DNA of 64,000 nucleotides, taken from a bacterium (GTDB lineage: Bacteria > CLD3 > SB21). The position numbers were made by a program, and so were the translations under genes. Position 1 is the stretch's first letter; every line of letters starts with the position of its first letter. The stretch covers positions 186,001-250,000 of the forward strand of contig JABWCP010000004.1 of NCBI GenBank assembly GCA_013360215.1, read 5' to 3'. The notes under the pieces are model-generated. The model searched no databases. It had not been told where the DNA came from and saw only the letters and a list, made by a program, of their open reading frames with translations. Of the stretch, positions 1 through 64,000 are shown one piece after another.

Positions 1-1
1 G

Positions 2-3000
2 ATACCGCCGGGATTTACAGGCGCAAGTGTAAATGCAATCGCGGTTGTTGGAACGGATGTTTACGTCGGTGGAGATATTAGCTCGATGAGCGGTAACCCA
101 ACAGCTTCGCACATTGCTAAATGGAACGGCACATCTTGGGAAGCGCTAGGATCGGGCGTTGATGGCGTGGTGCGAGCTATTACTGTTTCCGGCTCAGATG
201 TTTACGTTGGCGGACAGTTTACTACGGCCGGAGGAATATCTTCGCCCGGTATTGCACGTTGGGACGGAAGTGCATGGCATTCGGTGGGCGGGGGTCTCGC
301 CGTAGTCGGAACGCCTAATGTACGCGCTATAGCTGTATCCGGATCTAATATTTATGCCGGCGGTGCATTTACAGATGCAAATGGGAATACCAGCGCTGAC
401 TACATTGCTATGTGGGATGGGGCTTCATGGAACGCATTAGGAACTGGACTTAATGGAACTGTAAACACCATTGCGATAGGAAATTCTAATATTTATGTCG
501 GAGGATTTTTTACCGATGCCGGCTCGATTACAACAGCAGACAGAATTGCGTACTGGAATGGCTCAAGTTGGAATGCTTTATCAACAGGCTCAACTACTAC
601 TGTAAATGCAATTGCTTTTGAATCTGATACTAGTATTTATGTTGGTATTGCAGGTGCGCCGGGTTTAAGAAGGTGGAATGGTACGGCATTTAGTAGTGTT
701 GGTGGGACAAACACGTTAAACAACGCAGTTCAGAGTATTCTTCTTCAAGGATCAAATGTAATCGTTGGTGGTTCATTTACACAAAACGTTAATAAATCAC
801 CGCTCCGTTTAGGCCGAATTGCTCAATGGACAGGAAGTGCATGGCAAGCGCTAGATAGTTTATCAGGTACAGTTAACGCTTTAGGCTATGCGTCAAGTAC
901 ACTTTATATCGGTGGTGCTTTTTCTGATGCTGGAACGATGGTTAATGCAGATCGTCTTGCTCAATGGAACGGTACACGTTTGTTACCTGTTGGTACAGGG
1001 TTAGCAAATACAGTTCGTGCTATAGTTGCTTCCGGTACGACAGTATCTGTCGGCGGTGATTTTGAAGATGCCGACACATTGACCAAAGCAGACTATGCTG
1101 CGCGATGGAATGGGTTCACCTGGTCGGCCATGCAAAGCGGTTTCAAAGGCTCTGTGTATTCGATGTCGCAATCGGGAACTACGATATTTGCGGGGGGTTC
1201 TTTCACGCAGATAGGTACCGGAACAAAAGTAAATAACGTGGCACGATGGACCGGGAGTACGTGGGGTACGATGAATGTTTCAGGTGGTACTGCTAATACA
1301 GTTGGAACGAATGGCTCGGTCAATGCCGTCGCGGCTGTAACAACGACGCGTGCGTATGTGGGAGGTAGTTTTACGAAACTTGGGGACTCTACGGTTGTTA
1401 ATGGTATTGCGCGTTGGACCAATGGTGTGGGTTGGGAAGCTTTGGGATCGGGCGTTTCCGGTGGCAATGTTTATGCTTTGGCTCTTTCAGGTACGAAACT
1501 TTACGTCGGTGGTGATTTTACATCGGCCGGCGGTGTCGCCAATACATCTCATATAGCTGTTTGGGATACGGCAACCGCTACATGGTCAGCTTTAGGTTCG
1601 GGCATTTCTAATAACACAGTGTATTCTATTGTCGTCAACGGTTCAGATGTGTATGTCGGCGGTAATTTTACAGATGCCGGCGGCGTTGCGGCAGCGGACC
1701 ATATTGCTAAATGGGATGGCGTTTCATGGTCCAGTGTAGGTACAGGCACAGAAATAAATAATACCATTCGTACGATGGCTTTTTTGGGAACAGATCTGTA
1801 TGTCGGCGGTGATTTTACAGATGCGGCCGGATATTCAGGTGGTGATTATATTGCTAAGTGGAGCGGATCAGCCTGGTCTGCACTTGGAGATGGTGCCAAT
1901 AATTCGGTTTACGCGATTATTGCTGCCGGCTCCGATTTATATGCCGGAGGAAATTTTACATCAATTGACGGGTCTTCAGCATCGCGGTTTGCACGATACC
2001 GCGTGCCGGATGTGACAGCACCCGCAAGACCGACCGCTGTCGTGAATGCGACCGTCAGTAGTCAATCAATGACAATTAAATGGAAAAAAAATACGGAAGT
2101 AGATTTCGCTAAGTACAGAGTATATACGGGTACCGACTCCAATGCGGTTTCCCAAACCGATTCATCTACTTCTATAAGCGATACATCCCGTGTTATTACA
2201 GGTTTAACCAATGGAATAAAATATTATGCGCGTATCAGTGCGGTTGATATTTGGGGTAATCAAAGTAACGCATCGGTTGCAATTTCCGGTACACCCAACG
2301 ATACAGTGCCGCCGTCAACGCCTTCGCTTATTTCAGCAACCGGGGATAATTTGACGGTTAACCTTACCTGGTCAAAAAATAACGATTCAGATTTCAAACG
2401 TTACCGCATTTATCGGGGTACTTCGCCCGGAGCCACAACCCAGGTGGATTCTGTATCCATCGTCGGTGATACTACGAAAAGCGTTTCAGCGCCGATACCC
2501 GGAGTTACATTTTATTTCAGAGTGCGTACTTTAGATTCAGCAAATAACCTGAGTGCATATTCCGGTGAATTATCAGCGTCTTCATTAGATCAAACGCCAC
2601 CTTCCGCGATTACGGGGCTATCTACGACTGCGGCTGATACGACGGTTATTTTACGTTGGCACCAAAGTACAGCGACGGATTTTGGTAAATACTATATCTA
2701 TATGGATACGGTGGCGCTGCCTGCAACGGCGGTGGATTCGGCGCTGACAAAAGCAGATACCGCACGAACGTTTACGCATTTGACCAATGGTAAAACGTAT
2801 TATTTTCGCGTGACAGCGGCCGATACATTTGCCAACGTATCGGCATTTTCATCGGTTGCATCAGCCACTCCTTTTGATCAGACATCGCCTTCAGCACCGC
2901 AAAATCTTGCCGCGGTGGCAAGTAATGCTTCGGTTGTATTGCATTGGGATGCCAATACGGAAAATGATCTTTTGAGGTATCGTGTATTTGTGGGTACTTC

Positions 3001-4642
3001 CTCTGGTAATCAAGTACAAACCGATTCCACAGTGCATGATAGTATTGTAGTCAATGGCCTGAATAGCAATACGGAGTACTTCTTCCGGATCGCCGCGATA
3101 GATACAGGCAAAAATCAAAGCAATTATTCCAATGAAGTATCAGCTACGCCATTTGCAGCCAATGCCGCGCCGACGAATCCTGTTTTATTGGCAGCTACAG
3201 CTCAAAATCAATCGGTAGTTTTGACGTGGCAAAAAAACCCGGATGCCGACATATTAAAATATTACGTTGCTGCAGGATTGTCTTCTAATCCGACGGCATT
3301 GGTGGATTCAACCAATGGTGATACGACAGTGACATTGTCCGGATTGACCAATGAACAAGCGTATTATTTCAGAATCATAGCTGTTGATTCAGCATTGCAG
3401 GTCAGCGGATATTCCAATGAATTATCCCAATCTCCTTATGATAATGTTGCCCCTGCTACACCGGTAAATTTTATCGCTTCGGCAGGTGATCAATCGGCGC
3501 AACTCACATGGAATAACGATAACACGGAACCTATTAAAATTTATCGTGTTTTTGTTAATGGTTCTCAAGCCGATTCGCTTACGGACACCACGTATACAGT
3601 GACGGGTTTGACAAATTATACGACGTATCAAGTTAGCATCGTCGCTGTAGATAGTAATGATAATGTTTCATCAAATACTTCAGACATCGGCGTAACCCCG
3701 ATTGACTTGACCGCACCTTCCATTCCCAACAATCTTACTGCTGAGGCTAGCGACGCCTCGGTGCATCTAGTATGGTCCGCTAATACGGAAGGGGATCTCG
3801 CTTGGTATCGAATTTATATCAATGACGTACAAAGCGATTCGACGACCGATACGTCTTATACAGCAAACGCTTTAACTAATTACACATCATATTCCTTCAA
3901 AATTGCAGCCGTTGATACCAGCCATAACGCAAGCGCATTGACTTCACAAGTATCAGTTATGCCTTATGATCAGACGGCACCTGCGATTCCTCAGGACTTG
4001 GCTGCAACGGCTGGCGATGGTCAGGTTACGTTGAACTGGACGGCAAACGGTGAAGGTGATTTAGCACGTTATCGTGTATATATGGATGGTACACAGATTG
4101 ATTCGACTACGAATAATAGCTACACAAAGACCGGCTTAACGAACTACACGACGTATAACTTCAAGTTATCAGCCGTTGATACCAGCCGCAATGCAAGCGC
4201 ACCGACTTCACAAGTATCGGTTATGCCTTATGATCAGACGGCTCCTTCAGAAGTAACCGGTCTTAGTGTAACCCGTGGAGACGGTGCATTGACACTAAAC
4301 TGGACAGCAAATGGAGAATCCGATTTTAAAGCCTATCGTTTATTCATGGGAACAAGTCCCAATCCTACGACGCAAGTAGATTCGGTGACAACGATCGCAA
4401 CGACGAGTAAAGAGTTCGGTGGGTTGGTCAATGGTACGACATATTATTACCGCATGGTGGCCGTAGATACATCAGGCAATGCATCGGATTATTCGGATGA
4501 AGTATCTTCATCACCCTATGACCAGACGGCACCTGCGGTTCCTCAGGACTTGGCTGCAACAGCCGGAGATGGTCAAGTTACGTTGAGGATGGCGCGCAGA
4601 TTGATTCGACTACGAACAATAGCTATACAAAAAACGGTTTGA
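2..4642 (+). CDS. Giant secreted surface protein, N-terminal part (5'-truncated by the window): Trp/Gly-rich beta-propeller repeats followed by tandem fibronectin type III domains; frameshifted near 4586
   Basis: The frame is open from position 2 (IPPGFTGASVNAIAVVGTDVYVGG...). About a dozen ~55-aa repeats (W-x-ALG-x-G...VYVGG-x-FT-x-AGG...IA-x-W-x-G) are followed by about 10 FN3 repeats (L-x-W...Y-x-I/V-Y...GLTNG-x-x-YY-x-R-x-x-AVD...N-x-S). The last ~18 codons are out-of-frame sequence after the deletion. Confidence 0.85.
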   Translation: MPPGFTGASVNAIAVVGTDVYVGGDISSMSGNPTASHIAKWNGTSWEALGSGVDGVVRAITVSGSDVYVGGQFTTAGGISSPGIARWDGSAWHSVGGGLAVVGTPNVRAIAVSGSNIYAGGAFTDANGNTSADYIAMWDGASWNALGTGLNGTVNTIAIGNSNIYVGGFFTDAGSITTADRIAYWNGSSWNALSTGSTTTVNAIAFESDTSIYVGIAGAPGLRRWNGTAFSSVGGTNTLNNAVQSILLQGSNVIVGGSFTQNVNKSPLRLGRIAQWTGSAWQALDSLSGTVNALGYASSTLYIGGAFSDAGTMVNADRLAQWNGTRLLPVGTGLANTVRAIVASGTTVSVGGDFEDADTLTKADYAARWNGFTWSAMQSGFKGSVYSMSQSGTTIFAGGSFTQIGTGTKVNNVARWTGSTWGTMNVSGGTANTVGTNGSVNAVAAVTTTRAYVGGSFTKLGDSTVVNGIARWTNGVGWEALGSGVSGGNVYALALSGTKLYVGGDFTSAGGVANTSHIAVWDTATATWSALGSGISNNTVYSIVVNGSDVYVGGNFTDAGGVAAADHIAKWDGVSWSSVGTGTEINNTIRTMAFLGTDLYVGGDFTDAAGYSGGDYIAKWSGSAWSALGDGANNSVYAIIAAGSDLYAGGNFTSIDGSSASRFARYRVPDVTAPARPTAVVNATVSSQSMTIKWKKNTEVDFAKYRVYTGTDSNAVSQTDSSTSISDTSRVITGLTNGIKYYARISAVDIWGNQSNASVAISGTPNDTVPPSTPSLISATGDNLTVNLTWSKNNDSDFKRYRIYRGTSPGATTQVDSVSIVGDTTKSVSAPIPGVTFYFRVRTLDSANNLSAYSGELSASSLDQTPPSAITGLSTTAADTTVILRWHQSTATDFGKYYIYMDTVALPATAVDSALTKADTARTFTHLTNGKTYYFRVTAADTFANVSAFSSVASATPFDQTSPSAPQNLAAVASNASVVLHWDANTENDLLRYRVFVGTSSGNQVQTDSTVHDSIVVNGLNSNTEYFFRIAAIDTGKNQSNYSNEVSATPFAANAAPTNPVLLAATAQNQSVVLTWQKNPDADILKYYVAAGLSSNPTALVDSTNGDTTVTLSGLTNEQAYYFRIIAVDSALQVSGYSNELSQSPYDNVAPATPVNFIASAGDQSAQLTWNNDNTEPIKIYRVFVNGSQADSLTDTTYTVTGLTNYTTYQVSIVAVDSNDNVSSNTSDIGVTPIDLTAPSIPNNLTAEASDASVHLVWSANTEGDLAWYRIYINDVQSDSTTDTSYTANALTNYTSYSFKIAAVDTSHNASALTSQVSVMPYDQTAPAIPQDLAATAGDGQVTLNWTANGEGDLARYRVYMDGTQIDSTTNNSYTKTGLTNYTTYNFKLSAVDTSRNASAPTSQVSVMPYDQTAPSEVTGLSVTRGDGALTLNWTANGESDFKAYRLFMGTSPNPTTQVDSVTTIATTSKEFGGLVNGTTYYYRMVAVDTSGNASDYSDEVSSSPYDQTAPAVPQDLAATAGDGQVTLRMARRLIRLRTIAIQKTV

Positions 4643-4690
4643 CTAATGATGTAACTTATAATTTCAAAATTGCAGCTGTAGATACCGGGC
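3905..4690 (+). repeat. Recently duplicated FN3-coding DNA repeats (period 264 nt between the first two copies)
   Basis: gccttatgatcagacggc occurs at 3961 and 4225, with near-identical upstream sequence (cagccgttgataccagcc...gacttcacaagtatc). The block starting at ~4514 (ccctatgaccagacggcacctgcggttcctcaggacttggctgcaac) matches the block at 3961. Confidence 0.85.
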
Positions 4691-5943
4691 ATAACTTTAG
4701 TGCCTTCTCCACGCAGGTATCGGGCACACCGACCGATATGACGGCTCCATCAAAACCGACTGTATTAACAGCCGTAGCCGGCAATACTAGTATTGTTTTG
4801 ACATGGCGGAAAAACATCGAATCGGATGTAATTCGGTATCGTATATACCGTGGTACGACGGCCGCACCGACAACACAAGTAGATTCCACTACCTCTGCTT
4901 CGGATACGACAAAAACCTATGGCGGTTTGACCAATGGGACGACGTACTTTTTCCGTATCACCGCTGTTGACGGACATGGTAATTTCAGTGTGTATTCCGA
5001 TGATATTTCAGTCAAACCGCTGGATGCGCCGGGTTCACTCACGGTAAGTTTATTCCAAAACAAAGCAGCTAAAAAATATGCTCAAATCACGGTAGTATCA
5101 TCCAAAGCCTTGTCAGCGGTTCCTACCGTGACGGCCAAACTTGGAGTAAATAATACACCCGTCACGATGACGGCTATCGCGTCAAGCAACCAACAGTTCC
5201 GCGGTGGCTTTGTGATAAATAGTGCAGGCAACTATACGTTACAAACGTCCGCACAGACATTGAATGGTCGCGATACGACCGTGCAGCGCACGTTTAATGC
5301 GGTGATTGCCAAATCCGGTGAAGCGGCTACCCTTGCTAGCACGGATGGCAAAGCTTCCCTCAAACTTAATCGCGCGACGCTCGCTGAAGAAGCTGTACTT
5401 CTGTCCGAACAGTCCGACGACGGTGTTTATACATTCTCAGCGGATGCGGAAGCCAACGGCAGCATGATACTTGAAATACAGTTTGATGCGGCTCAGTACG
5501 CCGATCCGTCGAAGTTGTTCATTTATCGAATGGAAAAAGAAACCTGGAGTAAACAAAAAACACAGGTATTTACCAAAACCAATACGCTCAAAGCGCAGGT
5601 AGAAAGTTTTGGAACATACAAGATCGCATATGACGGTTCGTTTGACGGATCGAATATTGTGCCGACAGAGTTTGCGTTGCTTCAAAACTATCCGAATCCG
5701 TTTAACCCCTCCACTACGATCCGATACGATCTACGTGAAGATGAAACGGTATCTCTGAAAATATACAACATGCTCGGTCAGGAAGTTCGTACGCTGCGCA
5801 AAGGATTCCAAATGGCCGGAGAGTATCGCGTACAATGGGATGGTCGCAATAATGCCGGACAAGTCGTATCCAGCGGCGTATATATCTATCGCTTGGAGAC
5901 GAAGTCCTATCGCGCAACGAAAAAAATGATGTTTTTGAAATAA
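4587..5943 (+). CDS. C-terminal part of the same surface protein: remaining FN3 domains, an Ig-like region and a T9SS type-A/FlgD-Ig C-terminal sorting domain
   Basis: Continues the FN3 repeat (DGAQIDSTTNNSYTKNGLTNDVTYNFKIAAVD) in another frame. Ends FALLQNYPNPFNPSTTIRYDL...SSGVYIYRL...KKMMFLK, the typical FCB-group CTD. The ORF track starts it at TTG 4639. Confidence 0.85.
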
Positions 5944-5960
5944 CCGACGAGGAAACAAAA

Positions 5961-6581
5961 ATGAAACGCTTTATCCTCAAAAATTTGACGTTAGTTGCCG
6001 TTATTGCATCTCTGACTGCATGCGGTGGCGGAGGTAAGGGGAAATCGGCTTATACTAAACTAGTCGATCAGGGTGAATCGCAATTTGCAACCGGCAGTTT
6101 TGCCGACGCACGGACTTCATTTAATGCGGCCAAATTGAAAAACCCCAATTCAGCGACAGCCTATATCGGTGCCGCATGGTGTTCGATGTCGCTCAATGAT
6201 ATCGCCGCAGCATTGGCCGATTTTCAAGCCGGATTATCCAAAACCAATGTTAATGCAGATCTTTATGCAGGTTATGCATTTGCCCTCAACGCAAACGGCG
6301 ATTTTGCTTTGTCCAATCAACGTATTGATGAAGCATTGAATGCCGATACCGACTGGGAGTTGTCCTATGATGGCAGTTTGAACGTAAATGATTTGCGTTT
6401 GGCAAAAGCAGAAAATCATTTTCTTTTAGGCCAATACACCGAATCGCTTGCACAGGTCAAACTCCTTAACACGTCATTCAACGCGGATGTAAACACGGTT
6501 TCCGGCCGCGCGGCGTTGTCTGTGGAAATCGAACGCTTGCGTAATGCCTTAGGAAAAAACATCGCACGCATACCCGCTTAA
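5961..6581 (+). CDS. TPR-like lipoprotein
   Basis: Signal peptide with lipobox LTAC; helical TPR-like pattern; RBS gagg upstream; directly follows the surface-protein gene. Confidence 0.75.
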   Translation: MKRFILKNLTLVAVIASLTACGGGGKGKSAYTKLVDQGESQFATGSFADARTSFNAAKLKNPNSATAYIGAAWCSMSLNDIAAALADFQAGLSKTNVNADLYAGYAFALNANGDFALSNQRIDEALNADTDWELSYDGSLNVNDLRLAKAENHFLLGQYTESLAQVKLLNTSFNADVNTVSGRAALSVEIERLRNALGKNIARIPA

Positions 6582-6602
6582 AAAAATTAAACCGGATTTT
6601 AT

Positions 6603-6638
6603 AAAGCCGTTTCAGGTTTACTTGAAACGGCTTTTTTA
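6603..6638 (+). terminator. Intrinsic terminator
   Basis: aaagccgtttca-loop-tgaaacggcttt followed by a T run. Confidence 0.85.
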
Positions 6639-6696
6639 TTGTCATCGGCAAATGCCTTTGATAATCTTAAGGTGAATGGCTACATTGGCAATCGTA

Positions 6697-8118
6697 ATGA
6701 AAAAAAATCAACCTCATATTCTACTGATCAATCCGTACATTTACGACTTTGCGGCGTATGATCTTTGGTCCAAGCCGCTGGGGTTGCTCTATATCGCCGC
6801 TGTTTTGGAAGAAAACGGTTTTAGAGTTTCTTTGATTGATGCGTTGGATCGGCATGATACCGAAATGTTGGCATGGCAAGGTCGCGCGAGTGCCAAATCC
6901 CGTATGTACGGCGATGGTTATTTTTATAGAGAAATTGTCGAAAAGCCCACGGTGTTTTCTCATATTCCGAGGCATTATGCGCGTTACGGTTTTACACCGG
7001 AACTGATGCGAAAAAAAATATCCGACCTAAATTTAGAACAATCGGTGGACAGTGTCTTAGTCACATCCGGGATGACATATTGGTACAAGGGTGTACATGA
7101 GATCATAGCAATGTGCAAAGAATTAGTACCTCAGGCAGAAGTTATTTTGGGGGGCATTTATGCAACATTGTTTACCAACTATGCTATGGAATTTTCCGGC
7201 GCCGATCGTGTATTTACGGGAGAAAGTGAAAAAACCGTTTTAGCATATCTCTGCTCGCAGTCGGGATTGGAAGTTAAGAAAAACTATAAGGGTTATGATG
7301 ATTACCCCTATCCGGCGTATCATCTGTACTCTAAACTTGAGTATGTTGCGATGATGACATCGCGTGGTTGCCCATACAGCTGTACATTTTGCGCTACGCA
7401 TGCGTTTACTGAAAAGTTTACACCGCGTTCTCCGGAAGGGGCGCTGCATGAAATCATAAATTACGCGAATCAAGGTATACAAAATATTACGTTTTATGAT
7501 GATGCGCTGTTTGTAAATAGCGATAAACATATTAAACGGATTTTACGCGGTGTCATAGAAAACGAAAAAAATGTAAACTTTCACACACCCAATGGCCTTT
7601 TTGCCCGACTGATCGACGCAGAGTTAGCTAAGTTGTTGGTTCAAAGCGGATTTAAAACCATTCGCCTCAGTTATGAAACCAAAAACCCGGAAAGGCAAAA
7701 AGTTTTACGTAAAGTCAGCGACAAAGATTTGGAATCGGCTTTAGAATATTTGGAACAAGCCGGGTTTCTTCGTCACGATATTGTCGTCTATTTGATTATG
7801 GGGTTACCGGATCAATCTCCGGATGAAGTGCAAGCGGGAATAGACTATATTCACAGTTTAGGGGCTAAGGTAAGTCTTTCATCATTTTCACCGATTCCGG
7901 GGACGGCGGATTGGGAAATGGCGCGCCAAAAGTATAACTTTCCAGTCAATGAGCCGCTATTAACCAATAAATCGGTCTACCCTCTGCGCCACCCTGGTTT
8001 TACGTCCGAGGATTTTGACGGATTAAAAAACTACGCCATTGAAAAAAATCGATCATACCCAAAGGATAATCCCACGCTCGATGAAAACCACGTTTCGGAT
8101 TATAATGTCTATGCTTAA
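6697..8118 (+). CDS. B12-binding domain radical SAM protein
   Basis: N-terminal LLINP..YDFAAYDLWSKPLGLLYIAA cobalamin-binding-type domain; SRGCPYSCTFC (CxxxCxxC); FYDD motif. Alternative start 6676. Confidence 0.85.
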   Translation: MKKNQPHILLINPYIYDFAAYDLWSKPLGLLYIAAVLEENGFRVSLIDALDRHDTEMLAWQGRASAKSRMYGDGYFYREIVEKPTVFSHIPRHYARYGFTPELMRKKISDLNLEQSVDSVLVTSGMTYWYKGVHEIIAMCKELVPQAEVILGGIYATLFTNYAMEFSGADRVFTGESEKTVLAYLCSQSGLEVKKNYKGYDDYPYPAYHLYSKLEYVAMMTSRGCPYSCTFCATHAFTEKFTPRSPEGALHEIINYANQGIQNITFYDDALFVNSDKHIKRILRGVIENEKNVNFHTPNGLFARLIDAELAKLLVQSGFKTIRLSYETKNPERQKVLRKVSDKDLESALEYLEQAGFLRHDIVVYLIMGLPDQSPDEVQAGIDYIHSLGAKVSLSSFSPIPGTADWEMARQKYNFPVNEPLLTNKSVYPLRHPGFTSEDFDGLKNYAIEKNRSYPKDNPTLDENHVSDYNVYA

Positions 8119-9346
8119 TCGCGTCGCACTATTTTTGTTTTTTTCATTGATTTCTCTGCAGGCTCAAAATCTTCAGAAGCAGATTGATAAAAGCCGCAAC
8201 AATATGAAAAAAATAAAAGATGAGATTGCCCAATATGAAAACCGATTGACGTCTCAGGCGCAAAAAGAAAAAACAGAAATAGAAAACCTAAATGATATCA
8301 ATGAAAAAATAGGGTTGCTGCATCAGTTATTGGGCGAATTGGAACAAGGACGTCGATTGACGGAGGAGCGTATTGCCGAATTGCGCTCAATACTTTCGCA
8401 AACCCGCACTGAACTGCAAAATCTCAAAGGCCTCACGTCGCAACGGCTTTTACAAACGTATAAACATCGCGATGAAGATCCCTTGGCTTACATTCTTACA
8501 TCCGATTCGTGGACGCAAGCTTTTGCACGGATGAAATATCTCAAACTTATTGCCGAACAAGATCAACGGGACATCCAAAGTCTTCGCACCAAAAAAGAAA
8601 AAATCGAAACACAAAAGAAGTTGATCGAAGTAGAGTTGCTTAATCAGCAATTTCTTATCTCAGAAAAAAAACGCGAAAAGGCTAATCTGGACCAGCAGTT
8701 GGCTCGCCGAAAAAACACACTGAGCAAGATTCGAAAAGATAAACGTCTTTTGGCCTCGCTCATCGAACAACGCAAAGACGATATGGCCAATTTGCAAACG
8801 ATTATCGCTGCATTGGAGAAGAAAAAAGCCGAAGAAGAAGCTTTAGCAAAAAAACGAGCCGAAGAGGCGGCCGCTGCGGCTAAATCCGGTAAAACCAAAA
8901 CGGCGGGCAGCGTTAAATACAAAGAACCGGTTTATACCGAAAAATCAAATTTTGCTCAATACAAGGGACGATTGCCCTATCCTGTTCCCGGTAAAATCGT
9001 GGTAAGTTTTGGAAATCAATATAACGCGGCATTGGGAACCACTACGCGAAATACCGGTGTTGACATTCAGTCCCGCGAAGGAGCGGAAGTGCATAGCGTG
9101 GCTAAAGGAAAAGTGTCGTTGATTTCATGGTTACGCCGCCTCGGGAATACCGTTATTATAGATCATGGCGAAGGATTTTATACGGTTTACGCGCATCTTT
9201 CGGAGATTTTTGTGTCGGTAGATCAGCATGTAGCCGCCGGGCAAACCATAGCCAATCTGGACGAATCCGATGAGGGGAAAGCCGTTCTTCACTTTGAAAT
9301 CTATAAAGATCGGGAAGCGGTTGATCCGGCAGGATGGTTGCGATAG
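8105..9346 (+). CDS. envC: Murein hydrolase activator, EnvC family (coiled coil plus degenerate M23/LytM domain)
   Basis: Signal peptide, long coiled coil, C-terminal M23 domain (NTGVDI lacking the first Zn-ligand His, VIIDHG, YAHL, LHFEI, VDP..WL). Start inferred. Confidence 0.8.
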   Translation: MSMLNRVALFLFFSLISLQAQNLQKQIDKSRNNMKKIKDEIAQYENRLTSQAQKEKTEIENLNDINEKIGLLHQLLGELEQGRRLTEERIAELRSILSQTRTELQNLKGLTSQRLLQTYKHRDEDPLAYILTSDSWTQAFARMKYLKLIAEQDQRDIQSLRTKKEKIETQKKLIEVELLNQQFLISEKKREKANLDQQLARRKNTLSKIRKDKRLLASLIEQRKDDMANLQTIIAALEKKKAEEEALAKKRAEEAAAAAKSGKTKTAGSVKYKEPVYTEKSNFAQYKGRLPYPVPGKIVVSFGNQYNAALGTTTRNTGVDIQSREGAEVHSVAKGKVSLISWLRRLGNTVIIDHGEGFYTVYAHLSEIFVSVDQHVAAGQTIANLDESDEGKAVLHFEIYKDREAVDPAGWLR

Positions 9347-9358
9347 AAACGAAATATT

Positions 9359-10309
9359 ATGTTGAGTAAAAAATTAACTTTCTATATCAAAATAATCTTT
9401 ACGATAGCGTTCGTCGGGTACCTTATTTTCAAAGTTGATCCGGCGATGATTCGCGCAGATTTTTCTTCGGTCGCATGGGATTATTTTTGGATTGGCGCTG
9501 CATTGACTCTGCCCAATTTGCTTATTCAATGGTTAAAATGGCAATACCTTGTGCGTATGATAGATCCGGATGTTTCTCGGCGCAGTGTTTGGCGCTCATT
9601 GTTTGCAGGTTTTTCGATCGGTCTGATAACGCCCGGACGTATCGGAGAAATGGGTAAAGGTGTTTTTATTGATTCGCCGCAAAGAAAACTCATTATTGGT
9701 TTTGGTGTTATTGATAAAATATTATCTCAAATCGCGCTTGCCGTTTTCGGAGCCGTATCGCTCCTGTATCTTACAGAATTTGTTTTTGATTTTAATCGTC
9801 CGACGCAGTTGATCATTTTAGTATTTGTTTTTTGGGTTGTCGTCGCATTGGCTGTTATGATTTTTCGGCCATCAAGCATTCGATGGTTGATCGAAAAACT
9901 AAAATCATGGGTACGTTTTCTCCCGTGGAATCAACATATCACAGATGTGCTATCAGCGGCGGACGAATTTAAACGCCATCATTTTTGGCCGAGTTTACAC
10001 TATGCCTTATTATTTCAATGGATTGTTTTTATACAAATCTACTGTTTTGCCAATGCATTTCATTCGATTTCCTTTTGGGAAGCGTTATCCGCGGCGGCCG
10101 CGGCGATGTTCGTAAAAGCATTATTGCCCATCACTCTTATGGATATCGGGGTTCGGGAAGGTGCTTTAATATTTTTTCTCGGCAGATTCGGTGTCGATGC
10201 CGCTTCGGCATTCAATACGTCCGTAATGATTTTTGCAAGCAACGTGCTTTTACCGGGGCTGATAGGTGTTTTTTTTGTTTACAAATTTCGGTGGTTTCGT
10301 GAAAAATAA
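9359..10309 (+). CDS. Lysylphosphatidylglycerol synthase TM-domain / UPF0104 flippase-like membrane protein
   Basis: Multiple TM helices; TPGRIGE and LPIT..DIGVREG motifs. Confidence 0.8.
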   Translation: MLSKKLTFYIKIIFTIAFVGYLIFKVDPAMIRADFSSVAWDYFWIGAALTLPNLLIQWLKWQYLVRMIDPDVSRRSVWRSLFAGFSIGLITPGRIGEMGKGVFIDSPQRKLIIGFGVIDKILSQIALAVFGAVSLLYLTEFVFDFNRPTQLIILVFVFWVVVALAVMIFRPSSIRWLIEKLKSWVRFLPWNQHITDVLSAADEFKRHHFWPSLHYALLFQWIVFIQIYCFANAFHSISFWEALSAAAAAMFVKALLPITLMDIGVREGALIFFLGRFGVDAASAFNTSVMIFASNVLLPGLIGVFFVYKFRWFREK

Positions 10310-10931
10310 TATTCCATTTCGATTTTACGGTATTACCGATCGTAAACGTATGATCGAAAGTCTTTTTCTTTCGCATCTGGATCGTGCCGTCAAAGCAGGG
10401 TTGAGGGCGCTTCAGATTCGTGAAAAAGACTTATCGCCTCGCGCATTGTACGAACTTACGGACAAGATACGAACAATATCCGCGACGCGCCGTGTTCGTA
10501 TTTTTATCAATGACAGAGTAGATATCGCTATGGCGCTTGATTTGGACGGCGTTCATCTTTCGACTCAAAGCATGCCTACATATAATGTTAGAAAACTGGT
10601 CGGCCCGGATAAACTGATCGGTGTATCTACACACGATCTGCACGAAGCCATTCACGCGGAAAATGAGGGCGCCGATTTTATCGTGATCGGCCCCATCGGT
10701 GAAACGCGATCCAAGCCGAAAGGCCATGCGGTGCTAAGCGAAAAAGAATTCGAAATAATTCGCGAAGAGGTCAAAATTCCCATATTCGTTCTCGGCGGCG
10801 TACAAACAAATAATATCTCACATTGGCTACAAAAAGGTGCTCATGGAGCAGCGGGAATTTCACTTTTGATGGATGATGAAAATTTGGAAGAACGTTTTTC
10901 AAATTTGAAAAGCACGCTTGGCAGTTTATAA
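10299..10931 (+). CDS. thiE: Thiamine-phosphate synthase (ThiE/TenI family)
   Basis: QIREK, INDRVD, GVHL, IGVSTH and GP..ET.SK motifs. GTG start at 10299 inferred. Confidence 0.8.
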   Translation: MKNNIPFRFYGITDRKRMIESLFLSHLDRAVKAGLRALQIREKDLSPRALYELTDKIRTISATRRVRIFINDRVDIAMALDLDGVHLSTQSMPTYNVRKLVGPDKLIGVSTHDLHEAIHAENEGADFIVIGPIGETRSKPKGHAVLSEKEFEIIREEVKIPIFVLGGVQTNNISHWLQKGAHGAAGISLLMDDENLEERFSNLKSTLGSL

Positions 10932-10936
10932 ATCAA

Positions 10937-11542
10937 ATGAAAAAAACCGAAGCGATTATTTTTGCAGCCGGTCAGGCATCACGGTATGGTGATAATAAAT
11001 TACTATTACCCATCGGCGATGTACCGGCAATGATATACGCTATCCGCACATTACGCGCAGCCGGTGTTGATCGTGTTACTGTTATTACGGGCGCTTATCA
11101 CGATACGATAAAACAAACCTTAATCAGAGAGTTTGTTCGGATTTTTTTTAATCCTCGACACGTCGAAGGGATGAGTGCAACGATTCGCTTTTCAATTCAA
11201 CAAATAGATCAAAGTTCGGAATCCATTTTGTTCCTTCCCGGCGATGTACCTTTGTTTTCACGGCAAACGATCAAAGCCATGTTGCAACATGGTTTAACGC
11301 ATCGCATTGTAATACCCCGGTATCAGGGAAAAAAAGGGCATCCTGTTTTAGTGGATCGAAAAATTGCCGAGGAATGTCTGGAAACCGGTTTAGAAAAACC
11401 GCTTTACGAAGTGATTCAAAATCATCAAAACGAGGTTTTTTACCAAGACGGTGATGATCAAGGCGTTGTTTTGGACATTGATACGCGGGAAGACTACGAT
11501 ATCATCTTGAGTTATTTCAAAACAACTTATGTATCGTATTGA
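10937..11542 (+). CDS. Nucleotidyltransferase, MocA/MobA-like (NTP_transf_3)
   Basis: AAGQASRYG.NKLLL, GMS.TI, PGDVP, GHPV and DIDT.EDY motifs. Confidence 0.85.
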   Translation: MKKTEAIIFAAGQASRYGDNKLLLPIGDVPAMIYAIRTLRAAGVDRVTVITGAYHDTIKQTLIREFVRIFFNPRHVEGMSATIRFSIQQIDQSSESILFLPGDVPLFSRQTIKAMLQHGLTHRIVIPRYQGKKGHPVLVDRKIAEECLETGLEKPLYEVIQNHQNEVFYQDGDDQGVVLDIDTREDYDIILSYFKTTYVSY

Positions 11543-12122
11543 GAATTGGCTTTTGTAGTTTGAATGTGAGATACGAAGTGCCTACCCCGATAAGAGCGCC
11601 GGCTAAAACATCGCCCGGATAATGCATTCCCATCTTGATGCGGCTGTAGCCGACGACCCCCGCCCACGCATACGAAGGAACAATCACGTACCACTTGGGA
11701 TAAGCTAAAGAAAGAGACGTTGCAATATTGAACGCCGAACTGGTGTGTCCTGATGGAAAAGAAGCCGAGCGCTCGGTGCTTCCGACCGTATGGACATTGT
11801 TAAGCGCTTTGTATGGACGTTCACGGTTTATCGCAGCTTTCATGCTGTAGGTTATAGCCAGATTCGTCAGCGCGGATGTCGTCATCAGAATACCCGCATC
11901 ACGCATGTAAGTGTCTTTTCGCAAAAGCCCGGTTGCAACAAAACTGAGCGGAGTGACTATATAAATGGGTTTAACGGACCGGCTTTGAAATTCATAAAAA
12001 CGGTCCCAGCCGGGCGAATGATGTTTATTGATAGCCTTGAATAATCGTGCGTCAATATTTTGTGAATGCAGCGAAACCTGTAGCGATAAAACAAAACAAA
12101 AAAAACCGAGAATGATTCTCAT
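11517..12122 (-). CDS. PAP2-family phosphatase
   Basis: K-x6-RP (KAAINRERP), SFPSGH and SR-x5-H-x3-D (SRIKMGMHYPGD). Start 12122 overlaps the upstream stop (ATGA). Confidence 0.9.
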   Translation of the reverse strand: MRIILGFFCFVLSLQVSLHSQNIDARLFKAINKHHSPGWDRFYEFQSRSVKPIYIVTPLSFVATGLLRKDTYMRDAGILMTTSALTNLAITYSMKAAINRERPYKALNNVHTVGSTERSASFPSGHTSSAFNIATSLSLAYPKWYVIVPSYAWAGVVGYSRIKMGMHYPGDVLAGALIGVGTSYLTFKLQKPILNTIHKLF

Positions 12123-12517
12123 ATACCTTTTTTTAAGCATGCGATAAACTCCTTTGGCGGACGTACAGGTTTGTTTTGACGATCTGTAAATGCGTGGGTG
12201 GTAAAACCGCGTGCAACAGATTCGCTGTCACGATAACAGGTGTAAGCTATGGTTGTGCGAATACCTTCTTGCGACGCAATCCAGGCATCAATATGCACCG
12301 TATCGTCATAATGTACTGAACGCAAATAATCCACTTCGATACGAATCACGGGCATAAAAATACCTTCGGATTCTAATCGTTTGTAAGAGTAGCCAAGTTC
12401 ACGGATGAGTTCAGTACGCCCGACTTCCATCCATGGCAAATAACTGCCATGATAAGCGACGCGCATGCTATCGGTTTCCGCGTAGCGAACGCGGACAGTG
12501 GTTCGTGTGATTTTCAA
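12119..12517 (-). CDS. Acyl-CoA thioesterase (YbgC/FadM hot-dog family)
   Basis: VRVRYAETD.M.VAYH..Y..W.E.GRTE motif. Confidence 0.9.
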   Translation of the reverse strand: MKITRTTVRVRYAETDSMRVAYHGSYLPWMEVGRTELIRELGYSYKRLESEGIFMPVIRIEVDYLRSVHYDDTVHIDAWIASQEGIRTTIAYTCYRDSESVARGFTTHAFTDRQNKPVRPPKEFIACLKKGI

Positions 12518-12532
12518 ATGATCAACATAATT

Positions 12533-13489
12533 TTAGGCACTCATCTCGCCCCAGCGACCCATTTTGGAATATTTTTCCATACGCTGATCAAGTAATTGCT
12601 CAACAGAAAGTTTTTCCAATTCGGCAAAATTATGCATTACAGCTTCTTTAAGATATTGTGCCGCAAGATCATAGTTTCGATTAGCGCCGCCAACCGGTTC
12701 TTGTATTTTGTCGTCAACGACATCAAATCGGATGAGATCATCTGCTGTAAGCTTGAGTTCGGATGCGGCTCTTTCTTTATATTCCCATGTGCGCCATAAA
12801 ATGCTGGAACAGGATTCCGGAGCGATGACGGAGTACCATGTGTTTTCCATCATGAGAATTTTGTCGCCGACACCGATACCCAATGCGCCTCCGGAAGCGC
12901 CTTCACCGATAACTACACAAATGATCGGTACGGGGAGGCGTGACATTTCCAAAAGATTGCGTGCGATGGCTTCCGCCTGCCCGCGTTCCTCGGCTTCGAT
13001 GCCGGGATACGCACCGGGCGTATCGATCAGGGTAAGAATCGGTCGTTTAAATTTGGCGGCCATGTGCATCAGGCGCATGGCTTTACGATAACCTTCGGGA
13101 TTGGGCATACCAAAATTGCGATAAACATGGCTTTTGGTGTCTTTTCCTTTTTGCTGTCCGATGATCATAACTTCTTTTCCGTCAATGCGTCCTATTCCGC
13201 TGACGATCGCATGGTCATCTCCGAAAAGGCGGTCCCCGTGCAATTCCATAAACCCGTCGGATATACGTTCGATATAGTCGAGGGATCGCGGGCGCTCGGG
13301 ATGACGCGCCAGTTGCACTTTCTGCCAAGGCGTGAGGTTGGCGTAAATCTCTTTACGCATCGCTTCAAGTTTATTTTGCAGCGCTTCGATTTCCGGTGTT
13401 ATGTCCACATTGGCATGGGCCGACTTCATGTCGGCGATCTGCGCTTCGAGATCAAAGATGGGTTTTTCAAAATCCAATATTACAGGCAC
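12533..13489 (-). CDS. accA: Acetyl-CoA carboxylase carboxyltransferase subunit alpha
   Basis: [56 protein letters not shown]. Confidence 0.98.
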
Positions 13490-13553
13490 GTTGATTCTCC
13501 TCCTGATTCACAAAAAAAATTTGCATACGACTGTACGCAAACCGTCAAACGGG

Positions 13554-14285
13554 CTATATCTTACCAAAAAAGTGTTTTATTCGCAATTTCCAAACGAGCA
13601 ATAAACCTTCGCGAATAATGTTGGTGGACATCTTGGAATATCCGACGGTGCGGTCGTAAAAAATGATGGGTGTTTCTATGATTCTAAATTTTTTTAACCA
13701 TGTTCGATAATTCATTTCGATTTGAAACGAATAACCGCTGGCACTGACTTTGGTCAAATCCATCGAAGATAGCACCGAGCGACGGAAGCATTTATAACCT
13801 GCAGTAGCATCCATGATCGGCATACCGGTAACCATACGCGCATACATATTACCAAAATAACTGATGAGCAAGCGCTTAAGCGGCCAGTTGATTACATTTA
13901 CACCGTTTATATAGCGTGAACCGATCACCAGATCATTATCGCGAATAAGACGGAACATATCTTTCAGGTAACTTGGATCATGCGAAAGATCAGCATCCAT
14001 TTCGAGAATGTACTCATACCCGCGTTCCAAAGCCCAAGAGAACCCTGCCACGTAAGCTTTACCGAGACCTTGTTTACCCGGACGAGATAAAAGATGTACC
14101 CGTGTATCGTTTTTTTGTATAGCTTGGACGCGATCCGCCGTCCCATCGGGCGAACTGTCGTCCACGACTAATATCTCCGGTGCGACCTGATACTCTGAAA
14201 AATCCAATGCAAAAATGCGTTGGATTAAAACAGGGATGTTTTCTGCTTCGTTGTATGTGGGAACAACGATCAGCGCACGCGTCAT
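13554..14285 (-). CDS. Polyprenol monophosphomannose synthase (DPM1/Ppm1-like GT2)
   Basis: PTYNEAENI, VDD.SPDGT, GLG.AY, EMDADLSHDP, GSRY and GYSFQIE motifs. Confidence 0.9.
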   Translation of the reverse strand: MTRALIVVPTYNEAENIPVLIQRIFALDFSEYQVAPEILVVDDSSPDGTADRVQAIQKNDTRVHLLSRPGKQGLGKAYVAGFSWALERGYEYILEMDADLSHDPSYLKDMFRLIRDNDLVIGSRYINGVNVINWPLKRLLISYFGNMYARMVTGMPIMDATAGYKCFRRSVLSSMDLTKVSASGYSFQIEMNYRTWLKKFRIIETPIIFYDRTVGYSKMSTNIIREGLLLVWKLRIKHFFGKI

Positions 14286-14295
14286 AGATTGTTCC

Positions 14296-14763
14296 TTATA
14301 TAAAGCGGCAACCGTTTTGTTTGTATAGTTTAAGACGATCCATCAGGTGATTGTCCGAGAATGCCAAAAACTGCGCCGCCAAAATAGCGGCATTTTTGCC
14401 GCCGGTAGGGTACGATGAAACGACTGCAACCGGCGCTCCTTCCGGCATTTCGACAGATGTGATAATGGCCTCCCGATCGACGAAACCTTCTTTGCCGATG
14501 GGAATGGCAATCACCGGAAGATGCGTGTAAGCCGCGATCATAGCTGCCAGTTTGGATTGAAGGCTGCTGGTTGCGATAAAAATTTTTATGCCTCGCTCCG
14601 GAGCTTTCTGCATAAACTCCTGCAGCTCTGGCGGATCCAGTAATGGCGTGAAAACTTTGACTTCACAATGCAATCCAAAACGATCCAAAGTTTCTTTGCA
14701 GCCTTTGATGTATTCCGATTCCTGTGTCGAATGAATAATAATAGCTATTTCGGTTAGATTCAT
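14296..14763 (-). CDS. PurE/AIR-carboxylase-fold protein with degenerate active site
   Basis: The C-terminal half matches PurE (T.LPVIAIP, EMPEG.PVA, NAAILAAQ.L), but the GSxSD, SAHR and GAGxAAHLPG motifs are replaced. Confidence 0.75.
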   Translation of the reverse strand: MNLTEIAIIIHSTQESEYIKGCKETLDRFGLHCEVKVFTPLLDPPELQEFMQKAPERGIKIFIATSSLQSKLAAMIAAYTHLPVIAIPIGKEGFVDREAIITSVEMPEGAPVAVVSSYPTGGKNAAILAAQFLAFSDNHLMDRLKLYKQNGCRFI

Positions 14764-14911
14764 AACTCATCGGTTTGGATAAACTTAAGGCAAAAATTAA
14801 CATACCCTACGTAAACTACAATACAAAAGTTTTAAGACATCATTATATGCTTTTGTTTGAACATGGTTGGTTATATAACTATAGTTAAAACTAATTTTTT
14901 ATAAAATAACC

Positions 14912-14936
14912 GGAACTTTATGTATATCTTTTCGTA
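14912..14936 (+). promoter_or_regulatory. Putative ECF-sigma promoter (GGAAC-N16-CGTA)
   Basis: GGAAC 14912-14916, 16-nt spacer, CGTA 14933-14936; about 60 nt upstream of the M3 peptidase start. Confidence 0.55.
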
Positions 14937-14996
14937 TGACCGGTACCCGATATCATCGGAATCTATTCTTATTTTAAATATACCATAGGAGTAACC

Positions 14997-17063
14997 ATGA
15001 AACGAAACCTTTTAATGTTGGCGTTTGTCATTGTGACGGCATCGCTTAGTGCCGGTGAACCCAATGTCAATCCGCTGATGGCCGGATTTAATCAAAACAT
15101 TGACTTCAATGTTTTGACCCCGGAACACATCAAAACCTCATCCGAGACCATCATTGAAAAATCGAAAACGACGTTATCGGGCATTTTTTCCATTCCCAAA
15201 GAAAAACGCTCGTTTGACAACACCATGCTCGCTATTGATAATATGTACAACGACTACGGCAAGGTTTCGTACAATATCTATCTTATGGCCAATGCCCACC
15301 CGGATAAAGCAACGCGCGAACAAGCTTTAGCCAGCCTTAGCGTATTGGATAAATTTGACAATGAAATTTCGTTGGATGAAAATTTATACCGCGCAGTGAA
15401 AGAATATGCCGAAAGCCCAGAGGCCAAAAAACTCCAAGGATTTAAAAAGAAATATCTTGAAGAAACGCTTCGCGATTTCGAACGAAACGGTTTTGCTTTA
15501 TCCAAAGAAAAAAGAGATCAACTGAAAACCATGCAGGATCGTCTTTCCGATCTGGGTATCGCTTTCAATCGTAATATTGCGGAATCTGCGGATACGCTTT
15601 TTGTAAGCGAAGAAGAAATGAAAGGTTTGCCGGATGATTATAAGAGCGCACGTAAAATGTCCGACGGGCGCTATAGGATAGATATGACCTATCCTTCGTA
15701 TGTGCCTTTTATGAAGTATAGCCAATCCGAATCGGCACGTAAAGCATTGTATGTCAAATATAATAACCGCTCTGTTGATAAAAACCTTCAAGTGCTTCGT
15801 GATCTGGTTGGCCAGCGGCAAGAGATGGCTGCGCTTCTGGGTTATAAAACGTACGGACAATATCGCGTCGAAGACCGTATGGCAAAAAAACCTGAAAATG
15901 TTTGGAATTTTGAAAGCGCATTGATTGATAAGGTAAAAGAAAAAGCGCGCCGTGACTATGATGAATTATTAGCGGTAAAGCGCAATTATCTCAAAGACGC
16001 TTCCGCGTCTGTTATCAATCCCTGGGAATCGAGTTTTTACAACGGTATTCTGATGCGTGAGAAATACAGCGTTGACGACGAAAAGATCAAAGAATATTTT
16101 GAACTGAACAACGTTACCGAGGGTTTGTTTAAAATATCGCAAAAACTTTTTGATGTGGAGTTTTCAGAAATAAAAAACCCGTCGGTTTGGCACAGTGATG
16201 TGCGCATGTTTGAGGTGCGAAAAAAAGGTAAAGTAATAGCACATTTTTATTTTGATCTTTTTCCGCGGCCTAATAAATACGGTCACGCCGCATGCTTTGG
16301 CATGGTTAAAGGTAAATTAACCCCCAATGGTTACCAACTTCCGGCGGCGACTTTGGAATGTAATTTTCCTGCACCGAGCGGCGATCGCCCATCGCTGATG
16401 TACCACTCGGCCGGTAGCGCTTCAGTTGAAACGTTCTTCCATGAATTCGGACATGTCCTCCACAACATATTGACAACTTCGGAATTGTATTCACAATCCG
16501 GTACGGCCGTACCGCGTGACTTTGTAGAAGCGCCTTCGCAGATTTTTGAAAACTGGGTGTGGAATTATGATGTAGTAAAAATGTTTGCCAAACATTACAA
16601 AACCGGCGAAGTATTGCCCAAAGCGATGTTCGATAAAATGGTCGCCGCCAAAAATGTCGGTTCCGGCATCGGTGCATTACAACAGGTTTTTTATGGTATG
16701 GTAGATTTTACGTTGCATGACAAATGGAATCCTAAAGGTGCCGAAACATCTACGGATATCGTGAAGCGTTTGCAAAACGAAATCACTCTTTTTCCTTACC
16801 TCGAAGGGACTAATTTTCAAGCTTCATTTGGCCATCTCAATGGGTACGGTGCCGGTTATTACGGATATCTTTGGTCAGAAGTATATGCCGCTGATATGTT
16901 CTCCGTTTTTGAAAAAAATGGCGTAATGGATCAAAAAACCGGCTTACGTTACAGAGATATTATTCTGGCACGTGGCGGTTCGGAGGATCCGTATGCGTTG
17001 GTAAAAGAATTTTTGGGACGTGAACCGAATCAGGAAGCATTTCTGAAATCACTGGGTTTATAA
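14997..17063 (+). CDS. Exported M3A family metallo-oligopeptidase (thimet oligopeptidase-like)
   Basis: Signal peptide; FFHEFGH zinc motif; RDFVEAPSQIFENW; GY.AGYYGYLWS; RBS ggag. Confidence 0.93.
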   Translation: MKRNLLMLAFVIVTASLSAGEPNVNPLMAGFNQNIDFNVLTPEHIKTSSETIIEKSKTTLSGIFSIPKEKRSFDNTMLAIDNMYNDYGKVSYNIYLMANAHPDKATREQALASLSVLDKFDNEISLDENLYRAVKEYAESPEAKKLQGFKKKYLEETLRDFERNGFALSKEKRDQLKTMQDRLSDLGIAFNRNIAESADTLFVSEEEMKGLPDDYKSARKMSDGRYRIDMTYPSYVPFMKYSQSESARKALYVKYNNRSVDKNLQVLRDLVGQRQEMAALLGYKTYGQYRVEDRMAKKPENVWNFESALIDKVKEKARRDYDELLAVKRNYLKDASASVINPWESSFYNGILMREKYSVDDEKIKEYFELNNVTEGLFKISQKLFDVEFSEIKNPSVWHSDVRMFEVRKKGKVIAHFYFDLFPRPNKYGHAACFGMVKGKLTPNGYQLPAATLECNFPAPSGDRPSLMYHSAGSASVETFFHEFGHVLHNILTTSELYSQSGTAVPRDFVEAPSQIFENWVWNYDVVKMFAKHYKTGEVLPKAMFDKMVAAKNVGSGIGALQQVFYGMVDFTLHDKWNPKGAETSTDIVKRLQNEITLFPYLEGTNFQASFGHLNGYGAGYYGYLWSEVYAADMFSVFEKNGVMDQKTGLRYRDIILARGGSEDPYALVKEFLGREPNQEAFLKSLGL

Positions 17064-17095
17064 ATAATAAATAGCACATCTGCCCTACAAGGGAG

Positions 17096-17140
17096 GGTTA
17101 CCCGTTAAGACACAAAAGGTCTTTTCGGGTAACCATTTTT
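17096..17140 (+). terminator. Probable intrinsic terminator
   Basis: Outer stem ggttacccg...cgggtaacc, inner stem aagac/gtctt, then attttt. Confidence 0.6.
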
Positions 17141-17173
17141 ATTTTTATCAACTTACCTGTTGGGAAATATCTG

Positions 17174-17202
17174 TTGCACTTTATTAGCAAAATTCTTAAA
17201 AT
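17174..17202 (+). promoter_or_regulatory. sigma70-type promoter of the nuo operon
   Basis: TTGCAC-17 nt-TAAAAT, about 70 nt upstream of nuoA. Confidence 0.6.
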
Positions 17203-17274
17203 TGTCCGCTTTTTAAAATGTTGCTTTCCAAAAATTTGACTTAAAAATAGAGCTTTTTCAGCACGAGGTTTCCC

Positions 17275-17667
17275 ATGCTCTTCATCCTCCAGGACGGGCC
17301 CGTCTATCTCAATTATCTTCCGGTTCTTGTACTTATGGCGTTGGCTATTATTATCCCGATTGCCATATTGATACTATCCCGGCTTCTCGGTCCCTACAAG
17401 CCTAATGAACGAAAACTTTCGGTTTATGAATCCGGTATGCCGCCTGTCGGGGATGCCCACCCTAAGTTTTCAGTGAAGTTTTATCTTATCGCCATGCTTT
17501 TTATCCTTTTTGATATAGAAATTGTTTTTATGTATCCGTGGGCCGTGATTTACAACAAGTGGGTGTCGGTAAGTACTTTTATTCTCATCGAAGGATTGGT
17601 TTTTATCGGTATTCTGCTTGTAGGTTATGCGTATGCGTGGAAAAAAGGCGCACTGGAGTGGGAATAA
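17275..17667 (+). CDS. nuoA: NADH-quinone oxidoreductase subunit A
   Basis: YESGM.P.G, KFYLIAMLFILFDIE, WKKGALEWE. Confidence 0.96.
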   Translation: MLFILQDGPVYLNYLPVLVLMALAIIIPIAILILSRLLGPYKPNERKLSVYESGMPPVGDAHPKFSVKFYLIAMLFILFDIEIVFMYPWAVIYNKWVSVSTFILIEGLVFIGILLVGYAYAWKKGALEWE

Positions 17668-17708
17668 AACTCCTGAATTAGATAACATCAATCGCACTGA
17701 GAAATATT

Positions 17709-18230
17709 ATGCCTAACAACGAAAAAAATATTTTGGAAAACAACCCGACGCTGGATGCGGTTAAATCCAAGTTCGGCGAGTCATTACTCAAGTCGGAAGT
17801 GTTTCGTAATGAACTCACTCTGTACATCAAACGCGAATCCGTAGCTGAAATCATGGCATTTCTTAAAAACGATTCCGCTCTGGCGTATGATATGCTTAAT
17901 GATGTGACCGTCGTGGACGGATTGATCATGGAAAAAAATCCACGCTTTCAGGTTGTTTATCATTTACGTTCGACCCAATACAATCGCCGCCTTCGCGTCA
18001 AAGCGCCGGTGCCGGAAAACGATTGCAAAATCGCCACGGTATCCCATCTTTGGAAATTAGCCGATTGGGCCGAACGTGAAGCATATGAAATGTACGGCGT
18101 CACTTTCGAAGGACATTCCGATCTGCGTCGTCTTTTGACACCTGCTTCGTTTACAAATTTTCCTTTGCGCAAAGACTATCCCTTACGCGGCAAAGGCGAG
18201 CGCGATGTGATCCTGCCCGAAGGCAGCTAG
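17709..18230 (+). CDS. nuoC: NADH-quinone oxidoreductase subunit C
   Basis: RFQVVYHL, ADWAEREAYEMYGV.FEGH.DLRRLL, PLRKDYPL. Confidence 0.96.
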   Translation: MPNNEKNILENNPTLDAVKSKFGESLLKSEVFRNELTLYIKRESVAEIMAFLKNDSALAYDMLNDVTVVDGLIMEKNPRFQVVYHLRSTQYNRRLRVKAPVPENDCKIATVSHLWKLADWAEREAYEMYGVTFEGHSDLRRLLTPASFTNFPLRKDYPLRGKGERDVILPEGS

Positions 18231-18281
18231 TTTTTTGAATTTATTTTGAAATTTTTCCATAGAGGCGTTGGAAAGGTAAGT

Positions 18282-19589
18282 ATGGAAATAGATCGTTCAG
18301 AAGTTGTTGAGGATTTTAAAGATCAATCCTCAGAAGAAACTCTAAAAAAAGCTAAAGAAGCGTATAAAAAGCACGTTAAGATCGGTGATGATGACGAATC
18401 ATTATCACTTCCCGGCGCACAGCTTCTTACGCTCAATTTCGGTCCGCAGCATCCGGCTACACACGGCACACTGCGTATGGTCATGCAATTGGACGGCGAA
18501 ACCATCGTCAATCTGGATCCGAGCCCCGGTTATTTGCACACCGGTTTTGAAAAACTGGCAGAGCATCATACGTTCAATCAGTTCATTGCGGTCACGGATC
18601 GTATGAACTACCTCTCGCCGATGTCCAATAATATCGGTTTTGCGCAAGCTGCCGAAAAACTTCTCGGTATCACCTTGACGGAGCGGGCGCAATACATTCG
18701 CATGATACAGGGCGAACTTTCCCGCATCGCCGATCACTTGGTCAATATCGGTACGCACGCACTTGATCTAGGTGCGTTTACCGTATTTCTTTATACGTTT
18801 CGCCAACGTGAATTTATCTACGATCTGTTTGAAGAGTCCACGGGTTCACGACTTACCACCAGTTATACGCGTATCGGCGGTGTCGTGCGTGATTTTCCCG
18901 AAGACCATCCGCGTCATATCGCACAGTGGTGTAAACAGTTTAAAGCAACGTGTACGGATCAAGTGGAAGGATTGCTCAATCACAATAAGATTTTTCTGGA
19001 TCGTACGCAAAATGTCGGGAAAATTTCCGCTGAAGACGCGATTAATTGCGGTATGACAGGGCCTTGTTTACGTGCCAGCGGCGTTGCGACAGATATCCGA
19101 AAAGATGAGCCGTATCTCAAATACGATGAAGTGGATTTTGATGTGCCGATCGGAACGGAAGGTGATGTGTACGAACGCTACCTCGTGCGCATGGAAGAAA
19201 TGAAGCAGTCTATTCGTATCATCGAACAATGTTTGGAACGCATGAAACCCGGCCCGGTAAAAGTAGCGGATCATACCATCGCATTACCTGATAAAAATAA
19301 AGTATACGGTTCCATCGAAGGACTGATTCATCACTTCAAATTGATCATGGATCAACATGGCATTGCGATGCCTAAGGGCGAAATATACGATGCGACCGAA
19401 GCGCCCAATGGCGAATTGGGTTGGTACATCGTAAGTAACGGCGAAGGAACGCCGTACAAAGTGCACGTGCGTGCACCTTCTTTTATTCACTTTGGTATGA
19501 TGTCCCACATGGCCAAAGGCGGATTGATCGGTGATGCCGTGGCTATTTTGGGCAGTATGAATGTTATCGCCGGCGAATGTGATCGGTAA
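18282..19589 (+). CDS. nuoD: NADH-quinone oxidoreductase subunit D
   Basis: NFGPQHPATHGTLR, GYLHTGFEK, DRMNY, EAPNGELG, GECDR. ATG at 18282 follows aaaggtaag. Confidence 0.97.
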   Translation: MEIDRSEVVEDFKDQSSEETLKKAKEAYKKHVKIGDDDESLSLPGAQLLTLNFGPQHPATHGTLRMVMQLDGETIVNLDPSPGYLHTGFEKLAEHHTFNQFIAVTDRMNYLSPMSNNIGFAQAAEKLLGITLTERAQYIRMIQGELSRIADHLVNIGTHALDLGAFTVFLYTFRQREFIYDLFEESTGSRLTTSYTRIGGVVRDFPEDHPRHIAQWCKQFKATCTDQVEGLLNHNKIFLDRTQNVGKISAEDAINCGMTGPCLRASGVATDIRKDEPYLKYDEVDFDVPIGTEGDVYERYLVRMEEMKQSIRIIEQCLERMKPGPVKVADHTIALPDKNKVYGSIEGLIHHFKLIMDQHGIAMPKGEIYDATEAPNGELGWYIVSNGEGTPYKVHVRAPSFIHFGMMSHMAKGGLIGDAVAILGSMNVIAGECDR

Positions 19590-19676
19590 AAAGATTTCAG
19601 TTTGATATAAAGTGTGCACACGGATATTGCACACTTGAACAAAACGGATACGGATTTAACCAAACGAATTTGGATT

Positions 19677-20153
19677 ATGACGTTAGAATTTTCCCCGGAA
19701 AATAAAAAAGAAGTGGAATGGCTGATTTCCCGCTATCCCACCAAACAAGCGGCGACTCTTCCGGTGCTGCATGTCGCCCAACAACAATTCGGCTGGATTT
19801 CCCATGATGTGATGAACCTCGTGGCAAAGACGCTGGATGAACCGGTATCGCGTGTCGAAGACGTGGTGACGTTTTATACCATGTTTCACCAGCACGAAGT
19901 CGGTAAATATCATTTTCAGGTATGCCATACTCTAGGCTGTGCGATCAACGGTGCCAGCCAAGTGGTGGACTATTTGGAGAAAAAATGCGGCGTAAAATGC
20001 GGCGAAGGGCGTTCGGCCGATGGAAAATTTTCCATCGTAAAAGTCGAATGTCTCGGTTCGTGTGGTACAGCGCCGATGTTACAACTCAACGATGATTATC
20101 ATGAAAACCTAACGAAAGAAAAAATAGACGCGCTGATAACAGCCTGTAAATAA
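19677..20153 (+). CDS. nuoE: NADH-quinone oxidoreductase subunit E
   Basis: VTFYTMF; CHTLGC...ECLGSC [2Fe-2S] ligands. Confidence 0.96.
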   Translation: MTLEFSPENKKEVEWLISRYPTKQAATLPVLHVAQQQFGWISHDVMNLVAKTLDEPVSRVEDVVTFYTMFHQHEVGKYHFQVCHTLGCAINGASQVVDYLEKKCGVKCGEGRSADGKFSIVKVECLGSCGTAPMLQLNDDYHENLTKEKIDALITACK

Positions 20154-20238
20154 GCCATCCCAACGAGAGTAGAGCGCGTTTACGAATTTCATAGTATAAA
20201 GATGTGCTGCCTTCGGGTAGTGTAAAAGGATATCGTTC

Positions 20239-21540
<1,302 letters not shown>

Positions 21541-21558
21541 AAAACTGCGAATAAAGCC

Positions 21559-22077
21559 ATGGCAAAAGCGAAGAAAAAGGTTGTCAAAAAAGCCGCTAAA
21601 AAAGTAGCCCGTAAAAAGGTGAAAGCCTTAAAAAAAACGGTGAAAAAACCGACGGAAAAAATCCCGGCCAAGGGATTGAGTCCGTATCTTTGTTTTAACG
21701 GCAACTGCCGTGAAGCAATGGAATTTTATCGTGACAGTATCGGCGGCAAAATACTTTCGCTTCAAACTTTTGGGGACGCTCCGATGGACAGTACACCGGA
21801 GCAAAAAAATCTCGTGATGCATTCGGAGTTTAAGGCCGACGCCGTGTATTTTATGGCCTCGGATGCGATGCCGGGACAACCCGTAACAAACGGTTCCAAT
21901 GTGACACTTAGCATCAATTTTACAAAACTGGCCGAACAAGAAGCGGTGTTTAGCAAGTTATCTGCGGGTGGTACGATCATCATGCCGCTTCAGGAAACAT
22001 TTTGGGGTGCTAAGTTTGGTATGTTTACCGATAAATTCGGTATTCAGTGGATGCTCAACTGCCAATTGAAAAAATGA
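21559..22077 (+). CDS. VOC/PhnB (3-demethylubiquinone-9 methyltransferase-like) protein with an N-terminal Lys/Ala-rich histone-H1-like tail
   Basis: PYL.FNGNC.EAM.FY, VMH, MASD and MPLQETFWGAKFGMFTDKFGIQWM; the first ~38 aa are K/A/V-rich. Confidence 0.9.
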   Translation: MAKAKKKVVKKAAKKVARKKVKALKKTVKKPTEKIPAKGLSPYLCFNGNCREAMEFYRDSIGGKILSLQTFGDAPMDSTPEQKNLVMHSEFKADAVYFMASDAMPGQPVTNGSNVTLSINFTKLAEQEAVFSKLSAGGTIIMPLQETFWGAKFGMFTDKFGIQWMLNCQLKK

Positions 22078-22150
22078 ATTTTTGTAAACGCCTTGGTTTG
22101 GATCGGTCCAAACGCGGCGAAGAATTTTGCGATATTAAAGGAAACAGATA

Positions 22151-23764
22151 ATGGCGCTGGTCAAAATTGACGGACAGGAATTGGAAATGCAGCGTGGGGA
22201 AACCATCCTCAACGCCGCGAAACGCATAGGCATAGAGATTCCTTATTATTGTTATCATCCCGGCATGAAAATCGTAGCAAGTTGCCGTATGTGTTTGGTG
22301 GATATGGTCGGCGCTCCGAAACTTGTACCGGGTTGTTCTACTACCGTTGGCGAGCTACCGCCCGGAAAAAAAATTGAAGATAAATACGATGCAGTAATTT
22401 TTACTGAAAACGAAAAAGTCACTACTGCGCGCCGGGCTGTTCTGGAGTTCTTATTGCTCAATCACCCGATCGATTGTCCGATCTGTGACAAAGCCGGTGA
22501 ATGCAAGTTGCAGGATTATACGTATGAACATGGAAATCACGAATCGCGATTTGCTGAAATCAAACGTATTCCGCAAAGAAAAGATCTCGGTCCTTCGATT
22601 TATCTCTATACGTCCCGTTGTATCATGTGTACACGCTGCGTACGTTTTACCGAAGAAATTTCAGGAACAGAAGAATTAAAAGTCAATCATCGCGGTGCTC
22701 GCGCTGAAATCGAAGTAAATCCCGGCAAGCCGTTGAATAATAAAATGATGGGCAATGTCGTAGATCTTTGCCCGGTCGGATGTTTGATTGACAAAAACGA
22801 AAAATTTGAAGGACGTGTGTGGAATTTTGTTCACACCGAAAGCGTCTGCCCCGGTTGCAGCAAAGGTTGCAATACCACACTGGATACCATGAAACGCCAA
22901 AAGCTCAATCTTGAAGAACTGGTGGACAAAGTTTACCGTGTGCGCCCGCGCGAAAATATGGCCGTCAATCAATGGTGGATTTGCGATGATGGCCGTTATC
23001 ATCTGAATGCTCAGGAAAAATTGACGCGTATATTGGTACCCCATACACGCAAAGACAACAAGCTGAGTGAAACAAATTGGACGGCCGCTATGGCGCTGGT
23101 TACTGAAAAAATCAAATCGGCAGGTTCCGGATCGGTGGCTTTCATTGCGAGCCCGTATGCTTCCAATGAAGAAAATTATGTGTTCGGTAAATTAGCCAAA
23201 TCATTTGGCGCTTCGTTGGATGTCAGCAAGCCCTTATACGGCGATACACAAACATTTAAGACGGACAAAAATAAATATCCCTTTACGATCGAATCGGAAA
23301 AAGCTCCGAACTACCGTGGTGCAAAAGAAGTTCTTGGTTTGGGCGACTCAAAAATGGAACAAACCATTGCAGGTAAAAAGGTAGTAGTTCTTTTGGGCAG
23401 CCATAATATAGAGCTGAAAACCAAGCCGGAAACATTGATCGTGATTAGCCATTTCGAAGACGCCGTTACCAATCAGGCGGACGTTGTATTACCCGGGACT
23501 ATTTTTACGGAAACCAGCGGAACGTTTACAAACAAAGACGGCTTGGTTCAGAAATTTAATAAAGCCATTCAACCCGCCGGTGAAAGCCGCCCTGTGTGGC
23601 AGATCGTTTTGGATATAGCTTCGGCTCTGGAACACGGATTGTATTACGAATCCGTTGCAGACATTACCAAAGAGATTAAAGAAACTGTTTCGTCGTATAG
23701 CAGCTTGGATATGGATAAACTTTATCCACAGTTAGCATATACGAACGAACAAATGGTATTATAG
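22151..23764 (+). CDS. nuoG: NADH-quinone oxidoreductase subunit G (short, 537 aa)
   Basis: CYH...CRMC...C, HPIDCPICDKAGEC, CIMCTRC...C, CPGCSKGC...C; shortened molybdopterin-like C-terminal domain. Confidence 0.92.
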   Translation: MALVKIDGQELEMQRGETILNAAKRIGIEIPYYCYHPGMKIVASCRMCLVDMVGAPKLVPGCSTTVGELPPGKKIEDKYDAVIFTENEKVTTARRAVLEFLLLNHPIDCPICDKAGECKLQDYTYEHGNHESRFAEIKRIPQRKDLGPSIYLYTSRCIMCTRCVRFTEEISGTEELKVNHRGARAEIEVNPGKPLNNKMMGNVVDLCPVGCLIDKNEKFEGRVWNFVHTESVCPGCSKGCNTTLDTMKRQKLNLEELVDKVYRVRPRENMAVNQWWICDDGRYHLNAQEKLTRILVPHTRKDNKLSETNWTAAMALVTEKIKSAGSGSVAFIASPYASNEENYVFGKLAKSFGASLDVSKPLYGDTQTFKTDKNKYPFTIESEKAPNYRGAKEVLGLGDSKMEQTIAGKKVVVLLGSHNIELKTKPETLIVISHFEDAVTNQADVVLPGTIFTETSGTFTNKDGLVQKFNKAIQPAGESRPVWQIVLDIASALEHGLYYESVADITKEIKETVSSYSSLDMDKLYPQLAYTNEQMVL

Positions 23765-23792
23765 AATTTTCATTTATAACGAGTATTTGACT

Positions 23793-24815
23793 ATGGATGC
23801 GTTTTTACCTTTTGTACCGTACTTAGTGATCGGATTGATGCTGGCGATCTATCTTGCGATAGTGCCGATCATGTTGATCGTCGAACGCCGTGTCAGCGCA
23901 TGGGTACAGTATCGTGTCGGCCCTAATCGTGTCGGTCCGCTGGGTCTTTTTCAGCCGATCGCCGATGCGCTGAAGATGATGTCCAAAGAAGATATCATAC
24001 CTTTGCATGTCAATAAATGGCTGTATGTAGCAGCACCCGCATTGATGGTTTTTCCTGCGTTTTTTGTCGTTGGCGTGATTCCTTGGGGTTTTATCACTGT
24101 CGGCGGGCGTGAAATCTGGATTCAGATCGGACAAACCAACATCGGTGTACTTTATGTGTTGGCGGTTTCTTCGTTGAGTGTTTACGCGATTACATTTGGT
24201 GCATGGGCATCCAATAATAAATACTCGCTGTTCGGCGGTATGCGTTCGGCCGCACAGATGATCAGCTACGAATTACCGATGGGTATGGCGATCATGAGTA
24301 TGGTGCTGGTTGTCGGTTCGCTTAAGATCGAAGATATTGTCAATTTTCAGATTCAAAACCACATGTGGGGTATCGTATTTCAACCCCTTGCAGCATTGTT
24401 ATTTATTGCGACCGCTTTTGCAGAAACCAATCGTACGCCCTTCGATTTGACGGAAGCGGAGGCAGAGCTTGTTGCCGGATATCACACGGAATATTCTTCG
24501 ATGAAATTCGGTCTTTTTTATCTTGGCGAATATTGCAATATGCTTACAAACTCGATTATGATCACATGCCTCTTTTTAGGCGGTTGGCATATTCCTTTTG
24601 TAAATGACATGGGGTTTTCTCCGCTCACACGCGATCTGATCAATCTTGGCGGTTTTGCGTTTAAAGTGCTTTTCCTGATGTTTTTCTATGTGTGGGTACG
24701 CTGGACGCTTCCGCGCTTCCGTTATGATCAGTTGATGAATCTCGGTTGGAAAAAAATGATTCCTTTGGCGCTGGCTAATATTTTGATTACGGCTATTTGG
24801 CTGGCTTTCGTATAA
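23793..24815 (+). CDS. nuoH: NADH-quinone oxidoreductase subunit H
   Basis: RVGPNRVGP, QPIAD..K...KED, AQMISYE, ETNRTPFDL.EAE.EL, PRFRYDQ. TTG 23787 is an alternative start. Confidence 0.97.
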   Translation: MDAFLPFVPYLVIGLMLAIYLAIVPIMLIVERRVSAWVQYRVGPNRVGPLGLFQPIADALKMMSKEDIIPLHVNKWLYVAAPALMVFPAFFVVGVIPWGFITVGGREIWIQIGQTNIGVLYVLAVSSLSVYAITFGAWASNNKYSLFGGMRSAAQMISYELPMGMAIMSMVLVVGSLKIEDIVNFQIQNHMWGIVFQPLAALLFIATAFAETNRTPFDLTEAEAELVAGYHTEYSSMKFGLFYLGEYCNMLTNSIMITCLFLGGWHIPFVNDMGFSPLTRDLINLGGFAFKVLFLMFFYVWVRWTLPRFRYDQLMNLGWKKMIPLALANILITAIWLAFV

Positions 24816-24852
24816 CGCTATAGAAAAGGTATAACGCAAGGTTTATAACAAT

Positions 24853-25464
24853 ATGGCTGTGAATGTAAAAAATGTTTCTGAACCCCGCGGTAAGAGTTGG
24901 CTGGACAATACGTATGTAATACCGATCTTAAAAGGGTTGGGTATTACATTTAAGCATCTCTTCAAAAAACGCGATGTTCTCAGTTATCCCGAGGATAAAA
25001 AAGTTCTTCCTCCGAATTATCGCGGTCTGCACATGTTGACGCGGGACGAAAACGGTCGCGAAAAATGTGTAGCATGCGAAATGTGCTCTACGGCATGCCC
25101 CGCCGATTGTATTCGTATCGTAGCGAACGACAGCGGTGATGCGTGGAAAGACGGGCACGAAAATCGCGAAAAACATCCTAAAGTTTTCGAAATTGACGAA
25201 TTGCGTTGTATTTATTGCGGTATGTGCGTTGAAGCTTGTCCCGAAGATGCGATTGATATGACGGATATGCATAATCTTGCAGATTACACGCGCGCGGATT
25301 TCATTTACAATAAGGAACGTCTTTTGGGCGTATATGATGAATACATCAAGCGTCACCCGGATCGTGCGCAACGGCGCGATGGTTTGCATAAACAAATGAA
25401 AAATTCGAGTTATTTTACCGTGAAAGACGTCAAACACTCTGACGAACACGGATCGGTTCACTAA
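24853..25464 (+). CDS. nuoI: NADH-quinone oxidoreductase subunit I
   Basis: Two CxxCxxCxxxCP motifs (CVACEMCSTACP, CIYCGMCVEACP). Confidence 0.96.
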   Translation: MAVNVKNVSEPRGKSWLDNTYVIPILKGLGITFKHLFKKRDVLSYPEDKKVLPPNYRGLHMLTRDENGREKCVACEMCSTACPADCIRIVANDSGDAWKDGHENREKHPKVFEIDELRCIYCGMCVEACPEDAIDMTDMHNLADYTRADFIYNKERLLGVYDEYIKRHPDRAQRRDGLHKQMKNSSYFTVKDVKHSDEHGSVH

Positions 25465-25528
25465 AAAGATGACGGGATACTGCGGCTGATATATATCATC
25501 CGAGGATCAGAATAAAGTTAGAGGTACT

Positions 25529-26062
25529 ATGGAAAATATGTTGCAATATGTGATGGTAAATCCGGTGTTTTATATTTTTGCTGCGATTGCTGTCCTATGC
25601 GCTATCATGATGCTGACGATGGAAAACCCCGTTTATAGTGCGATTTTTATGGTGGGGGTGTTCTTCTGTATTGCCGTGTTATACATTACACTGGAAGCCG
25701 AATTTATAGCCGCAATTCAAGTATTGGTATATACCGGCGCGATAATGGTTCTATTCCTTTTTGTGATCATGTTGCTCAATTTGGGTCGTGATGCACATCT
25801 GACGGAATACGCCGGACCTATGAAGTATATCTCGATCATGCTGGCTTTTGCGATACTGGTACAAATCGGTCTTGCAACGAAAGTTACGTACAATCTCGGC
25901 GATCGCGGAATTTATCCGATCGAAAAAATACGTGAGGCCGGAAACGTCGAAGTCATCGGCTCGGTACTGATGTCGCAGTATTTATATCCTTTCGAAATCG
26001 CTTCGATACTTCTTCTTTTGGGTATGGTCGGCGCGATTATTATTTCCAAACGCAAACAATAA
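25529..26062 (+). CDS. nuoJ: NADH-quinone oxidoreductase subunit J
   Basis: NPVYSA, QVLVYTGAIMVLFLFVIMLL, PFEIAS. Confidence 0.96.
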   Translation: MENMLQYVMVNPVFYIFAAIAVLCAIMMLTMENPVYSAIFMVGVFFCIAVLYITLEAEFIAAIQVLVYTGAIMVLFLFVIMLLNLGRDAHLTEYAGPMKYISIMLAFAILVQIGLATKVTYNLGDRGIYPIEKIREAGNVEVIGSVLMSQYLYPFEIASILLLLGMVGAIIISKRKQ

Positions 26063-26076
26063 GTGCTGGAGCAAAT

Positions 26077-26379
26077 ATGGTTCCCCTCTCTCATTATTTG
26101 ATAGTAACAGCGATATTATTTTCGCTTGGCGTTGTTGGCGTACTGACACGCCGCAACGCGATCATCGTATTTATGTGTATCGAGCTTATGCTCAATTCCG
26201 TGAATCTGACAATGGTAGCCTTTGCACGGTATTTGGATTCGATGGACGGACAAATCGCAGTTTTTTTGGTTATGACGGTTGCTGCAGCAGAAGTAGCTGT
26301 AGGTCTGGCATTGATCGTAGCGATCTATCGTAAGAAAGACACGATCAATGTGGATGAAATGCATATGATGCAAGGTTAG
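26077..26379 (+). CDS. nuoK: NADH-quinone oxidoreductase subunit K
   Basis: RRNAI..FMCIELMLN, VAAAEVAVGLA. Confidence 0.97.
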   Translation: MVPLSHYLIVTAILFSLGVVGVLTRRNAIIVFMCIELMLNSVNLTMVAFARYLDSMDGQIAVFLVMTVAAAEVAVGLALIVAIYRKKDTINVDEMHMMQG

Positions 26380-26424
26380 TAGCGTCCGACCGGTGGACGG
26401 AAATTTTATGGAGATGGTTGTTAT

Positions 26425-28437
26425 ATGGAAATGATTATTCTAATGATTCCCCTGATCCCGCTGGCCGGCGCGGTGTTCAATGTGTTTTTTGGCCGCATGA
26501 TCGAAGGGCAGGGAAGTCATCACACCGAAGGTCATGAGGAAGGCCACGCGCATCATCATGCCAAACCCTGGGCCGGATATCTTGCTTCCGGATTGGTTTT
26601 TATTTCATTTTTATTGTCGTTGTATGTTTTTATCCAAGTGTTGGGTGGTCAAAAGTACAACATTGATTACTTGGATTGGATTATTGTTGATACCTTGCGC
26701 ATCACGTTTGGTTTTTTGATTGATCCTTTGACCGGCGTAATGCTTTTGATTGTGACCGGTATCGGTTTCTTGATCCATGTCTATTCGTTAGGATATATGG
26801 AACACGATCCGGATCGTCCTCGGTTTTTTACTTACCTCAATCTGTTTATCTTTTCCATGCTCATGCTGGTCATGGGAAATAACCTTGCCGTTATGTTTTT
26901 CGGCTGGGAAGCCGTAGGTTTGTGCTCCTACCTTCTTATCGGGTATTATTATAAAAAGAAAAGCGCCGGAGATGCCGGAAAAAAAGCGTTTATCGTCAAC
27001 CGTATCGGCGATTTCGGATTTGGATTGGGTATATTTTTGGTGTTTGCTACGTTTGGAACGATTCATTTTGAAACGCTTTTTGACGCCATACACAAAGTTG
27101 ATCCCTATGCGCTCGGCACGACGATGACGGCCATAGGTATGCTTCTGTTTGTAGGCGCGATGGGCAAATCGGCGCAGATACCTCTTTATGTTTGGCTTCC
27201 GGACGCGATGGAAGGCCCAACACCGGTTTCAGCTTTGATTCACGCCGCGACGATGGTTACTGCCGGTGTATTCATGGTAGCGCGTTGCAGTCCGATATTT
27301 TCATTTGACATCGGCCCGGCGGGATACATTATGGGCATGTCGGCGGGCGACTTAGTGACGTATGTCGGTGCGGCAACCGCATTGTTTGCAGCGACCATCG
27401 GTTTTACACAAACGGATATTAAAAAAGTTTTGGCGTATTCTACGGTTTCTCAGCTTGGATATATGTTTATCGGTGTCGGTGTCGGCGCTTATGCGGCCGG
27501 TGTTTTCCATCTTTTGACACACGCTTTTTTCAAAGCGCTGATGTTCCTTGGTTCGGGTAGTGTCATTCATGTGATGGAACACGCATATCACAAAGCCGGA
27601 ATCCATGAAGATCCTCAGGATATTCGTAAGATGGGCGGGCTTTTCTCCAAAGCTAAAATAACCGCCATTACATTTCTCATCGGATGGGTAGCTATCTGTG
27701 GATTACCGCCTTTTTCCGGATTTTTTAGTAAAGACGAAATTTTAGCTTCCGCTTATCATAAAGGATACAACGGCGTTTTCTGGTTTGGTGTGCTCGGTGC
27801 GATGATGACGGCATTTTACATGTCACGATTAGTATTCCTCACATTTTTTGGAGAAAGCCGGACTCCGGAAGCTGCAAAAGAACATTTGCATGAATCTACT
27901 TCGACAATGACCGTGCCGCTTATGATTTTAGCTGTGTTTGCTGCAATTGCCGGTTTCATCGGTATTCCTCCGGTTCTAGGTGGTCATAATTGGCTTGCGC
28001 ATTTTCTTGAACCGTCGGTCGGTGCTCATGCGGCGCCGGTTGGGCATCACGGCTTCAATGATATGACGCTGATGGTCATATCGGTATTGGCAGGTGTCAT
28101 CGGTATCGGTATAGCGTGGGTGATTTATATGGCTAAGAAAGTCAGCGCTGAAAAAATTGCCACAGACTACCAACCGGTATACAAAACGCTGCTCAATAAA
28201 TATTACATAGATGAATTCTACGATAAATTTATTGTGGAACCCACAAAATGGGTATCGGAAAAAGTATTTCTGCGCTTGGTTGATAACAAATTGATTGATG
28301 GGTTGATATATCTTATAGCTATTACGCTGGATTTATTTGGACGCATCCTTCGATTATTCCAAACCGGTTATGTTCAGACGTATGCATTTTTTATTTCGCT
28401 GGGTGTGGCGCTGATTATTTACTATATCATGCGCTAG
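26425..28437 (+). CDS. nuoL: NADH-quinone oxidoreductase subunit L
   Basis: GWEAVGLCSYLLIG, KSAQ.PL.VWLPDAMEGPTPVSALIHAATMV, AYSTVSQLG, HAFFKA. Confidence 0.98.
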   Translation: MEMIILMIPLIPLAGAVFNVFFGRMIEGQGSHHTEGHEEGHAHHHAKPWAGYLASGLVFISFLLSLYVFIQVLGGQKYNIDYLDWIIVDTLRITFGFLIDPLTGVMLLIVTGIGFLIHVYSLGYMEHDPDRPRFFTYLNLFIFSMLMLVMGNNLAVMFFGWEAVGLCSYLLIGYYYKKKSAGDAGKKAFIVNRIGDFGFGLGIFLVFATFGTIHFETLFDAIHKVDPYALGTTMTAIGMLLFVGAMGKSAQIPLYVWLPDAMEGPTPVSALIHAATMVTAGVFMVARCSPIFSFDIGPAGYIMGMSAGDLVTYVGAATALFAATIGFTQTDIKKVLAYSTVSQLGYMFIGVGVGAYAAGVFHLLTHAFFKALMFLGSGSVIHVMEHAYHKAGIHEDPQDIRKMGGLFSKAKITAITFLIGWVAICGLPPFSGFFSKDEILASAYHKGYNGVFWFGVLGAMMTAFYMSRLVFLTFFGESRTPEAAKEHLHESTSTMTVPLMILAVFAAIAGFIGIPPVLGGHNWLAHFLEPSVGAHAAPVGHHGFNDMTLMVISVLAGVIGIGIAWVIYMAKKVSAEKIATDYQPVYKTLLNKYYIDEFYDKFIVEPTKWVSEKVFLRLVDNKLIDGLIYLIAITLDLFGRILRLFQTGYVQTYAFFISLGVALIIYYIMR

Positions 28438-28481
28438 AGGTAATTCTGAAAAAAGTTCGTTGATTTGATAGAGGCTTTTCC

Positions 28482-30068
28482 ATGGAAAATTATAATTCGC
28501 TTGCGCTTTCGCTTCTGATTTTTATGCCGTTGGTCGGTGTCGTCGTTATTTCTTTCATAGACCGACGCAACGAGAACTTGATCAAAGCAACAACGTTTGC
28601 GTTTTCTGCGCTCGTGTTTGTTTTGTCCATACCGATCTACATGAATTACGACTTCAGCAATCCGGAAATGCAGTTTACGTATAAAGCAAAATGGATTGTT
28701 GATTGGGGTGCCTACTATACTTTGGGCGTGGACGGTCTTTCGATGCTTTTGATCATGCTGACGACTTTTATGATGCCTTTGGCTGTGGTTGCTTCATGGA
28801 AAAGCATTCACTTTCACGTTAAAGGTTTCATGATTTCGTTGCTCTTGCTGGATGCCGGGATGGTGGGTGTTTTTTGTGCGCGGGATATGCTTTTGTTTTA
28901 CGTGTTCTGGGAAGCCATGCTGGTGCCGATGTATCTCATCATCGGTATTTGGGGGCACGATCATCGTATCAAAGCCGCTGTGACGTTCTTCATATATACT
29001 ATGGCCGGCAGCTTGTTCATGCTCGTCGCGATTATTTATATGTATTTCCAAACCGGTGCGGTAGTGGATAATGGAACCGTGCTCTCCATGCACTCGTTTG
29101 CCGTTGATGATTTTGCAAAACTACAGTTACCATACGAGACTCAATATTGGCTATTCCTTGCGTTTGCACTCGCCTTCGCAGTTAAAGTTCCGATGTTTCC
29201 TTTTCATACATGGTTGCCCTTGGCCCACGTCGAAGCGCCGACGGCAGGTTCGGTGGATCTGGCTGCGATCTTGTTAAAGATGGGGCCCTACGGTTTTATG
29301 CGTTTCTGCATTCCATTTTTTCCTGAAGTCGCCAACGATTTTACGCCCGTGATTATGGTGGTAGCGATCATCGGTATTATTTATGGCGCACTTGTCGCTA
29401 TGGTACAAACCGACGCCAAAAAATTGGTTGCGTATTCATCCGTAAGCCACCTTGGTTTTGTTATGCTCGGTATTTTTGCGTTTACGATTCAAGGTTGGCA
29501 GGGTGCAATGATGATTATGATCGGGCACGGTATATCAACCAGCGCGCTCTTTCTCATGATCGGTATGTTATACGATCGCCGTCACACACGCGAAATTGCG
29601 AAATTTGGCGGTTTGTGGAAAGTCATGCCGGCCTTTTCAGTTATTTTTATGATTGTTTGTTTTTCATCGTTGGGTCTTCCCGGAACTAACGGGTTTATCG
29701 GTGAATTCCTTGTTTTGATCGGAACATTTATTTCGTCCATAGGTCATGCCCGTCTCTATGCGACGCTGGCTATGTTGGGCGTGATTTTGGGTGCTGTTTA
29801 TCTTCTTTGGATGTACCAACGCGTCTGCTTTGGTGAGATCGTTCATGAGGAAAATAAAAAACTTCCCGATCTTTCAGTACGTGAATATGCACTTGTCACA
29901 CCGTTTCTTATTCTGATTTTCCTGTTGGGATTCTATCCAAAAATTCTGACAGAAAAAACGGAAGCAACCATGCACAAGTATCTGAATAATCAGAAAACGG
30001 CTGTCGAGCAGGCCAAAACCAAAAAGAATAGCGGCCCGATGATGACCAATCAGCCGATACCGTACTAA
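28482..30068 (+). CDS. nuoM: NADH-quinone oxidoreductase subunit M
   Basis: FWEAML.PMY, KVPMFPFHTWLP.AHVEAPT, AYSSVSHLG, GLPGTNGFIGEF. Confidence 0.98.
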   Translation: MENYNSLALSLLIFMPLVGVVVISFIDRRNENLIKATTFAFSALVFVLSIPIYMNYDFSNPEMQFTYKAKWIVDWGAYYTLGVDGLSMLLIMLTTFMMPLAVVASWKSIHFHVKGFMISLLLLDAGMVGVFCARDMLLFYVFWEAMLVPMYLIIGIWGHDHRIKAAVTFFIYTMAGSLFMLVAIIYMYFQTGAVVDNGTVLSMHSFAVDDFAKLQLPYETQYWLFLAFALAFAVKVPMFPFHTWLPLAHVEAPTAGSVDLAAILLKMGPYGFMRFCIPFFPEVANDFTPVIMVVAIIGIIYGALVAMVQTDAKKLVAYSSVSHLGFVMLGIFAFTIQGWQGAMMIMIGHGISTSALFLMIGMLYDRRHTREIAKFGGLWKVMPAFSVIFMIVCFSSLGLPGTNGFIGEFLVLIGTFISSIGHARLYATLAMLGVILGAVYLLWMYQRVCFGEIVHEENKKLPDLSVREYALVTPFLILIFLLGFYPKILTEKTEATMHKYLNNQKTAVEQAKTKKNSGPMMTNQPIPY

Positions 30069-30145
30069 TATCTTTTGCATGCGGCTTTGTGCGAATGATA
30101 AACAACTGACGATAGCGCATGAAGCAGTGATTTCGACCAATTATG

Positions 30146-30176
30146 AAAAGGTTCGCGCATGCTGCGAACCTTTTTT
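30146..30176 (+). terminator. Intrinsic terminator inside the nuo cluster, after nuoM
   Basis: aaaaggttcgc-gcatgct-gcgaacc followed by tttttt. Confidence 0.8.
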
Positions 30177-30218
30177 GTATAGAACTTTGAACAACTAGAA
30201 ACTCAGTATTAATTTCCA

Positions 30219-33200
30219 ATGCAATCTTCACTAACCACATTGTGCCCCAATTGCGGTAAAGAATTGACGGCGGATACGCAACCGGCCGCATGCCCGCATT
30301 GTCGTTACTTGTTTAGTGTGGATTTGAAAAGTTTTATCGTACCGGAAGATCACGGGCTGTGTGTCAAAGAAATTCGCACCGGCATCGAAAAAGAACGTTT
30401 TGAAGAAGTCGGGCTTCTTATTCATCATCTTATACACCGCAATTTTTTGGATGATAAAGCACTGCGTATGATCGGTATGGAACTGCATGCGACGCATAAG
30501 GATGCACTAGCGCTTGCGTGCTGCGAACGTGCCGTACAAATCAATCCGCAAGATGCGTGGAATCATCACGCCCTGTCGGAAACATGTCAGCAGATCGGTA
30601 TGCTTGAGGCGGCATTCAAACATGCCCAAGAAGCTGTTCGGTTGGATCCTATGGAGTCACGCCATCATGCGCGGATCGCCGAAGTATATGACAAACAAAA
30701 TCAATCTACGCTCAGCGCTCGCTCTTATCTTATGGCGATGGCTCTCAGCGGTGCGTATATCAAAAACTTTGATCAATTGATTGATGATGCGATAGATCTT
30801 GTTATGGTGGAGTCAACCTACGAAGAGCTTCGCAAACAACATCCGGAAGTACGGATAATCCACTTCGCGATGGGCAATCTGTATCTCGGAAAGATGAATT
30901 ACGAAAAAGCGGAAACCGCGTTTCAGCAAGTCGTTTCATCGCAGCCTTCCAATGTTTCCGCATTAAACCGTCTTGCGGAGGTTTATCAAAAGCAAAATAA
31001 ACCCGAACAAGCGCTTGAAATGTACAAACGCAGCCTCGCATCGGAAGAATCCAATTTAGACACGTTGCGTAATCTCGGAAAACTGTATAAAGAAAAAAGC
31101 AATTGGGCAGAAGCGCTGAAATATTTTGAACGCATTCTTAAGATTAATAATAAAGACAGTAATGCGGCGTATGAAACCAAAGAAATGTATCGCAAGCTCA
31201 ATAACCCTCAAAAAGCTATTGAGGTAATGAAAGAGTACCAGCGCACGGATGTGTCGTACTATAATTGGGCGATGCATCATATTTTTGAAATTCTCTACTA
31301 TGATCTGAAAGACGATAAACAACTCATCGAACTCGTCGAAAAAACGTATCCTAATAAAATCACCGATTCGTTTGTTTACGATTATTATGGATATAGTTTG
31401 ATGAATACGGGGCGATTGGATGAAGCCGTAAAAGCGTTTGAACGCTTTGTCGAACTTGAGCCTAAAAATGCACGAGTCATGCGCGAATTGGGACGTGTGT
31501 TTTGTGATTTGCAACGCTACCAGGAAGCCATAGAGGTTCTTAAAAAATCATTTGCCATCGAAAATAAGAATTCGTACGGCTATTATTACCTCGCCTTGGC
31601 TTATCACAAGTTAGGTAAGGATGATCTGGCCCGAAAAACATTGAACGAAGGCAAACAGTTTGATCCAACGTATAAATGGTTTGATGAACTTCTGACAGAG
31701 ATGGATCCCAATTATACGCCGACGGCTATCCCGGAAAATGTAACCGAAACACCGGTTACCACCGGTACGGGCGTTTTGGGTGAAACAGTGGCGCCGGCGC
31801 TTCCGAATTTTTTACGCGATCTGACGCAATTGGCCAAAGAAGGGAAGATCGAAAACATTTTTGGCCGCACGCATGAGTTGATGGAACTGATCGAAGTTTT
31901 GTGCCGTCGGAATAAAGCTAATCCGTTGATCGTAGGCGCACCGGGCGTCGGTAAAACGGTTTTGGTGAATGGTCTTGCTCACTTACTGGCGCAAAAAAAA
32001 GTTCCCGATATTTTGCAAGATTACCGTTTGCTCGAACTGGAAGTTTTTGCTGTTGTGGCGGGTACACGATATGTCGGAACGCTTGAGCAGAAATTTATGC
32101 AACTGGCTCAATATTGCCGGCAGAACAAAGTAATTATTTTTATCGATGAGCTGCACACATTGATGGGTGCCGGTTCCTATAGTTCGCATGAAACAGGTGG
32201 GTTGGATGAAATGTTCAAACCGCTGATGACGCAACCGGAATTCAAATTGATCGGTGCGACGACGGACGAAGAATATCAGAAAAACATAGCTAAAAGCGGA
32301 GCTTTTGATCGTCGTTTTACACGTATTACGGTATTTGAACCTATGCGTGATGAGACGATGAATATACTCGGATCTTTGCGCGGAAAAATCGAACCGTTTT
32401 ATCATGTGCAAGTCAGTGATCGTATGCTCCGTACGACGTACGATATGGCCGAAAAATATATCAAAAACCGTTACTTTCCGGATAAGGCCTGTGACTTACT
32501 TGAGCGCGCTTCGATCAAAGCAAGTCTGTCGCGTTCGGGCGCCGAAGGTGAAATAAAAGAAGTTACCGAAGAGCACATCGTACAAGCGGTTTCTCAAGTA
32601 ACACGCATTCCCGAAAGTAATATTCAAATTGACGCCATGATGGGCATGCTGTCGCTCGAAGATCGTTTGCGCATGCGGGTGATAGGGCAAGAGGAAGCGA
32701 TCCAAAAAGTCGCTGAAGTCGTACGCATGACCAAAAGCGGTCTTGATGTAAATCCGGAACGACCGGACGGTGTTTTTCTTTTTGTAGGCCCGACCGGCGT
32801 AGGAAAAACCGAATTGGCTAAAGCATTGGCCGAAGCGTTAGAAGGCAGCGATAAAAGACTTGTTCGCATTGATATGTCGGAGTATAATGATCAGTATGCC
32901 TTATCCAAACTGATCGGAACGGCACCCGGTTTTGTAGGGTATGAAGACGAAGGGCGGTTAACTAAAGCTGTGCGCGAAGATCCTTCGGCGGTAATACTTT
33001 TGGACGAAATCGAAAAAGCGCACCCAAAAATTTATGAAGCGTTTTTGCAGGTTTTTGATGACGGTCGTATGACGGATGGTAAAGGAAATGTGATTTCGTT
33101 TTCTCATACGACGATGATTATGACATCCAATCTCGGTGCCGAACATATTTATGGAAAAGAGAAACTTGGTTTTTCGGGTGGAACAGAAGATGTTCACAAG

Positions 33201-33569
33201 CAAATTTCGCAAGGTATCACAGAATCCATGCGAAAGCATTTTTCACCTGAATTTTTGAATCGAATTGACGAAATTATAGTGTTTAGGCCATTGGATGATG
33301 AAGCGCTTATACAAATCGCGCAGCAGAAGTTGGATGGAATAGTCAAACGTTTTGCCGACCGTGATATTCGCATCCATATCGAACAAGATGTTGCGGCGCT
33401 GTGCGTGCGAGACATCGACAGCAAACGGGAAGGCGCGCGCGGAATAAATCGTCAATTGGAAGACATGATATCCAGACCGCTGTCGCGTGTCATGATTCAA
33501 AACCCGAATTGTAAAGCTTATAACATCAAACGCAGTGAAAACGAAATACTCGTTTTGCGCGGCGCATAA
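30219..33569 (+). CDS. Zn-ribbon + TPR + two-AAA+ Clp/Hsp100 ATPase (ClpA-like, no middle domain, LGF ClpP-docking loop)
   Basis: CPNC...CPHC; ~400 aa of TPR-like repeats; D1 GAPGVGKT / IIFIDELH / RYVG pore loop / DRRF; D2 GPTGVGKT / RIDMSEY / GFVGY / LLDEIEK / KLGF / PEFLNRID. Confidence 0.9.
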   Translation: MQSSLTTLCPNCGKELTADTQPAACPHCRYLFSVDLKSFIVPEDHGLCVKEIRTGIEKERFEEVGLLIHHLIHRNFLDDKALRMIGMELHATHKDALALACCERAVQINPQDAWNHHALSETCQQIGMLEAAFKHAQEAVRLDPMESRHHARIAEVYDKQNQSTLSARSYLMAMALSGAYIKNFDQLIDDAIDLVMVESTYEELRKQHPEVRIIHFAMGNLYLGKMNYEKAETAFQQVVSSQPSNVSALNRLAEVYQKQNKPEQALEMYKRSLASEESNLDTLRNLGKLYKEKSNWAEALKYFERILKINNKDSNAAYETKEMYRKLNNPQKAIEVMKEYQRTDVSYYNWAMHHIFEILYYDLKDDKQLIELVEKTYPNKITDSFVYDYYGYSLMNTGRLDEAVKAFERFVELEPKNARVMRELGRVFCDLQRYQEAIEVLKKSFAIENKNSYGYYYLALAYHKLGKDDLARKTLNEGKQFDPTYKWFDELLTEMDPNYTPTAIPENVTETPVTTGTGVLGETVAPALPNFLRDLTQLAKEGKIENIFGRTHELMELIEVLCRRNKANPLIVGAPGVGKTVLVNGLAHLLAQKKVPDILQDYRLLELEVFAVVAGTRYVGTLEQKFMQLAQYCRQNKVIIFIDELHTLMGAGSYSSHETGGLDEMFKPLMTQPEFKLIGATTDEEYQKNIAKSGAFDRRFTRITVFEPMRDETMNILGSLRGKIEPFYHVQVSDRMLRTTYDMAEKYIKNRYFPDKACDLLERASIKASLSRSGAEGEIKEVTEEHIVQAVSQVTRIPESNIQIDAMMGMLSLEDRLRMRVIGQEEAIQKVAEVVRMTKSGLDVNPERPDGVFLFVGPTGVGKTELAKALAEALEGSDKRLVRIDMSEYNDQYALSKLIGTAPGFVGYEDEGRLTKAVREDPSAVILLDEIEKAHPKIYEAFLQVFDDGRMTDGKGNVISFSHTTMIMTSNLGAEHIYGKEKLGFSGGTEDVHKQISQGITESMRKHFSPEFLNRIDEIIVFRPLDDEALIQIAQQKLDGIVKRFADRDIRIHIEQDVAALCVRDIDSKREGARGINRQLEDMISRPLSRVMIQNPNCKAYNIKRSENEILVLRGA

Positions 33570-33594
33570 AATATAAAAACCTTACGGAGGATTT

Positions 33595-35061
33595 GTGGAA
33601 ATAGTCATTCCGGATACGAATATAACAGCGATCATGCCGCAGGTGATCCTGACCATCGGCGCATGCGTAACATTATTGATGGGTGTTTTTACACCCCATC
33701 TGAGAAAATGGGCGGGTTATGTCGCGTTTGCGACATGTGTGATCGCATTTCTTGATGTGATGACGATGTGGGATACTAAAATGGTAGCGTTTAGCGGTAT
33801 GATAACGCTAAACTATTACACGCATGCTTTCAGTATCGTCATACTCGCGAGCGCTGCGCTAGTTTGCCTCGTGACATACGACGACGTGAGTGAACATAAA
33901 GTAGGCGAATTCTTTTCGGTGTTGCTGATGTCAACGACGGGCATGCTGATCATGGTGGCAAGTATGAACCTGATGGTGATTTTCCTCGGGCTTGAGATCA
34001 TGTCCATAGGTTTATATATCCTTATCAGTATTAACCGGTCTAAAATTCGTTCGCTGGAAGCCGGTATGAAGTATTTTTTACTTGGCGCTTTTGCATCCGG
34101 TTTTTTTCTTTATGGTATTGCATTGACCTACGGAGCAACGGGGAGTTTTGACCTTGCACGAATAGCTAACTATCTTTCAATGAATAATTTGCTCGGCGAT
34201 CCTCTGGCGTTGGCGGGCACTTCGCTATTAATTATTGGTTTCGGTTTTAAGGTTGCGTTAGTTCCATTTCACATGTGGTCGCCCGATGTATATCAAGGTT
34301 CGCCCGCTCCGGTAACAGCATTCATCGCGAGTGGTCCCAAAGTAGCCGCATTTGCAGCTTTTGCGCGTGTATTCATTGACACCTTCAATACGTTAGCGAT
34401 CGAATGGTCTGAAGTGCTTTTTTGGATCTGTGTGATCAGCATGATCGGCGGAAACCTGATGGCATTGGTACAACGCGATATCAAACGTATGCTTGCATTT
34501 TCGAGTATTTCACATGCCGGATATATCATCATGGCTATACTCGCCGGACCGAAGTTAATGGATAGTAATCCTAACCTAGCGATGGATTCGATACTCTACT
34601 ACGTCATGGTTTATTCGCTGATGAATATATGTGCGTTTACAATCATTCACGTTTTTGAAACGCGTGAAGGTCGAAACCTTAAGGTAGATGATTTTGCCGG
34701 GTTTGGATTTCGCTATCCCCTGTTAAGCGTTGCGATGTCTATTGCAATGTTATCTATGGCCGGATTCCCTCTTACCGGCGGATTTATAGGAAAGTTAAGA
34801 GTGTTCTCGGCAGCTGTGGATGCAGGTTATGTGGCCCTGACGATCGTCGCTGTTATCACTTCTACGATTTCGGTATATTATTATCTCGGTGTTATGGTCA
34901 AAATGTATTTTACGGATGCGGAAAACCCGCTTGAAGATATTTATCTTTCCAAGTCCACACGCACAGCGCTCGCACTAAGCAGCGCCGGGCTTGTATTGCT
35001 TGGCGTGATACCGACGGTGATCGCTGACGTGGTACGTACTGTGTTTCAAGCTTTTGTTTAA
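33595..35061 (+). CDS. nuoN: NADH-quinone oxidoreductase subunit N
   Basis: GLEIMS, EAGMKYFLLG, FKVALVPFHMWSPDVYQGSP, KRMLAFSSISHAG, AGFPLTGGF.GK. Confidence 0.97.
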   Translation: MEIVIPDTNITAIMPQVILTIGACVTLLMGVFTPHLRKWAGYVAFATCVIAFLDVMTMWDTKMVAFSGMITLNYYTHAFSIVILASAALVCLVTYDDVSEHKVGEFFSVLLMSTTGMLIMVASMNLMVIFLGLEIMSIGLYILISINRSKIRSLEAGMKYFLLGAFASGFFLYGIALTYGATGSFDLARIANYLSMNNLLGDPLALAGTSLLIIGFGFKVALVPFHMWSPDVYQGSPAPVTAFIASGPKVAAFAAFARVFIDTFNTLAIEWSEVLFWICVISMIGGNLMALVQRDIKRMLAFSSISHAGYIIMAILAGPKLMDSNPNLAMDSILYYVMVYSLMNICAFTIIHVFETREGRNLKVDDFAGFGFRYPLLSVAMSIAMLSMAGFPLTGGFIGKLRVFSAAVDAGYVALTIVAVITSTISVYYYLGVMVKMYFTDAENPLEDIYLSKSTRTALALSSAGLVLLGVIPTVIADVVRTVFQAFV

Positions 35062-35084
35062 ATAAAAAATATGATATGCCATTC

Positions 35085-35121
35085 AATAGTTCTCATCCAA
35101 GCGATGAGAACTATTTTTTTT
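35085..35121 (+). terminator. Intrinsic terminator after nuoN
   Basis: aatagttctcatc-caagc-gatgagaactatt plus a T run. Confidence 0.85.
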
Positions 35122-35135
35122 AACGACTCAAAACG

Positions 35136-36146
35136 ATGAAAATTGCGGTATTATATGGAGGTAATTCCAGCGAACGTAATGTTTCGCTGAATTCCGGTCT
35201 TGCGGTGATTTCCGCACTTCATAAAATGAGTCATGACGTACTAACGGTAGATCCGGCATTTGGCGGGTGTATAAAGGAGTACGAAATTAAAGCCGTAGGA
35301 GAATTGCCGCCGACCGAAGAGGAATTGCGCGATTTACCGGGAAGTAAAAATCCACATACGATTGTCGAAGCATTAAATTTTATCAGCGAAAAAAAAGTTG
35401 ATGTCGTTTTTAATGCGCTCCATGGCGGTATCGGAGAAAATGGCGCCTTGCAGGCCATGATGGATGTTTATGGTTTGACATATACCGGCTCCGGTTCAGC
35501 GGCAAGCGCGATAGCCATGAATAAAACGCTCACCAAGCGTATTGCTGAAACGGAAAGGGTGCCTTCGGCTGCATATGTATTTTTGCCGCGAAATACCGAT
35601 CAAAATCAAATAGATGAAATTGTACGATCAAAAGTTTCCGGTAAAATAGTAGTCAAACCCAATGACGACGGATCTTCGGTAGGCCTCAGTATCGTAAATC
35701 CCGGTGAATCATTGCAGGAAGCTTTTCGGAAAGCTGCGGCCATTGGCGATGTTTTATTTGAAAGTTTTATTGACGGTAGAGAATTGACGGTCGCAGTTCT
35801 TGGTGATCAGACATTGCCAGTCGTAGAGATCAAGCCCGAGGGTGGTGTGTATGATTATAAACACAAATACACAAAAGGTCTTACCCAGTATTTTTGCCCG
35901 GCGGAAATAGATCCGGTTATTTCAAAAAAGGCGCAAGAATTTGCAATAAAAGCATTCCGATCCGTCGGATGCAAAGGTTATGCACGGGTAGATTTTAGAA
36001 TGAATCAATCCAGTGAACTTTTTTGTTTAGAAATAAACACTTTGCCCGGAATGACCGCCACGAGCCTTGTACCCAAAGCGGCGAAAGCGGGGGGGATGGA
36101 ATTTGAGGAATTAGTAGAAAAAATTATTCAATTAGCATTACCATAA
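35136..36146 (+). CDS. ddl: D-alanine--D-alanine ligase
   Basis: GG.SSER.VSL.SG, LHGG.GENG, KP...GSSVG, YDYKHKY, EINTLPGMT. Confidence 0.95.
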   Translation: MKIAVLYGGNSSERNVSLNSGLAVISALHKMSHDVLTVDPAFGGCIKEYEIKAVGELPPTEEELRDLPGSKNPHTIVEALNFISEKKVDVVFNALHGGIGENGALQAMMDVYGLTYTGSGSAASAIAMNKTLTKRIAETERVPSAAYVFLPRNTDQNQIDEIVRSKVSGKIVVKPNDDGSSVGLSIVNPGESLQEAFRKAAAIGDVLFESFIDGRELTVAVLGDQTLPVVEIKPEGGVYDYKHKYTKGLTQYFCPAEIDPVISKKAQEFAIKAFRSVGCKGYARVDFRMNQSSELFCLEINTLPGMTATSLVPKAAKAGGMEFEELVEKIIQLALP

Positions 36147-36165
36147 ATTCACTCGGAGTTGAGCC

Positions 36166-36948
36166 ATGTCTTACAAAAACATTTTATTCGAAGTAAAAAA
36201 CAAGATTGCTTATCTGACAATTAACAGGCCGGATAAACTAAATGCATTGAATACGGAAACATTCATGGAAATCATGGATGCGATGAAAAAAGCTAATGAG
36301 GATGCCTCCGTAAGCGGCGTCATCGTTACGGGTAGCGGAGAAAAAGCGTTTGTTGCCGGCGCGGATATTTCTGAACTTGCCGTACAAACACCGGTAACGG
36401 CCAAAGAATTTGCCCTCCGAAGCGAAGTGGTTCTTTGTTACATCGAACGGATGCACAAACCGGTTATAGCCGCGATCAACGGTTTTGCGCTAGGCGGCGG
36501 ATGTGAGTTTGCGATGGCATGCCACATGCGCATCGCTTCCGAAAATGCAAAGTTTGGGCAGCCGGAAGTGAATCTCGGTCTTATCGCCGGTAATGGCGGT
36601 ACGCAACGTTTACCGCGCCTTGTCGGCAAAGGGCGTGCGATCGAAATTCTTTGTACAGGCGATATGATTTCAGCTGAAGATGCATTCCGGATGGGCTTGG
36701 CAAATCGTATAGTCAAAAAAGAAGAACTGATACCGACGTGCGAAAAAATCCTGCAAACGATCGCTTCAAAAGCACCGGTAGCCGTGAAACTCACGCTCGA
36801 AGCCGTTCAAAGCGGAATGGAAATGACATTGGCTGAAGGTCTTAATTTTGAGGCCAATTTATTCGGACTTGTATTCAGCAGCGATGATATGAAGGAAGGA
36901 ACCAAGGCGTTTTTGGAAAAACGAAAAGCCAATTTTCAGGGTAAATAA
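36166..36948 (+). CDS. crt: Enoyl-CoA hydratase (crotonase)
   Basis: INRPDKLNALN, AFVAGADI, ALGGGCE, FGQPEV.LG, GGTQRL. Confidence 0.9.
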   Translation: MSYKNILFEVKNKIAYLTINRPDKLNALNTETFMEIMDAMKKANEDASVSGVIVTGSGEKAFVAGADISELAVQTPVTAKEFALRSEVVLCYIERMHKPVIAAINGFALGGGCEFAMACHMRIASENAKFGQPEVNLGLIAGNGGTQRLPRLVGKGRAIEILCTGDMISAEDAFRMGLANRIVKKEELIPTCEKILQTIASKAPVAVKLTLEAVQSGMEMTLAEGLNFEANLFGLVFSSDDMKEGTKAFLEKRKANFQGK

Positions 36949-36967
36949 ACAACACATTAAATATGTT

Positions 36968-37005
36968 AAAACTGCCGCAGTTGCACATAAATTGCGGCAG
37001 TTTTT
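36968..37005 (+). terminator. Intrinsic terminator
   Basis: aaaactgccgca...tgcggcagttttt. Confidence 0.8.
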
Positions 37006-37017
37006 GTTAGGTGGACG

Positions 37018-37572
37018 ATGAATTTACTAATAACAGTATCGTTTTGTCTGATGTTATCAGCTCTTCTGTATTTTATTACCGGCCGTAAGTTGGAATTAAA
37101 AAATAGAAAAATATGGCTTGGCAGTATGACCGTCGTTCTCCTGTTGGCAACAAGTGTTATGTTTTTTGCGCAAAAGGAATTGGATAACTATCAGGCGTAT
37201 CGGGCGTGGTTGCCGACGCCTGCGCGTGTTATTTCTGCGCAAGTTGTAGGGAAAAGGGCTTTCAGACCGGAAATTATTTATACATATACGGTAAACGGTT
37301 TTTCGGTAACTGATACGACCGATATGGAAGTTCCCGGATTTGGGAGCAAATCTAACCGGTTTAACGTAGCAAGAAATGAAGTAGCTTCCGTGAGAGAAGA
37401 TTCGACGTTTGTTGTTTATTATAATCCGGCAAATGTGGTTGAACACCTTTCACATATACGTCCTCCCCATACGATCTATATAATGTATTCAACCGGAGGA
37501 TGCTTTTTTATAGCAGGAAGCTATATTTTTCTTGTCGGATTATTTCAAACTAAAAAAAATAAACTGGATTAA
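37018..37572 (+). CDS. DUF3592-like membrane protein
   Basis: Two N-terminal TMs, W.PT.ARV...P.I.YTY.VNG...VYYNP pattern, one C-terminal TM. Confidence 0.65.
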   Translation: MNLLITVSFCLMLSALLYFITGRKLELKNRKIWLGSMTVVLLLATSVMFFAQKELDNYQAYRAWLPTPARVISAQVVGKRAFRPEIIYTYTVNGFSVTDTTDMEVPGFGSKSNRFNVARNEVASVREDSTFVVYYNPANVVEHLSHIRPPHTIYIMYSTGGCFFIAGSYIFLVGLFQTKKNKLD

Positions 37573-37575
37573 GCA

Positions 37576-38043
37576 TCATTTGGCTTTCAAAAAATCTTCG
37601 TAACTGACAGTGTAATATTTTTTTTCGGCCATATATTTTAAAATATTCAAAAAATCATCGGATTGAATATATCCCGGTACCATCGTGATCATTTTCCCGT
37701 TGGATTCGAAAAATGCTGTAGCCGGGTAGCCCGTTACCTGCATACTTTGCGCAAAAGCCGCCGCCGGATATTGTTCTCCTTCGTAGCTCACCGGTCCGTC
37801 CGTTTCAGGGTTCATTCGTATCAGCACAAAATTTTCGCGTAGGTATTTTACAACACGCGGATCGGAATAGGTATCCTGATCCATTTTTTTACACCATCCG
37901 CACCAATCCGTATAAACATCAATCAATATAGCTTTGTTTTCTTTAGCCGCTAAAGCAAGACCTTGATCAAATTTATGCCAAACCAAATCATTTGTGTTAG
38001 AATTCACAGCCAAAATTAAATGAAGCCAAACTATATAACTCAT
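37576..38043 (-). CDS. Thioredoxin-like protein (SoxW/DUF255 type)
   Basis: DVYTDWCGWCKKMD; cis-Pro GYPAT; possible short signal peptide. Confidence 0.88.
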   Translation of the reverse strand: MSYIVWLHLILAVNSNTNDLVWHKFDQGLALAAKENKAILIDVYTDWCGWCKKMDQDTYSDPRVVKYLRENFVLIRMNPETDGPVSYEGEQYPAAAFAQSMQVTGYPATAFFESNGKMITMVPGYIQSDDFLNILKYMAEKKYYTVSYEDFLKAK

Positions 38044-38072
38044 AAATCCTCTTTAAATGATTCTTAGATTAG

Positions 38073-38097
38073 AACGAAATGATCGATAATGTATTCC
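38073..38097 (-). promoter_or_regulatory. Putative ECF-sigma promoter (GGAAT-N16-CGTT)
   Basis: Minus strand reads GGAAT-acattatcgatcattt-CGTTCTAAT, about 30 nt before the thioredoxin ATG. Confidence 0.45.
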
Positions 38098-38108
38098 TGT
38101 TAATAAAA

Positions 38109-40985
38109 CTAAAATTGTCCCGTGAGCGTAATTACAATTTGAGGCTGAGCATGTTTGTTGTCGTCGGTGTTCTTTTTATCAAAGGCATATGCATAGCGAT
38201 AACCGACGCTAAACTCGACGGGTAAGGTAAAAAAATGCATATTGGCATATCCTCCCGCTCCGGCAGACCGATATTTGGTTTTGACGTTGGGTCCGGAATA
38301 ATCTTGCCCGATTCCGTAGTCACCAAAAACATCAGCATAAATCCGTTTGATATAAAACATGGCTAAAAAATCCGTATCGGGATACATAAGCGGAACAGTA
38401 TAAGTCGCCCCCAATTTCTTAATAGCATCGTGGTAAATGTACGAATAACTGCGCGGAAAAATCATCCAGCTTGCGTATCTGTAGTTGGCTCCGGTTTTCT
38501 GTCTTTCAAATTGACCTTGCATCCATCCACTGTGGCGTTTTAGTAAACCCGGGAAAAACAGATCACCTTGGGCAAAAAATTGACTCCCGTTATAATGATC
38601 TTTAAAAGGTGATTTGCTATACGTTATCCAAATGCGCTGACCCCACTGTGGATAGACATAAGCTGCCGGTTGTGTTGCGTTATAATAGAAGCCCGAAAAA
38701 AAGATACTTCGCATAACGCCATTGTTTTGATCAAATGCGAAAGAGATTTTTTGGTCGGAAATTTTTGTATATGAAAAACCGGTTGATGCTGAAAAATAAC
38801 GTTGCCATCCTTGGCTCGAAAAATTGAGTGGTAATCGCAATGCTGCGCTTAAGCTTTTTTCATTCCATCCGTACCACTTCAGTTTTTCAGTTTTTTTACC
38901 GTCTTTGATAGTAGTAACGGTATATGTAGATGAACGCGAACCGAGTCTAGCGGTAATATCCGCAATCGGATAAAAACCACCGTACGACGCGCCCACTTCA
39001 CCGCCGGATGTTTTTTCATTGCGATCATAATTGTAGGATGCCGATAAACGCGTCGTGGACATGATGTTTTGGGAAAATACGGACAAGCCATATTGTCTGG
39101 GATTCAGTGTAGGCGACCATGAATGTATGTTGATCAGATCGGATAGGGAGTTGTAGCTTTTAACGGCGAAGGTACCCGGTGTTATGCTATCAAAACGGAT
39201 GGGTCCAAGTTCTTGTTTGAGCAAGGGTTCATAATAACCGTCATTTTTACGGGACAGGATATCTATGCTTGTCCAGCGATTGGTATCCAAAAGTAAAGAA
39301 CAAGCAATGTAGCCGTCTACATTATATTCATCGAATAATAATTTATTACCGCCGGAAACAAACGGATTGAAAGCGCCTAACGAGCTGTGCGTGATTTGTT
39401 TCCATGTGCGATCGTTTTTATGTATGGCAAAAATATTATCGACACCGTCAAAGTGAGCATTCAAAAGTATCCAGTCGTTCCAAATGACAGGATTAGTATA
39501 GTTCATCGTATGTTGAGGGGGCAGCACATCGGTTGTGGTGCTATTTTCGACATCCATAAGAGTAACGCCTTTCCCATCGTGCAAGGTTTGACGTACATAA
39601 ACTATATGCTTGTTATCGGAAGACCAGGACGGGTTAATAATCATATCGTTATTAGGATTGGAAAGTTTTTTTATAATGCTACCGGTTTGTGTATCAAACA
39701 ATATCATTGAAGACTGATTACTGCGGCTGTGTTCCACAGCGGCAAATTTTTGACCGTCCGCTGACATCGCAACATAGGTGAGTCGTGTGTTAGTTAAAAG
39801 AGTTTGAGTTTTTCGAGTAGTGGCGTCCCAGGCGACAACACGACTGCCATTTTTAAGTCCCCATCGCAGATCCCAATCAGGGTCAACCCAAATAACTTTG
39901 TTTTGTGATGCGCTGAAATTACCAGACCATGTTGATCGCGTGATATGAGAAATTGTTCCATCCGTCGTTTTTATTTTTATACCGGGGGCTTCACCGAGAT
40001 TGTAATCAAAAAAAACTAGAGAGCCGTCCGTCAAAGCTTTTGGATTGTTTGGGAACGGATTCATAAATCCATTGTCGTGGCGAACTTCGATCGTTGTCAG
40101 GTCTGATTTGTAAGAAGGTTCCTGAGTTGACCACAAATCTTTGAGTTCTTGTGACATGTTTTCAAATGTATTCGGCGCACCGTTCCCTGTTTTGGCTTTC
40201 ATAGCCCAGGAAAAAGTATAAAAAAACGGAAAATTGGAATTGCGGCGAAGAATATCAGACCACATATCGGATCCGTGGTGACGCTTGACGTACGAAGTCA
40301 TATAATAGCCCATTTCGTAAGCGCCGCCGAAATAGTTTTTGTAGGAACCCATAAGCATCTGATAATAATTTTGCTGTGGACCGCGTAATAACATAGTTCG
40401 CATCGGCATATTAAACGAAGGAAGGCGTCCGCGACCGCTTTGTGTTAGTGCCGTTTCCGTTCCTGTCGCATCACCTTCCCAATACCATGACGGTACGCTC
40501 AAAAAACTTGCGGCCAAAGTTCCTGTTTCGCCGAATAAACCATACATCAAAGCTATGAGACCCCGATTCATTTTATCAAATTGAACGACATGCCGAAATT
40601 CATGAACCGAAAGAAGATTATACCAATCATTGGTTCCGGTAAAAGCGGTTTGAGGAGGCGTGTTGTACCATTCGCTTCGTCGAGGTGCAAGCGTCACAAA
40701 TCCGTTTGAAATAATATTTTGATTGTGAAGAATAACGGTAATTCTATGCGGCTTCTTCTTTAATGAATGGGAAACCGGTTCATATAAATACTCAAGTGTT
40801 GTGGCTACACGTTGTGCATCTTGGGTTATTTCTTCAGGAAAAACAACGCGGAAGTGTTTCGTTTCAATTTCTTTCCATGCAATGCCGGGCGGATTTTGTT
40901 CGGTTCCCAAAGGTAAAATTTGTGCCGATAGATGCGAGCACAAAAAAAAAGCAACGACATGACAGATGAGATAACGCGTTTTCAT
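38109..40985 (-). CDS. Outer-membrane protein: gluzincin-like HExxH domain + TolB-like beta-propeller + probable beta-barrel
   Basis: Signal peptide; HEFRH followed by W..EG.A; PD40-like repeats (NPSWSSD); aromatic alternating strands; C-terminal Phe (TLTGQF). Confidence 0.7.
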   Translation of the reverse strand: MKTRYLICHVVAFFLCSHLSAQILPLGTEQNPPGIAWKEIETKHFRVVFPEEITQDAQRVATTLEYLYEPVSHSLKKKPHRITVILHNQNIISNGFVTLAPRRSEWYNTPPQTAFTGTNDWYNLLSVHEFRHVVQFDKMNRGLIALMYGLFGETGTLAASFLSVPSWYWEGDATGTETALTQSGRGRLPSFNMPMRTMLLRGPQQNYYQMLMGSYKNYFGGAYEMGYYMTSYVKRHHGSDMWSDILRRNSNFPFFYTFSWAMKAKTGNGAPNTFENMSQELKDLWSTQEPSYKSDLTTIEVRHDNGFMNPFPNNPKALTDGSLVFFDYNLGEAPGIKIKTTDGTISHITRSTWSGNFSASQNKVIWVDPDWDLRWGLKNGSRVVAWDATTRKTQTLLTNTRLTYVAMSADGQKFAAVEHSRSNQSSMILFDTQTGSIIKKLSNPNNDMIINPSWSSDNKHIVYVRQTLHDGKGVTLMDVENSTTTDVLPPQHTMNYTNPVIWNDWILLNAHFDGVDNIFAIHKNDRTWKQITHSSLGAFNPFVSGGNKLLFDEYNVDGYIACSLLLDTNRWTSIDILSRKNDGYYEPLLKQELGPIRFDSITPGTFAVKSYNSLSDLINIHSWSPTLNPRQYGLSVFSQNIMSTTRLSASYNYDRNEKTSGGEVGASYGGFYPIADITARLGSRSSTYTVTTIKDGKKTEKLKWYGWNEKSLSAALRLPLNFSSQGWQRYFSASTGFSYTKISDQKISFAFDQNNGVMRSIFFSGFYYNATQPAAYVYPQWGQRIWITYSKSPFKDHYNGSQFFAQGDLFFPGLLKRHSGWMQGQFERQKTGANYRYASWMIFPRSYSYIYHDAIKKLGATYTVPLMYPDTDFLAMFYIKRIYADVFGDYGIGQDYSGPNVKTKYRSAGAGGYANMHFFTLPVEFSVGYRYAYAFDKKNTDDNKHAQPQIVITLTGQF

Positions 40986-41018
40986 AGTACGAATAGATTA
41001 TAATTGAAACAGGGGAGC

Positions 41019-41669
41019 TTAGGGTATAACATATAAAAGTACAGCAAAAAAATGTAAAATACTCCCGCCTAAAACAAACAAATGCCAAACCGCATGGTGA
41101 TAAATCATGCGGTGCATGACATAAAATACTACGCCCACGGTATAAGTAAGCCCTCCGGCCAGTATGAGTATCAGACCGCCCAAGGGAATATTTTCCATCA
41201 TCGGTTTTATTGCAACCAGTGCGACCCAACCCATGACGATGTATAATGTTGTCGAAAGTTTGGGAAATCTTCCTGTGTGAAACACTTTAAACCACACACC
41301 GGCTATGGCTGCGCCCCATACAACACCAAACAGTGTCCATCCCCAAGCGCCACGAAGACTCACGAGTAAAAAAGGGGTATATGTACCGGCGATCAATAAA
41401 TAAATCGCCGAGTGATCCATGATGCGAAAAATTCGTTTTACTTTGGGTTGTGGGAAACTATGATACAGTGTCGAAGCTGAATACAGAAGAACCAATGTTG
41501 TTCCGAAAATTGCCGAAGATACGACATGCCATGCATCGCCGCGTAATGCGGAAAAAGCGACAAGCAAAGTCAAACCGGCGATACTAAGAATGGCACCGAT
41601 ACCATGTGTGATAGCATGAGCTAATTCTTCACCAAAAGAATATTCAGGTTGATCGGTTATAGGTTTCAT
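41019..41669 (-). CDS. Hemolysin III / PAQR family membrane protein (TrhA/YqfA-like)
   Basis: EE.A.AITH, STLYH, DHSAIYLLIAGTYTPF, HAVWH. Confidence 0.93.
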   Translation of the reverse strand: MKPITDQPEYSFGEELAHAITHGIGAILSIAGLTLLVAFSALRGDAWHVVSSAIFGTTLVLLYSASTLYHSFPQPKVKRIFRIMDHSAIYLLIAGTYTPFLLVSLRGAWGWTLFGVVWGAAIAGVWFKVFHTGRFPKLSTTLYIVMGWVALVAIKPMMENIPLGGLILILAGGLTYTVGVVFYVMHRMIYHHAVWHLFVLGGSILHFFAVLLYVIP

Positions 41670-41675
41670 AGGCGT

Positions 41676-42407
41676 TTATAATTTTCCGGTTACACGCAAA
41701 ACAGACCCTGTTAGTGCGTTAGATTTTTCAGAGACTAAAAAAGATATCACTTCGGCTATAGATTGAGGTTTTACCCACGTACTAAAATCTGCATCCGGCA
41801 TAGACTGACGATTGGTCGGTGTATCTATAATGCCGGGTACGACGGCGTTGACCTGAATATTATTCCCTTTGTTCTCTTCAGCCATAGTTTCCGTCATATT
41901 GATAAGAGCGGCTTTGGCCGCGCCATAAGGTCCGGCCATCGTATTACCTCTTATACCGGCGAGCGCGCCGATGTTAATTATTTTACCACAACGTTGAGGA
42001 ATCATTACTTTGAGAGCTTCCCGCGAACATAAAAAAGCCGTTTTGAGGTTAAGATCGATCGTTGCGTCCCATGTTTTGGCTTCAACTTCATGTAACATAG
42101 ACCACGGATAAATGCCGCCGACAAGGTTGACTAAAGCCAATAACGAATTGTTATTTTGTGATACGGATTGGAATAATTGAGTGACTTCCTCCTCGCTGGT
42201 CAAGTTAGTTGAGTAAAATGTCCAAGTTTCTTTTCCGGAAACATATTTGAAAAAGTCGGTTTTTTTAAAATTTTCATTTGAAACGCCGCCCGCGCCGACG
42301 CCTACTACGTGATAACCTTCTTCAAGAAGGCATCCACTTAGCGCTTGCCCTAAGTGACCCAATGCGCCCGTAACTAGACACAATTTATTTTGATTAGCAG
42401 AATTCAT
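41676..42407 (-). CDS. Short-chain dehydrogenase/reductase
   Basis: VTGA.G.LG, YGAAK, VNAVVPG.IDTP.NR. Start inferred. Confidence 0.88.
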   Translation of the reverse strand: MNSANQNKLCLVTGALGHLGQALSGCLLEEGYHVVGVGAGGVSNENFKKTDFFKYVSGKETWTFYSTNLTSEEEVTQLFQSVSQNNNSLLALVNLVGGIYPWSMLHEVEAKTWDATIDLNLKTAFLCSREALKVMIPQRCGKIINIGALAGIRGNTMAGPYGAAKAALINMTETMAEENKGNNIQVNAVVPGIIDTPTNRQSMPDADFSTWVKPQSIAEVISFLVSEKSNALTGSVLRVTGKL

Positions 42408-42490
42408 TATAGATAAACTCAATATTAAAACTGACAAATCCAATAAGTAATTTTACGAACCACCATCCCAATTAAACGACAGTACGGTAT

Positions 42491-42515
42491 TAAACCAATT
42501 TTAACGGCATCCGTC
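42491..42515 (+). promoter_or_regulatory. Putative ECF-sigma promoter (TAAAC-N16-CGTC)
   Basis: AAAC 42492-42495, 16-nt spacer, CGTCCAATA; about 40 nt before the Spy-like ATG. Confidence 0.5.
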
Positions 42516-42553
42516 CAATACGTGTATTTAAAACAAAATTAAGGAGTTTATTT

Positions 42554-43171
42554 ATGAAAAAGATGATTTTCAGTTTGCTGATGATGGGGGCGATAGCTAC
42601 AACCCAACATATCAATGCACAAGAGGCAAGACCGTTGCCGGATCTAGGGACCGGCGAAGAAGTTGATATTTTCTTTTTTGAAGATGGAGAAGGTTTTATG
42701 GCCGATGCACCGATGATGCTTGATATGCCCATGATGAATGTCATTATGGAAGACGAGACGGGTCTCGAAGCAGAGTTTCCACCTATGGGTATGGGTGACG
42801 GTGCGGCCGAAAAAATAGATTTATCCAAAGATCAAAAAGATAAAATCCGAAAAATCAGAGGCGAAACAAAAAAACAAAATATCACGTTGCGCGGAAATCT
42901 TGAGCTGAAACAAATCGAGTTGCGTGAACTTTTGGACGCTGAAAATCCGTCAAAAGAACAGATTGCAGCTAAAGTAAAAGAAATAGAAAGCTTAAAAACG
43001 CAAATGAAAATGAATCATATCAATGCACGGTTGGATTGCCGCAATATTTTGACAAAAGAACAACGTGAAAAAATGGATCAAATGCGTTCCGAAAGACGCG
43101 ATCGCTGGCACGAAAAGCGTGGGCACAAAGCAATGAAATTCAAACGCTTTTTCCATGGCGGTATGGAATAA
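42554..43171 (+). CDS. Spy/CpxP/ZraP-family periplasmic chaperone
   Basis: Signal peptide, Met-rich acidic region, LSKDQ and LTKEQ (LTxxQ) motifs; RBS aaggag. Confidence 0.85.
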   Translation: MKKMIFSLLMMGAIATTQHINAQEARPLPDLGTGEEVDIFFFEDGEGFMADAPMMLDMPMMNVIMEDETGLEAEFPPMGMGDGAAEKIDLSKDQKDKIRKIRGETKKQNITLRGNLELKQIELRELLDAENPSKEQIAAKVKEIESLKTQMKMNHINARLDCRNILTKEQREKMDQMRSERRDRWHEKRGHKAMKFKRFFHGGME

Positions 43172-43196
43172 AAATAACCGCCCTCTCTTCTGGTAT

Positions 43197-43227
43197 AGCG
43201 AAACCGTGAAAACGGTTTCGCTTTTTT
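43197..43227 (+). terminator. Intrinsic terminator
   Basis: agcgaaaccgt-gaaa-acggtttcgct plus a T run. Confidence 0.85.
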
Positions 43228-44146
43228 ATTTGATTAGAATAGTTCCGTTTTGACCCACCGCTATACCTTTTCCGTCATTTGCTGCATAAATATCATATAG
43301 ATCGACAGAGGTTGGAACATCATGGGTATTCCATACATTACCGTTATCGGAGCTTTCTAGTATTATCGATGTGCCTGACACAAAAACTGAACCGGAAGTT
43401 GTAACGCAATCCACACCAAAAAGATTATTGCTCGTATGGCTTGTGGAGGACGCCCATTCTGATGAACCGAAAACTTTTCGAAGCAGGACGCCGTTGTATC
43501 CGACGACTATCATATCTCCGTTTTGGGTTTTGCTAATGCCGCGCAGATGTTGGGTTGTTCCACTTGTTTCGCTTACCCAGTTGCGGCCGGCATTCGTACT
43601 GCTGCGTATTGTTCCATCAAAGCCGACTAAGACAAAATCGGAATCACTTAATGCAAAACATCCGGCCAATTCGGATGCGGTTCCGCTGGTTCGTGATAGC
43701 CAAGTGTCACCTCCGTCAGAGGAATATAAAATCACACCATTTTGACCTGATGCAATACCGGATTTTGTATTTGCAAAATGCACATGCACTAAATGTGAAG
43801 TTGTATTACTAACTTTAACGTTCCAATGTTCTCCGCCGTCGTTCGTACGTAATATTTTTCCGGATTCGCCTACGGCTACACCAAGCGAATCATTTACAAA
43901 ATAAACATCCCGCAGAAATGATGCCGTACCGCTGGTTTGCGATGACCAATCATTTCCGCCGTTGGTTGTTTTTAAAATACGACCATTTGTTCCGACAATG
44001 TACCCCGTAGTTTGGGAGGGCATGGATATACCCAGAAGCACGTCGGTAACGCCCGATTGCATCTTTCGCCATCCTTCGTTATCAGAGGCCTTGTTTGCAC
44101 AACTAGCAATCAATAGCACGGTAATCGGTAAAATTAGGATACGCAT
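43226..44146 (-). CDS. YCF48/BNR-repeat beta-propeller lipoprotein
   Basis: Lipobox IASC; repeated G.I..T.DGG..W...SGT...L..V motifs. Confidence 0.85.
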   Translation of the reverse strand: MRILILPITVLLIASCANKASDNEGWRKMQSGVTDVLLGISMPSQTTGYIVGTNGRILKTTNGGNDWSSQTSGTASFLRDVYFVNDSLGVAVGESGKILRTNDGGEHWNVKVSNTTSHLVHVHFANTKSGIASGQNGVILYSSDGGDTWLSRTSGTASELAGCFALSDSDFVLVGFDGTIRSSTNAGRNWVSETSGTTQHLRGISKTQNGDMIVVGYNGVLLRKVFGSSEWASSTSHTSNNLFGVDCVTTSGSVFVSGTSIILESSDNGNVWNTHDVPTSVDLYDIYAANDGKGIAVGQNGTILIK

Positions 44147-44186
44147 AGGGTTTCCTTTGGTAAGACGAGAAAGGATTAAATTAGGA

Positions 44187-44212
44187 TACGTACTTCACTA
44201 CGGAAGGTTTCA
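44187..44212 (-). promoter_or_regulatory. ECF-sigma (SigW-type) promoter TGAAAC-N16-CGTA
   Basis: Minus strand TGAAAC-cttccgtagtgaagta-CGTA, an exact match to the Bacillus SigW consensus, about 40 nt before the ATG. Confidence 0.65.
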
Positions 44213-44236
44213 CTTAATGTATAGAGCGGAAAAAAG

Positions 44237-45112
44237 TTAGATTGACGGAGGGAAACGGGATTTTAGCGAATGCGCATACCATTTTTCACATAACCAAAAC
44301 ATAACAACACTGACAAAAACACCGGCAAAGACATCTACGACGTAGTGATAAAAACAATAAACCGTAGAAAAAACCAATCCTGTCATAAACGGTAAAAAAA
44401 TCCAGAAAAGATTTCGCCGGTAGCGAAACGCATAATATAAAGTAAGTAAACCGATTGCGACATGGGAGCTGGGAAATGCAGCTCCGGGTTTTTCTGCATT
44501 GGCGTATATCCAATTCATAATTTGTACAAACCATCCGCCGTCTAAAAACCGAACTTCGCGCATCTCCAGAGGGCCGCGTACCGGTGTGAGTATGTATATA
44601 AAATAACAGACATAAAAAGTGACCGTAAAACCCAATAACAAACGAAAATAGTTGGTGTCGCGCTGCGTAAATAAAATAACGCCGAGCGCTGTCGGAACGA
44701 TATAATATGAAAAATAACAAAAATGAATGATTTCGTTGAACCAAAAATTATTCAAGTGATCATAAAGCCATAAATTGGGATCTGTGCCAAACAATCGAAT
44801 ATCCCACTCAATAAATGACTTATCCCAAAACCCTTGAAATACAATTTGGTTGAGCATGCCGGTTTCAATAAAAAAATGAGCATAAGTCAAGATGACATAC
44901 CAATGCCTAAACATACGCAGAGCAAAGACAGGCGTATCATGAAAAAAATGAATGATTGTTGCCCCGGCTAAAATGAATAATAAATGCCACAGAACATACG
45001 ATGTCCACTGATCAAGATTAGCCCGGAAAGCAATAACCATCACGATGATTACAGCCTGATAAAAAAAATAGGCCCAATCCACCGGGTTAATTTTATCTAA
45101 AAAGGTTTTCAT
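44237..45112 (-). CDS. PAP2_3 / Aur1-like membrane phosphotransferase (inositolphosphorylceramide-synthase-like)
   Basis: Multi-TM; Y.SYY, P..GP, AAFPSSHV and TVY..YHYVVD; lacks the KxxxxxxRP motif of plain PAP2 phosphatases. Confidence 0.75.
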   Translation of the reverse strand: MKTFLDKINPVDWAYFFYQAVIIVMVIAFRANLDQWTSYVLWHLLFILAGATIIHFFHDTPVFALRMFRHWYVILTYAHFFIETGMLNQIVFQGFWDKSFIEWDIRLFGTDPNLWLYDHLNNFWFNEIIHFCYFSYYIVPTALGVILFTQRDTNYFRLLLGFTVTFYVCYFIYILTPVRGPLEMREVRFLDGGWFVQIMNWIYANAEKPGAAFPSSHVAIGLLTLYYAFRYRRNLFWIFLPFMTGLVFSTVYCFYHYVVDVFAGVFVSVVMFWLCEKWYAHSLKSRFPPSI

Positions 45113-45118
45113 TTCTTG

Positions 45119-46129
45119 TTATAACCATCCATTTTTACGATACCAGTCAACCGTCATCTTGCATCCCTTTAAAAGGTCGTAATTAGGGGAGAAGCTTAAA
45201 TCCCTTTTTATTTTTTCGGAATTAGTGGTCCACGCCACTTGTTTGAGTTCGATTATTTTTTGACGATTCAAAAGAGCAGGGCTTGAAGAAAATCGAGAAA
45301 AAAATTCTGCGATGTGAGCGATTCCGCTAATCAGCCACTCCGGGATGGTCAAAGGAATGGCCCATGTACCGGAGGCTTTTTGGATCGTTGAACTCAAGTC
45401 TTGCCATGAATATACATATCCGTCATCAACGAAATATGTGTGGCCGGTGCTTTGAGGCGACTCGGCAGCACGAACGATAGCTTCTACTAAATCCAAGGCG
45501 TGAATAATCGTGAGATATTTTGTTTGAAAACCAAGTACAGGCTTGATGTGTTTATCAATCAGTTGAAAATAAAAGAAAATATCTTTTTCCCTTGGACCAT
45601 ACACAGCCGGTGGGCGAATAATGGTAATCGGGAGTTTATTCATGAATGATACTGCTATTTTTTCACCTGCCAGTTTACTTTTACCATAGTCCGTCAGCGG
45701 GTTTTCAGAGTCTGATTCGACGCGTGGTTTGCCGGGTGTAGAAGGGCCGGCCGCGGCTAAACTGCTGACATGGACTATTTTGCGAATTCCGGGATTATTC
45801 TGAAGACATATTTCGTAAAGATGCCGTGAAGCGTCCGCATTGACACGGTAATAATCAGTTACGGATTTTGCTTTGGTGAGACCGCCCAAATGAAAAATAA
45901 TATCTTTATCGCGTACAGCATCAATCAAAGAATTACGATCTGTGATGTCGCCGTCAATGAGCGTACAAGGCAGGTTCTTTAATAAGGAAAGATCGCTGGT
46001 TTTGCGAACAATGCAGAAAACGTCATAGTTTTTTTGTATTAGCGATTCGACCAAATGGCTTCCGATAAAACCGGTGGCACCGGTAACTAAAGCGCGAGGT
46101 TTGGTGTTAAGGTGAAGAGTGGAAGACAT
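45119..46129 (-). CDS. NAD-dependent epimerase/dehydratase-family reductase, CerR (ceramide reductase) candidate
   Basis: TGATGFIG, SSLAAAGP, YGKSK, IIRPPAVYGP. Family call is solid; the CerR call rests on adjacency to the bCerS-like gene. Confidence 0.8.
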   Translation of the reverse strand: MSSTLHLNTKPRALVTGATGFIGSHLVESLIQKNYDVFCIVRKTSDLSLLKNLPCTLIDGDITDRNSLIDAVRDKDIIFHLGGLTKAKSVTDYYRVNADASRHLYEICLQNNPGIRKIVHVSSLAAAGPSTPGKPRVESDSENPLTDYGKSKLAGEKIAVSFMNKLPITIIRPPAVYGPREKDIFFYFQLIDKHIKPVLGFQTKYLTIIHALDLVEAIVRAAESPQSTGHTYFVDDGYVYSWQDLSSTIQKASGTWAIPLTIPEWLISGIAHIAEFFSRFSSSPALLNRQKIIELKQVAWTTNSEKIKRDLSFSPNYDLLKGCKMTVDWYRKNGWL

Positions 46130-46135
46130 CAAAAA

Positions 46136-47263
46136 TCAGGCAATCTTCTTATCGTAAATGCGGTAGCGTTTGTACACGTGCGCCCCCATATTGATGAGCG
46201 GGCGATTCATAGGAATATTATCTTCCAGAATCCAGGACATTTCCGCCCATTTGATTTTTTTTCGGATGGCTGCTTCAAAAGAGCGATAATAAAAAATCGT
46301 ATCCATGCCCGAGTTGCGGTGTTCCGGTGTAATACCTAAGGTAATAACGCGAACGGATTGTAATTTACCGGGACGCGTATGCCATAAAAGTTTGATTAAA
46401 CCGAATGGAAGAAGTTTTCCGTCACGAATCGTGATCAAAGCTTCGTTGATATTGGGAATGGTCAAACTGAAGCCTACCGGAACTCCGTTATGTTCGGCGA
46501 TAAATAAAAAATCCGGATCCAATATTTGCTTCATCTGCGTGCCAAGATGATCAAACTCGGCATCCGTCATGGGGATAAAACCCCAATTACGTTCCCATGC
46601 CGAATTGTAAATAGCTTTGATACGTTTGACTTCGTTCTTAAAATCTTTTACGTTAATCGTTCTGATCGTAAACCCACCACGTTTTTGTATCAGTTCCGCA
46701 CCGCGTTTTAGTCGTTCCGGCGGAGTATCCGGTACATCAATTTTGTAGGCCAATAAATCTTTGGATTTTACAAAACCATAATTCTCAAAAAGCTGAATAT
46801 AATATTCGGGATTGTATGTCATCATGATTTGTGCAGGTTCATTCAAACCTTCGACCAATAATCCGCAATCATCATTAGTGGATAAATTGACAGGGCCCCG
46901 CATGGTATCACAGCCTTTTTTTTTGAGAAACTGAAATGCCTGATCAAACAATGCCGCCGCCGTTTTTTGGTCATGGATGCATTCAAATAGTCCAAAAAAA
47001 CCAACTTTGTCCTCGTGAAACGTATTATGATTTTTATTTACAATGGCTGCAATACGGCCTATTTCCTCACCTTTTTCATCAAAAGCCATATAAAAGGCGA
47101 TATCAATATGGCCGAATACAGGATTTTTCCCTGGGTCAAGAAACTCCTTACGTTCAATTCGAAGTGGCGGAACCCAATTCGGATCATCGGCATAGATTTT
47201 CCATTGAAATGAAATAAATTTATCCAGTTGCTTAAAATTAAGTTCTTTGATTGTTACAGACAT
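46136..47263 (-). CDS. Tandem-GNAT N-acyltransferase, bacterial ceramide synthase (bCerS/YghO-like) candidate
   Basis: IY..DPNWVPPL, GRIAAI, GFFG.FE, RGP...STND.CGLLV.G, YNP.YY, NWGF.P, EMSWILEDN..M, KRYRIY. Confidence 0.75.
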   Translation of the reverse strand: MSVTIKELNFKQLDKFISFQWKIYADDPNWVPPLRIERKEFLDPGKNPVFGHIDIAFYMAFDEKGEEIGRIAAIVNKNHNTFHEDKVGFFGLFECIHDQKTAAALFDQAFQFLKKKGCDTMRGPVNLSTNDDCGLLVEGLNEPAQIMMTYNPEYYIQLFENYGFVKSKDLLAYKIDVPDTPPERLKRGAELIQKRGGFTIRTINVKDFKNEVKRIKAIYNSAWERNWGFIPMTDAEFDHLGTQMKQILDPDFLFIAEHNGVPVGFSLTIPNINEALITIRDGKLLPFGLIKLLWHTRPGKLQSVRVITLGITPEHRNSGMDTIFYYRSFEAAIRKKIKWAEMSWILEDNIPMNRPLINMGAHVYKRYRIYDKKIA

Positions 47264-47457
47264 GTTGCTTTTTTCTTTTTGAAAATGATGCAAACATACA
47301 TACCGGGTGTTTTACTTTCAATAAGATATTTCAACCGGAAAGTAGGTTTTGGGGAAATCGCTTCCATATGAAGTTGAACAAACTCAGAAAACCAGTTTTT
47401 AAAAATCGCTTGCTTTTATAAACCCCTTATTTTACTTTACTTTGCTTTCAAATTTCC

Positions 47458-48783
47458 ATGTTGTTTCGGAGCGCTTGTATGAAACGGATTTCTGTTTTTG
47501 CAGTCATTTTTACTTTCCTATTTTCTGCGTTACCGCTGTTTAGTCAGATCGGTAGTTCGTCGGCGATCACGGATCGTTATGGGTCCATGTTTACTTACTC
47601 TGCGAAAACGTTAAAGTTTCCTCAATATTATTTCTATCAGAATAATAAACTGTTTATCGGAACCGCAAATCGTGGTATCGGTTCATCAACCAAAGTTAAA
47701 GATTACGGCGCTCAACTGGGTTTGAACTTCGGATTCACAGAGTCTTTTGACGTTATTATTAGCGGTAATTTTGTACAAACACCTAACCGTGCACCTAATA
47801 TTCCAAAAAATAAAATCGTTGGTTTTTTCAATTCAGTAGATGTGCCGGATGAGTTTTATTTAAATCTGCGCTATATACCGTGGGTATGGAAAGACGGTCA
47901 ATATCGTCTCGGTTTTATGTTAACGCGTAAGTTTAATGGCAACGGTTTTCCCAATGCGCCATTTCAGGTATATCAAACTGAATCGCCGGATGTCGGGTTG
48001 AGTTTAATCGGTTCTTATTTTGCCATGCCGGGCATTGAAGATAACGGATTGATGGCGCATATCAACCTCCAGTATTGGAATCACCTAGATGCAGGTAAAT
48101 ACATTGCCCATAACGATGAAGATGATGTACGCGATGCTGTAAACAGCGGTGGTAAATCATTGGCAGATACATCGGTTGTCGAATCAAACACCTCTAGCAT
48201 TCGTTTTTCGCTTGGTGCGCAATATCCTCTGTTTTTAGGCGGTCGTTATCTTTTTCTGACAGGGGATGTTTATGGATTGTTTTATTTACAAAAACCTCCG
48301 GTAGCAGCCTATAGCCGGCAAAATTATGCGTACCTTGCTTTAGGTGCAAAATATCAAGCGTTTAATTGGATGGCCGTGCACGTTGGTGCAGATTTCCGAG
48401 TATTATCAGGTTCAGAAAAGACTATTTCCAGCGATCTGCTTGAGATCAACGATCTTACTATCGGCAAATCGGATTATCCGACGTGGCATTTTTATGCCGG
48501 TGTGACGGTGCCTTTAGAACCGCGGGTTCGCGTGGTTCGGGCCGATGATGAGAGTGAACTTTACGCCCGCCAATCGAAGATCAAAAAAAATGAAGTGAAA
48601 GATATTCTGTATTCCGAGCAGGAAATCCAGAAACGCAGCCAGAATTTTATTCCGCTCAAAGAAATGCGCCGCAGTTATAAATCTATTATCGGTAACCTGC
48701 TTGGCGTACTGGAACCCAAAGATAAAAAACCGGTTGAACCGGAACCTCCGACCGACGAGCAAAGCACCGAAGGACAAAATTAA
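47458..48783 (+). CDS. Hypothetical exported, probably outer-membrane beta-barrel protein with a helical/charged C-terminal tail
   Basis: Signal peptide; amphipathic beta-strand pattern; no family recognised. Confidence 0.55.
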   Translation: MLFRSACMKRISVFAVIFTFLFSALPLFSQIGSSSAITDRYGSMFTYSAKTLKFPQYYFYQNNKLFIGTANRGIGSSTKVKDYGAQLGLNFGFTESFDVIISGNFVQTPNRAPNIPKNKIVGFFNSVDVPDEFYLNLRYIPWVWKDGQYRLGFMLTRKFNGNGFPNAPFQVYQTESPDVGLSLIGSYFAMPGIEDNGLMAHINLQYWNHLDAGKYIAHNDEDDVRDAVNSGGKSLADTSVVESNTSSIRFSLGAQYPLFLGGRYLFLTGDVYGLFYLQKPPVAAYSRQNYAYLALGAKYQAFNWMAVHVGADFRVLSGSEKTISSDLLEINDLTIGKSDYPTWHFYAGVTVPLEPRVRVVRADDESELYARQSKIKKNEVKDILYSEQEIQKRSQNFIPLKEMRRSYKSIIGNLLGVLEPKDKKPVEPEPPTDEQSTEGQN

Positions 48784-48800
48784 TTTTTTAGCCTTATTCC

Positions 48801-48835
48801 AAAAACCCGCACAACGAAAAATGTGCGGGTTTTTT
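48801..48835 (+). terminator. Intrinsic terminator
   Basis: aaaaacccgcaca...tgtgcgggtttttt. Confidence 0.85.
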
Positions 48836-48924
48836 GTTTTGGGGTGGAATTTATTTATCAAAAACGCTATTCTTTCCTCGTATAAAAAAAACCAAACATC
48901 ATTCTTTCAATCGGAGTTTTTTAG

Positions 48925-50118
48925 ATGAAATTGAACAAAGAAATTGTAATAGTCGCCGGTGCACGCACGGCATTTGGGAAATTTGGTGGAACACTTAAAG
49001 ATTTTTCCGCTATCCAGCTCGGCGTTTTTGCTGCACAGGAGACTATCAAACGTGCGGGTGTCAAACCTGAAGATGTGGATCACGTAGTTTTTGGCAATGC
49101 ATCACAAACCAGTGCGGATGCGATCTATATGGCGCGTCATATAGCGCTCAAGGCGGGACTGCCGCAAACCACGCCGGCTTTGACTTTGAATCGCCTTTGC
49201 GGTTCCGGTTTTGAAGCGATCATCGAAGGTGCGCGCCAAATTCTTTTGGGCGAATCCACGATGGTTTTGGCAGGCGGCACGGAAAGTATGAGTCAAGCTC
49301 CGTTTGTTGTTCGGGGTACGCGATTTGGTGTCAATCTTGGTCAACCCATGAAATTTGAAGATTCATTATGGGAAGCGTTATCCGATCCGCACTGCGGTTT
49401 TTCGATGGCGCAGACAGCCGAAAACTTAGCCGATAAATTAAAAATTTCGCGCACGGATTGTGACCTTTATGCATACCTCAGTCAAATGCGAGCAAAGGAT
49501 GCAATACTCGGCGGACGACTCAAAGATGAAATTGCGCCTATCGAAATAAAAACCCGCAAAGGTGTAAAGATTTTTGACACCGATGAACATCCCCGACCTG
49601 AAACGACGGTCGAAATGCTTCAAACACTTGCACCGTATTTCAAAAAAGACGGCACGATATCAGCGGGTAATGCCAGCGGAATTTGTGACGGCGCTGCGGC
49701 CGTACTTATTACAACAGCCGAGATAGCCAAAGCAAAAGGGCTTAAGCCGCTGGGTCGCCTGATAAGCTGGGGTCACGCCGGCGTAGATCCTTCGATCATG
49801 GGTATTGGTCCCGTACCGTCTTCGCAAAAAGCGCTTGCGGATGCCGGGCTCAAAGTTTCTGATATGGACATCGTAGAAATCAATGAAGCCTTTGCTCCGC
49901 AATATATCGCTTGCGAAAAAGAACTTGGCCTGAACCGCGAAATTACCAACGTCAACGGCGGCGCCATTGCGCTCGGCCATCCGCTAGCTGCATCAGGTGC
50001 GCGACTTACTTTAACAGCGTTATACGAATTGAAGCGTCGCGGCAAAAAATACGGTTTGGCTTCCGCATGTATCGGTGGCGGGCAAGGCGTCGCCGTAGTG
50101 ATAGAAGCGTTATCGTAA
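48925..50118 (+). CDS. Acetyl-CoA C-acyltransferase (thiolase)
   Basis: NRLCGSG, NEAFA, GHPLAASG, CIGGGQG. Confidence 0.95.
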   Translation: MKLNKEIVIVAGARTAFGKFGGTLKDFSAIQLGVFAAQETIKRAGVKPEDVDHVVFGNASQTSADAIYMARHIALKAGLPQTTPALTLNRLCGSGFEAIIEGARQILLGESTMVLAGGTESMSQAPFVVRGTRFGVNLGQPMKFEDSLWEALSDPHCGFSMAQTAENLADKLKISRTDCDLYAYLSQMRAKDAILGGRLKDEIAPIEIKTRKGVKIFDTDEHPRPETTVEMLQTLAPYFKKDGTISAGNASGICDGAAAVLITTAEIAKAKGLKPLGRLISWGHAGVDPSIMGIGPVPSSQKALADAGLKVSDMDIVEINEAFAPQYIACEKELGLNREITNVNGGAIALGHPLAASGARLTLTALYELKRRGKKYGLASACIGGGQGVAVVIEALS

Positions 50119-50202
50119 TTAAACTAAAATAATATCAAATATGACGTGTTTTATACTATTCCCGCCACAACAGCGGGAATAGTGCTTTAGGAAGGACAAC
50201 GA

Positions 50203-51708
50203 ATGAAAATCTCTATCATTGTGGCGGGTATGATTTTTTTTCTTATTTCATGCGGGCAGGAAAAAAAACATATGTCCATAAAAGAATTTCCGGTGGCGGT
50301 GGATTCGATTTTTCAAAAATCATGTGCTATCGCAGGATGCCATTTGCCCGACGAACATGATCTTGCCAAGGCTCTTCACCTGCCCAATAATTTGGATTTA
50401 TCATCATGGAGCGGTTTGTTTGAAGGCGGTGAGAACGGTGCGGCGGTCGTCGCGTATCGTGCGGACAAAAGCCATATGATGGGACATATTCGTGGTATTA
50501 TGGATCCGCGTATGCCGCCAAACTACGCACCTTATAACAAAGATACACTGGTCGCATCGAATGTTGCCATAATACAATCCTGGATCGAAGATGGTGCACC
50601 GAGTCTTGAGGGGAATATTCCTTTTGAACATGTTCGAAATAAAATATTTACGACCAACCAGATTAATGATATCGTTTCTGTGCTGGATGCGCGAACGCAC
50701 AATATAATGCGTGTGTTTGATGTCGGGGATCGCCCGCAAAACGAAAGCCCGCACGGAATCGAAGTGAGCCGTGACGGGAAATATTTCTACACATCCATGA
50801 TTGCAACCGGCGATGTTTTTAAATACGATGCTAAAACCGGCGAATTAATAGACAAGGCGGCGTTACTGGATCCTGTTGCGTTAATAAAACTTTCACAAGA
50901 CGGATCGAAGCTGTATGTGACCACCAAATTTGAAGTAAATAATACAGGGAACAACGGGCGTATCACCGTGCTGAATACGGGAACGATGTCGGAAATAAAA
51001 TCTATCCCTGTGGGTGTTAGCCCGCACGGAATTAATCTTTCTAAAGACGGCACTTTGCTGTATGTCAGTGCGGTGTATTCGGATCGAATCTATGTCATCA
51101 ACACCCAAGCCGATACGCTTGCCTCTCATTTTGATGTGGCGGACGATGTAACACCCACGCCCAAATACGAACCTTATCACATCGGGATGGGTCCGAAAAA
51201 TAACAGCGGTTATGAAAATTTGCTTTTTATTACGTGTCGAAAAAATGCGCAGGTACGTATTTTCCAACGTACTAAAACAAATAACGGTAATACGTTTACT
51301 TTTAAACAAGCCATTAATGTCGGCCACAATACCAACGCAAAACCAATCCAACTGGACGTGTTACCTGATGGGAGCGCAGTTTTTGTGGCTAACTCCAACG
51401 ATAGCAGTATTACCGTTATAAAAAAGAATGCGGAAGGGTATTATAAGGAAACGGATATTACTGCGCAGACATCCGACGACGGTAAAACGTTTCATCGCCT
51501 TGCTCAACCCAACGGTGTCTCCGTGAGTCCGGACGGGTTGCTCGTGTATGTAAGTAACCGAAATAAAGACGGCGCCGTCATACCGCATCACGGCGGCAGC
51601 GGAGGAACGGGTTTGATTACCGTTATTGATGTTTCTACAAATAAGATTTTAAAAACATTAGAAGTTGATCCCGACGCGTATAGTGTTTTTGTTTCTTATC
51701 CGAGATAA
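50203..51708 (+). CDS. Lipoprotein with a planctomycete-type cytochrome c domain and a YVTN/YncE beta-propeller
   Basis: Lipobox LISC; CAIAGCH; LDLSSW..L..GG...RMPP...I..WI.DGA; repeated PHG/PNG...SxDG..LYV blades. Confidence 0.75.
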   Translation: MKISIIVAGMIFFLISCGQEKKHMSIKEFPVAVDSIFQKSCAIAGCHLPDEHDLAKALHLPNNLDLSSWSGLFEGGENGAAVVAYRADKSHMMGHIRGIMDPRMPPNYAPYNKDTLVASNVAIIQSWIEDGAPSLEGNIPFEHVRNKIFTTNQINDIVSVLDARTHNIMRVFDVGDRPQNESPHGIEVSRDGKYFYTSMIATGDVFKYDAKTGELIDKAALLDPVALIKLSQDGSKLYVTTKFEVNNTGNNGRITVLNTGTMSEIKSIPVGVSPHGINLSKDGTLLYVSAVYSDRIYVINTQADTLASHFDVADDVTPTPKYEPYHIGMGPKNNSGYENLLFITCRKNAQVRIFQRTKTNNGNTFTFKQAINVGHNTNAKPIQLDVLPDGSAVFVANSNDSSITVIKKNAEGYYKETDITAQTSDDGKTFHRLAQPNGVSVSPDGLLVYVSNRNKDGAVIPHHGGSGGTGLITVIDVSTNKILKTLEVDPDAYSVFVSYPR

Positions 51709-51725
51709 GCGCTCAAAATTTTCAT

Positions 51726-51755
51726 TTGCACCTTGATAGGCTTGATCACTACATT
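51726..51755 (+). promoter_or_regulatory. Possible sigma70 promoter of glyA
   Basis: TTGCAC-18 nt-TACATT; same -35 hexamer as the nuo promoter. Confidence 0.4.
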
Positions 51756-51784
51756 GTCACGAACAAAAAAAGGATTTCTGCTTC

Positions 51785-53071
51785 ATGGAACACATTCACC
51801 AGTTTGATCCCGAATTGTACAAAGCCATCATGGATGAAAAAGTACGTCAAAATACGACCCTCGAAATGATAGCGTCTGAGAATTTTGTCAGTAAAGCCGT
51901 AATGGAAGCGGCCGGAACAGTGATGACCAATAAGTATGCGGAAGGCTATCCCGGAAATCGTTATTACGGTGGATGTGAATTTGTAGATGTCGCCGAAAAT
52001 CTGGCTCGGGATCGTGCCAAAGAACTTTTCGGTGCCGCGTACGCCAATGTGCAACCGCACTCCGGTAGCCAGGCTAACATGGCTGTGTATTTTACTTTGA
52101 TCAAACCCGGCGATACGGTGATGGGCATGGATCTCGCACATGGCGGTCATTTGACACACGGCAGCCCGGTAAATTTTTCAGGAAAAATGTACAAGGTTGT
52201 ATCGTATGGCGTAAAAAAAGAAACGGGCCGCATTGATTACGATCAAATGGTACGTGTGGCGCGTGAACATAAACCGAAACTGATCATTGCCGGTGCAAGT
52301 GCCTATACACGTTTTTTTGAATACGAAAAATTTCGCGCTATTGCAGATGAAATAGGGGCTTATCTTATGGCCGATATGGCGCACCCGGCAGGCCTTATTG
52401 CGGCCGGCTTGCATCCCAGTCCGGTACCGTATTGCGATATCGTAACGACGACGACGCACAAAACGTTGCGCGGCCCGCGTTCGGGGCTTATCCTGATGGG
52501 AAAAGATTTTGAAAACAGATTAGGCATTACGGCTCCCAAATCCGGACGGTTACGCATGATGTCTGAAATCCTCGACAGTAATGTAATGCCCGGTATCCAG
52601 GGCGGTCCGCTTATGCATATCATTGCCGCGAAAGCTATTGCATTCAAAGAAGCGCTTCAGCCCTCGTTCAAAGAATATGCCCGTCAGGTGATGGCTAATG
52701 CGAAGGCATTAGCAGAGCAACTGGTCAATCTGAATTATACACTCGTTTCCGGCGGTACGGACAATCATTTGGTATTGGTTGATCTATCCAATAAAAACAT
52801 TACCGGAAAAAAAGCCGAGCAAACACTTGAGCATGCCGGCATAACGGTAAATAAAAACATGGTGCCTTTTGATGTGCAAAGCCCGCTTGTAACAAGCGGT
52901 ATTCGTATCGGCACGCCGGCGCTGACGACACGTGGCATGAAAGAATCGGAAATGCGAATTATCGCCGGATTTATTGACCGGGCGATTCGCCATGCTGACC
53001 AAATGGAAGAACTGCATAAAATAAAAAATGAAATCACGGATCTTACTAAAAATTTCCCGCTCTATGCATAG
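51785..53071 (+). CDS. glyA: Serine hydroxymethyltransferase
   Basis: [44 protein letters not shown]. Confidence 0.98.
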
Positions 53072-53588
53072 ATTTTTATTAAAAACAAAATCACAAGGTG
53101 TGCTTTTGTTGAGCGTACTCTTGGCGTTATTTTATTTGAGTTGTTCCGGTAGCAAAAACATCAGGAAAACAACTGAAACTAAGTCTGATGCTGAGGCGCC
53201 ACCTGTAATGGTCGAATCACCTAAAGTTATGCGTTGGTATATCGTTGTAGAGCAAAAAGCAGGTCTCTATAAACGCTATGTAGAACTGTCATACGACGGT
53301 CAAATGTCCCAGCTTACGGAAGGAGGACGTGGCCCGGCATCGGTTGTTTTTTTTGCTGCAGATAGTCTGCGTAGATTGGATCGCGATATTGCGGAGATGA
53401 TCAGTGAAAAAGCAAGTACGTCCGACCGACAGGATGCGATTTTATGTCTAACGGTTTATAGCGAAAGCGGCGATGCCGTCTTAGATACATGTTGGTCTCA
53501 AACATCGTGGGGAAACTCTTCCGCATCCGCACGTCGTTTGGTCGAATGGATAAGCCAACAAACGGATAATTTTATTTCCATCAAATAA
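53064..53588 (+). CDS. Hypothetical lipoprotein
   Basis: Hydrophobic stretch ending LSC; overlaps the glyA stop; start inferred. Confidence 0.6.
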
Positions 53589-53668
53589 TTTGAGGAGGGC
53601 CGGCGAAATCTATAAGTAAAAAATTCGCCAACGCGAATAGGTTTACTCTGGGGGCCGGTCCATATTTG

Positions 53669-53702
53669 TAAAAAACCTCGGTTTTAAAGCCGAGGTTTTT
53701 TA
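53669..53702. terminator. Bidirectional intrinsic terminator
   Basis: aaaaaacctcgg-ttttaaag-ccgaggtttttt between convergent genes. Confidence 0.85.
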
Positions 53703-53710
53703 TGTAAAAT

Positions 53711-54415
53711 TTATTTCTTTTTACGCTTTTTATTGACAGCGGGTCGCTTTTTAGGTTTTGACTTTGCTTTGGCATTAGTAAGATCACGGAGTGCTGCGCG
53801 AACCGGCGTTCCGTCGCCGTGTTTTATTTTAAGCGGCATACAAATTAGTTCGTACTCACCGGGCCGTACATCCGAAAGATTTAAGCCTTCGACGACGACG
53901 ACTTGACTGCCAAGTAATTTTTTATGCACGGGATGATCAAATTCGGCGTGAAAGCTCTCCACGCTCAAATAATCTACACCAACCAATTTGACTTTCTTCT
54001 TGAGCAAATATTCAGCGCCGGTTAAACCTACGGCAATAAAATCTTTATCAAACTCCATATTACCGTTTTTCCAATGCAAGGAGTTTTTGGTTTTGAAAAG
54101 AACACGTTTATGGCCTTTGAAGTCAATGTGTTTCAAATCGTCGGCTTCAATATTAATTGTTTTGGGTTTTACTTCTACGACAATGCATGGCCCGATATAA
54201 ATATCCAAAGGCACTTCATCAATACCTTTGCCGTCGTCAACAAAATGAAAGGGCGCATCCGTATGTGTGCCGGTATGAGCGCCTATTTCCCAGCGCGAGA
54301 CATTGCACGCGTCGCCTTTTTTCATTTGTATGGGAAGTTGGATATTAACTTTAGGATCGCCCGGCCAGGTTACGATGTCATTGGAAATCGTGAGAGAAAT
54401 GTCTTTTATTTTCAT
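53711..54415 (-). CDS. Cyclase-family metal hydrolase (kynurenine formamidase KynB-like) with a basic C-terminal tail
   Basis: WPGDP, HTGTHTDAPFH, GVDYLS, H..LL, VEGL.L; ends AKAKSKPKKRPAVNKKRKKK. Confidence 0.88.
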   Translation of the reverse strand: MKIKDISLTISNDIVTWPGDPKVNIQLPIQMKKGDACNVSRWEIGAHTGTHTDAPFHFVDDGKGIDEVPLDIYIGPCIVVEVKPKTINIEADDLKHIDFKGHKRVLFKTKNSLHWKNGNMEFDKDFIAVGLTGAEYLLKKKVKLVGVDYLSVESFHAEFDHPVHKKLLGSQVVVVEGLNLSDVRPGEYELICMPLKIKHGDGTPVRAALRDLTNAKAKSKPKKRPAVNKKRKKK

Positions 54416-54488
54416 GCGTCACCTCTCCAAAAAATTGTGATTAAAAAAATACGAATTACGAAAGGCGTCGAAAAAGAAGGGCGTGTGA

Positions 54489-55700
54489 TTAATTCCAATT
54501 TCGTGGAATTTGCACGATAATTTTTGGCTCTCCATTAGGAAAAAGTGTCATCGTAGCCTGGTATTTAGCCAAATATTGGCGTGCATTAAAAAGTTCGATA
54601 TCTCCCATCGAAAAGAAATTCTCATCTGAAAGTGCAGAGTAGCGTGTCTCAAGATTCATACGTCCATGATACGCTTCCGAATCATGCGCGGCCATTACGC
54701 GGTTATCACGGATCGTAACGGTAATCATATTATCAAGCAATTCCGTTTTCACATAAAGCCAACGATCCGAAATAGCGGCTGTTGCTTTGATGCAATGGAT
54801 GATGATATTGTGAAATGCTTGTGAAAAATCGCGATAAATGCCTTTGATCATCGGTAGTTTATCTGCGTACTGCATTTCTTTTTGGATTTGATGCTTGAAA
54901 TAAAGACTCGACTCAAAAAATCCAAATTCATTTTGCAAGATAGCGTTAATATCCAATTCCATTTCGGCATCTTGCATTTCAAACGCAACTTTAGCGGAAA
55001 AACCTCGCATCAAAAGACTGGCTTTATCTACCTGGCCGATGACTTCGTTGAGTCCTTTTTCCAGCTTTCCGCGAAATGCATCTAAATCACTACGCAGTTT
55101 TTCATCGCTGACCGATTCGAAAAGCGAAGCGTTTTTTCGCAGCTGATGGAGGAGTAATTCGGCGCGTCCACGCATGCTTCCGAGCGGGGTATTCAGATTA
55201 TGAGCCACACCTTGAAGTATCAGTGACATCGGGCGGGTCCGGTAAAAATTGATATACTCCAAAATCCGGTCCGAATCCACTGCGCGCGAAGCCGCTTCAG
55301 CGATGGTTTCCTGTTGAGCGATTTGATTTTCAAGACGCCGGCTAATGTCGCGAAAGACAGCTTGAATGCCGCCGATCTTACCTTGTGCGTTGCGAAGCGG
55401 TATGGCTGAAACTTCAATGAGGCGTGTCGAACCGTCTTTTTTGCGCCAATCGAAAAGGCTTCGCTCGGCATAACCGCGATGCCCTAAAATAGATAATAAC
55501 GCATCATGGTCACCGGTATTAGCATATATCGTATCAACAGTAAGGCTGTAAAATTCGCTCGGACCGTAGTATCCCAATATTTCTGCGGCCGACTGATTGG
55601 CAAGAATGATTTGACCATTTTCGTTGATTACGAAAATTCCGTCCGGAAGGCTATTGATAAGTTCGTCGTATTTATTTTGAAAATCTAAATTCATGGACAT
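54489..55700 (-). CDS. PAS-domain histidine-kinase-like protein with a degenerate ATP-binding domain
   Basis: PAS (PDGIFV...AN...RKKDG...RDIS); H-box AHNLNTPL; N, G1 and G2 boxes eroded. Confidence 0.75.
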   Translation of the reverse strand: MSMNLDFQNKYDELINSLPDGIFVINENGQIILANQSAAEILGYYGPSEFYSLTVDTIYANTGDHDALLSILGHRGYAERSLFDWRKKDGSTRLIEVSAIPLRNAQGKIGGIQAVFRDISRRLENQIAQQETIAEAASRAVDSDRILEYINFYRTRPMSLILQGVAHNLNTPLGSMRGRAELLLHQLRKNASLFESVSDEKLRSDLDAFRGKLEKGLNEVIGQVDKASLLMRGFSAKVAFEMQDAEMELDINAILQNEFGFFESSLYFKHQIQKEMQYADKLPMIKGIYRDFSQAFHNIIIHCIKATAAISDRWLYVKTELLDNMITVTIRDNRVMAAHDSEAYHGRMNLETRYSALSDENFFSMGDIELFNARQYLAKYQATMTLFPNGEPKIIVQIPRNWN

Positions 55701-56609
55701 TTATTTTTTTCCGATCAGAACACGTTCATAATTTTGAATATCTTTGTAACGTTGCTGATATGTATATCCGGTACTATGCAAAATCTGAGCTACGGCATCC
55801 GCCTGATCAAAACCTACTTCCAGTGCGATATATCCAAATGGTGAGGAGGGATCCAAAATATCCGCAGCAATATGGCCAATCTTACGATAAAAAGCCAGCC
55901 CATTATCTTCAGCGCGCAAAGCGGTATTCGGTTCATAATCACGTATTTCTTTATCCAATAGAGCGTACTCCTTATCGGAAATGTACGGCGGATTGGATAC
56001 GATGATATCAAAACGATGTTTCAAACTTTCGATCGAAGACGAATCGAAAATGTCACAATGTTGCCACTGAATATGAGTGTCTGGCAAAATTTTATTCGCG
56101 TTTTCTTGTGCTACGACCAATGCGTTTTGACTTATGTCAACAGCTGTAGCTTGTAATTCAAAACCGTGTTTTTTCAAATAATATGCAAGACTGATGATGA
56201 TTGCTCCGCTTCCAGTTCCGATATCCAGAATGCGAAGTGATTTTATATTTTCACTTTTTCCGCATAAATCCAGGACGCGTTCAACTAAAAGTTCGGTATC
56301 GGGTCTTGGGATTAACACATTTCGATTGACGTGAAATGTCAATCCCATAAAATCCGTATGTCCGACAATATACTGAAGCGGTTCGGCAAGCAATCGTCGT
56401 TTTAGCGAAGCCTTAAATTCATCGCGTTCATTTTGGTCCAACGGACGATCATAATTGACATACAAATCCATGCGTTTACAACCCAGCGTATGGCATAAAA
56501 GCCACTCTACGTTGGTACGTGCGGATTCGATATTTTTTTCATTAAGATAATGTATAGTCCAATCCATGATGGATTTGACTGTCCATACCTCAGGCACGGC
56601 AGAACTCAT
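55701..56609 (-). CDS. prmC: Release factor glutamine methyltransferase
   Basis: EPLQYI.G, VLIPRPDTE, LDIGTGSG, SNPPY. Confidence 0.96.
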   Translation of the reverse strand: MSSAVPEVWTVKSIMDWTIHYLNEKNIESARTNVEWLLCHTLGCKRMDLYVNYDRPLDQNERDEFKASLKRRLLAEPLQYIVGHTDFMGLTFHVNRNVLIPRPDTELLVERVLDLCGKSENIKSLRILDIGTGSGAIIISLAYYLKKHGFELQATAVDISQNALVVAQENANKILPDTHIQWQHCDIFDSSSIESLKHRFDIIVSNPPYISDKEYALLDKEIRDYEPNTALRAEDNGLAFYRKIGHIAADILDPSSPFGYIALEVGFDQADAVAQILHSTGYTYQQRYKDIQNYERVLIGKK

Positions 56610-56612
56610 GAT

Positions 56613-57173
56613 TTATACGGTTTCCGATCGGTCTTTTTCGTCTTTAGAGATAATATCTGTGACATGGTACACCAAGGTTCCGGATTCGCTTACTTGTAAT
56701 TGTGCCATGCCGATGCGGCATAAGTTTTCCAATAAAGTTTGGGCATCCGAAACAGCGATATCCAGTTCCGTAGCGGTTTCCACGATAGTCAGTTTACCAT
56801 TATGTTTTTGTGCCAGCTCAAGCAGACGGTCTTGGATATACACTTCATTGTGTTTTTTCTCAAGGCGATTTATTCTGCGCAGCTGTACGATCAGCAGAAA
56901 AGTAAGTATGCCCGGAACGATACCCATACAAATGCCCGCTCCGATAAGTACACCCAGTTCCGTTGGTTTTTGGGAATGCGAATTATCAGACAGTGCGACT
57001 AAAGAATCGTTTTGGGGTGCGGATAATTTAGATTGTTCCGCTGTAGTATAGTTTCCTGTGATCAGATCGGACATCAGTGCGGGTATAAAAATAGCCGCGC
57101 TGATCGTGAAGGGGATGATACCAACCCAACACAATATCTTTTGCATAAGAAAGGAGCGATGGGCGACGGGCAT
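56613..57173 (-). CDS. Hypothetical two-TM protein with a C-terminal winged-helix-like domain
   Basis: Two hydrophobic segments, then LLELAQKHNGKLT..E.A......A...LE.L...G.A...V.ESG..VY. Confidence 0.6.
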   Translation of the reverse strand: MPVAHRSFLMQKILCWVGIIPFTISAAIFIPALMSDLITGNYTTAEQSKLSAPQNDSLVALSDNSHSQKPTELGVLIGAGICMGIVPGILTFLLIVQLRRINRLEKKHNEVYIQDRLLELAQKHNGKLTIVETATELDIAVSDAQTLLENLCRIGMAQLQVSESGTLVYHVTDIISKDEKDRSETV

Positions 57174-57178
57174 AGCGA

Positions 57179-57967
57179 TTAATAGAATTTGTGAAAATGA
57201 TGTACCGGCCCATGTCCGCTGCCTACTGAAAAAGCGTGGGTTATGGCCAATGAAATATATCGTTTAGCTAAACGTACGGATTCCAGAACCGTGAATCCTT
57301 TAGCCAAATGTGCAGCGATAGCTGCGCTGAAGGTGCATCCGGTACCGTGGGTATTTTTGCTTCGAATACGTTGGTGACGCAGATGGTAAATTTTGCGGCC
57401 ATCGTAAAAAACATCGATGGCTTCACCTTTGAGATGCCCGCCCTTTACTATGATGTACTTAGGACCCATCGCGCGCAGTGTGTCTGCAGCTATCTCCATA
57501 TCTGAAATCGTTGTTATTTTTTTTCCGGTAAGCACTTCAGCCTCGGGAATATTAGGTGTCAGGACCGTAGCCTGTGGAAGAAGCCGCTCAATAAGTGCAC
57601 TTATGGCGTTGTCTTGCAATAAGCGATCACCGCTTTTAGCGACCATTACAGGATCTACGACTAATTTTTTTACGCTATACTTACGAAGGCCATCACTAAC
57701 GGTTTGAATTATATCCGCGTTGGACAACATTCCGGTTTTGACGGCTTGGGGTTTTATGTCGGTGAGCACGGCTTCGATTTGTCGGGAAATCACATCTGTG
57801 GTAACATCCATGATTGCGGTTACACCCACGGTATTTTGAGCCGTGATTGCCGTGATGACCGATGCACCGTAAACACCGAGTGCCGAAAATGTTTTGAGGT
57901 CGGCCTGAATACCTGCACCGCCGCCTGAGTCAGAACCGGCGATAGTCAATGCTTTACGGGGATTCAT
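57179..57967 (-). CDS. thiD: HMP/HMP-P kinase
   Basis: TIAGSDSGGGAGIQADLK, TAQNT, DPVM, KGGH, NTHGTGC. Confidence 0.96.
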   Translation of the reverse strand: MNPRKALTIAGSDSGGGAGIQADLKTFSALGVYGASVITAITAQNTVGVTAIMDVTTDVISRQIEAVLTDIKPQAVKTGMLSNADIIQTVSDGLRKYSVKKLVVDPVMVAKSGDRLLQDNAISALIERLLPQATVLTPNIPEAEVLTGKKITTISDMEIAADTLRAMGPKYIIVKGGHLKGEAIDVFYDGRKIYHLRHQRIRSKNTHGTGCTFSAAIAAHLAKGFTVLESVRLAKRYISLAITHAFSVGSGHGPVHHFHKFY

Positions 57968-57982
57968 CTGTGGTGAGGCGCG

Positions 57983-59785
57983 TTAAGAAGTTGCGGTTTC
58001 CGGAGTCGGCTCCTGAGCCGGTCTGCGGCAATCGTATTCTTTACCGTTGTATGTAAATACATCAAGTTGGTAATCTTTGAGTTCACGTCGCGCATAATCC
58101 TGTGCCATACCGGTCGTAATAAAGTAATCAACAATATCCGAATCCAAGTGGCCATCCTTGACCATGAAGCCGAGAATTTTGATACATTCAGAAATTTTCT
58201 TTCCGGGTTTATACGGGCGATCGGCAGCTGTTAAGGCTTCAAATACGTCGGCGACGGCCATAATACGTTGTTGTGTATTGAGTTGTTCTGCCGTAAGTCC
58301 GTACGGATAACCCTTACCATTAAGCGCTTCGTGGTGCGCGCCGGCCCATTCGGTAACACGGCTAAGCTTATTGGGCCACGGCAATTGCTGAAGCATTTTG
58401 ATCGTGAGAACGACGTGATCCTGGATTTTTTTACGTTCTTCTTCTGTCAGCGTACCGCGGCGGATGGAGAGATTATACACTTCATTTTCGGTGAGCAGTT
58501 GCATTTCCTGCCCTTCCATCATGATTTTCTGCTGAGCGATATTACGCAGACGCTCCAGTTTGGCGTCCTCCATAAATTCACCGCCGATATTACATACTTT
58601 GATAAATGCGGCGTCGTCTTCTATTTGTTTTTTCTTTTGTGCGTAGCTTTCTTCTAAGGCGCTTAATTTTTTCTTTTTATCGCGCACTTTGGAAGTTTCT
58701 ATTTTTGCTCGTTCACGAATATAACGAACTTCTTCCTCACGTTTAAGCACTTCAAACTTAGCCATCACCGTGTGAATACGATCGTAAATAGTTTCCAGTT
58801 TTGTGGATTTATCAACGACATATTCCGGTGTGGTGATTTTTCCGATATCGTGCATCCAGCCTGCGATACGGAGTTCGTTGTGTTCGTCTTCGTTCATCGT
58901 GAAATCTTTGTACTTCCCTTCGGAAGTATCGCTCATAGAGCGCGCCATAGCGGAAGTAAGTTCCGCTACACGACGGATGTGGCCGCCGGTATAAGGTGAT
59001 TTTTCGTCGATCGCGGCCGCGATAACTTGGATAAACGAATCTAAGAGGGCACGGAGATCATTGATAAGCGTGGTATTTGTGATGGCTACCGCCGCTTGCG
59101 AAGCAAGCGATTCGATCAGTTCCTGATAATCCACAGAGAAAGGAATTGTCGTACCATCGTGCGCTTTGGCATTGAGCAACTGAACGACGCCGATGATCTC
59201 ATTTTCGTGATTGCGCATGGCAATCACCATCATGGATTTGGAGCGATACCCGGTGTTCTTATCAAACGCTTTTGTTCCTTGAAAATCGAAACCTTCGACA
59301 TCGTACACATCCGGTATATTGACGGTATTACCAGTCAGCGCAACATAAGCCGAAACTTGTTGTTCATTGCGTGTGCCATCGTCCTTGATCAGTTTTACCG
59401 GAGGAAAAGGAATGGTTTTTCCGCTCGTACCACCCATGGCGAAGTTGAGAGACTTGGTACGCATGATCTTAAAAGCGATACCGCGGTCATCGGGAGTTTT
59501 TATATACAAGGTACCGCCATCTGCGTTGGTAAAGCTCATCGCTTCAACGACGATCATTTCCAAAAGTGCGTCGAGGTTTCGTTCCGATGACAGCGCCGAT
59601 CCGATGCGGGTAAGTTTCTTCTCATGTACCAACTGATTTTCGGTAAAACTACGAATCAATCCAATAATACGATCAGTCCGGTCAGCCGACAAATCCGTCA
59701 AATGCGACACGATTTCTTCCAATAATTTTTGGACAATCGGGTGGTCTGAGTATTTCATAGTGGTTGTGATTTCCTGCGCGCTCAT
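57983..59785 (-). CDS. GAF + HD-GYP cyclic-dinucleotide phosphodiesterase
   Basis: GAF (ADGGTLY, FD..TGYRSKS); HIRRV, WMHDIGK, HHE.LNG.GYP, ADVFEALTA.DRPYK. Start inferred. Confidence 0.9.
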   Translation of the reverse strand: MSAQEITTTMKYSDHPIVQKLLEEIVSHLTDLSADRTDRIIGLIRSFTENQLVHEKKLTRIGSALSSERNLDALLEMIVVEAMSFTNADGGTLYIKTPDDRGIAFKIMRTKSLNFAMGGTSGKTIPFPPVKLIKDDGTRNEQQVSAYVALTGNTVNIPDVYDVEGFDFQGTKAFDKNTGYRSKSMMVIAMRNHENEIIGVVQLLNAKAHDGTTIPFSVDYQELIESLASQAAVAITNTTLINDLRALLDSFIQVIAAAIDEKSPYTGGHIRRVAELTSAMARSMSDTSEGKYKDFTMNEDEHNELRIAGWMHDIGKITTPEYVVDKSTKLETIYDRIHTVMAKFEVLKREEEVRYIRERAKIETSKVRDKKKKLSALEESYAQKKKQIEDDAAFIKVCNIGGEFMEDAKLERLRNIAQQKIMMEGQEMQLLTENEVYNLSIRRGTLTEEERKKIQDHVVLTIKMLQQLPWPNKLSRVTEWAGAHHEALNGKGYPYGLTAEQLNTQQRIMAVADVFEALTAADRPYKPGKKISECIKILGFMVKDGHLDSDIVDYFITTGMAQDYARRELKDYQLDVFTYNGKEYDCRRPAQEPTPETATS

Positions 59786-59833
59786 AATCTCTCTCGATAC
59801 GGTAAAACCGTGGTCTTTAATGATCAACAATGA

Positions 59834-60391
59834 TCAACGGGAACGGTAAGCATTCCATGATTTGTGAATCACGGCGGCCAAAGTACATTTGATAAAATCA
59901 CCGGCAATAAAAGGTAAAAATCCTAACGAAAAAGCCGTGGCCATGCCCTGACCGGTATAAAGCTTGAGTTGTAAGGTGCCGATCAAAAGAACAGGTAAAC
60001 TGGCGAGGAAAAAGGCACCGATATTGTAAAGCAAATTGGACTCTTTCATAACAAGCATACCGGTAAGAAAAGCCATGATCGGAAAAGCCAGCAAGTAACC
60101 GCCGGTGGGCCCGATAAGATATGCGATCGTGGATGCGCCGCCGGCAAAAACGGGCAAACCGCAGATACCGTAGAATAAATAAGCCGCCTGACTCAAAGCG
60201 CCACGACGAGCACCTAACAAAGCGCCGGACAAAGATACCATAAGCGTTTGCAGTGTGATCGGTACCGGTGTAAAAAATAACGGTACTTCAATCCACGCAG
60301 AAACCGCCGTAAGTATGGAAAAACCGATGACCAAAAGAAAATCTTTGAGCATTCCTGCGTCAACGGCTATGGCTTTGGATTTGGAGTTCAT
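59834..60391 (-). CDS. bioY: Biotin transporter BioY
   Basis: PVPITLQT, GLPVFAGG, GPTGGYL, PFI.GD..K. Confidence 0.95.
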   Translation of the reverse strand: MNSKSKAIAVDAGMLKDFLLVIGFSILTAVSAWIEVPLFFTPVPITLQTLMVSLSGALLGARRGALSQAAYLFYGICGLPVFAGGASTIAYLIGPTGGYLLAFPIMAFLTGMLVMKESNLLYNIGAFFLASLPVLLIGTLQLKLYTGQGMATAFSLGFLPFIAGDFIKCTLAAVIHKSWNAYRSR

Positions 60392-60506
60392 ATACGTGAT
60401 CAATCCTTACATTAAAAATATGTTAACAGATAGGGTTTGATAACCTCTTATGTGAGAACGGTCAAATGTACATCCGTGATTGACCTACCGCAAGTTATTT
60501 TTAATC

Positions 60507-62135
60507 TTAATTTTGCGAAGGTGAATCACTGACAACAGCCTCCTCAATACGCGCTTCATCAACGGCAGGGGAGGTACTATTGGTATATCGTACGACGCGG
60601 CGCTCGCGAATCACAACAACCTTAATCTGACCGGGGTATTGCATTTCGTTCTGAATTTTTTGTGCGACATTGGAGCTCAGCATGGCCGACTGGGCATCAT
60701 CCATTTTTTCGGCTTCGACGACGATGCGAATTTCGCGTCCGGCGAAAATAGCATATACTTTAGAAACGCCGTCAAATTGTTGAGCGATTTGTTCCAATTT
60801 TTCGATCCGTGCGCCATACGCTTCCAGCGGTTCACGGCGCGCGCCGGGGCGAGAACCGGAAATAATGTCGGCTGCCGTAACAAGTTGTGAAATCGGGTGG
60901 ATCGGTTCGGCTTCGTCGTGATGTGCGAGTACCGAGTTAATTACGACCTCGTGCTCTTTGCAGCGCGTCGTAACTTCGACACCGATCGTGACGTGACTTC
61001 CTTCGTTTTCGTTACTGGTGGCCTTACCGATATCATGAAACAAACCTGCGCGGCGCGCAAGCTGAACATCATAGCCGAGTTCAGATGCCATATTACCGGC
61101 TAGCAAGGCGACTTCTTTGCTGTGTTGTAAAACATTTTGACCATAGCTGGTACGGTACTTCAGACGACCCAGCATTTGTTTCATTTCCGGTGCGACATTT
61201 TTAATGTTTAGCGAATTGAGCACTTCATCGGAAGCTTTATTCATTGCTGTTTCGACTTGTTTTTTGCAACGCTCGACAACGTCTTCAATAAACTCGGGCT
61301 GGATATTCGGCGTCTCCGTGAGGCGCAACATTGCTAATCTGGCGATTTCGCGTTTCACAGGATCCATCGAAGAAAGAACAAGCACTTCGGGGGTATCGTC
61401 AATAATGACCTTCACGCCCGTGATTTGTTCAAATGCTTTGATGTTTCGCCCTTCACGCCCGATGATCGCGCCTTTGATCTTTTCATTGGGTAAATCCACC
61501 GTTGTGAGGGTTATCTCGGCCGTTTGATCGGAAGCTAAACGCTGGATGGCGTCCGATATAATCCATTTGGCCTCGAAACTTGCTTTCTGCGTAGCTTCAC
61601 TTTTCATTTGGAGCATCAGTTCGGCGGCTTCTTTTTGGGCCCGTTGCGCAACACTTTCCAAAAACTGTTTCTTCGCTTCTTCGTAGGACAACTTGGTAAT
61701 GTTTTCTAATTTTTCCATCTGCTGATGGATGACCGATTCGACATGTTGGGCGCGCGTCTGGAGTTGCTCTTGCTGCGTCGTAAGATCTTTTTGTGAACGT
61801 TGGAGCAGTTGTTCTTTTTCGACAGTACCGCTCATTTTGTTGCGGATTTCGCGTTCGCGGTTAACCAGCTTTTGCTCGTACTGTTTAAGGCGTTTTTCAC
61901 GTTCGTCCGTTTCACTGACGATTTTCATTTTGATCTGATGCCAACGTTGTTTGGATTTGACTTCAGCTTCGTTGCGTATGGTTTCGGCTTCACGTTTAGC
62001 TTCGCGTATGGTGTTTTCGGCGATTTTGCGAATTTCCGATACTTTGTTTTTTCCGAAATAAGTTGCAAAGACCCATCCGAGAATAAACATCACAATGCCC
62101 GCGGCGCACATGATGATAATAGATAAACTATCCAT
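60507..62135 (-). CDS. rny: Ribonuclease Y
   Basis: N-terminal TM, coiled coil, KH (IIGREGRNI), RTSYGQN, HDIGK, SRPGARRE, AGRE.R, YPGQIKV.VIRE. Confidence 0.95.
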   Translation of the reverse strand: MDSLSIIIMCAAGIVMFILGWVFATYFGKNKVSEIRKIAENTIREAKREAETIRNEAEVKSKQRWHQIKMKIVSETDEREKRLKQYEQKLVNREREIRNKMSGTVEKEQLLQRSQKDLTTQQEQLQTRAQHVESVIHQQMEKLENITKLSYEEAKKQFLESVAQRAQKEAAELMLQMKSEATQKASFEAKWIISDAIQRLASDQTAEITLTTVDLPNEKIKGAIIGREGRNIKAFEQITGVKVIIDDTPEVLVLSSMDPVKREIARLAMLRLTETPNIQPEFIEDVVERCKKQVETAMNKASDEVLNSLNIKNVAPEMKQMLGRLKYRTSYGQNVLQHSKEVALLAGNMASELGYDVQLARRAGLFHDIGKATSNENEGSHVTIGVEVTTRCKEHEVVINSVLAHHDEAEPIHPISQLVTAADIISGSRPGARREPLEAYGARIEKLEQIAQQFDGVSKVYAIFAGREIRIVVEAEKMDDAQSAMLSSNVAQKIQNEMQYPGQIKVVVIRERRVVRYTNSTSPAVDEARIEEAVVSDSPSQN

Positions 62136-62204
62136 AACTATCCTGTAAGTTTCTTAAGTTTTAACTGTGTTTTTAACGAAGTCTATAATCATTAGTATAG
62201 ACGT

Positions 62205-62228
62205 AAAAAACCGCGCACAAGCGGTTTT
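62205..62228 (-). terminator. Probable intrinsic terminator after the sensor kinase
   Basis: Minus strand aaaaccgc-ttgtgc-gcgg followed by tttttt. Confidence 0.6.
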
Positions 62229-62348
62229 CACTACAATGAAGAATTTAGAATTTTGTGACTCAAATAGCAAGGAAAGAACAACGAATATGCGGCGTTGTGA
62301 TCGAAGGTAAAACGTCATGCGAAAAGAGAAGAGAAGCTTAATTTGCTT

Positions 62349-64000
62349 TCAGTTGTACTCATTATAACAAGGTACAGAAAAACTAAATCGCGAACCCTTG
62401 CCTTTTTCGCTGGTAACCCATACGCGTCCACCGTGCAGTTCAATCACCTTTTTGACGATGGCCAGACCGAGTCCCGTGCTGACTTCTCCGGCTGTCGGAC
62501 GTGCGCTGAGCTTCTGATACGATTTGAATACTTTGTTAAGGTCTTCTTGCGAGAGGCCTTGTCCTGTATCTTCGACATGAACGCAAACTTCACGATCGGT
62601 AGGTTCACAAAAAACCCGCACCGCACCGCCGGGATGAGTGTATTTGATCGCATTGGAGAGCAAGTTATCCATTACTTCCAAAATCCGGTTGCGATCGACA
62701 AATACATTGGGCATGAGTAAGGGTCGCTCGACAGCTAAACGAATATTTTTTTGTTCGGCGGCACGACGATGCAGATTTTCACACTCGTCTATGATGCGTT
62801 GCAAACTTTCGCTGTGTTTTTCCAAGTTAACTTTACCGGCTTCGATGGAACTCCAATCCAACAATGTCGAAACCAGATTTGCCATTTGTTGCGACACTTT
62901 ATGTACGGTATCCAAGTCGTTTTCAATATCTCGCATCGTAGCGTGTCCGTGCCGGATATCGTTGATCATAAGTTGTACGTAACCGATGATCGTCGTCAAA
63001 GGATTTCGAAGATCGTGAGCCGCAATACCGAGGAATTCGTTTTTCTTTTGATTGAGGATTTCAAGTTCTTCGTTTTTGATTTTCAGTTCAGTCGTACGCT
63101 CATTGATGATGTTTTCAAGGCGGCGATTGTATTGCTCCACTCTTTGAAGGCGCAGCCGGTGAAACGACCACAACGCCAAGGTGATCAAAACAACGATGGC
63201 CAAACGAAAATACCAAGTTTTCCAGAATGGCGGTAAAACATGCAATGTGAGTCGTGTCGGTGACTCACACCATACGCCGTCGTTATTGGATGCTTTTATC
63301 AAAAACGTATAATCACCGGGTGCGAGGGTGTTATACGATGCCGAACGCCGTTCATCGCTGTAAATCCAATGTTCGTCCAAGCCGTCGAGTTTATAGGCGT
63401 ATTTATTTTTTAGTGAATTGGTGTATTCGAGCGCGCTGAACTGAAATGTAAGCCATGTGACGGATGATTCGAGGGTAAGTTCGTCCAATCCAAATGTCGA
63501 ACGTTCAATGGTAGATTCACCGTTATGCAGCGTATAGCCGGTGATCTGAGGTTTTACAGCGATCTGGTTAAAAACCAACTTGCGAGTATTGACTGAAACT
63601 ATGCCGTGTACACCGCCGAAATAAAGCGTTCCGTCGTTTGATAAATAATGCGCACCTTGTGCAAAAATATTGGAAGGAAGTTTGTCCACGACATTAAAAT
63701 TTCTAAAAGCAAACTGATTATCCGGTATATACCTCAGTTGCGAGAGTCCGTTATTGGTAGATATCCAAAAATGATCCGGTCCGGTAGGAATGATATTATA
63801 TACAGCATCGGACGGTAAACCATCGGCTATGGAAATGGAACGAAATGTTTCTTGTCGAATATCCATCAAACTTATACCATTGCCGTCCGTACCGATCCAA
63901 AGATGCGGATGAGCCGTATCCGGATCCAATGCGATGGTCATAATTTCATTTCCCGAAATGCTATTTTTATAAGACGGGTTACCTTTAAAATGTTTCCAAT
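62349..64000 (-). CDS. Sensor histidine kinase with periplasmic Reg_prop beta-propeller and Y_Y_Y domain (5' end outside the window)
   Basis: LWIGT..G and GLPS repeats; Y_Y_Y (YAYKL.G.D..W...Y..L.PG.YTF); PPFWKTW + TM; AHDLRNPL, NLLSNAIKY, DTGQG, TGLGL. Frame is open to the window edge. Confidence 0.92.
   Translation of the reverse strand, partial: WKHFKGNPSYKNSISGNEIMTIALDPDTAHPHLWIGTDGNGISLMDIRQETFRSISIADGLPSDAVYNIIPTGPDHFWISTNNGLSQLRYIPDNQFAFRNFNVVDKLPSNIFAQGAHYLSNDGTLYFGGVHGIVSVNTRKLVFNQIAVKPQITGYTLHNGESTIERSTFGLDELTLESSVTWLTFQFSALEYTNSLKNKYAYKLDGLDEHWIYSDERRSASYNTLAPGDYTFLIKASNNDGVWCESPTRLTLHVLPPFWKTWYFRLAIVVLITLALWSFHRLRLQRVEQYNRRLENIINERTTELKIKNEELEILNQKKNEFLGIAAHDLRNPLTTIIGYVQLMINDIRHGHATMRDIENDLDTVHKVSQQMANLVSTLLDWSSIEAGKVNLEKHSESLQRIIDECENLHRRAAEQKNIRLAVERPLLMPNVFVDRNRILEVMDNLLSNAIKYTHPGGAVRVFCEPTDREVCVHVEDTGQGLSQEDLNKVFKSYQKLSARPTAGEVSTGLGLAIVKKVIELHGGRVWVTSEKGKGSRFSFSVPCYNEYN

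Follow-up and report, generated by a model that had tools for sequence, protein, structure and literature searches.

The gene described here lies at positions 30219–33569 (+ strand) of the window, by which we mean the whole 64,000-nucleotide stretch of DNA that was analyzed. From an ATG start it encodes a protein of 1116 aa with a zinc ribbon and a TPR array in front of two AAA+ modules, a predicted unfoldase of the Clp type. It is flanked by nuoM (28482–30068, +; TIGR01972, 613 bits, above the cut-off), from which it is separated by 150 nt, and by nuoN (33595–35061, +; TIGR01770, 407 bits, above the cut-off), which begins 25 nt after the clp stop codon and is preceded by GGAGG. The genome, from a small, uncultured lineage of sludge bacteria, has a single nuo operon.

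The N-terminal zinc ribbon (aa 5–32; 30231–30314, +) holds four Cys residues in the pairs CPNC (aa 9–12) and CPHC (aa 25–28), invariant in 11 of 11 sequences, and was modeled as two short beta hairpins. Next comes a TPR superhelix (aa 45–495; 30351–31703, +), made up of about 14 helical hairpins, on which many Pfam TPR families scored above their own cut-offs between about aa 90 and 490 (among them TPR_2 with 123 bits and TPR_1 with 117 bits), and whose C-terminal block spans aa 310–497 (31146–31709, +). A variable linker rich in Pro, Thr and Glu (aa 498–527; 31710–31799, +), predicted to be disordered, with a mean identity of 40% and a pLDDT <50 from aa 506, leads into the AAA+ module D1 (aa 528–795; 31800–32603, +) and module D2 (aa 816–1116; 32664–33566, +), the latter including the D2-small domain and a sensor-1 TSN; both modules were delimited by Pfam, motifs and structure alignment. 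The Pfam order past the TPRs was AAA (aa 570–700), AAA_lid_9 (711–786), AAA_2 (848–1019) and ClpB_D2-small (1025–1095), all four above their cut-offs. Clp_N had no match in this protein and was absent among the 25 of 69 Pfam families listed for it, and PF02861 matched two other genes only across the genome (contigs C32 and C52). A middle domain was absent: alignment to the ClpA model and to ClpA structures ran as one stretch, and ClpB and ClpC aligned as two, their M-domain finding no counterpart here.

A motif script located in D1 the Walker A motif GAPGVGKT (aa 573–580; 31935–31958, +), the pore loop AGTRYVG (aa 614–620; 32058–32078, +), the Walker B motif IIFIDE (aa 639–644; 32133–32150, +) and RRF (aa 698–700; 32307–32318, +). 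The corresponding positions in D2 were GPTGVGKT (aa 857–864; 32787–32810, +), GTAPGFVGY (aa 900–908; 32916–32942, +), ILLDEI (aa 926–931; 32994–33011, +) and GARG (aa 1072–1075; 33432–33443, +), with YGKEKLGF (aa 978–985; 33150–33173, +) as a candidate ClpP-docking loop. These results bear out most of the initial annotation, which had described a 1116-aa protein with a CxxC...CxxC ribbon and TPRs in place of Clp-N, a Pro/Thr linker, two complete AAA+ modules with Walker A/B motifs, pore loops RYVG and GFVG and an Arg finger, no middle domain, a KLGF loop, and a stop 25 nt before nuoN on the same strand. Its TPR array was likewise present, although longer than the approximately 400 aa given, at about 450 aa.

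In the AlphaFold2 (AF2) model of the head, 29 helices were found in aa 45–495 (pLDDT 90.6), and both the zinc ribbon and the TPR superhelix were confident. The best Foldseek matches of the TPR arm were the TPR superhelices of OGT (E 5.7e-15) and SPINDLY, a resemblance to substrate-binding TPR arms such as that of OGT. The ribbon matched generic zinc-ribbon families only, all sub-threshold, among the 25 of 52 Pfam families listed for the protein in the window; the complete lists of two orthologues comprised 4 and 7 families, none of them ClpX-type. Mean pairwise identity was 85% in the C-terminal TPR block, 48% in aa 45–200, 89% in the large domain of D1 and 86% in that of D2, and the C-terminal TPR block is therefore about as conserved across the order as the ATPase cores. 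A full-length AF2 model from a 15-row alignment was again confident in the head and poor in its AAA+ parts (mean pLDDT 71.5, pTM 0.43), so that the placement of the head on the ring could not be read from it. A complex prediction of aa 200–500 of the TPR region with NuoE and NuoF gave a score of 0.00 and, its controls not having been run, weighs neither way.

Across 15 aligned orthologues, all scripted motifs showed little or no variation. Both Walker A and both Walker B motifs were invariant, as was the first pore loop (R617-Y618-V619-G620), and the second was kept as G904-F/Y905-V906-G907. The gene was intact and under purifying selection. Within the D2 loop, Y978, G979, K980, G984 and F985 were invariant and position 983 was hydrophobic; the loop read [LMVI]GF in 15/15 orthologues and P0126, with MGF in P0021 and IGF in P0126, the two most divergent members, which were left out of the synteny counts (the P0126 contig ends within the gene). 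KLGF (aa 982–985) aligned with the VGF loop of Bacillus subtilis ClpC, which is the ClpP-docking position, and from this one loop motif coupling to ClpP is most likely. Of the two clpP genes in the genome, one belongs to a tig-clpP-clpX cluster and the other lies elsewhere; the latter also occurs in both sister-family genomes, which lack the gene, and was thus rejected as a dedicated partner. A genuine ClpB is present in the lineage (1319 bits vs. a cut-off of 1232 in the relative G008), and a canonical ClpA was not found in searches of this genome and its relatives.

With two Walker A/B modules, the above Pfam order and aromatic pore loops in both rings, the protein is of the Hsp100/Clp class 1 double-ring type as judged from its motifs and domains, and hexameric unfolding activity is predicted for it. 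The ATPase body did not pass any NCBIfam cut-off: the ClpA equivalog TIGR02639 scored 551 bits against a cut-off of 993.15 and aligned with aa 522–1092 only, and the ClpB model TIGR03346 scored 541.7 bits in two stretches against 1232.1. Among relatives with solved structures, the best were ClpC proteins (B. subtilis ClpC/MecB and Mycobacterium tuberculosis ClpC1, 453 and 447 bits), and a ClpE structure scored 392 bits. In a quick tree the body formed a separate, long-stemmed clade; an origin by recent duplication of the ClpC of this lineage was rejected on the basis of this tree and an identity of about 40%.

The order nuoM-[hydrolase]-clp-nuoN was found at 11/11 loci of a first set, where the clp-nuoN spacer ranged from 12 to 51 nt, and in a second set of 16 loci it was kept in 15/15 readable upstream and 12/12 readable downstream flanks. 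The bracketed gene, encoding an alpha/beta hydrolase with a signal peptide, stood in front of clp at 7/11 loci and at 11/15 readable loci of the second set; it had been lost from beside clp in 4/11, and clp itself had never moved or been lost. Orthologues were present in 17/17 other genomes of one order, with 55–64% identity in the head; the GTDB phylum consists of 20 species genomes only. The whole head as one piece had only two matches among 1.84 billion cluster representatives, and a metagenome scan added one further locus only. The initial annotation had allowed for a chance insertion, recognizable by homologues in unrelated or mobile contexts combined with close relatives in which nuoM and nuoN are contiguous. 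Homologues with this head were not found elsewhere among the readable loci, and the two sister-family genomes in which nuoM and nuoN are adjacent simply lack the gene, an outcome in favor of the initial annotation. A recent horizontal insertion or mobile context was rejected, as there was no G+C break across the gene and its neighbors are housekeeping genes. A gain of nuoF (N-module) together with the gene was also rejected, since the sister family possesses nuoF as well.

A 13-bp hairpin and a subsequent T run, together terminator- or attenuator-like, were located in the nuoM-clp spacer (30145–30175, +; ΔG -16.6 kcal/mol, z -3.76 vs. shuffles), and a terminator-like 13-bp hairpin with T8 ended the operon past nuoN (35085–35115, +). 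The clp-nuoN spacer had no terminator-like site. A Shine-Dalgarno-like motif was not seen before clp here, in an operon where use of such motifs is patchy and the start codons of the relatives are uncertain, and Rfam gave 0 matches over the whole window. Contigs from RNA libraries of two studies contained pieces of nuoM, clp and nuoN, a weak signal for which DNA carry-over is possible; none bridged the nuoM-clp or clp-nuoN junction, and such contigs give neither levels nor strand.

On balance, we favor the reading that the gene is co-transcribed with nuoN and encodes a lineage-specific, ClpP-coupled class 1 Hsp100/Clp unfoldase that carries its own TPR head for recognition. The two active-looking AAA+ modules would assemble into a hexameric translocation channel lined by the aromatic pore loops RYVG and GFVG. 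The flexible Pro/Thr linker would connect this channel to the head, a TPR superhelix of about 450 aa with the four-Cys ribbon as its cap; the head stands in the place of Clp_N and would recognize clients or adaptors as part of the same polypeptide. Through its K(L/M/I/V)GF loop, D2 most likely attaches the ring to ClpP, so that clients captured by the head would be unfolded for degradation. The gene keeps its place between nuoM and nuoN in the only complex I operon; it is probably transcribed together with nuoN, and the protein would thus be made whenever complex I is made. Motif conservation, purifying selection and the position of the loop support the earlier proposal of an unfoldase with a built-in adaptor, in the form of an intact Hsp100-type protein with a TPR/zinc-ribbon head. 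Hsp100/Clp unfoldases pick their clients via N-domains and adaptors, and a fusion of motor and adaptor, in which the N-domain is swapped for a TPR arm and a ribbon, is not described among the characterized Clp classes.

Whether complex I subunits or assembly intermediates are among the clients of this unfoldase is doubtful, the basis being synteny that stems from one ancestral insertion. As a special case of the favored explanation, the protein might be a dedicated quality-control or assembly factor, with a head that recognizes Nuo subunits or intermediates and a motor that, with ClpP, removes damaged or unassembled ones; it would then be a bacterial, operon-encoded counterpart, by analogy, of the turnover of the N-module by mitochondrial ClpXP. 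We regard this as a tentative reading with less than even chances. It draws on the location of the gene inside the only nuo operon, with tight spacing to nuoN wherever flanks were readable, on its presence throughout the order, and on the precedents of mitochondrial ClpXP (PMC7118099) and RavA-ViaA (PMC3893208). The ATPase-like conservation of the C-terminal TPR block would also fit a highly conserved partner; NuoF, for comparison, was 77–91% identical in the four relatives aligned. However, synteny is the sole link, and with all copies derived from one ancestral insertion the conserved position counts as one evolutionary event; a gene that sits inside an essential operon may also be difficult to relocate. 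Moreover, nuoF and an adjacent nuoM and nuoN occur in the sister family without the gene, and complex I in this phylum thus does not need it. More speculative still is the proposal, by analogy, that the operon encodes an AAA+ protease component devoted to complex I, which would be the first in a bacterium, whose head would dock on Nuo subunits or intermediates for degradation by ClpP, and whose Cys4 ribbon could possibly be a redox-sensitive switch.

It is equally conceivable, though again not probable, that the ClpP-coupled unfoldase serves clients unrelated to complex I, in regulation or general proteostasis, and that its place in the nuo operon is an inherited accident that supplies a promoter. 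The nuo operons of the relatives carry variable, unrelated ORFs of exported or lipoprotein-like type at other junctions, and here nuoF and nuoG are separated by a VOC-family gene, which indicates that the operon tolerates passengers. This reading is further favored by the company of an alpha/beta hydrolase lacking an evident link to complex I and by the terminator-like hairpin in the nuoM-clp spacer; in a lineage without a canonical ClpA, the general substrate range could be widened by one more Clp ATPase. It fits less well with the fact that clp stayed in place over order-level divergence, while the adjoining hydrolase was lost at several loci. A ClpP-independent remodeller or disaggregase, with the GF loop as a relic or another contact, is improbable: some Clp unfoldases act without ClpP, ClpI is described as having sub-classes without LGF (PMC10149685) and the ClpB model scored nearly the same as the ClpA model, but 15 orthologues and P0126 all keep G984 and F985 and are hydrophobic at position 983, a ClpB-type M-domain for coupling to DnaK is absent, and the lineage already owns a bona fide ClpB.

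Should the link to complex I be only positional, the favored unfoldase would still serve as a compact model in which to study how TPRs guide an AAA+ protease to its clients. Mitochondria renew the N-module by ClpXP, and a Clp motor encoded in the complex I operon would offer a concrete test case for bacteria, in which we know of no protease dedicated to complex I. No published account of a Clp with a TPR head, or of a nuo operon that includes a Clp gene, was found in a search of open-access papers and preprints, in agreement with the statement of the initial annotation that no characterized system resembles this one. A defense role received no full-length match in PADLOC, which returned partial single-AAA matches only (e.g., PDC-M37B and DolB, aa 803–977).

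Compared with known Clp proteins, Escherichia coli ClpA (ClpAP) likewise has two AAA+ rings, no middle domain and a ClpP-docking tripeptide loop in D2. In contrast to ClpA, the protein here lacks Clp_N, and hence a docking site for ClpS, scores below the ClpA cut-off and falls in a separate clade. ClpC provides the best-scoring solved relatives and the VGF loop with which the LGF loop aligns. The Clp_N and M-domain of ClpC are the docking sites for MecA and McsB; the protein here has neither domain, and it is about 40% identical to the ClpC-like protein of the lineage without being nested in its clade. ClpB differs by its long M-domain and by the lack of a ClpP loop, of which the present protein has one. 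ClpE of Firmicutes, another double-ring Clp ATPase and a partner of ClpP, likewise has a zinc-binding module at its N-terminus, a domain described as homologous to the zinc-binding N-terminal domain of ClpX (PMC5506225); here, however, the ribbon is followed by a TPR arm of 450 aa and has generic, sub-threshold matches only. N-terminal TPR-type domains joined to an AAA+ ATPase occur in EccA1-type and archaeal CDC48-like fusions, and the Atlas clusters listed included T7SS_EccA1_N + AAA and TPR + AAA. The N-domain of EccA1 is TPR-like, but all of these fusions belong to other clades of AAA proteins, have a single ring, and lack both a Clp D2 and a ClpP loop.

Among systems tied to complex I, mitochondrial ClpXP, a Clp unfoldase-protease, is reported to turn over the N-module selectively (PMC7118099) and takes part in the maintenance of complex I. 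The analogy to the present protein is functional only; mitochondrial ClpX is a single-ring, general matrix unfoldase that is not encoded with complex I genes. The E. coli AAA+ ATPase RavA, with ViaA, is reported to interact physically with Nuo subunits, and an aid to Nuo maturation was proposed (PMC3893208), yet RavA belongs to the MoxR family rather than to Hsp100, has no link to ClpP and is encoded outside the nuo operon. ClpI of Actinomycetota, found by sequence analysis and described as a phylogenetically distinct class with LGF and non-LGF sub-classes (PMC10149685), is a further double-ring Clp unfoldase class with a variable N-domain and LGF-bearing sub-classes, similar in these respects to the protein encoded between nuoM and nuoN.

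The clp gene, encoding the protein termed TPR-Clp, was an uninterrupted ORF of 1116 aa at positions 30219–33569 (+), located between nuoM (28482–30068, +; TIGR01972, 613 bits) and nuoN (33595–35061, +; TIGR01770, 407 bits), with a spacer of 25 nt before nuoN. The NCBIfam matches of both flanking ORFs thus agreed with the placement proposed in the initial annotation. Pfam families for TPRs were dense over about aa 90–490, followed by AAA (aa 570–700), AAA_lid_9 (aa 711–786), AAA_2 (aa 848–1019) and ClpB_D2-small (aa 1025–1095). Clp_N (PF02861) was not detected in TPR-Clp and matched only two other genes genome-wide (contigs C32 and C52), indicating that the usual Clp N-domain is truly absent. 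The ORF, the Pfam matches and the PF02861 search therefore bore out two AAA+ modules (D1 and D2) without Clp_N behind a TPR head, and every sequence motif named earlier was found when position and conservation were checked. The TPR region was present as well, but it was nearer 450 aa in length than the ∼400 aa first estimated.

An AlphaFold2 model of the head (aa 1–520), made from 11 orthologues, was confident (mean pLDDT 90.6, pTM 0.71) and predicted a small zinc ribbon of beta hairpins (aa 5–32), 29 helices forming about 14 TPR-like hairpins at aa 45–495, and a disordered tail beginning at about aa 500; the full-length fold was poor over the ATPase part. The top Foldseek ranks were the TPR superhelices of O-GlcNAc transferase and SPINDLY (E of 5.7e-15 and below, TM ∼0.4), a general resemblance shared by long TPR arrays rather than homology with one particular family. 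Among the matches listed for the first 50 residues there were only generic zinc-ribbon families, all sub-threshold. Mean pairwise identities across the window's order were 48% for the TPRs at aa 45–200, 56% for those at aa 201–309, 85% for the C-terminal TPR block (aa 310–497) and 40% for the linker (aa 498–527), with 89 and 86% for the large domains of D1 and D2. The C-terminal TPR block was thus conserved to the same degree as the ATPase cores, which indicates very strong constraint on the head portion closest to the motor; we read this as a probable conserved contact.

TPR-Clp scored under every NCBIfam equivalog cut-off, with 551 bits for ClpA (cut-off 993), 541.7 bits for ClpB (cut-off 1232) and lower values for the ClpV, ClpK and ClpG models. 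The best matches to solved structures gave 453 bits for ClpC of B. subtilis and S. aureus, 447 for ClpC1, about 431 for ClpB, 392 for ClpE and 389 for ClpA. ClpC and ClpB aligned in two pieces, their M-domain being without counterpart, and ClpA aligned in one piece, so that the layout is ClpA-like while the sequence, given the higher ClpC bits, is slightly nearer ClpC. In the structure-sequence alignment, 'KLGFSGG' of TPR-Clp lay opposite 'YVGFNVQ' of B. subtilis ClpC, which we take to be the ClpP-docking loop. A search of 5.8 billion proteins revealed that the nearest ATPase bodies outside the family belonged to 743-aa Clp ATPases labelled Chloroflexota/Anaerolineae (44–45% identity) and to ClpC-named proteins (39–41%). 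A quick IQ-TREE analysis of 46 ATPase bodies, two very long rows included, placed the eight TPR-headed sequences in a single clade (SH-aLRT 100) whose stem measured 1.27 changes per site; this clade was outside the starred cluster with the ClpC-like and ClpB proteins of the lineage itself, and no sister group was resolved. This separate, long-stemmed clade ruled out, within the quick tree, that TPR-Clp arose by recent duplication of the housekeeping ClpC.

The GTDB phylum was small, with three families and no more than 20 species genomes in total. The TPR-Clp gene occurred in 17/17 other genomes of the order (full-length in 12, split over contig ends in 5), and was absent from both genomes of the third family, each 100% complete, and from 21 more distant genomes sampled. 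Beyond these genomes the head was rare. Scans for it yielded 15 loci in species genomes and one in JGI metagenome contigs, and the head formed 23 clusters at 90% identity, the window's own counted. Of the best 150 matches from a set of 1.84 billion representatives clustered at 50% identity, just two proteins (P0008 and P0126) matched the head in one piece, the remaining 148 being multi-stretch TPR proteins of 1332–4423 aa.

In 11/11 relatives' loci, the clp gene was flanked by nuoM and nuoN, with all three genes on one strand. Sixteen further loci, many of them from the same genomes under public names, had nuoM upstream in 15/15 and nuoN downstream in 12/12 readable flanks; the neighborhood tabulation suggested in the initial annotation thus gave a uniform position in every readable flank. 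In the third, sister family, nuoM and nuoN were adjacent in 4/4 pairs which, set against the order-wide presence of clp, points to a single insertion at the base of the order. The window's genome had one nuo operon only, no G+C break was observed across the clp gene, and the genes around it in the window were ordinary chromosomal ones. For the sister-family nuoM-nuoN pairs closest to the window's (L070, G019:C7; L071, G018:C130), no other nuo gene was detected in the upstream stretch fetched, and a second cluster contained only nuoL-nuoM-nuoN; complex I genes seem scattered in this family.

An alpha/beta hydrolase of ∼320 aa with a signal peptide (Abhydrolase_1, 1.6e-34) was found between nuoM and clp in 7 of the 11 loci; of the 16 further loci, 15 were readable at this place and 11 of these had it as well (hydrolase-bearing loci include L002–L005, L009, L011, L012, and L021). 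It was missing at the window locus, with no close homologue in the genome (best 29% identity). Loci L027 and L047 carried a further 175-aa signal-peptide ORF between hydrolase and clp. In the window, a 172-aa VOC/glyoxalase-family ORF (21559–22077; 3-dmu-9_3-mt and Glyoxalase Pfam, YjdN-like) separated nuoF from nuoG. At this junction L066 (8777–9526) and L067 (7985–8845 and 8891–9505) had other small ORFs, beginning with signal-peptide or lipoprotein-like sequences, and L068 and L024 had short spacers only, with no comparable ORF; in L069 a small ORF with such a start lay between nuoD and nuoE. The nuo operon of this clade is one that collects passengers. Its order in the window was nuoA-nuoC-nuoD (17275–19589; 30-kDa NuoC, 17709–18230; NuoD, 18246–19589) and lacked a nuoB between nuoA and nuoC; the genome's one PF01058 (NuoB) match was on another contig (G000:C32:39913–40239). 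Elsewhere in the window, a 958-aa ORF (38109–40985, −) had no Pfam family at E ≤ 1e-8, and a 1518-aa ORF (86–4642, +) with many fibronectin type III domains and a Rax2-like beta-propeller match, probably a cell-surface protein, was followed by an ORF with an FlgD-Ig-like domain.

Across the 11 loci, the clp-nuoN gap was 12–51 nt, and the gap before clp was −4 to 14 nt after the hydrolase and 2–109 nt after nuoM. The 150-nt nuoM-clp spacer of the window contained a 13-bp hairpin with an A run on one side and a T run on the other (30145–30175; dG −16.6 kcal/mol, z −3.76). This hairpin resembles a bidirectional intrinsic terminator or attenuator, could attenuate transcription, and was not among the sites from the terminator consensus scan. 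The clp-nuoN spacer had no terminator-like site, and a 13-bp hairpin with T8 lay past nuoN. From this layout, any transcription reaching nuoN would have to cross clp. RNA-library contigs from two studies, possibly including DNA, contained pieces of clp, nuoM and nuoN and bridged no junction.

As judged from its sequence, TPR-Clp is a double-ring Clp ATPase that is intact and subject to strong purifying selection. Its TPR/zinc-ribbon head is flexibly tethered, its ClpP-type loop is conserved, and its gene has a fixed co-location with nuoN. By analogy with ClpA, ClpC, and ClpX, it would form a hexamer in which the head binds clients or adaptors and the pore loops thread the clients, with ClpP receiving them; this mechanism as a whole, from hexamer and head recognition to threading and ClpP hand-over, is on balance probable. 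Of the two clpP genes in the genome, one belonged to a tig-clpP-clpX cluster and the other (G000:C49:104135–104854, −; 239-aa ORF, extended N-terminally by an acidic stretch) stood alone. Nearly every one of the 20 phylum genomes had a second strong ClpP match, against 0/21 distant genomes sampled; this second ClpP was rejected as a private partner of TPR-Clp because it also occurs in the sister family, which lacks TPR-Clp. Also present were an orphan clpS, a ClpC-like protein carrying both Clp_N and an 'FGF' loop, and a true ClpB (in relative G008, ClpB scores 1319 bits against a cut-off of 1232), whereas no canonical ClpA was found.

Synteny is what points to complex I as the client of TPR-Clp, and there are precedents elsewhere: mitochondrial ClpXP renews the N-module of complex I (PMC7118099) and RavA-ViaA binds Nuo subunits (PMC3893208). 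However, one insertion was ancestral to all clp copies, variable passenger ORFs, mostly for exported proteins, also sit in the relatives' nuo operons, the window operon has its VOC-family gene between nuoF and nuoG, and the sister family has complex I genes without TPR-Clp, making such clients rather doubtful.

Searches of the open-access literature revealed neither a Clp with a TPR head nor a nuo operon containing a Clp gene. As an unfoldase delivering clients to ClpP, TPR-Clp would work like ClpA or ClpC, yet it falls outside ClpA, ClpB, and ClpC by score cut-offs, Clp_N and M-domain. EccA1-type proteins, whose N-domain is TPR-like, and archaeal CDC48-like proteins are TPR-AAA fusions in other AAA clades. 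ClpE shares the idea of an N-terminus that binds zinc (PMC5506225), whereas the ribbon of TPR-Clp seems generic and leads into a TPR arm. ClpI shows that sequence analysis continues to bring new Clp classes to light (PMC10149685).
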